Assembly: GCF_052425735.1 (NCBI RefSeq)
Contig: NC_135758.1
Coordinates: 39,432,001-39,496,000, forward strand
Length of the DNA: 64,000 bases
Direction: 5' to 3'
Source: Oculina patagonica
Taxonomy: Eukaryota
Below the pieces are notes generated by a model. It saw only the letters and a program-made list of their open reading frames with translations. It made no database searches and was not told the origin of the DNA. Each line of letters begins with the position of its first letter. Position 1 is the first letter of the stretch. Positions 1 to 64,000 of the stretch are shown one piece after another. A program made the translations under genes and the position numbers.

Positions 1-12763: not shown

Positions 12764-15700
12764 ATGTTGTTGTTGGCGAATGCTTTTGCCTTCTTTTCAC
12801 TTCAACTGTGCCTCGTATTGGGAAAAGGTAAGTGTGCTACTTAGCTGTAATATTTCACACATAACATTTCAAAAGGCCGCCACTTGATGACGGAGGCGAA
12901 TGATTTTCGCTTCAGCGAATGGACAAAATAATCGTTAGCGAAACAAACAATTTGTTGTTTTTGTTTTTAAATAATCTGAGCCCTCAGGGCCTGAAACTGA
13001 TTTTAAGTTTGATGTATTTTAAGGACCTAATTATTTATCTAATTTAAGCGACCGTATTTTGTCGCTTCAGTGATTTTGACACGCAAAAGTATAGTTGCTT
13101 TTCTGGTGTAAAGGTAAATATCTGGGAAGGTCGTTATTAATTTTCCACGGTTATAAGTGTCACATCCCCGCCTTATATAAACACTATTCCGCGATACGTT
13201 CGGAGCTCTGTATTTAAATCGCACTGCATGTCTTACTTTGCTTCTTGATCAACCTGTGCCATTTTGCCACCTGTTTCAGACCTCCTGCTTCCCAAATGTG
13301 TCAAGATCGTGTCCATTAACACCCCTCTGGACGATCCTACCAGGGCCGCAGAGAACTACGGTGTACAAGCCGACAGAAAGAAAGCAGTACTGACTGATAA
13401 GCCGGAGGTTTTTAGAATCCACAAAGGACTTATGGAAGAGAATGGAACAGTGTCTCTGGAAGCGTTTTTTCATCCTCGATTTTTTCTGCGCCACAAAAAT
13501 TACCACTTTCACTTGGAGAAAGAGGTTAACAGTTCCATGTTTTGTGAGTGCTTTTTGTTCAGTTGTTGATTTTATTAGGTGCATTTTAACTGGCAAGAAC
13601 CAGTGAAAACTGTGCCATGCATTGAAATGTTTCTCATGCCATGGCAGTGATTGCAAAATCTATCAAGTTACCTACGATATCGACGGCTTAATTAATGGTC
13701 ATTAATATACCACACGAGTGAATAGTGCTTTTCGCGCGCTCTGATTGGTTAACTCGAAGGTGATTAGCAAAGTACTATTCACCATCAAGAAGCTGAAGGG
13801 AAACAAAGTGGCTTCCCGTGTAGCTTTGCATTGGTTACAGAAAGTTCTTCCCATAAATACCTTATGCCCAAGGGGATAAGGCATTCTGTTTTTTCGATAT
13901 TCCAAAAGATAAGTTGGTCTCTCCTCCCACATACAAAAATGTACTAAGTTATAAAGATATCCTTTTTTAACGAATTTAATGAAATTCGTTCGCTATGTTG
14001 GCGGAAAAGTGAAAGCAGTTTTATTTTCCGGCCAGCTTAGATTTTAAAAAGCAGCTTGTGTACTCCTCTTAAAATGCGGCTTGACTAGTTAAACTAAACC
14101 ACCATAATAAATAAGGGCATTATAGAAATACAATAAAATAATTGAATGATCTGTTTCTTATAGACAAGGATGCCACCTTCTTTATTTTGAAAGTCACAGA
14201 GGACCCAGCCCTTTACGCTTTTGAGCTGTACAGTCATCCCACTTGGTTCATGCGCCATTTGAGCCACAAGCCGTACAAAATGGTTCTCAGGAAAGTAAAT
14301 GAATCGAGCAAACATGTCATGGATTCTACTTTCTATCTCGCTCCTCATCGATGTTCAGCAAAGAGCACTAATAAAAACGGTATAATTATTAGTTAAAAGT
14401 ATTTTTTTTATTTCAATAATCGATATTTTTGAGGAAGAAAGTCATTATAGAATATATCTAGGCAAGAGAAATGGACCACAGACAGCAAAAGTTACTTAAC
14501 TGTTTCAATTTCATCATTCCAACGAAACCATCTTTGTTTTCTTGGTTTATTCGATACCCCTTTGGTGTTTTACTACCTTAATAGAAAGTGTTTTACAGTT
14601 TTCCTTTGACCTGAATTAAAGGGGCTATGTCACGGTATTTTAGGTAATTCTATTTATTTTCGTTAATTAAGAGCCGTTAACTTCAAATTTGCAGAGCAAA
14701 GTTCTTTTATTGGCAAAATCACGGCCACATAACAGACAAGGGTTATTTTCGAGTATTTTTTTTGATTTTCGAGTATCAATCACACAATCAATCAAACTTT
14801 ATTTATAGAGGGTTACACGTGATAGTTTTACAACTAATAAATTTGTGGCCCTCTCTAATGTACTAAAAATTAAGAATTTACTATAAACAATAATCTAATT
14901 TAAAATCTAGTTAATCTGTTTTAATCGTCTCGAATTTTGCCCATCCATGCCCCTTTTTGGCCGTTCTCTTGAACCGATGTTTAGTAATTTGCTACGAAAG
15001 TCTACTGCGGCGTCTCTCTCCCGCTGTTTTCCTCTTAGGTACTGTTGCCTGCTTGGAATCGATAGGCGAATTTTCCTTTAATAATAGTGATGAAAAGCCC
15101 TTTGGCCAGGAGCCATGCGAGACCGCTCTATTCACGGGCTATAGTTATTAATTGAAGGAAAATTTCCTGTATTTCAGAAAACAATGCTGAAAAAAAGACA
15201 GTTATGGTGGGAGAAGGAACGTTTATAGGTACGTATCTTATGTGAAAAGCTTTTTTTCATTACAGTCAACTCCCGCCTTGCGGACATCCCGCTATTGCGG
15301 ACACTCGCTATTACGAACAAAATCCAGATCCCCGACGAAAGAGGATTGACTGGAAATGAATCCCGCTATTACCGACTCTCGCCATAACGGACACTAAACG
15401 ACGCCCCGAGCGTGTCCACTATAACGAGAGTTGATTTTATTTTCCCGATCGATACGAATTTTCTTTTTCTTTGTTTTATTCCTTGAATTATTCGCTTCTT
15501 TCTGCTTTTTCTTCTTTTTTACGATTAACTGTCCGCTTTTTCAGCTGATATGAGCATAGTATAACTTTTAATTCATTGTAGACACTGCAGACGAAGAAGC
15601 TGACATTGCCAATGCTAAAGCCAACGATTTGCATGTTGGTGAGAATTTGAGTTCTGTCTGAGGTTTATTTACACCGGACCATTTTGTTTTTGTAACTTAA

Positions 15701-18700
15701 TAAATTTAATTAAATTTTATTTTATTGTTGCTTTTGCCGTTTACAGAGGATTTTGAAAAAGATTTTGCATCTAGAAACCTAGGTAAGAAAATAGCTGGTA
15801 CCGCAAAATATTTCCCTTCTGAGTATAACTGTATTGCTAAAAGCAGCATAAAAGTGGTTAATTTTAAAAAATACGGAAGATGACTGTACTTAGTGAACAA
15901 TGCAACTCGTTATACAACCAATTTTATGAGCGTATCAAAAACTAAAATATTCCTTTTGCCTTTAGATGAAAAAGGGGAATCGATTCGTATACACACTGAA
16001 GGTAATTACCTTAAAATATATCTCCTGTGTACCGCTCACACTGAGGAAAATCTGCAGTTTCTAACTACAACTGTGTTTTTTTTGTTCGCAGATGATCCAA
16101 AGGACGATAGAAAGCCTATTAAAATACACACAGAGGGTAAGGAAGGTTAATACTAATTTGACTTAGAACAATATAGTTGAATTAAAATAGAAACATCTTT
16201 TAAATACATTTCAGGTCATTCCTAATATCAGTGCAACTTGGAAAACTAATTGCTTTTAATTTGGGTACAGAATACATTTCTGGAGTAAGCACGGAAATTT
16301 CAATCTTTGCTTGCTTTAAAAAGATAATTTTAGGGAACCTAAACGGGTGGACTTTGAGTCACTTTTCCATACTTAAGAAATTTTTTCTGTTAACTTTTCT
16401 TTAGCTTCCACAGGAGAAAGTCAAGCAGATATCTTGAAGGAGGTCGAAGACGGTACGTGCATCCTGGAATCAAATGGTTCATTGTGCAGGTTTTCCATCG
16501 TTACCCTGACAGCGAACTGATTCACTGATAGATATGATTCTAAACGTGCCCTCGATGTGAAGAATGCTTTGCTACAAAAGAACTGGCACTTCCAACATTT
16601 AACACCTTCCAATGTGAATTGTACTTTTGTAGTCGTGGCACATTGTGGAGCGTGTTGCAAATTGAGCATGCTTCAAAACCCCTTGAAGCAAAATATACCG
16701 TTGACAAAAATGTGACATAACTTGCAAATGTTTTGACAAGATATTCTAAGCAAAAATGAACCACATTTCACCAGTAACGTATGAAAATAACTGTCATAGA
16801 AAATGCGCCAGTTGTTGGCCAACCGTTTATTCTTTGACGGTTGACTGACAACTGGGAGTGAAAATTTCTAAGCCGGGCTCGTTATCTTGCTTATACCGGA
16901 ACTTCTAGTACAAGGTTAAACTTGTTTCACGTTTGTAAGTAAAGCTGTTGATAGTTTTGTGACATAGAGACAACTAGACGTTTTCCAACGAGGGACTTTA
17001 AGGCCCAAGCTTGCAGAAGGTACTGCATGACTTTTACAGCCATATTTTTTAATTTGTTTAAAGCCTTCAGAATTGCCCAGAATACTGACAATTCTACATA
17101 TCTGGAAAAGATCGAAAAAGACATAGAGGACAAAGTAAACACTATAGCTGAGGCAGCTGCGAATGAACCTAAGAAACCGCCTTCTGGTACTGGAAAGGGC
17201 AATGACAACAAAATAAACACAGTAGATGATATCGAGATTCACACAGAAGCGGACGAACCAGTCAAGGCCAAAAGCAATTTCAAGACGAAAATACACACTG
17301 AAAGCGATATACAAGATGTTGGTAATGAAGAGGATCCCACAAACAAACCTCCGAAGGTCAGACACGAGGAACGAACACAGAGGGTGGAGGTTTTAGGGCC
17401 GGTGATCGAGCTGAAGAAGCCTGCTGATGAAAATGAACAAACGGAAATAAATAAAGAGATTGTGGTCACAGGAAAGCCTAAGTTGAATGGAAAGGTTACG
17501 ATTGACACAACATTTCAATACAAGCATCCACATAAGGCGAAGATCAAGAAGAACGGTGAGCATAGAGAGAAGCTTAATGGGTTTAGCATCGACAACGTTG
17601 TCCCTGCGAAACGCCCCACAAATACAGCGTCCGATGACATGCGATTGAAAACAAAGACGCATGCGCGGCAGCACAAAGCGTATCATGATTATTCAGTGGC
17701 ACACAAAGTTTTGAACTCCAATATCGAGAAACTAAGAAACGTTCTGAACGCAATCGAAGGTGCGCCGGCCAACAACAAAGCCAGTGAACAAGGAATTGAG
17801 GTGGTGAAGAAAAAATCTGGCAGGTTAGGTGCGTTATCCGGTCAAAAACAGCATTTGAACGAAATTGAGGCAAGCCTGCAGCTTAGCGGCACACCTCAAG
17901 TTATCCCTCCTTACCTGCCACAGGATCTGGCGGGATACAAAGTGCTCAAGACTCAATCGAGAACACAGACGAATATCACAAAGCTTCCTGGCCCTCCAGT
18001 CACGCAACAACCTGCAAATAACATAGTGTCTGCAAATACTTCTCCAGTCCAGAACTCGGCCGTGACAGCTAATCCTTTACAGAATGCGAGCGAAAAACAA
18101 GTCCGGTTGCCTCAAACCAGTGGGACTCCCGTGAGGGCAAATGCTGGCTTACCACAAGCAAGTGCGCCAGGGCTACACGTGGTCCAAGGAAATGGAAATC
18201 TACCGAAGGATAACGTTAAAACCGAGACTTCTGCCGATGTGTTAGATCACCTCGCTAGTGAACTTGTTGATCACGATGCAGCCAGCCGCCCCGCTCACAA
18301 CGTAGTTGGTAACAGTGTCAGTAATTGGGTGAATCAGCCCAACCCCCGTAATGATACCCTCCAGGAGACCTTTAAGGAGTTGAGCCCTGATGATTCTGCA
18401 AAGATATGTAAGTTAATTTTACTTTTGAAAATGACTCCTATGTTAGACGTAGATAATTTTTAAATCTATACACCCTATTTTAAAGGTTATTTTGGAATTG
18501 ATGATGTTGACAGTCGGGAAACAAATCTAAAACAGCTTTGGAAATACTTGCCTACGACACGTGGTTTCCGTCTATAGCTATTTATGAAGCCCATATAGTA
18601 TCACGTTTGAAGAAAGAAGGTCATAAGAATATTCATTTTGCCGCAATGTTTTCTCAATTTCTTTCCTTGTTTTGCGAAAAACAAATGTTTTTAAAGTCAT

Positions 18701-21700
18701 TGCCAAGTGTAGACTTTCTGAAAAGTGAGTACAGTGGAACCCCGATATAACGATCTTCGATATAACGATATTCCCGATATAACGATGAATATGTTATGTC
18801 CCGGCAATAGTAAAATGTATGGGACGGAACCCCGACATAACGATTCCTCGATATAACGATATAATTTTACTGCCCCCTTGGCATATCGTTATATCGGGGT
18901 TCCACTGTATAAACTTCTTGCTGTTTTCTTTTTTTTATTCATGGACAGTTTACCTTGGTGAGTGTGAAGACAAGTTTCCTAAGGCGTGTGAGGACTGGGC
19001 AGCCCAGCGGTATTGTTTGACATTTAGTGAGCTGATGAAGAGATATTGTAGAAAGGCCTGCAAACTGTGCAGTAAGTTGACACGGATTTTTAAAAACACA
19101 AGAGAAATGAGAGATATCGCCAGTGCTCAATTCTAGACTGAAAAAAATGAAAATTTTATAGCCTGTGTTTTATTTGGTAAATGTTCGTTACAAATAGATC
19201 GATACATTTTTTCAATGAAGGCGTGCTCCACATGCAGCAAGTACGAGTTTTCTAACTAAAGAGGAGGATGTCTTACTTTTGATGATGACATTTCCAGAAG
19301 TTAATTTGATCAGTGTGTTATTGATATTTTGCTTCTGATAAAGCACTTTACTGATAGCAAAGCTTTTCACTGATAGCAACGCTCCAGCAATTTCTTGTCT
19401 TATTTTCAGATCACGTGTTAGCAACGGGTTTTACCTCGTGCGATAAATCCTGCGGAGGAGGAGTCAGACTGCGCATGATCAAAGTCAATAACCGCCAAGT
19501 TTTGCAACGAAGATCTTGCAACGTACAAAGCTGTCCAAGTAAGCTAAGACTAAATTGTCTTATTCATTACATACCGGCCGTTCTGCTTTTAAACCCAGTA
19601 AAACGATAATAAAGCTGCAACAAAACACACTAGTTTTGAATAATAAAAGATAAACGTAGACATGGGATAGTTTAAGCCATGAAAAAGAGAACTTTTTCTT
19701 ACTGATGTACTTGCATATCGCACAGTACTATTGTGGAAAAGCTAAGGCGCTTATAAACCAGGATAATTTTCCTTTAGCCTTGGCATAATTGTATTAACAT
19801 AAATTTCTAACGTAGCATCAATATTAATCATTTCAAAGGAAGGATTACATGTTAGTTACTACATATCGCAGTAACGTTTCATCGCAGAGATTTGCGTCCA
19901 CACATGAGTTCAAATAAAGATATATCTGGACGATATATATTAGTCACGAGAAAATTTGAGACTTAGATTTTGCCCTAAACTTATTCCAGTAATGCATTTT
20001 CTACAAATAATTATTGTTCCTGTTTGTTTTTTGTTTTGGTTTGTTTTACAGTTAATGGAGGTTACACACCTTACTCGAATTGGTCCGAATGTAGCGTGAC
20101 ATGTGGCGAAGGAGTGCGTTACCGACACAGGTCATGCAGCAACCCCAAGCCACAGTTTGGTGGGCGTGACTGCACTCGCTATGGAGCTCCGGTTGATACT
20201 ATGCCATGCGTCAAGGGCTGTAAAGGTAAGTACTTCCATATCAGTTCTTCTCTTGAAAAGAAATATTTCAGCGGATTCAATGTTATATAGCTGACCCTGT
20301 GCTAGTAATGATGAACAAAGAATGTTGATTGAAGTAGAAGGAAAAAAAGTTAACCGGTGAGTAATTGAGCGAACGAGCGAGCGAGCAAGAGACACTTCGC
20401 CGTTCAAAGACTTCACACTATCATCATATTCTACTGCATAAGGACAAAGGAAACAATTGTCAAAGGGAACGATTAAATAATTTAAAATGGGAAAACATTG
20501 TAAGTAACAAATCATGTTCAACAGCTTTTTTTATTGTAGTAAAAGCCATTGTAAAACACTTTTTAAGGAAGAGAAAGTACTCCAAGAGATAGGCATCTGT
20601 GCCGGTATGCTGACTGGCAAAATACTTTTTATTTAGGTTTCAAACCTGGGAAACACCACTCATCTGCCAATGTAGGTAAGTTATTGATAAAAGAAGGCAA
20701 TACACATACATGCAGTTGTCTCGAAGTTGATGCTGTCACTTAGATGCGTTCAGTATTGGAGCACGGACGGTTGACACGAGTTACTTTCTTTGTATGCGTT
20801 GATCAGAGTTTACCCTGTAATGATCTAAACACAGACTTGCTGTTTTTGATTAAATAACTTCAGGAGTCGCCACGATGCAACTTCCAAAGTTGGATTTCAC
20901 ACTTGTCCTGCCTGATAGATACTTTCTACTGTTAGTGTAAGTGTATTCAATTAAGACAGCAATTTTTTTCTTTCAGGATACAAGAATGGAAAACATTACT
21001 CAGACTCCAACTTAAGTATGGTTTGTCTCAATCTAAGCTTTTTAATACAAAAGCTGACTTTTTTAAAATCGATGCATTTGAAAACGGTTAGAATTATTTT
21101 TATGCAGATCCCGAGGAATTTCCTGAGTACAAAGCCGAAGAGTCAAATCCAAAGAACCCGGAACCCGGTTAGTGAGCATATACACCATGTGCCACCGGTA
21201 ATTTTTTGTATAAGCTAATATTTTTTTTAGTTGCGTTAATTTTGTAATTAACAGCAACAATTCCATGCAAAATAACACTGTTGTATGCAATGCAACATGT
21301 GTTGTCTCTTTATAATGACTAGAAGAACTTTTGGGGTCTTGTAACTCAAACCTAAGCGTTATTTTGTAATACTTCCCCGAGCAATTTCCCAAGAATACAG
21401 TTAGCACAGAAGATATCAAAATCCCGTTCATATCCCTCAGTCCAGAAGTGTAAGGAGTTTACAAAATACCCAAATCTGATCTTTGGGTTGGAAACAGTAT
21501 TCTAGAACATAAGATGTCAAACGTACGAGAGAGAAAATGTCAAATATAAGTTGCATGTGTACAGATAGTTAACTTTTAAATATGTGTTTCGTGCATGTGG
21601 TACAAAGTTGGTGAAAGTGATTCTGATATGGAAAACCAAGAAGATGAAGAATCAGGCAGTGCAAATCAGCCGTCTGGTAAGCATGGTTATTGGATCAAAA

Positions 21701-24700
21701 TGTTTATACTCCTTAAAATTTGCTATACATTTCTTTAATGTCGATTGAGGAAAAGTGGTGGAACATCCAAAAAATATCCTTTATTTCACCATGTGCCGTA
21801 AAGATAAAATATTTGTCGATCAGGCTTTGGTTTTCTTGTAAACCTTTCCTTGTAGCTAACTGTTACCTTTATCCACACAACTTGATATTGATCACCTTTT
21901 TTTGAAAAGAAGCATATGTTTGAGGTTGGGTGCTTGTCCTCTTGTTGAATCAGCTTTTGACCGTTAATAAGATTATCGATTGGTCATGACTGAAATAACA
22001 GCATTATTAACCAAAGAATAATAGTAAATAAAAATATTTTCTGTTGTTTCTTTTTATAAAATGCATCCAATAATCATTCTTTTAAAAGCCAAGCAGTTAT
22101 ATATCATCATGAAAAGAAATTGTTTTATTTCAATCTCAGTGATTACGGAACAAGCCAAGCAATCATTTTTTTTTCTTGTAGGTTATGGTCAGGAGTTTGA
22201 GTGGCCCAAGAAACACCAACGACGCAAGCCACTTGTTCTGAATCACGTGCACAAAAACGTGTACAAACACAAGGATAACCATGGCAACGAGCATTACCTT
22301 CACATTGGTAAGTAAGGCCTTCTTTAATTATTCTTGGTTTTCATGTTACGTCATAAAATTCTGAAATCAAAATTCACTAGGCCTGCTAAATTTTCGTTGT
22401 CATCAGACGTAAGATAAACTAAAAATATATCTTTTTGCAAATTTCCAGGTCGATAGTGTCATTCGTTTTTTAAACAGAGCATTTTGAACATTTGAGTTCT
22501 CCGTTGTATGTGACATCAAGCTGAGTGCCGTGACAAAGCTGTTTTGTTTGAAAAAAGGCCTTTCCTTTCCATTTCCAGCAGATTGAACATTTCAGATATA
22601 ATAAGTGGTGTTTATGTGAAACTGTACTAGCTCATGAGCCAAAGATTGCCGCTGTTGTAAACAGAATCAGTTCCTGATGGTTTCTCTGACATCACGGCGG
22701 CCATATTTGTGTCCCTCGGAAGGACACAGTTATGGCATCTCCATACTAAGCTTTATAAATTTGCGTGGAAAGATTCGGCAAATAACTCGCGAACGGTACA
22801 CCGCACAGACCTGAAACTTGGAGAAATTGTTTATCTATTTATCGTCTATAATATATGAAATTCATAGCTTCTGTAGTTGAATGGTTTCGAATTTATTTTT
22901 TGATTGCGTGACAGTGAAAACCAGCAATTGTTCCAGGCTGTGCCATTGCCTTGCAAAAGTGGTATCACAGCCTGGTGATTGCTTTGCTGCCGCGCCACTG
23001 TGACGTCATTGTGACGCTACTTTTCAATTGTTGAACTGAACTGTAGTACCACGCCGTTGAAAACGGGTTTGTGCTGCTAATGATGCTGCTTCTGTGAAGT
23101 ACAAGCATAATTCTTGCATTCTGACTGACAGAACGGTAGGTGCCATCTCTGAGTTTTAGTTTTGATTCCTTAGCGCACATACTGATGTCGAGTCAAAATT
23201 TATGGATTCATACGGCCCCAAATGGACCATAACGCTGTTTTTGTAGCTCACACGTGCTGTTAAGCTAGTGTTTTCTATGTTAATCATTATAATCCCATTG
23301 TAATGCATGTCTTCCATGTCTTTTTTTTATTTTCCAGATGAAGAGCAGAACCCTGAAGACCAATTACAAACTCATGTGGTGCGATACCAAGGGCACCAAG
23401 GTCAGTGGCAGATGGCTTACCCCCCCCCCCCCCCCCCGCTACAGATTCCTTATAACATTTATAGCCAAAAGCAAAGCGCTCACTTTGGATATTCATAACG
23501 GACTTACTTCACAATACGAACCAATTAAGACACGAAAAAGAAGAAATCATGCAGCCTCTTAACTGGTTACAAAGACTTCTGCTTGGATTGGTTAGGCATG
23601 TTACAAGACTTCTTTTCAAACAATAACTTAATAACAGACCTTAATAAATGAACTCAACCACACGAATGAGAGCCGAGTTGCAAAATTCCGTTGAAAAAAT
23701 TATTGGATCAGAAAAAGGTGAAAAGGAATTGAAATGAGCATTAACGTCTCGTTATTTTACTTTTATATAATAGTGGCAAGGATGCAGTGCGGTCCTTCGC
23801 GACTGCTTCAGTACCAAAAGAACCCAGCGAACAATCCCACTGCATTCAAACGATCAAACCCGTACAAGATGTATGATGCTGGAGAGATTGTGTATGATAA
23901 AGATGGCGTACCCGCAGATACCACCAAGAATGTCGTACAAGCTTTTGACTCGTAAGTTACTCAGTTTGCATCCCATGCAAGTATTAATTTTTCCAGTGAA
24001 TCTTGGTTTGCTGTTGTGCTTACATATCATTCAGCTAGATTTGAATCTTTTTCTAAGTAAACATACTGCGTTTTTTGTTCTTTAGCAATAATGGACATTA
24101 ATTTCTGTACGTTGCCTCAAAGCTATTGTAATGATACTTGCAGGTGATGTGTTGTCGTATAACAAAAAATTGCTTGCTTCTTCTTTTGTAGGCCTTACAA
24201 GATCATTCTTCAAAGAAATAAAAATAACGAAATGAAAGTACTTGAACAGTGCATAGAGTCGGGTAAGTTTAATTTAAACTCTTCAGTATACGGCGTACTT
24301 CTGTCGACTTCAATTATCAATTCCTCCTGCATTTTGTTACAATATTCTATTTTTTCACAGATGCTTCCGTAAACCCTGAAAACGATTTAAAGTATGGCTC
24401 CCAAAATTTTGGTAAGAAGTAAAATGAATAATATCATGATGACATGCATCATTCATCGATTATATCGTTGAGAGTTGATCAAGGAAACGGTTGAACTAAA
24501 CCAATAATTTCTTTTTTTAGTGGATTCGACTTCTTTGCCAAGCGAACAGCGATCGCTTCCCGCTACTACAAGACCCCCTGTAGATGGGGAGACATCCAAC
24601 CGCTTCACTGATAATGGTAATTCTAATAGTCAAGGTTCGAAAGGGTAGTTACAGTCTCGATACAGTCTTTTTCCCAGTGGTAATTTGAGTTGTGACGCAA

Positions 24701-26506
24701 CATCAGCCACGAGGAAAGGACCTTGCGTGACGATTAAAATAATGGCTGTGAATTGAAAGAGACATAGGGGCGGGCAGAAGTGGCCAGCATGTCGTTTAGG
24801 GCCTAGCTTGGAGGTGGTTGAGCCCAAATACGTCAGCCATTCTTGAAGTGGATTTTTAACGAAGAAAAATCAGCTTAAATCGAATTATTCTGGTGGTGGG
24901 ATAGAATATATTTGATGATCAATTTGACTTGCTCTTCGGTAGTATTTCGCTAGGGCCTGTAAACTCATATAAACGTGGAGTAAGAGGGAGTTTGAAATGT
25001 CAGAACCGTTTAGAAATTAATACCGCCTCATCAGTTTAATTCTATAATAATATTTAGTTGTAGTGCAAATACAGTCACCCACCTTTATCAAGGTCATCTC
25101 GCATGGTAGCAGGTGATTTACTAATCTTCTCTTTTTTAAACTCAATACAAGGTTTATACGAGTACAAGTACCAAGATATTGGCCAAGGCGTTGATGAAAA
25201 AGCGCTAGGTAAGTTAATGTATCTCGAGGATTGTAAAGATAAGAACGTGGAAGAATTCGTTTGGGGGGGGGGGGGGGGTTCTTAATTTGTTATCCTCCAA
25301 GAAAAGTATTTAGTTTTGCACCAACACCAATGTCAATGTTTTCCTTCTACAGAAACAAGACTAATTTTTAACGCCCATAGACAAACTAACGTGAAGATAT
25401 TTCTAAAAGATAAATTAGTGGTAAAATCGGTCAGAATATTGATTGTAAAACATGTTGACCCCTCTGTGTTAATGATTAACTAGACAGTGACGTCACAGCT
25501 CAGCTGTCCAGAGTAATCAACAACGAAGCTGCAGAAATAAGTCAGAAATCTTTAAGGAGTCAAGGTAGTAACTTTGCTAACTGAAACATTAATGTTAATG
25601 TACTTACACAGTTACTTTGCCTTATTAATGCACGCATTTCTATCACGTTCTTTAAAAACGACGTACTTACACAGGACATTGAGTAGCATCGTAATTTGTA
25701 ACTGAGGCTTGAGAATTAACTCGCGGAAAATAATCTAACAGTATCATATCTATGAATGAAATTATATTATAAAATCATTTCTTTTTCTTTTTCCTTTTAA
25801 AATATTTCGTTTTTATGCATTTATGTTATTGACGCATGCATGCATTTAGCGGTTTCATTTTACTTGCTTGAAATGATATAAGTAATATCGAATATACCAG
25901 AGTCCCTTCATAATTTTCTGTATTGCTTCGTCATCAGACATTTCTTCATGTGTGTAACCAGAACGTCAGGCACCTGAAGTCAGTAATTGTGTGTAAATTT
26001 CTTCAGACTAACTTATGCAAACTCTTTGCATAAAGAGCTTAATCTGTATTTCTCAATTGTATAGATGCCAAGCCCACTCTTAAAGAAGAACTAGCAGCTG
26101 AGAAAGAAGAAGCTTGGAGAGAGAAAAAATACGAAGATTATGTTGCTAGACGGTCCAAGATGTCTGGTAATAAAAGTTACACTTTTTCATAAAAAAAAAA
26201 AACTGCCAAATAAAATATCATATCTGTTTTCGTGTTCGCAGTTTTACCAGTTGTGGCTTTAAAAGATGAGGTTCAGTTTGTGATACATTGTTTGCTGGTG
26301 TTGGGTCTCCGCAAGCAGTATACAGTGTAACGCCCGTGTTGTAACGAAAAAACTTTAGAAGGGGAAGGGACATATTTGATATCTATCATGCGTTGTGTTA
26401 GACTTAGTCTTTCAATTTGTCGTAATTAACAAAGCTTGCATGGACAACTCGTCTGACGTGTCGTGCATTTATTTATGCACTATTCTTTTTTTTAGCAGGA
26501 CGTTAG
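12764..26506 (+). CDS. Secreted mosaic protein: signal peptide, AbfB/CBM42-like beta-trefoil, IHTE-repeat/disordered region, ShK domain, two TSP1 repeats, micro-exon-encoded C-terminal region (~26 exons, ~1190 aa)
   Basis: Exons 12764-12827, 13280-13543, 14164-14379, 15582-15638, 15747-15782, 15966-16001, 16092-16136, 16405-16452, 17064-18407, 18949-19071 (ShK CEDKFPKACEDWAAQRYC...MKRYCRKACKLC), 19410-19538 (TSP1-like CDKSCGGG...RSCNVQSCP), 20052-20225 (TSP1 WSECSVTCGEGVRYRHRSCSNPKPQFGGRDC), 20637-20675, 20977-21015, 21108-21167, 21608-21676, 22182-22307, 23338-23400, 23774-23951, 24192-24262, 24361-24411, 24521-24616, 25152-25208, 25484-25564, 26065-26166, 26499-26506 join in one open frame. 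AbfB motifs VSLEAFFHPRFFLRH...KDATF and AFELYSHPTWFMRH...DSTF. Exons after 20225 are less certain. Confidence 0.8.
15263..15437. mobile_element. Tc1/mariner-type MITE (degenerate)
   Basis: TA-CAGTCAACTCCCGC... start, internal CGGACAC/CGCTATT repeats, ...GAGAGTTGA end. Confidence 0.65.
18732..18907. mobile_element. Tc1/mariner (pogo/Tigger-like) MITE
   Basis: TA|CAGTGGAACCCCGATATAACGAT ... ATCGTTATATCGGGGTTCCACTG|TA: perfect TIRs, TA TSD, internal CGATATAACGAT repeats. Confidence 0.9.
22330..22929. mobile_element. Non-autonomous DNA transposon (~600 bp)
   Basis: Imperfect TIRs ATTCTTGGTTTTCATGTTAC ... GTGACAGTGAAAACCAGCAAT. Confidence 0.55.
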
Positions 26507-26858
26507 TTGGTGAAGAAACCTGCATTTCGACGGTTAACCAACAGAGAGCATGTTCCTTGGACGATTCACAGAGCTGAACTGATCTATTATATTAGCGCTC
26601 TGCAGCTGGAGCTAAACCTAGATCTGGACATATTTGAGAGACTTTGTTATTAGCAGGAAGCCCCACTCGCTAGTCAAGTGCCTGAAACGTCAGGACTCAA
26701 CTTTGCTGGACCTATTAATTCGCATTAGAGTTTGTGTTTACATTTATCGTATCTAACCAGTGTTCTTTTTTTCGTTGTTTTTATCGCAGTCAAAGGTCAA
26801 ATTAATATTGGGACACTTGTAATACATATATCATTTTAACAAAGCGCGAAGGCCGTAC

Positions 26859-27331
26859 GAGTTCAGTTAGAACTAATCAATAAATTACGTCTTACCTCTT
26901 TGAAATGTACTCTTGCGTATATTTTCCCCGTAATCAGCTCATATGCGAACCAAAATGCACTCACTTGCGGCGGGCCAATGCCTCGAATCTCAACAAAACC
27001 ATTACGATCGCTTCGAGCGCCATTATTTTGAAAAGCATCGACCGCTGACTGTTGTGACCGTGGTTTGTAAAAGCGTGCCTCGCTCGGAAAGACGCTTCGA
27101 CGGGAAAGTCACAGTCATAATAATTAGATCAACGGTCGATACTTTTCAAAATAATGGAGCTCGAAACTATCGCACTGGTTTTGTTGAGATTCGAGGCATT
27201 GAAACGCCACAAATGAGGGCATTTTGGTTCGCATATGAGCTGACTTAGGGGAAAATATACGCAAGAGTACATTTCGAAGAGGTAAGACGTATTTTATTGA
27301 TTAGTTCTAACTGAACTCCTATGCTCTCTGT
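26859..27331. mobile_element. Long-TIR MITE flanked by 8-bp direct repeat GGCCGTAC
   Basis: ~110-bp inverted arms (GAGTTCAGTTAGAACTAATCAATAAA...CTTGCGTATATTTTCCCC...CAGCTCATATGCGAACCAAAATGC); GGCCGTAC at 26851-26858 and 27332-27339. Confidence 0.8.
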
Positions 27332-28014
27332 GGCCGTACTGGGAGAACATCGGTCCTTGGTCTTTGTGGTTCGGGCAGAGCGCAGCGATGTCCCTAGAGT
27401 AAGGTAGAGGGCCGATATTTTATCAGTAAGGCCCCGAGCAAAGAAATTTAAAACACGACTTGAAAGAATAATAAACAGAAATAAACCCTGATGAATAGGT
27501 GTTTTGGAGTCAGTTGTCGGCAGTTTGGCATAACAAAAGCTCTCTGTTTATTCAGGCAGAACGCCTCGTTAGTATGTTCTCTTTGCAAAATATTATTTAC
27601 CGCTGGCGTAACAAATTAAAATAATGTTTCTAATTAATATAATGTAGCCTATATATGTTTTTTATAATAAAATAGACTAGTGCTGCAAAGTCTAATAACT
27701 TTTAATGGCTTCACGCTTTCCTGTCTTTGTACATGTATTATTGACGTAACCCGACAGAGCTCCTTCTGTAGCCGTTGTCTGATTGGTACACTAACACAAC
27801 CAGTCAACGATATAAGGACATTACCGGAATGTATATTGTTCTGAACAAAAAAAAACGCAAAGAAAACATTTATGGGCTTTGAGTTAAATTTTGTGCCGAG
27901 AATTTTGTAGCTCAATTAACCAAAGTGTGATAGCGATAAAGTTACTCCCTCCCTGATAAGCAGCCTGTTAAGCTAGTTTGTTAACCACAGACTTGAAATA
28001 GTGAGGAAACCTCC

Positions 28015-28290
28015 GGGGGGGGGGGGGGTGGGGGAAGGAAAAAGAGGAGAACTCCCGTATGAAAGACAAGGATGCTGGTCGTCTTGCTTAGGTGTGTTAA
28101 AAACGGAATTGGGTCTTAGGTCTTAGGGGTGTGAATAACGGAATTGGGTCTTGGTGGGGGGGGGGGGGGGGGGAGGGAGAGGAGGAAAAGGAGGAGAACT
28201 CCCTTATGAAAGACAAGGATGCTGGTCTTCTTGCTTAGGTGTGTAAATAACGGAATTAGGTCCTATTTAGGGTGTTCAAGACAGAACACC
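28015..28290. repeat. Local tandem duplication, each unit headed by a poly-G run
   Basis: Two copies of G-run...GGAGAACTCCC.TATGAAAGACAAGGATGCTGGTC.TCTTGCTTAGGTGTGT..A.AACGGAATT.GGTC. Confidence 0.75.
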
Positions 28291-28810
28291 AATATCTTTT
28301 GCCTCCATGATTTCGTTTTTGCACATCACAGAAGAGATATAAAACGTCGTAATAATCAGTTGGCGGTCTAGGGCGATCAGGTATGGCAGCCCCGCCCCTT
28401 TTCGTACGGGATTCCCTCCCCCCCCCTCCCCCCCTATTCTAAAGAGGCGCGTGCCGGTGAAACCGGCGTTGATTTTGTTGATTCACAGCTAAGCTAAAAA
28501 ACCAACCGACCATACTTTGAACAACTATAAATGGTGCAAATCTCAACAAAAACGAGAGGCTAGGTCTGTCTAACCCTGTCAGTTATTGACAACTGCACAG
28601 CCTCCCACTGAAGTCCTTTCCCCTGTAAAGTTGTCGGAGGGACTGAGGACGTTTTGTAAATCTTTTTTCCCGGTCTCCACCCAGACAGAGCAACCAGCCA
28701 CCACTTTCTCTAATAAGCACTAATACCGCTAAGCCCTCCCACTTTGTAAAAATAACTAGTGGCTCCGCCATTTTCGATGCCGGCGATCGAAATTATGAAA
28801 ATTGCTTAAT

Positions 28811-29135
28811 GAGGTGAAATCTTACTGCATTGCTGTAAGTTGTGCTACTGGAAGTATGTTTGAACAACAACCGTAAACAGTTTCACAGTGATCTCGTTCG
28901 TTTAAACTCTCTCTACGCGGAAGTAGTGAAACACTCCTGTGCTTCACTACTTCTACGTACGTATAGAGAGTCTAAACAAACAAGATCACTGTGAAACTGT
29001 TTACGGTTGTTGTTCAAACATACTTCCAGTAACACAACTTACAGCAAAGCAATAAGATTTCACCTCTTTATGTTCGAACAACAACCGTAAACACTGAGTT
29101 TCACAGTGATCTCGTTCGTTTAGACTCTCTGTACG
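28811..29135. repeat. ~255-bp fold-back inverted repeat plus a third partial direct copy
   Basis: GAGGTGAAATCTTA...GAAGTATGTTTGAACAACAACCGTAAACAGTTTCACAGTGATCT...GAAGTAGTGAA mirrored at ~28943-29066; part of the arm repeated again at ~29072-29135. Confidence 0.8.
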
Positions 29136-29752
29136 TAAAATATAATACTAAAAATCTCGTATGTAAACAAAAACAAAGGCGTGGCTGACTAAGGTCCTTT
29201 AAATAGTTTTTTCCTCTATTCAATGAAGATTGCTTTTTTAACGTTTGAATGTAAATTACGTAACCTACGTCTTGACTTGTCCTCAGTCTTCTTCTATGAA
29301 AAAATTGCAAGGCGCAAGGCCATCTTGGAACCGCATATTCAAACGACGAAATCTGAAGTTTTTTAATTTCGCAGAGCGATAAGGAGCTAACTTCTCTTTA
29401 CAACGCAAATAAACAATCAACAGAAAGGTGACGAGAATTAAAAAAATCGTCAACTGGAGATTATGTCTTGAAACAACAAAAATTTATCACAATAACGTTT
29501 GAATAAACAAATAGCAGCCCATTGTATTAATGGGAAATATTATTTCGAGCCTGTGTTGACAATAGAGGCACCTTTCATTCGTTGTACAAATTGTATCAAC
29601 AAAATAAATCTTGGGTTCCTTTAATATGAAAAATACGATTACAAAACTCCCTTTTCAGCAAAGATTCAACAAAACCAGAAATCAATTCTATCCAAATTTT
29701 CACGCTGTTCCAAACTCATTTGTATTTAGTTCTTCCAATTTTTGTCAATTTA

Positions 29753-30290
29753 AAGGGCCCTACCAAACGAGGACACATTGATGCGGACACAAAGGTTTCT
29801 CTTTTTGCACCCGCGCGCAACATTTCAATGTTGCGGACGCAAAATTTGTGACAATAGAAAGCAAGGGACCGCGGACGAAAATGCTGCTAGTGTACGTAGG
29901 AGCTGGCGACAGCTCTAATCAGCCAAAAATAAAAATACAGAGACAAGATAAGCAAGGTTGACACTACGTAGAAATGACAAAACCTTAACGGGACAACGAC
30001 ATGATAGAGTCCAAACTGAAAGTCAAAAATGCAAACTCTGGATTTTTGACTTTCAGTTTGGACTCTATCATGTCGTTTTCCCGTTAAGGTTTTTTCATTT
30101 CTACGTAGTGTCAGCCTTGCTTATCTTGTCTCTGCAAAATTTGTGCCCGAGACACAAACAAACGTTTCTGTGTTATTTTTTTTCAGAAGCATTTTGTGTC
30201 CGCAATAAATGTTACGCGGTTTGCTCACTCAAGAAACATCACGAGCAATAATGTGTTAGCAACAATGTGTCCCCGTTTGCCACCACCTTA
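29753..30290. mobile_element. Harbinger-like MITE interrupted by a nested palindromic insertion (29851-30133)
   Basis: Outer ends ...CCAAACGAGGACACATTG / CAATGTGTCCCCGTTTG...; inner insert bounded by 12-bp direct repeat GCAAAATTTGTG (29839-29850, 30134-30145) and containing a ~95-bp-arm hairpin at 29939-30133. Confidence 0.7.
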
Positions 30291-30615
30291 GAACTTAGTA
30301 GTCTTCACCAGCCACAAAAGATCAGAGTGTATAAATGGCCACATATCCTTTAGTGGTTTAAAAGGTTCACGTGAAGATTCAAAGATGTGGTTAAAGTGCT
30401 GCGAATTTTCTTAGAATTTTCAGTAACATGTCTTAACCAGAAAGCACTCAATTTCTCAAGCAAAAAAAAAATAGTTCCATAGTTACGTGACCTGTTAACG
30501 ACCTTTATTCATCGCTTCCTCTTGCAGGTGGCCCTCTGTTCTATTCGAGAAGAATGAATCTGTGAGAAGTGTTTTTCTTTCGTTGCGATTTCTCGGTTTT
30601 CAATTTGCACTTGGG

Positions 30616-33600
30616 ATGCAGTATTCAGCAATTATTGTTTATTGTAAACTATACGCTTTGTTTATGGTGTCAATTTCGAAAGGTGGTAAACAAGATAGCG
30701 AAACAAAAGATCTAACAGGTGGGTAGGCGTGTTTGGTGTCACCTAAGTGATATTACACCAACCTTTATGTCTATGTTAGGTGTTAAATAAAACGAATAAG
30801 TAACTTCGGTTGTTCATTTGGGATCTATAAGGTCTGACAGACCGTCAGATTCTTTGTCATGCACAGACTTTTCCTTTCAACCGTTACTTTTGAAACGGCA
30901 GGGAGAAATAATCACGTGCTTCCCCATTTGATATTTGATCAGCAAGATTAATACACAGTAATGTTAGAAAATATAAAAATATAAAGGCAAATGTATACTG
31001 TTCATGCTTTAGCTCAAAGCAAGTTTCTAAACATTACGATGCAGAGTACTACAAGAAAGTGCAAGATTTTCCTAGTTAATTTTATTGGAAAAGTATCCCG
31101 TGAAGCCATTGTTGTAATGTAAATGATATAATTAGTTATGCCTGTGATCACAATGAAAATTTGGAAGAATGGGTTTATTCTACCATGTTTTATATATTTT
31201 AGTGTGGAACAAACAAATCATTCCTCAATTTGGACGCTTTGTTGCCATTTCATCGATCACTTGACAAACACTAACAATGTTTTCATATTTCCAATAATTC
31301 TCTTTTGAAATAAAAACATTGGTGCCAGATATCAGTCAAAACCACTCAGTTCATTGACTCAGTTGTACGTAAAACACTTAGCTACTCCTCATCATCAGAC
31401 TAATTTTCATAATAAGTTACGGGATTCGCATTTCTAGTTCTATTCCACTCCTTTCTCACACTCCTTTAAGGCCTGTAACTACTCTCCCCTTTCTTTTTTT
31501 TCAAGTGAAAAATGGCTGTGGAAAATCGGCGGGCGCGAATAAAGCGCGCGTCTCGCCCGCAGAGCTCCTGCAGCCATTTTTCCACTTGGCTCTTTTTTTT
31601 TTTTTTTGCTCACGCACGCTCGACGGACTAAGATAAAGAGGAACTGCTTGTAGTCTAATCGCCGAGGTGCCTTCTGATTCAACATATATTTCACCACTGT
31701 CAAGTTTACTAAGGCTTTCGCTTATATTTTTAATTTGCCCAATCAACACAAAATTGGTTTTTGAGATACAGAAGAAGACAAAAACTATACTTCGTCTTTA
31801 ATTTACGCCTCCATATTTTCAGAATAAATATATAGTTATAAAAACATGACGTTTCGGCGACGACATGTCACCATTATCAAATGCAAATTTTACAAAGTAG
31901 AGAACGATATTTATAGAAAAGAAAGTGTAAAACTAAATTACAATAAATGAGGCGTGGAAAACAGAAAAATGTGCATAACTAAGTACAGTCAACTCTCTCT
32001 AAGACGGACACGTTCGGGACCGGCCGTAGCTGTCCGTCTTAGAGAGGTGTCCGCTCTGTAGAGAGTCGAGGTAACATGACACCAGTTATTCTGAGATAAT
32101 GAAGCGAAACAGTTGCACAATGTAACAAACCTTTGCTAACTGCAACAAGACTTAAATAATAAAAGGACCGTATTTGTCTGATAAAGCAAAAATTGAGAGC
32201 TTCTACAAGCTGTAATACTGTAAGTAGAAAATGTCCCCTTTAGTGTTCATATACACGTAAGCAGAAAAGTAATCCGTTAAAGCGTCATTGTTTGTGGTCA
32301 GTAAGCTTGGTATACAGGTATTCTTAGGGCGCCGACTAACTTTGCTTTAGGTCGATACGAAGTTTGGAAGTATTTTCACAAATAAAATTGGATAAAAAAA
32401 ACTTCTCATGTGTACATGTCCGTTAATGATTTCAAAGTGTCCGTTGTCCGTCTTAGAGAGGTGTCCGTTTTATAGGGAGTTTGGTTACAATAAAATGACT
32501 GAAAAACGCCAGGGACCATCACCAGGTTCCCGTCTTATAAAGGTGTCCGTCTTATAGAGGTGTCCGTTAAGAGAGAGTTGACTGTAAACAGTTTCGCTGG
32601 AATGGAGTCCTTTTGAGTGTTCAGGGATGGTTTCTTTTCCTAATTGGGAGCATCTCGTAAATTAGGCACTCAAACTTTCCGCGGCATTTCTTTAGGATGG
32701 CAAATTGGCTGTGAAGGTCGATCGGCTTTTGATTGTGTTGTTTTTGAAGGTGTTTACCAATCACGGAGTATCTGTGCTCCTTAATGCGCAGGTGGAGGTG
32801 GCGGCTAGTGTAGCCAATATAATTCGCATCGCACGAATTACATTTAAATTCATATACACACTGTACTACACTTTGTTGATTTTGCTAGAGCGGGCTTTAT
32901 TTCCGTGAACTTCAAATCTTCTGAGATTTTCTTGCTTGTGAAGACTGGTTGTATTACAATATCGATCTATTTTCTTTCCTAGAATACGTAGCTCTCTGCG
33001 TACGTAGTTGGCTGATTTTTGATCTTTGATTGGCAAGGTGATGCGTACAGGGTTGTCCGCTGGCGCAATACAGTTTTCGTTCTGGCCTTGAGAGGAATGG
33101 AATTTGTTATGGATAAAAAGGCTGGATTCACGGTTATTAGCTTTAATTGTTACAAATAATTTGTGATATTACTAAAAATTCTATTATTTTCAGTAGCAGA
33201 CGGTAAACATGAATTGATTAGGAAGCGGCGAGCATTTGGCAGTACGGAACCACCTTGTAACAGTAAGTAGAACCCGGGGGGGGGGGGGGCACTCAAGGAA
33301 GTTTTATACGGGGAGGCTCCGCCCCAAGGTCCAACCCCTTACCCTTTTATATACCATTTTGACAGAAAAAGCACCCCTTTCGTATACCTTTTATAGAAAA
33401 AAGTTACCCTATTCATATACCTACACGACACAAAATATACTTAAGGAGGCTCGATGTAGTTTTTTTACCCGAAGGGTGGTTGTTTTGAAAATTAAAATTA
33501 TCTAGGAAGCCAATGTCCGATATTTGCCAAAATACACCATAATGATCAAATATGACCAAATTTTAATTTATTTCCCGTCACTTAGTCACAAAGGTTACCA

Positions 33601-36600
33601 TAGCAACGATTGACGTTTTCTTTTGTTCTCAAACAAGCTTGATTTTCTCGAAATCTAGACTGACTCTTGGTGTTTATTTTTTAACATGTTAAAGTTCAGT
33701 AGATTGACTAACTGTTGACGAAATTTTAGAAAAATTTGTAAGAGCGTTTTCAAGTAAATCAAGAATAAAATTTTCAGAAAAACACCATTTTAATATAAAA
33801 TAGGCGCTTTAAAATTGTTTCGTATTATTTGAGCACAGTTACTCTCACTGAAATATAAATACTTACACCATCAAAGACCATTAACTAAAAGCGAAAGACT
33901 TTTTGATTTAATTTGTTAAAATATTTTGACTGCCGATTGTATTCCTACAATCGGATACAAAATACAATACAATACCAATACCAAAAACTTCATTCTTGAT
34001 TTACTCTAAAACGCTCTTACAGATTTTTCTAAAATTTTGTGTACAGGTAGTCAATCTACTATACTTGAACATATCAAAAAATGAATACCAAGAGTCAGTC
34101 TAGATTTCGAGAAAATCAAGCTTGTTTGAGAACAAAAGAAAACGTCAATCGTTGCTATGGTAACCTTTGTGACAAAGTCTCGAGTAAAAAATTAAAATTT
34201 GGTCATATTTGATCATTATGGTGTATTTTGGCAAATATCGGACATTGGCTTCCTAGATAATTTTAATTTTCAAAACAACCACCCTTCGGGTAAAAAAACT
34301 ACATCGAGCCTCCTTAAAACAGGACGTTTTCTTGACATTTTTATGTAGCGCTTAATAAATTAAGACGATACAGCCATAAGTTGCGTCTGTTTAAAATAAT
34401 TAATTTAAAGCCCCTTTTAAATATTTTAATGACAGATTTCCCTACCCTTATATACCTAAACTTGTGAAATCCCTACCCTTTTATATACCTGAAGCCTGAA
34501 AAAGGTACCCCTTTCGGGCGGAGCCTCCCCGTATAGGCAGTATATGGAGTACCCCCCCCCCCCCCGGGAAGTAGAATTGTTATGTGTTACAACAATCCAT
34601 TATCATTCAAGTCAACTTTGGTCTGGTCTCTTTCAGGCTGGTTCTCATATAACCACTCCGATCGTTCATATCGCCTCTGTCACTTTAAAAAGTTTTTCGA
34701 TCGGGACGACTGATATGAGAACATTATACAGACGATCGCTAACGTCTCTGGCGATTGAGGCGATCACGATTGCTTCGATCGCCCGTGTTCTGTCCTTCTA
34801 GCTCTACTTTCAACCTTCTAGCTCTACTTCAATCATAACTGAGAAGATGAGGACGCCACCAGTTTTGCTCTTTCATTGAAGGCTGCCATTGTGTTGGATC
34901 TAGGACTAAAATGATTGTTTTTTTTTCGTAGGCCTTCGCTCACTGAGAACCCCCGATCGCTTCCAATCGCGACGATCGCCTACGATCGTCTCAGGCCTGG
35001 TTCTCATATGATCGCCCCGATCGTTTCTATCGCATCGGTCGTTTGCAAATACTGAGACGATCGTAGGCAATCGAAGCGTTTGGAAGCGATCGGGGGTCAG
35101 GTCTTTTCGAACACCAGACCGCTTTCAATCGCTTCGATCGCCTACGATCGTCTCAGTATTTGCAACGATCAATGCGATAGAAACGATGGGGGTGATCATA
35201 GAAGAACCAGGCTTTATAGTTCAGGACGTCGAAGATGACAACTGTTTACTTGATGCAGTTTTCAAAGAAAAAATGGCGCTAAAACAGGCTGCTTTCAGGT
35301 CACGCTCACTGATTTAAGTTTAAAAAACCTTCTATCAGAAAAAAGTTCCCAACAGTGTTATTTCCCAACCTTTTTACTTATAATATTTGCATCATTGATT
35401 GTTTTATCTTTATTTCAGTGAATAGCATGCCAGCCTCTCTAATTCACGATATTTATCTTCGTTTTATAGTGACCCACGGCGTGTACTTGGAAAGATGGGA
35501 CAGAATAGATTACAAACGAGTCAAGTTTCTGTTGGCGGATCCGCGATATCCAAACCTACCAAGTCTTTCATTGTGCGTTCCAACGTTTGAGCAACCGTCC
35601 AAGTGGGCAGACTTCTTTGGTAGCCGCTTGAGGACGTATTTTGTTCCATTTCAGACCGGAAACCATTACTTCTTTCTTTGTAAGGAGTTACACGTTAACA
35701 TGTAGAAGTAAAAAAACAGTGAAGAACTGAGGTCTTTTATTTTGTTCTTTAGATCGAGGTTCAAATTTGAAGTTTTCTTGCCAGGTTGCCCTGAAGAAAC
35801 AATTAAGACAAAATTCAATAGAAAATCAAGTAATATTAATTTTAGTTGGACAAAAATCGATTTACATTTTAATCCTACTAACAACAATTTTGTCGTTGTT
35901 TGGTGTTGATAGAAATGATTTCTTTTAATAATATATTTGAAACAGTAACACAGAAGTTTGCAATGAGATGTAAATAATTTTGGTTCATATTTTTGTCCAA
36001 TTTATACTCGAAAATAATTGTATTCAAAAACATTCATTTTAGCATCCGATGCTGGTAGCGAACTGTATATCAGCACAAATGAGAAACCTGACACCAAGAC
36101 GCAAATAAGTGGCGTGGATGGAGGATTTGCCACTTATCCATATGAGTATGACAGGTATGGTATCTACCTTGCTAAGTTTACGATGTGTGCCCTTGAATTC
36201 GTTCAAAAGTTATAAATCATCAAAAATGAAATTTTATTGAAAAATTAGCCTTTCAATTTATAAATAATTCTTCGAAAAGAGGAACGAAAATTCCAAGCGC
36301 AAACGGCTGGAAACGCTCGAACGACTTGTTGTTAGGTATGGCACGCCACCTAACGCCTCAGAAGCTTCTAATTCAAACTTGAAAAATGAATGTGTGCCAA
36401 ATTTCGCTCCACTACAATCCTCCTCGCGAGAAAAATGTCACGTGAACTATATTATTTTTACAGATAAAAGTCTAAGACCAAAGGACGAATTGGCCGTTTT
36501 TATACTAGAGACGAATTACCCGTCTAGACGAGCTTCGACAAAATTTTTGTCACTTGTCTGGTTATGCGTCTCTAGTATAAAAACTGGCACAAGACGAGTT

Positions 36601-39600
36601 ACCCGTCTAGACGGGCTTCCTTTCGTAATGCGTCTTTCAAGATGCATTTCGAAAAGTAGCTCGTCTAGACGGGTAACTCGTCTTGTGCCCGTTTTTATAT
36701 TAGAGACGCATAACCAGACACGTAACAAACTTTTTGCCGAAGCTCGTCCAGACGGGTAACTCGTCTCTAGTATATTTACCATAACTTTATATGAAGTTGC
36801 AACCAAACTGTAACTCACTTGTAGTTTTCCAACTTTTATGTGAAAAAGGCATTCACTGACCGGGAATATCTTTTGTAAAAAGGAAGGACAACATACCACT
36901 AAGCTGCCTTCGTTGTTTACACTTCCAAACCCTCCTGGTATTTCCCAGTAAGTGTTACAACGCAGGCTCGGAAAATGAAATTCCGAGTGCTCCCAACAGG
37001 GTCGAACCTGAGACTTTCCGATTCGTACTTCGGACTCTAGCACTGTGCTACTCGAGGACTCGTGGTGGCTAGGCCATCAATAGATTTATTGTTCCATTTC
37101 TTAGTCAGACAATCAGAGCGTTTACGGTCAGTCGAGTTATATCATTTTTCAAATTATCTGATTATCCGAAATCCTGCGAATGTAGATCTTCTTGTCAACA
37201 TGTTACCTTATGTATCCTTCAACCTGGTAATTATTCGCCCTGTTTTTCAGCGAGGGTGATAGTAATAAGCCAAGTGGGTACATGTATTAGGTTTCCTCGC
37301 CGTTTACAAATCTTTCTACGTAAGAAGTTATGTAGTAAAATTGTGTTTTACTTCATAGCAGACTTAAATAAAAAAAAATAAAAGTTTGAAATTCTATGTT
37401 CGGCACTATTTGGACAGTAGTGTGCCCTTTGATGCTTACCCCTTTATTTACAGTTTTGTTAGTAGTTCGCTTGACTTTATAACGGATTGGTTAATTGATC
37501 AATAAAAAGCCAATTAATGATGTATTTGTTTATATAGTCTATGTATATTATAGGTATACTACTCAAAAATCTCTGCCGATCTATTTAAAGAAAGGCAAGT
37601 ATTACTACATGGAGGCTGTATTTAAAGACGATCATCAAAATGATCACCTGGAAGCTGCAGTACAGACACCAGACGGGACATTCTACAAAGTGATACCATC
37701 CAAGTTCCTATGGACAACATTGCCTACTCCTCCAGGTAAGTCTGAGTTGGTGACCTACTCCTCCAGGTAGGTCTGAGTTGATCTCACCTTATTTAGAAGC
37801 GTTGGACTTATGTGCCCAAGGGCACGAAGAGGATTGAGTGAGTAAGTGGTTTTGTGGAGGGAGGAAAACCGAAGAAAGTGGAGAAAAACCCTCTGAGAAA
37901 GGCTGAGAACCAACAACATACTCAACCCACATTGCCACGGGCCACTGGGCCATCCCTGCTACCCGAGGTAGTGGACGCAGTGTGGTGGACTCTAGAGAGG
38001 CACTTTATTCCCATATCCTTTACCCTATAAGACCAAATTCCCGCCAAAATCCTGTTTCGAATTCTGTCATGTAGATGGTGTATATTCTATTACTTCTTAT
38101 TAAATTCTTTTCTCGACATGACAACTTGAATTGAACCGACAGAATGGAATTTAGAGAACCACAATTTCAACTGAACCAACAGAAGGGACTGCAAAACATC
38201 GTAAACACAACTGAACAGAAATTGGAGCAACAGAAGAAAAATTGATGCTGCTCCGATTTTTATGTGTTTGTAACACATACTTAGTCAAAACATTGATATC
38301 AGAAAATTTTGGAGGATATTGGAGACTAGGTGTAATTACGTAAAAGGGATTATGGAAGAGGCGCAATAACTGTTGAAGCTCACATCTTTTCCGTTCAATT
38401 TCAGAGAAGAATGCCACTTACCAGGCCATTTTGCTTAAAGTAGCAGCACATGCAGGTGCAAGAGCTGGTTTATCGTTTGGAGCAAAGTGGGCACAGAAAA
38501 GTGGAGCCAAAGCGGGAGCAAAGGCTGGTGCCTTGGCAGGAATGGAGGCTGGAGCATCAGCGGGAGCTAATGCAGGCCTAAACGCTGCGATAAAGATGAC
38601 AACAAAAACGCTGGAAGATGCATTCAACAATCTTCATGGTGACCTGATACACAAATTTAAGATTAATCTAAAGAATGGAAGCGTGATCTCTGTAACTGGT
38701 CCTGGATTGGGTGGAGGAGCTGGAGCTGGTGGCGCTTCTGCGGCCTCTGGAGCTGCTGGAGCTGCTGCTGCTGCTGCTGCCATTGGTGCTGTTGAAACTG
38801 CCGGGACGGCGGGTACCGCTGGGACTGCGGGGACAGCCGGGACTTCGGGAACTGGTGGGACTGCTGGGGCTTCTGGGACTTCCGGAATAGGAGGGGCTGG
38901 GGGAGGCGGAGGAGCCGGAGGAGCCGAAGGAGCCGAAGGAGCCGGAGCCGGAAGTACTGGGGGAGGTGGAACTACTAATGGAGGCACGATGGTTGGAGCT
39001 GGTACAGGTGGAAGTGCAGTGGGAGGGACAACTGGTGGTGTCAGTTCTGGAGGAGTGGCAAGCGGTGCTTCCGTCTCAACCGCTGGAGCTGGAGGAAGCT
39101 CCCAAATAACATCAGCTGCCGGATCAACAAGCAGCGGCGGCGTTGGTGGAGGTGCCGGAATAGGTGGCGCCGGCGGAGGAGGAGAGGAAGACAATACTTC
39201 TCCTACCAGACGATTGACTATTATTCCAAGACAAGGGGAAGACCCACAGGCAGTTGCTAGGAAGATGGTTTGGGCTGGGGGAGCTGCAAGCGCGAGTAAG
39301 CTAATAGCGGATTCATTAAGTACCCTTCACAATAGATCCTCTTCACCGAGATTATGCTAATAGTTTTGTCATTTCCTTGCGGTTTTCGTTTATTTTTTGC
39401 ACACCTTACACGGTTTCACTTACAAATTAGACTACGAGTTCGAACTTTTAATCGTTTTCTAGTCAGCAATAAATGAAGAGCTCCGAATCACCCATCGAAT
39501 TCAACAAAAACCGAAATCGAGCATTGCAAATATTTTTTTAGCATAAACCAGTGGCTGTTTTTTGACAACGAAGAATATCTATGAAACAGATTTCTTGACG

Positions 39601-51700: not shown

Positions 51701-54700
51701 GGGTAGCGATTTGCGATCAAGGAAAACGAAGGCCGATTTCGCCTAAGTTATGGGTCTCGAAAAAAGCTTGATTAATTGAATGAGTTTGTATTTGAAAGAC
51801 ACCGTGCACGTGGAAATTTAAGATTAAACCGCCAAAACAAAGCACAGAAGACGTGTTTTTTATTTTTTTTTTAATTTCAACAGATTGTCCATATAGGGTT
51901 TGCTTCTTACAAAACTGTGTTACTTTATGTAGGCTGCTATACCCGAAGACACATACACAATAAAATTAAACCATTTTTCAGAATGTATACAATGAATTTC
52001 GATTGAGTATCCTAAACGCAGGAATCTCTCGGTCTATTTGCCATCGACGTCGGAAAATGGCCGTCCGGCACATCATGCACACTCCACCAAACAGTAATTA
52101 AAAGCTCTTTGCCACTACTGGATCGTCAATAAAAGGCTCTTTGAACTGCAGACGTGTCTAATACGGCAAACAGGTTTAAGTTGCGCGATTGTAAAGTTTA
52201 CAGATACTTACTGCTTGTTACACGCCGTGTTGTCCATAGAAACATTGAGGGAATGACTTTGTAAAATTGTCCGTCGGGTGTCTGTAGTCCAACTTCCAAG
52301 TGATCCTCCTGATGATCGTCTTTCATTATAGCTTCCATGTAGTATTGCTTGCCTTTCATTAGGTAAACTGGGAGAGATTTTTGAGTGGTGTATCTATAAA
52401 TAAATATATATGGAATAATATGAATCAAGAGAAGTCATACCACACCACACCTTACGATACCAAACCATGTCATGACATACCATACCTTATTTTTTATATA
52501 ACAAAAGTTTAAGACAATTTGCAAATAGAAGTGGGTATTTGCTATATTTAAGCAAAAGTATAGACGTATAGCTTTCTTCACATGTAAGAATATATCCAAT
52601 CAGTATCTGCAGAACAACGACCCAGCCCATCACAGCACGAGAACTCAAATGGTTTCCAAATTCGTATAGGAACTTTTTTTTTAGTCTAGACAGCAGTTTG
52701 GGTTTTGTTCCGTTACAGTTGCCTTTCGACAACTTCATAGAAATGCAAGCCAAACGAATTTTTTTGAGCTAAACCTAAAGAATACGATAACGATATAAAA
52801 ATAAAAAAAATCATTACTCGAGGGTGGAGTGAAGTGAAAGCGAAGGCAGACTTCCCTCGAGCTTAAAGTCGACACCGAACACCTAAGATGTAGATTACAA
52901 AACATTTAACGCAAAAGACTTCCTTATTGATTCTGGCGATAGTTGTTAATTGAAAAAGTAAATCTGGTCTAACCTGTCGTACTCATATTGACCAGAAGGA
53001 AATCCTCCATCTATTTCACTAATCATCGTCTTCGTGTCTGGCTTGTCATTTTTGCTAAGGAACAGTTCGCTACCTGCATTTGATGCTGCAAAAATAAATG
53101 ATATGAGTTTTATTCAAACTGTTGCTCTTGAAAGTGTTGGAAAAGGTATTATTCAGAACATGTACATTGGTGTCTAGGGCTTTCAAAAAATGCTCGAGAT
53201 GTCCCAGAAAGTTGCTCGAAATTTCTTTAAAAATTGCTCCAGATTCCAAAGAGTTGCTCGAAAGTTGCTCCAAAAATTCCAAAACGTTGCCTTTAAATAT
53301 AAAATTCTCCAAATATATGCTAATTTCCCTTTAATTTGAAGGTAAGATTGTTAACATTTTTATGCATCTTTACTGGAACAGAAACATCTAAATAACATTT
53401 TTAAGGCCAAAATGTGTTAAATTACAAGGATTTCTTTCACTAAACAAAAATCGTGAAGATACCGATGACGTTATGTTTGCTGATGGGCTTTTGATGCTGA
53501 ATGATCCGAAAGTTGAAGCATCCTCTGATCTTCCTCGAAAATCTTCGGAAAATTTCGATGTTGTCATTTAGATCCAAAAAGTAATTTCTTTGTAAGCATT
53601 AAGTTTAACATAGCGAGTATTTGGCAAAACTTTATAAAATAAACTTAGCTCAGCCACAGTCCTTTTAATACATGTACATTGCGACACTTCACAAATAGAA
53701 ATCATGCATGCATTTAAGTTACACTAAGATACTATGCCATCAACTGCTATAAAAACGGTCCAGTGATCATGCACTTACAAAGAAAGAAGTAGTGGTTTCC
53801 CGTCTGTAATGGAACGAAATACGTCCTTAGACGAGTACCAAAGAAGTCTCCCCAGTTCGAAGGTTGCTCAAATGTTGGAACACATGTTGTATAACTTGGA
53901 AGATTTGGATATCGGGGATCACTCAATAGAAACTTGACACGCTTGTAATCTATTCTGTCCCATCTCTCCAAGTACACGCCACGTTCCACTAGAAAAAAAA
54001 AAGGTGAAGTAATGAAGAACTGGACCAAAATGACAAATGCGAAATCCTCAAGTGGCTCGATACACACCAAATTTCATTTTATTACGTAGTATAGTACTTT
54101 CTACCAAACGAAACGAGTATTTTTGTGCGGTCGTTTTGATTTGTTTTATTGGTATTTGAGCTAGCTTAAAAAAAAAGTTATTTAAGAAAAAGGATTGCGC
54201 GTAATAGCTAATAGCTTACAAACCTGTAGTCCAACACTAGGAACAGTATGACAATAGCGTAAAAAATATAAATTGGAATTATACAATTAGATTTTTAAAG
54301 CTAATTAAAAATTAAGACTTATGTTCAAGTCATTAAATGTAAGGCCTACTATTTATAAATATGGCTTTTCCCACACAATTGCAAAATTACTGAGGATAAC
54401 TAAAGTTACATTAGATAGCCTTTACTCACAGGGACAAGATGCATCCCTGGTACCAAATGTGCGTCGCTGTCTAATCAGTTCATGTTTATCTGCTGGTATA
54501 GAAAAGCAAAGATCGTTAATTATATCTCAAACGGTTTTCAACAAGATAACTATTTTCTCCTCTGAATTATTCAGCATGGCTGCCCGATAAAGAGTATAAC
54601 TGCAAATTTGTTCCAGATTTTGCCATTGATAGTAGAAAGGTGTGACGTTGAAGGTAGATTGGGCCTATATTGAGGAAAGATATGGTTTCCATTACTATGA

Positions 54701-56088
54701 CTGTAGTGCATTGGACAACGGAAGGAAAACGAAAAAGAGGAAGAACAAAACAACATGGCGAAACAGAGTACAGAAAGACCTCCTCCATCTGTGTTGAAGC
54801 TCAATCGAGGACCGCAAAAAAATACGCAGACCGTGCGTTCTTTTGGCTAGCGTGATGAGCAGAAAGAATGTCTGCGAAGGAGGATAGCAAACTTGATTGG
54901 CATGGAAAAGCGTTGTAGCCGCCCTTTGCGCCAGCCTGCGCGATGATGATGAGTTGACTGGGTGAGTGAGCGAGTGAGTGAGTGAGTGAGTGGAAAGGTG
55001 TGCTTGATATTCACCATTACTGAAGACTTAAAGTTATGCATTCCTCGTGTTTCCCTTTTGTAAATTCAAGCAGGATTTGAAGAAAATGACCCTCAGACAT
55101 TTGACTAATTATAATTTTGTTTCCTTGGACATATTACCACAAGTAACCTACTGATGCCGATGAAGAATTTTTTTCGTGCTTTGATATCTGTAGATATATA
55201 ACAATTTTGACATTCGTTGGCGTTTGGAGTAATTGTTTACTGCTGCCTAATATGTATTGTCGTGACAACCCTGTTAAAATATATTTTATTGCTCTTTCTA
55301 TCTTTCAAACAAGGCGTTTCTGCATAAAGAGGTCTCGCATGTTCATTTCCACTCCAATGTGTCATTTATCTACAAGCCACTGGGATTTTGAAGTATGTTA
55401 AGATTGACTCTTGAGTCTTCTTGACTGTTGATACCGTGTCATGCATGTCTGATAGATATCCATGAATTCCGTGCCATAAATAACGCCACCGTTAAAATTA
55501 CATGGTGAAAAATAATTTCACTTATATATGTTTTTAGTTCTTACATTTAACATTTTACTAGTATATTATACATGTTTTTCAGTTTCAATTAAATCTGGTC
55601 AAAATCCTTCAAAAGCTGGGTGATTATCTATCGTCTTGAGACGAGCGAGAATTTGGCAGGAATTTACCTGTCTAATTTCTAACATTAGTTTTATCTGTAA
55701 AACAGTACCATCAATTGACTGAATTGAAAATTGAAAAAGCTTAACCAATATAACGATGTATTTCATTTCCTGAAGCTGGAGAACTTATTACTGTAATACA
55801 CTTTATCGATTTAACAATCTATATTGAATTTGACTAATTGCATTTAAACCGTGAAGAGATAAAAATCCGTCTAGGCCATAAGCGCTTTGTTTCCATCTGC
55901 TAAAAACCTCTTATCGCTAACAAAAAAAATAAACGAATAAACGTACGCGTTAAAAACATTTGTTGATTAGATTGAAGAACCATACCTGCCGTTCCTCTCA
56001 TGTTGGTGGTAACTTTACCACCTTCGGAAAATGGCGCCATAAACAAAGCGTAAACTGCACAGAACACGGCGGTGATTAAATACTTCAT
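45741..56088 (-). CDS. Paralogue B: same PA14 / Gly-rich / AbfB / polyproline / Cys-rich architecture (12 exons, ~1023 aa)
   Basis: Exons 55986-56088, 53779-53988, 52974-53085, 52212-52393, 50731-51633, 49770-50042, 48750-49211, 47731-48006, 47215-47406, 46955-47134, 46402-46467 (VHYHYHY), 45741-45853 (CPSMCTESEECYSTCPSNCCKR...stop). First four exons are 103/210/112/182 nt, as in A and C. Confidence 0.9.
54690..54860 (+). mobile_element. Possible RTE-clade LINE 3' remnant
   Basis: Translates to VHWTTEGKRKRGRTK, resembling the W.PEGKRKRGRPK C-terminal motif of RTE ORFs; degenerate. Confidence 0.45.
54960..54992. repeat. (GAGT)n microsatellite
   Basis: gtgagtgagcgagtgagtgagtgagtgagtg. Confidence 0.8.
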
Positions 56089-57776
56089 ATTTAGAGCTGT
56101 GAAAGGAAGCTCCACCACGATAATAGCGCTTTTAGTGATACATTTAAGTGGTTCAGAGATGCCACTTTGTTAAAACAGAAGTCCATTAAGAAAGAAAAGC
56201 CACCTGCTGTGAGGAACGATCGATGAAGGTTCACAACGGGTAATCTGACTAAATTTATTTTTCTGTCGATCAACTGTTTTGCAGGGCCTCACTGAATAAC
56301 ACCTTTGGTGATGTGAGCTCCCTGGGTAAAGAACATTATTTTTAAAATAATTAACAAACAGTACATTATAATATCAGTGACGTCTCTTAACTCAAATAAT
56401 TAACAAACACTGCGTTATATTAGTGACGTCTCTTAACTCCTTTGCAAGTTTACACAATTGGGTAACTCCAGCAATCGTTAGCGATCAAATAGAAGGCAGC
56501 CCATGCCTAAAACATGTACAGTTGTGCAAAATGGTGGTAATAGATTTTGTAACTTTTATTCAAAACTATATCTGGGCATAAAAGAAATATTGTCACAGTG
56601 TAGGTACACTTAACATAGCTACTCGAATAAATTTGTTTGAACACCGGTGAAGTACACAGCTGCTTTGCTGGAATGAAGAATTCTATACTGTCACTCACAG
56701 GTTGGAATCTTTTTAATTCGCATGGCGGCTGATCGTTATGAATTTCTTTTAATGTTTTTTTTTTTTATTCATCAAAGAAACATACCGTGCAGATCTAGAA
56801 TTTTAACGATTGGGTTATTATTGTCCTGTCACAGACAATGTAATGTTGTTGTAAGGAGAAAAGAGAGTTGATCACTCTTAACGAACCTATATTTTCCCAT
56901 TATATATAGAGAATTGTTTTGTACCTTTAAAGATTGTTTTAGTGGTCAGTTAATTCAGTTCCAGTATGACAGTAAACCCACTAGGATAGTACAAACAATT
57001 GAAAAATTAGATCAACGAAGAGCATGTACATCCCTCCTCTGACACTTGACAAGTTGACATTGGCGGTAATGAAACTAAACCCATCATTCAGAGACAAATA
57101 TGGTAAAAAAATGCAAAAGCTGTCTGTCTTGACAAAATCGACGGCTGTAATGGCAAAGACAACAATTGATTCATAGCATTTTGAGTCGATATTACAAAAC
57201 TTAGCAATAACCCACGATCTCTTCTTACCAATGTAACCTTAGGAACAAAAGAAACCAACTAAGATTAATGATCCTTTATCCCCACAGAGGGCAATAAAAA
57301 TTGACAACAATCGTGTAAAGATTATCACATCACCTTACCGCATTACCTTGAACAAGAGGCCCCACCAACAGTGTGCTCGAACACCATCTGTGCCAAAGAA
57401 AACATCCTCGAGGAACCAACGGTCGCGAAGGCCTGAAAAGGAGAAAATCAAGTGGAGGACTACAATGAAGAACTGTAAGAACTGTCGTTTAACCTGTCTC
57501 CTTTCTTTTGACACCTTATACATGCAGCATGAAAAAAAAGAAGTCGCTCAAACATTCTTTGTTGAATAAATTTTCCACAGAGATAAAACAGTACAGTACC
57601 CAATTTTTCTATGTCAAAAATAGTTCAAGAGTTACGTGACCAGTTGTGAAGACATTTTTCGATTGTTCCTTGCAGCAGGTGGCCTTTCTGTTCCATTCAT
57701 GGACAGGATCACAAGAAAGTGCATCAGTTCCTAAATTACAAGTTACAGATTCTTGCCCAGCCACTAACCACTTATA

Positions 57777-60700
57777 ATGAAGTATTCAACAGTTGTTGTT
57801 TACTGGAAACTATACGCTTTGTTTATGGTGTCATTTTCAAAAGGTGGTAAGCAAAACAACAAATGGAAAGATCTGGGAGGTAGGTGTTACTTTTGCCACA
57901 AAGTTATTCTTAAAATGCACCATCTTTTTTTAGAGGTGAAGAGTTCTAAAATCTTTCTAACATCATATTTTGAACAAGGATACTTTCTGAAATTATGAGA
58001 ACATAGTAAATTCATAATCTGAAACCTTGTTTGTGTCAACTTTGGTGAGGCTTGTCTTTCACAGGTGCCATTCACCGCCCACTCAAGTTTAAGATTATGA
58101 AAGAAAAGGAAAACAATAAGTCTTCTTGCAAGGAACATGTTCTTGCCCATTTAAACACGAAAGCCAGCTAGCTAATTTTCAAGCATAGCCTTTAGTTAAA
58201 GTCAGAAGTTTTATGTCTCAATCGTGTTGGTCATTAATCATAATTATTTTACACTGCCTGCCTGTCGAACTGAAAAGTCAAAAGACAGCTATTGCGTTCA
58301 CTAGCTTATTGCAAGGAAATAAACCAGAGTCGGATGAGCTCAAATGTTTTAACCCTCCTCGGTTTGGTTTTCTATTACTGTAATTCTGATAAAAGGGTAT
58401 AAAAAATGTTCAGTTTAATTTTTGTACAATGTTTCGCCAATAAACAGGATCAGCTGAATTCAAAATTGTTACTATAGCGACGTCAAAAGAGGTCGAAACA
58501 TACCTTTTGACATTTTATTCAAGGAAAATAACTTGACAACTACTCGTTTAAAGTTTTACTTTCAGCAATACTGTTTTCCTTCCATGATTGATCCCTTTTC
58601 AAAGTGGTGGGAAAATTGCAATCTGGGTAATTCAACCCACTTTTTAAGGTGCAAGGAACAATTGGTTTACTTCGATTGCACGAGAAGGTCATTAATAGAA
58701 AAGTCATAGAGCAATTTTTTTCTTTACCAGCCCAGCCCTAACCAACAAGACAAGCATGTGACTTGCTTCAAACCTGATGTAATGATGCTAATAACGTCTT
58801 TCTTTATAAATCTATATGCTCAAGGCAAACGTAGGTTGTCTAGGTGGCGGCGAACATTTGGTAGTAAGGAGGCACCTTGCAACAGTGAGTACAAGTATTT
58901 TTTGGTATATATCTAGTTTTCTCTGACCTGATTGTGATTGTTGGTTGTTTTAATTGGAACCTAAGTTCGCAATGACAATATAAATGACAATATATTCCCG
59001 CCTTTTTCTCACTGTTGACTTGGAAGACATTTAGTTCTGCAGATAAGGAGCTCATCAAAACGGCGTTTTTCATTTAGTATGATATTATGGTGTTTAATTT
59101 GTATGATAATTATGAAAAGATTAGGTGTCTCGCATGATGCGATGTTTTATTTCCCCACGGCAGCTATACTCATTTATACTTGTATACTCATTTAAATTTG
59201 TTTTATCGAAGTGAGTCCATTTTACGTATAAAACCACGCACGATAATCAAAAACAACATAATATAAATACCGTATTTTCTCGATTAGACGCCCCCGGCGT
59301 TTATTACAAACTTGACCTGGTGGACCCGGCGTTTATTTGACTTCTGCAGTTTTTCGAGCCTGGTTTTCATTTAGAAACGGTTTTTATTCGCTGTTTTTGA
59401 CAAAAATATGTCTGGCTGATATAGATACAACTTATCATACCTTAAATAAATACCTTAGGGGCCTATTTTCAACTTCACCTTGGAGACCCGGCGTTTATTC
59501 GGTACCCGGCGTTTAATCGAGGAAATACGGTAAATATGCTGAAATATAATCCTTCAATTATATTTTTACCTTTAATTTAGTCACGGTAGGTATTTTGCCA
59601 TTTTACCATGTTCGACGGCAACAATTTATCTTAATTCAACCGAAAATTTTCTCATTATTATAGAATCTTCTCTTTAATTGAGTATGTTGTGAATATCTAT
59701 TCGAGCAATATAGCAAATTAATTATTTAGTCCCAATCTTTAATATTAGACAAAAAAACGTGTATACTAATATAATTAATGTACCACTAAGGCCTAATTTG
59801 TGATGTATATGTTTTGAAATATAATAAATAACACAGTGACTACTTCATGAAGCAAAATCTCGTACCCCTTGTCTGCTGGTACATACCCGATATAACTATT
59901 CATTTCAGTGCACATCTTACACTTCTTTACAAAAAAAATGAAAAAAAGTACAGTAGCCACAACAACGATTTTTATCAATCTTTAATCTATTTTGCCACAT
60001 TCTGTTTTTTCTTCATCTATTTCAGTGGCCCATGGCGTATACTTGGAAAAATGGGACAGAATAGATTATAAGCGAGTCAAGTTTCTACTGGCGGATCCAC
60101 GATATCCAAATCTTCCAAGTTTCACAAAATGTGTTCCAACGTTTGAACAGCCTTCAAAATGGGGAGACTTCTTTGGTACTCGTCTAAGGACGTATTTTGT
60201 TCCATTCCAGACAGGAAACCACTATTTCTTCCTCTGTAAGACATAGTTTTTTTCTTTGAATACACGTTTAAAATTACCAGAGGAGGTGATTATGCTAAGA
60301 GGAAATACTAGACCGAGTTTTGAGAGTTTAATTGAGTATTTCATTCAAATCAGAATTTTAAGTGCGTGAATTAGTTTAGTGAGTGAATTTGTAATTGCCG
60401 TGTAATTCACTTAGACATCTTCTGGGGCGAAATCACGATTTTTATGGAAGTAGGATGAGTATGAACTGTAATGTAAAAACTTTATTTAAACACGGGAAAC
60501 CATCAGTTACAATAAGCTCAAGTATTAAAGAAACTAAAACTAAAACTGCTTTACATGATTGCCGTGCGGGAATCCGATACGTCAGCTACCTTCTTGATAA
60601 TTTTCTTAAAATTATTAACTGATGCGGCATTTTTAAGACATTTGGGCATGTTATTCCAGAGCATAGCGCCGCTGTAAGAAAAGCTTCGTTTTAAATAGTT

Positions 60701-63018
60701 GGTATTTGGTTTGGGTAGCGTCAGCTTTCCCTCAGAGTCTCTCAAGTTATAAACAGAGTGACGCTGAGAGAAAAGGTTTTGTAGGTAATCTGGGGTAAGT
60801 CCATTCATGGTTTTATACATTATTAAGGCTTTCTGTTTCTTTCTTCGAGAAAATAGCCTCTCCCAGTCGAGTGTGGAAAGGAGGTGGTTTAAACTCGTAT
60901 CAAAAGGTGATTTTGTTATAACTCTGGCTGCACGGTTCTGTAATTTTTGAAGCTTGTCACTTAAGTAACCACTCATACAGTCCCAAACGGGGCTGTATGA
61001 GCGCACAAAACGTGCAAATCCAAAGGGTCTGGGGGTACACTCTTTAAGAACTATGCCTTCAAGAAAAAAAGAACAAATTATCATGGAACCCTCATTCTGG
61101 ATAGGTTTAATTTTTATTTTGACATCCCATTCTTAGCATCAGATGCTGGAAGCGAACTGTATATCAGCACAAATGAGAAACCAAAGACGAAGACGATGAT
61201 CAGTTATGTAGATGGAGGATTTGCCACTTACCCATATGAGTACGACAGGTAAGAAGAGTCTCTGATGACAACTGCTTGCTTTATTGACCGACCGACCGAT
61301 CGATCGATCGACTGATTGTGACTGACCGACCGACCGACCAACCGACCGACTGCCTGTCTGACTGACTGACTGACCGCCCGCTGTAGCTCTCCGTACCCTC
61401 TGTGTAAAGTCTGCCTGTATCTCTGACTGATTAATTTCCTGTTAAATTCCTTGATTAAATTTTTCACAAAGCTATTTCGTGGGCTCTTTTCGGTTGGCCC
61501 GCCAGATTTCATGGGAAAGTATTTTGCGTTTTAAATCAGGCGTTATAATTAATTCGGACGTCGCGTCTGCTGACAGGCTTGGTGTCTGAATTTTTCATTA
61601 TTTCTTCATTGATCAGCTTATCATAATCAAACTCTCTCTTTCCGTAGGTTTACGAACCAAAAATCTCTGCCGATTTATCTACAACAAGGCAAATATTACT
61701 ACATGGAGGCTATAATGAAAGACGATCATCAAAACGACCACCTGGAAGTTGCTTTAGAGACGCCAGACAAAACATTTTACAAAGTGATTCCCTCAAAGTT
61801 CCTATGGACAACATTACCTACACCTCCCGGTATGAAGACAGTACTGATTTAGGACAGGCCAAAGGGGCATTTATACAAAATTTATGGTACTTCTGTTTGG
61901 CAGAAAAATTCTATCGCCTTTCGTCGTTAATGTATATTTTATAAAAAAAAAAAAAGGAATAAACAAACACTTGCGTCGAAAACAGGGTTTACGGTGATTC
62001 GTTTAATGTAATTATTTGATACAAATTAAAACCTCAGCTCAGTTAATTAAGTACAAAATGAAAGCAACTACACAGAAGAAGACAACTGAACGGAAACTGA
62101 TATAGTTTGTAACTTCTCAGTGTCATGATTTTCTATTCTCTTTCCTATTTCTAGCACAAAATGCCACTTATCAAGCCATTTTACTTAAAATAGCGGCACG
62201 AGCTGGTGCAAAAGCCGGTTCATCATTTGGCGCAAGGTGGGCGATGAAAAGTGGAGCGCAAGCAGGAGCAAAGGCTGGTGCCTTGGCAGGAATGGAGGCT
62301 GGGACATCGGCAGGAGCTAAAGCCGGAGCGAAAGCTGCTATCGTAATGACAACGAAAACACTTCAAGACGCTTTTAACAGCTTTCATGGAGACAGCTTGC
62401 ACCAATTTAAGATTACCATTAAGAATGGAAGCGTTGTAGACGTAACTGGTCCTGGGATAGGAGAAACACCTACTGTAGCTGGAGCGGCAGGTGGTGGTGG
62501 TGGTGGTGGCGGTGGCGGTGGTGGTGGTGGCGGCGGTGGCGGTGGGGCTGGTACTGCTGGGACAGCAGGGACTGCAGGCACTGCAGGAACGGCTGGAACA
62601 GTAGGGACTCCGGGGGGAGGAGGAGCTGGAGGAGGTGGTGGTGGAGGCGGTGGAGGCGGGGGAGGAGCCGGAACTGGAAGCGCTACAGGAGGTGGTGGAT
62701 CAGCAGCTGGAGGATCAACAGGCGGAACGGCTGCCGGTGGAGTTGCAGCAGGAGGTGCAGCCGCTGCAGGTGCTGGAGCGGGTGCTGGAGGAGCCACAGG
62801 CGGTGCTTCTGTTTCTGTGTCTGGAACTTCTCAGGTTACTTCATCTACCAGCGGTGGTATTGCGGGAGGTGGGAGCACTGGGGTGAGTGGCGCTGGTGGT
62901 GGTGGTGAATCGTCCTCGTTTACTCCGATTAGGGAATTGGTTTATATTCCAAAACCAGGCGAAGATGCTCAGGCTCTTGCACGGTCACTGGTCTGGAGAG
63001 TAGGAGGTGCAACAAAAA
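57777..63018 (+). CDS. Paralogue C: first five exons (signal peptide, PA14, Gly-zipper/Gly-rich); remainder expected beyond the window
   Basis: Exons 57777-57879, 60026-60235, 61137-61248, 61648-61829, 62155-63018; sizes 103/210/112/182 nt match A and B, and the frame is open. Confidence 0.88.
59270..59530. mobile_element. Tc1/mariner (pogo-like) MITE
   Basis: TA|CCGTATTTTCTCGATTAGACGCC ... GGCGTTTAATCGAGGAAATACGG|TA; internal CCCGGCGTTTATT repeats. Confidence 0.85.
60460..60995 (-). mobile_element. 5'-truncated L2/CR1-clade LINE (C-terminal end of ORF2 plus 3' UTR) in an intron of paralogue C
   Basis: SPVWDCMSGYLSDKLQKLQNRAARVIT...LLSTLDW...LIMYKTMNGLTPDYL...YNLR...LPKPNTNYLKRSFSYSGAMLWNNMP; AATAAA near the 3' end. 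Confidence 0.88.
61283..61380. repeat. Compound (GACC/GATC/GACT)n microsatellite
   Basis: gaccgaccgaccgatcgatcgatcgactg...gactgactgactgacc. Confidence 0.8.
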
Positions 63019-64000
63019 GTAAGGCGACAAAATGGTTAGGGAGGGGTATGTTTGCTTGCCGCAAATACCGAATTTCTACCTGCAAAATTCGGCAACACAT
63101 GGGAGTTCGTATTTTTCTTTTTCTTTTGAAGACAAACTGGGATTTTTCTTTCGTAAATCAGCTTTCATTTACGCAAAAATACAAAACAATCAAACCTTAT
63201 ATCTTTTTTATCATCAACAAAGCCCAGACTTTCCACAAGCCCACCCGATGATCCTCACTTCTCTCCCGACTGAGATGTAAAGCCGTCACATACTGACTGT
63301 GCGATTTCATTTACGTTGTGTTCACGTAGTGCTTGTGCAAATTTGTTTTTTGTTTTTACGGTGCGATGTTCTTGGTTACAGGTATTTTAATAATATTAAA
63401 TTAACTTCGTTATCAAAAATCTTTCAAGCAATTTTACATCTCGTTCAGTTTTTTGAGCGGTGTTTTTGTTTTCCTGTTCTAAAATGAATTCTTCAACTCA
63501 GGAAACAGAAGCAAACCTTCCCTCGGCCATTTTTCAAAGCGCGGGTTTTCTTGTCGGCAACGGCTGTAGGATGACGTTTCCTTCAATACGTTCATTCATC
63601 ACCTGTGAAAATTCGTCGTTCGCGTTGCTAATTGGACGAACGATATTTTTTCACAGTGAAATTTTGTCGTTCGTGCTCCTGATTGGCTAAGCTCTGAATC
63701 AGTACGATTTTTACTCCCTACGATTTTCATGAGTAAATCTCAGTACCTATGAAATAAATAAATATGATTTCACTTGCTCACATTACTATTCATACAAATA
63801 TCTTTCTTAAAAATCGTAGTTGTCCCTGGTAGGAGGGCTACCCTCTCCCCCGAGCTATCTTTTGCTGAGCGTTTACATAAAAAAGTTGTCCCTGTTGACC
63901 GAGCCAAAACTTGGCCCTCTCGGTTCAAAAGACTGGCGAGAGTTGTTTTGAAACATCTATTTTGTCTGCCTTTTTTAAATAAGGAACGCTGAAACATCGA

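Follow-up and report, generated by a model that had tools for sequence, protein, structure and literature searches.

A gene cluster of Oculina patagonica encoding lectin-bearing secreted proteins, candidate NOWA-like components of the cnidocyst

The closest described systems are structural proteins of the cnidocyst. The Hydra nematocyst outer wall antigen, NOWA, is secreted, and its SCP/CAP and C-type lectin domains precede minicollagen-type cysteine-rich domains (CRDs), a type of domain that, to our knowledge, has been reported only from cnidocyst proteins. A canonical CRD has six Cys in about 20 residues with the spacing C-x3-C-x3-C-x3-C-x3-C-C, and minicollagens are defined by CRDs at both ends around a polyPro-(Gly-X-Y)12-16-polyPro core. 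Of the Hydra elastic and spine proteins, Cnidoin has CRDs and spinalin is Gly/His-rich. Nematogalectin, a nematocyst tubule protein, combines a lectin domain of galactose-binding fold with a Gly-X-Y stretch and has no CRD.

Gene cluster and homologues

The window analysed is a stretch of 64,000 nucleotides of Oculina patagonica (GCF_052425735.1, NC_135758.1, 39,432,001-39,496,000, forward strand). The first-pass annotation had proposed three paralogues in it, and all three proved genuine and correctly placed (genes A, B and C, Table 1): 11-12 exon-sized ORFs pair among them in an ORF-vs-ORF BLAST of the window (E 1e-10 to 1e-49), with open frames joined at GT-AG introns that are of phase 1 in all cases except one. 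Gene C had been said to match up to the window edge; its six exons there do pair, and extension into the organism's own genome located the remaining AbfB, beta-sandwich, HYHYHYH and CRD exons 3' of the window, with the HY motif at extended coordinate 67676 (~3.7 kb past the window end) and the CRD at 68373 (~4.4 kb past). The same extension showed that the supposed cluster of three, correct for the window, is part of a cluster of at least eight genes reaching ~95 kb past the window end, with six close paralogues (A-F) and two divergent ones (G and H). Genes G and H each contain exons for PA14, AbfB and the sandwich and, after these on the same strand, five canonical C3-C3-C3-C3-CC repeats. Gene B is 60 % identical to gene A with a dN/dS of 0.20, and dN/dS among paralogues is 0.20-0.22 at a dS of 0.9-1.5. 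The paralogues thus evolve under purifying selection, as first claimed.

RNA support covers exons 6-12 of gene A, which are spliced as modelled in contigs from three studies (runs X1, X2 and X4). Every intron from the one after exon 6 to the one after exon 11 is seen in them, either as a GT..AG joint or as split contig pieces, and the joints 43058/43545 and 43607/44055 occur in three RNA runs. The HYHYHY and Cys exons are therefore joined to the upstream exons, a point that had been set in advance as a check on the original proposal.

Table 1. Positions of the genes and of their features in the window
Feature	Position	Strand	Remarks
Gene A	30616..44242	+	12 exons, 1026 aa, all introns GT-AG
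Gene A exons 1-6	30616-30685, 33200-33262, 35470-35679, 36043-36154, 37554-37735, 38405-39295	+	
Gene A exons 7-12	40088-40357, 41096-41548, 41955-42221, 42747-43058, 43545-43607, 44055-44242	+	
A exon 1, signal peptide (MQYSAIIVYCKLYALFMVSISKG)	30616..30685	+	hydrophobic N-terminus common to A, B and C
A exon 2, short propeptide	33200..33262	+	terminal RKRR, predicted furin-type dibasic site
A exons 3-5, PA14 domain	35470..37735	+	sub-threshold Pfam score, fold match
A exon 6 5' part	38407..38709	+	N-glycosylation sequon, zipper, segment with terminal VTGPG
A exon 6 middle, Gly-rich low-complexity spacer	38710..39207	+	166 aa
A exon 6 end, exon 7 and exon 8 first half, AbfB region	39208..41340	+	CBM42-type
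A exon 8 second half, Pro-rich linker	41341..41548	+	conserved GQPLPHPPHL and CIPVCPAG
A exon 9, disulfide-bridged beta-sandwich	41955..42221	+	88 aa; prealbumin-like / pVHL-beta-like predicted fold
A exon 10, polyproline-rich stretch	42747..43058	+	104 aa; P 40 %, A 16 %, S 16 %
A exon 11, HYHYHY micro-exon	43545..43607	+	motif at 43559-43576
A exon 12, variant minicollagen-type CRD (CPSICSEAVPCLPTCPERCC)	44055..44242	+	CRD 44057-44116
Gene B	45741..56088	-	12 exons, 968 aa, all GT-AG
Gene B exons 1-6	56088-56019, 54489-54430, 53988-53779, 53085-52974, 52393-52212, 51633-50731	-	
Gene B exons 7-12	50042-49770, 49211-48750, 48006-47731, 47134-46955, 46467-46402, 45853-45741	-	
B HYHYHY	46433-46450	-	
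B CRD	45792-45851	-	
Gene C	57777..63018+	+	first 6 exons in window, at least 499 aa to exon 6 donor at 63018
Gene C exons 1-6	57777-57846, 58825-58884, 60026-60235, 61137-61248, 61648-61829, 62155-63018	+	

Homologues were found only as 'uncharacterized' proteins of stony corals, Exaiptasia and Nematostella, and include Nematostella LOC5503099, LOC116610670 and LOC116603955 and Stylophora LOC111329682. In these incomplete searches, all members with an identified taxon were hexacorals (stony corals or sea anemones). In agreement with the earlier remark that the architecture was not recognised as a named family, neither a name nor a paper describing it was found in the literature. Two further Nematostella RefSeq models, LOC116607202 and LOC5506570, also annotated as uncharacterized, share AbfB, the 88-aa sandwich and canonical C-terminal CRDs (three and one, respectively; AFDB A7SM84, TM 0.91), and LOC116607202 also has PA14. 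They differ from the family in domain order, lack the zipper and HYHYHYH, and contain additional domains of the fibronectin type II and TSP1 kinds. Across such Nematostella relatives and the divergent paralogues, the number of canonical CRDs ranges from one to five.

This distribution bears on whether the proteins are skeletal organic matrix components secreted by calicoblasts. Like several skeletal matrix proteins, they are secreted, low-complexity, acidic-tailed coral proteins encoded in a tandem array. However, Nematostella and Exaiptasia share the architecture and have no skeleton, so this origin is disfavoured; in addition, a Galaxea member is expressed in tentacles and family accessions were not found in open papers. 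We regard a skeletal role as extremely improbable.

Lectin-type and low-complexity modules

Every module first listed for A and B was found in both: a signal peptide, an RKRR/RQRR propeptide, PA14, a GxxxG Ala/Gly zipper and a Gly-rich spacer, followed by AbfB, the 88-aa domain, a Pro stretch, HYHYHY, a six-Cys motif and KR. A published table also lists the signal peptide of the Galaxea family member (SignalP 1-23 = YES; PMC7430897). The propeptide ends in RKRR in A, RQRR in B and RWRR in C and may be cleaved at this furin-type site; the dibasic motif is also present in the Stylophora, Montipora and Acropora homologues and is absent from the Nematostella members.

Assignment of the N-terminal domain to PA14 had been claimed earlier and is borne out by fold, but not by profile score. 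In eight full-length homologues, Pfam PF07691 gave 15.9-23.9 bits (E 4e-5 to 0.012) and in none reached the gathering cut-off of 24. An AF2 model of the Stylophora homologue (mean pLDDT 53, core 60-80) matched solved PA14 domains with Z 8.8-11.7, and the 11 best solved matches were mostly annotated PA14 domains or N-terminal domains of binary-toxin binding components. This model indicates a PA14 beta-barrel fold. The matches include Cea1A, Flo5A, Epa6A and the RTX-adhesin PA14, so that the modelled domain resembles those of the Flo5, Epa, Cea1 and RTX adhesins (Z 9-11), which differ in being microbial cell-wall adhesins. Also among the matches are the PA14 domains of C2-II, Vip1 and Vip4, as might be expected if the proteins were nematocyst contents and not part of the wall or tubule, that is, glycan-targeting factors released at discharge for aggression or prey binding, with PA14 working as in bacterial binary-toxin binding components. 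The strong up-regulation of the Galaxea member in aggressive sweeper tentacles, alongside toxins such as PLA2 (PMC7430897), would fit such a role. However, the fold match is limited to the generic PA14 domain, a pore-forming or enzymatic module is lacking, and polyproline, a CRD and a Gly spacer of ~170 aa typify insoluble structural components. A content protein is accordingly judged distinctly unlikely.

The zipper has Gly or Ala at each fourth residue across ~44 residues and is followed by a short conserved segment and VTGPG. Its 23 Ala/Gly positions are invariant from Nematostella through corals; the segment has no Pfam match and is predicted to form two long helices, with an AF2 pLDDT of only 30-50. 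The spacer is 166-169 aa with 40-54 % Gly in A and B (G 40 %, A 23 %, T 13 % and S 11 % in A, with (Gly-Thr-Ala)n at ~38803-38946), and its length and sequence differ among paralogues. In their long Gly-rich low-complexity stretches the proteins can be likened, by description and not by sequence, to Cnidoin and spinalin, which have no lectin-type domains.

The AbfB assignment stands: in all homologues PF05270 exceeded its cut-off of 22.8 bits, with scores of 32.7-46.9, covering profile positions ~28-121 of 137, and gene A exon 7 alone gave E 9e-8. From this profile the region is expected to adopt a beta-trefoil fold. The Pro-rich linker that follows is conserved among all scleractinian homologues. 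The next domain, of 88 aa, had been called unknown. It has no Pfam match at E<=1 and only 41 matches among 1.84 billion proteins, but its fold is recognisable in a confident model (AF2 pLDDT 94.6, alignment of 32 sequences), in which it is pVHL-beta-like. Among solved structures it lies closest to the pVHL beta domain, with Z 9.0 and an rmsd of 2.6 across 80 residues; transthyretin-like, CnaB and CBM20/25 domains come next (Z 5-7).

The C-terminal block

Polyproline adjoins the upstream side of the CRD, as in minicollagens. The Pro stretch is 39-40 % Pro in A and B, and both splice joints flanking gene A exon 10 are present in RNA contigs. HYHYHY occupies an exon of its own (63-66 nt) in A and B, and (S/T)(V/L/I)HYHYHYH is shared by every Nematostella homologue and by most of those from corals. 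Synthetic HYHYHYH peptides form amyloid fibrils by self-assembly (review, PMC9656882).

The six-Cys pattern occurs twice (in A and B) in the six-frame translated window, compared with 0.0 times in 20 shuffles (regex search). Cys spacing is C3-C5-C3-C3-CC in A, B, C and F and C3-C6-C3-C3-CC in D and E; the motif is always followed by K or KR in these six paralogues, and in A by KR and then an acidic tail up to the stop codon. Compared with the canonical CRD, A-F keep six Cys and three of four spacings, and their loop 2 is longer by 2-3 inserted residues. The best four of 177,635 PDB sequences for the C-terminal 33 aa of A were NOWA 2hm6 and 2hm4 and minicollagen 1sop and 1sp7; these matches are weak (E 0.06-2.1, with the 2-residue insertion in loop 2) because the motif is just 20 residues long. 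For the canonical repeats of G and H, the PDB matches were NOWA CRDs only. The comparison supports reading the motif as a CRD of the minicollagen/NOWA type into which two residues have been inserted, so that the minicollagen-like domain described in the first-pass annotation holds in its six-Cys resemblance but not in canonical spacing.

The family also resembles minicollagens in its signal peptide, basic-ending propeptide and short Gly-X-Y run. It differs in having no N-terminal CRD, in a Gly-X-Y run of ~9 proline-free Gly-Thr-Ala triplets ~500 residues from the CRD, and in a protein ~7 times longer composed mainly of globular lectin-type domains. Membership of the minicollagens was therefore rejected. 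With NOWA it shares secretion and a lectin-type module ahead of CRDs that are the best PDB matches of its own C-terminus, and the five-CRD arrays of G and H resemble that of NOWA. In contrast to NOWA, however, A-F have a single CRD with a second loop of 5-6 residues, PA14, AbfB and the VHL-like sandwich stand in place of CAP and Lectin_C, neither of which Pfam finds (it gives AbfB and PA14 only), and the zipper, the Gly-rich spacer and HYHYHYH are additional. The family is thus not NOWA proper, and is analogous to it in logic.

Tentacle expression and probable role

The Galaxea fascicularis transcript TRINITY_DN93093_c3_g1 encodes a signal peptide, PA14 and AbfB, and its best match is LOC107339429 of A. 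digitifera, which encodes family member P0065. In bulk tissue, for this one transcript group in one study, expression in sweeper tentacles exceeded that in catch tentacles 29.6-fold (FPM 77-156 vs 1-5, padj 0; PMC7430897). NOWA was 6.6-fold higher in the same table, nematogalectin was also reported as higher in sweepers, and Cnidoin and spinalin transcripts were not found by the authors (PMC7430897). The rise is thus common to the family member, NOWA and nematogalectin.

Catch tentacles contain ~80 % spirocysts and the nematocyst-rich sweeper tentacles ~50 % large b-mastigophores, with far more mucus cells in the latter (PMC7430897). Spirocysts are adhesive capsules restricted to Hexacorallia, and a component confined to them would agree with the hexacoral membership and with lectin-type modules suited to an adhesive tubule. 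However, that distribution rests on incomplete searches, and the spirocyst option, raised earlier, is disfavoured by the ~30-fold lower expression in catch tentacles; we consider it very unlikely. The abundance of mucus cells means that the enrichment also fits a gland-cell product, namely a secreted adhesive or mucus/extracellular-matrix lectin from gland or mucous cells. Its PA14 and AbfB domains would attach to glycans on prey, on microbes, on the substrate or in the animal's own mucus, the Gly/Pro-rich stretches would serve as spacers in the manner of mucins, and the Cys motif would form ordinary intermolecular disulfides. PA14 is typical of the microbial adhesins that were the top fold matches, and no family member was listed in the partial supplementary tables of Nematostella cnidocyte studies. 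However, the Cys motif matches nematocyst CRDs specifically, G, H and the Nematostella relatives carry canonical CRDs, and the enrichment parallels that of NOWA and nematogalectin, which makes a gland lectin rather unlikely.

The family probably consists of NOWA-like, lectin-bearing secreted structural proteins of the cnidocyst, most likely of the nematocyst type. Counted for this reading were the CRD similarity, the canonical CRDs of relatives, polyproline beside the CRD, the signal peptide with dibasic propeptide, the joint rise with NOWA in Galaxea, the anemone members, HYHYHYH fibrils, splicing and purifying selection. Counted against it were the bulk nature of the Galaxea data, weak CRD E-values, non-canonical spacing, sub-threshold PA14, the pLDDT of 53, mucus cells in sweepers, absence from the partial Nematostella cnidocyte tables and the Nematostella members without a dibasic propeptide.

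As a capsule protein, the product would be routed by its signal peptide to the post-Golgi capsule vesicle of the developing stinging cell. Cleavage at RxRR would remove the short propeptide and KR after the CRD may release the acidic tail. The polyproline-HYHYHYH-CRD block could lock the protein into the minicollagen/NOWA polymer via disulfide exchange, with the invariant His/Tyr strand supplying a pH- or metal-sensitive beta-strand contact. PA14, AbfB and the VHL-like sandwich may bind glycans or Pro/Hyp-rich partners in the wall or tubule, and the ~170-aa Gly-rich spacer and Ala/Gly zipper may form a flexible link, possibly elastic or silk-like. If this reading is true, these proteins would be undescribed building blocks of the stinging capsules of corals and sea anemones.

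Gene models and organisation of the cluster

The window had a GC content of approximately 39% and is eukaryotic in character. All-against-all comparison of its stop-to-stop ORFs recovered three copies of one colinear run of exon-sized ORFs, corresponding to the paralogous genes A, B and C (see table). Splice sites were chosen as GT-AG pairs that kept the frame and coincided with the limits of similarity between paralogues. The resulting coding sequences were uninterrupted, with 12 exons for A, 12 exons (968 aa) for B and six exons for C up to position 63018, and introns were in phase 1 throughout with one exception. Phase 1 introns are the usual mark of shuffled extracellular modules. The limits proposed in the first-pass annotation were exact: the start codon of A is at 30616, and the donor of exon 6 of C at 63018.

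Exons 1–5 of A and the whole of B and C were modelled solely from homology. For gene A, contigs from four public runs, presumed to be RNA, were aligned to positions 38405–44242. They covered the exons and skipped the introns, with GT..AG joints at 39295/40088, 40357/41096, 42221/42747, 43058/43545 and 43607/44055 in runs of three studies, and contig pieces were also split at 41548/41956. The RNA joint places the acceptor of exon 7 at 40088, not 40094, giving a protein A of 1026 aa. The joints also connect the HYHYHY micro-exon and the Cys-rich exon of A to the upstream exons, a connection on which the first-pass annotation of a nematocyst or matrix protein depended. The purifying selection that it had read from plentiful synonymous changes was borne out by dN/dS values of 0.20 (A–B), 0.22 (A–C) and 0.22 (B–C) at a dS of 0.9–1.5. 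A, B and C are old duplicates held by purifying selection.

A search of the whole 529-Mb assembly with three exons detected extra copies immediately downstream of the window, which lies at 39.43–39.50 Mb of a 49-Mb contig, and the scan was extended over 110 kb past its end. In this extension gene C is complete, with a HYHYHYH exon and a C3-C5-C3-C3-CC exon, and is followed by three close paralogues (D, E and F); in the Cys motif of D and E the second loop is six residues long. The divergent paralogues G and H are predicted to carry PA14, AbfB and sandwich (88-aa exon 9 domain) exons and then, on the same strand, five repeats each of the canonical spacing of minicollagen-type cysteine-rich domains (CRDs), C-x3-C-x3-C-x3-C-x3-CC. 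Together with A–C this amounts to at least eight genes in ~130 kb. Another sandwich-domain exon, ~105 kb past the window end, hints at a possible ninth gene.

Several other features were observed in the window. An apparent gene upstream of A, and separate from it, contains AbfB-like, low-complexity, ShK-toxin-like and thrombospondin type 1 exons, an arrangement reminiscent of Nematostella LOC5506570; the window contained no CRD attributable to it. An inverted repeat in gene A is probably a foldback or MITE-like element, and a second hairpin repeat lies two introns further on. An ORF inside gene C, on the opposite strand, bears a resemblance, judged by eye, to a non-LTR retrotransposon polymerase in its C-terminal part.

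Features of the window and of the extended locus
Feature	Position	Strand	Remarks
Upstream gene (apparent)	13264-20290	+
AbfB-like exon of upstream gene	13264-13569	+	36-46% identity to exon 7 of B and A
Low-complexity exon of upstream gene	17027-18463	+	478 aa
ShK-toxin-like exon of upstream gene	18819-19136	+	six Cys
Thrombospondin type 1 exon of upstream gene	20024-20290	+
ORF series A	from ~30.6 kb	+
Inverted repeat	33441-34317		334 nt, 93% complementary, 209 nt loop; gene A intron 2
Second hairpin repeat	36501-36774		136 nt; gene A intron 4
Half-CRD-like motif, first copy	41341-41450
ORF series B	~56.1 kb down to 45.7 kb	-
Half-CRD-like motif, second copy	48860-48960
ORF series C	from ~57.8 kb	+
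Retrotransposon-like ORF	60551-61084	-	177 aa; gene C intron 3
Genes G and H (loci L014-L018)	~58-95 kb past window end		four of five canonical CRDs per gene on one exon

Domain composition of the encoded proteins

Both PA14 and AbfB had been claimed for these proteins. AbfB (PF05270) was above the Pfam cut-off for exon 7 alone and for all full-length homologues, whereas PA14 (PF07691) was constantly just under it in the full-length homologues (16–24 bits against 24). AbfB was the sole Pfam match of single exons, and identification of PA14 needed full-length homologues and a fold search. For residues 44–335 of the Stylophora homologue, the AlphaFold model had low overall confidence (pLDDT 53; core 60–80), and its best solved matches were nearly all PA14 domains (Z 8.8–11.7). 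On the basis of this predicted structure, a PA14 fold is accepted for the N-terminal region, which gave no usable alignment to any PA14 lectin among PDB sequences.

When 1.84 billion proteins were scanned exhaustively with HMMER, only 41 hits to the sandwich domain were obtained. With 32 of these aligned, AlphaFold confidently predicted an eight-strand beta-sandwich (pLDDT 94.6) in which two Cys are conserved. Among solved structures it was closest to the beta domain of pVHL (Z 9.0, rmsd 2.6 Å over 80 residues), with transthyretin-like, CnaB and starch-binding modules ~2 Z units below, and in the AlphaFold database the Nematostella relative A7SM84 (TM 0.91) was followed by VHL-beta proteins. 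As modelled, the domain is a sandwich of prealbumin-like type and has no Pfam entry. A protein-atlas lead to Transglut_N (0.85) was weak and was dropped.

The Ala/Gly segment of exon 6, a GxxxG-type zipper, has Gly or Ala at each fourth position over ~44 residues, and 23 positions are invariant from Nematostella to corals. It was modelled as helices with very low confidence, and prediction of a three-copy complex scored 0.02 with the fold uncertain. Either helix packing or a silk-like sheet would suit the segment, as its sequence, written out as a beta strand, also shows one face made up wholly of Ala. The atlas lead for this segment, SseC (0.82), was also weak and discarded. The Gly-rich spacer (166–169 aa, 40–54% Gly, ~nine Gly-Thr-Ala triplets) differs between copies, and we infer a flexible or elastic linker, not a collagen helix.

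The C-terminal block begins with a polyproline stretch (39–40% Pro), and HYHYHY occupies its own exon of 63–66 nt. All Nematostella homologues and most of those from corals retain the form (S/T)(V/L/I)HYHYHYH, and a few copies show minor variants. The six-Cys pattern of A and B was found nowhere else in the window and zero times in shuffles. When the 33 residues that precede the tail of A were compared with all PDB sequences, the top four matches were NOWA CRDs (2hm6, 2hm4) and minicollagen CRDs (1sop, 1sp7), with all six Cys placed and a two-residue insertion in loop 2. The E-values (0.06–2.1) are weak, as expected for 20 residues, and the motif is read as a CRD from the specificity of the match list. 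The CRD array of G matched NOWA CRDs only, ungapped. A half-CRD-like motif, LP(S/V)CIPVCPAG, preceded by GQPLPHPPHL, was also observed between AbfB and the sandwich; it is present in all stony-coral members and absent from Nematostella members.

Relatives and tentacle expression

Full-length homologues share the module order, HYHYHYH and C3-C5-C3-C3-CC, and are named "uncharacterized proteins" in RefSeq and "PA14 domain-containing protein" in UniProt. They were found in stony corals (four Acropora species, Montipora, Stylophora, Pocillopora and Desmophyllum), where A–C are 52–69% identical to homologues from both major coral clades, in line with the stony-coral origin of the window, and in the sea anemones Exaiptasia and Nematostella (LOC5503099, LOC116610670, LOC116603955). 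Presence in anemones led to rejection of a role as skeletal matrix proteins, which is extremely improbable. Two other Nematostella proteins recombine family modules with canonical CRDs: LOC116607202 (AbfB-like module, sandwich, PA14, two FN2, three CRDs) and LOC5506570 (AbfB, sandwich, TSP1, FN2, one CRD). Among the proteins retrieved, every member placed in a taxon was hexacoral; this range is a lower bound, as low-complexity words dominated the word-indexed searches, which yielded only 7–10 proteins. At locus L020 (ENA ERZ25072724), zipper, sandwich and HYHYH exons occur in the same order and another zipper exon lies 9 kb downstream, indicating that tandem arrays exist in other genomes too. 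Literature searches, including by member accessions, found no paper describing the family, nor was it found in the accessible portions of text and supplements of Sunagar 2018, Babonis 2023, two 2025–26 Nematostella cnidocyte preprints, the Fimbriaphyllia tissue transcriptomes, the Stylophora atlas and the Hydractinia nematocyst proteome.

A family member is listed in a supplementary table of a Galaxea fascicularis tentacle study (PMC7430897). TRINITY_DN93093_c3_g1 (signal peptide 1–23, PA14 101–204, AbfB 557–590), passed without comment by the authors, has as its best match A. digitifera LOC107339429, the locus that family member P0065 comes from; the Galaxea transcript was 29.6-fold enriched in sweeper relative to catch tentacles (FPM 77–156 against 1–5, padj 0) (PMC7430897). 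NOWA was 6.6-fold up in sweepers and nematogalectin was also up, which those authors read as ongoing nematocyst formation (PMC7430897). Large microbasic b-mastigophores account for ~50% in sweepers, and spirocysts for ~80% in catch tentacles (PMC7430897). The contrast indicates that the family tracks nematocyst structural genes, not spirocyst abundance. A spirocyst-specific part, initially favoured and consistent with all identified members being hexacoral, was downgraded by the low expression in catch tentacles and is now very unlikely. Mucous cells are far more numerous in sweepers (PMC7430897), where expression of the Galaxea member is high, and this keeps alive a gland-cell origin, with the proteins acting as secreted mucus or matrix lectins, although we consider it unlikely.

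Candidate role in the cnidocyst

On balance, the proteins are probably structural components of nematocysts, integrated via the C-terminal block; that they are instead soluble capsule content is decidedly improbable. The architecture follows the logic of NOWA with other lectin-type parts: signal peptide, dibasic propeptide, lectin-type modules, low-complexity spacer, polyproline and CRD. Support for this reading comes from the neighbouring paralogues with CRD arrays and from the co-variation with NOWA. For localisation, cleavage, cross-linking, ligand binding and mechanics, the properties of the family proteins are those that we infer. With one CRD and no proline-bearing collagen core they are not minicollagens, and with neither a CAP nor a C-type lectin domain they are not NOWA proteins; they are best filed as a new family in the class of CRD-bearing cnidocyst proteins.

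Two new capsule assembly devices might be present, a proposal that we regard as improbable. Hydroxyproline is recognised by pVHL, and by analogy segments of minicollagens rich in proline or hydroxyproline could be the target of the pVHL-beta-like sandwich. Amyloid fibrils are reported to form by self-assembly of synthetic HYHYHYH peptides (PMC9656882). The HYHYHYH strand is identical to these peptides and could act in nature as a cross-beta clasp, switched by pH or metal, beside the disulfide-exchanging CRD. If both devices were true, hexacoral capsule walls would gain a non-covalent assembly step, which to our knowledge is not known from Hydra. The natural motif would also be of interest for self-assembling materials.

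Cnidocysts are a textbook evolutionary novelty at the organelle level, and their list of structural parts (minicollagens, NOWA, Cnidoin, spinalin and nematogalectin) comes nearly all from Hydra, while anthozoan capsules, including all coral and anemone types, are much less charted. The family described here is conserved, has eight tandem copies in O. patagonica and combines two lectin-type folds with a new beta-sandwich and the signature CRD. The Nematostella orthologues make the capsule hypothesis directly testable. If true, the family would represent a second lectin-plus-CRD solution next to NOWA and would provide candidate markers of particular nematocyst types, such as the large b-mastigophores of sweeper tentacles.
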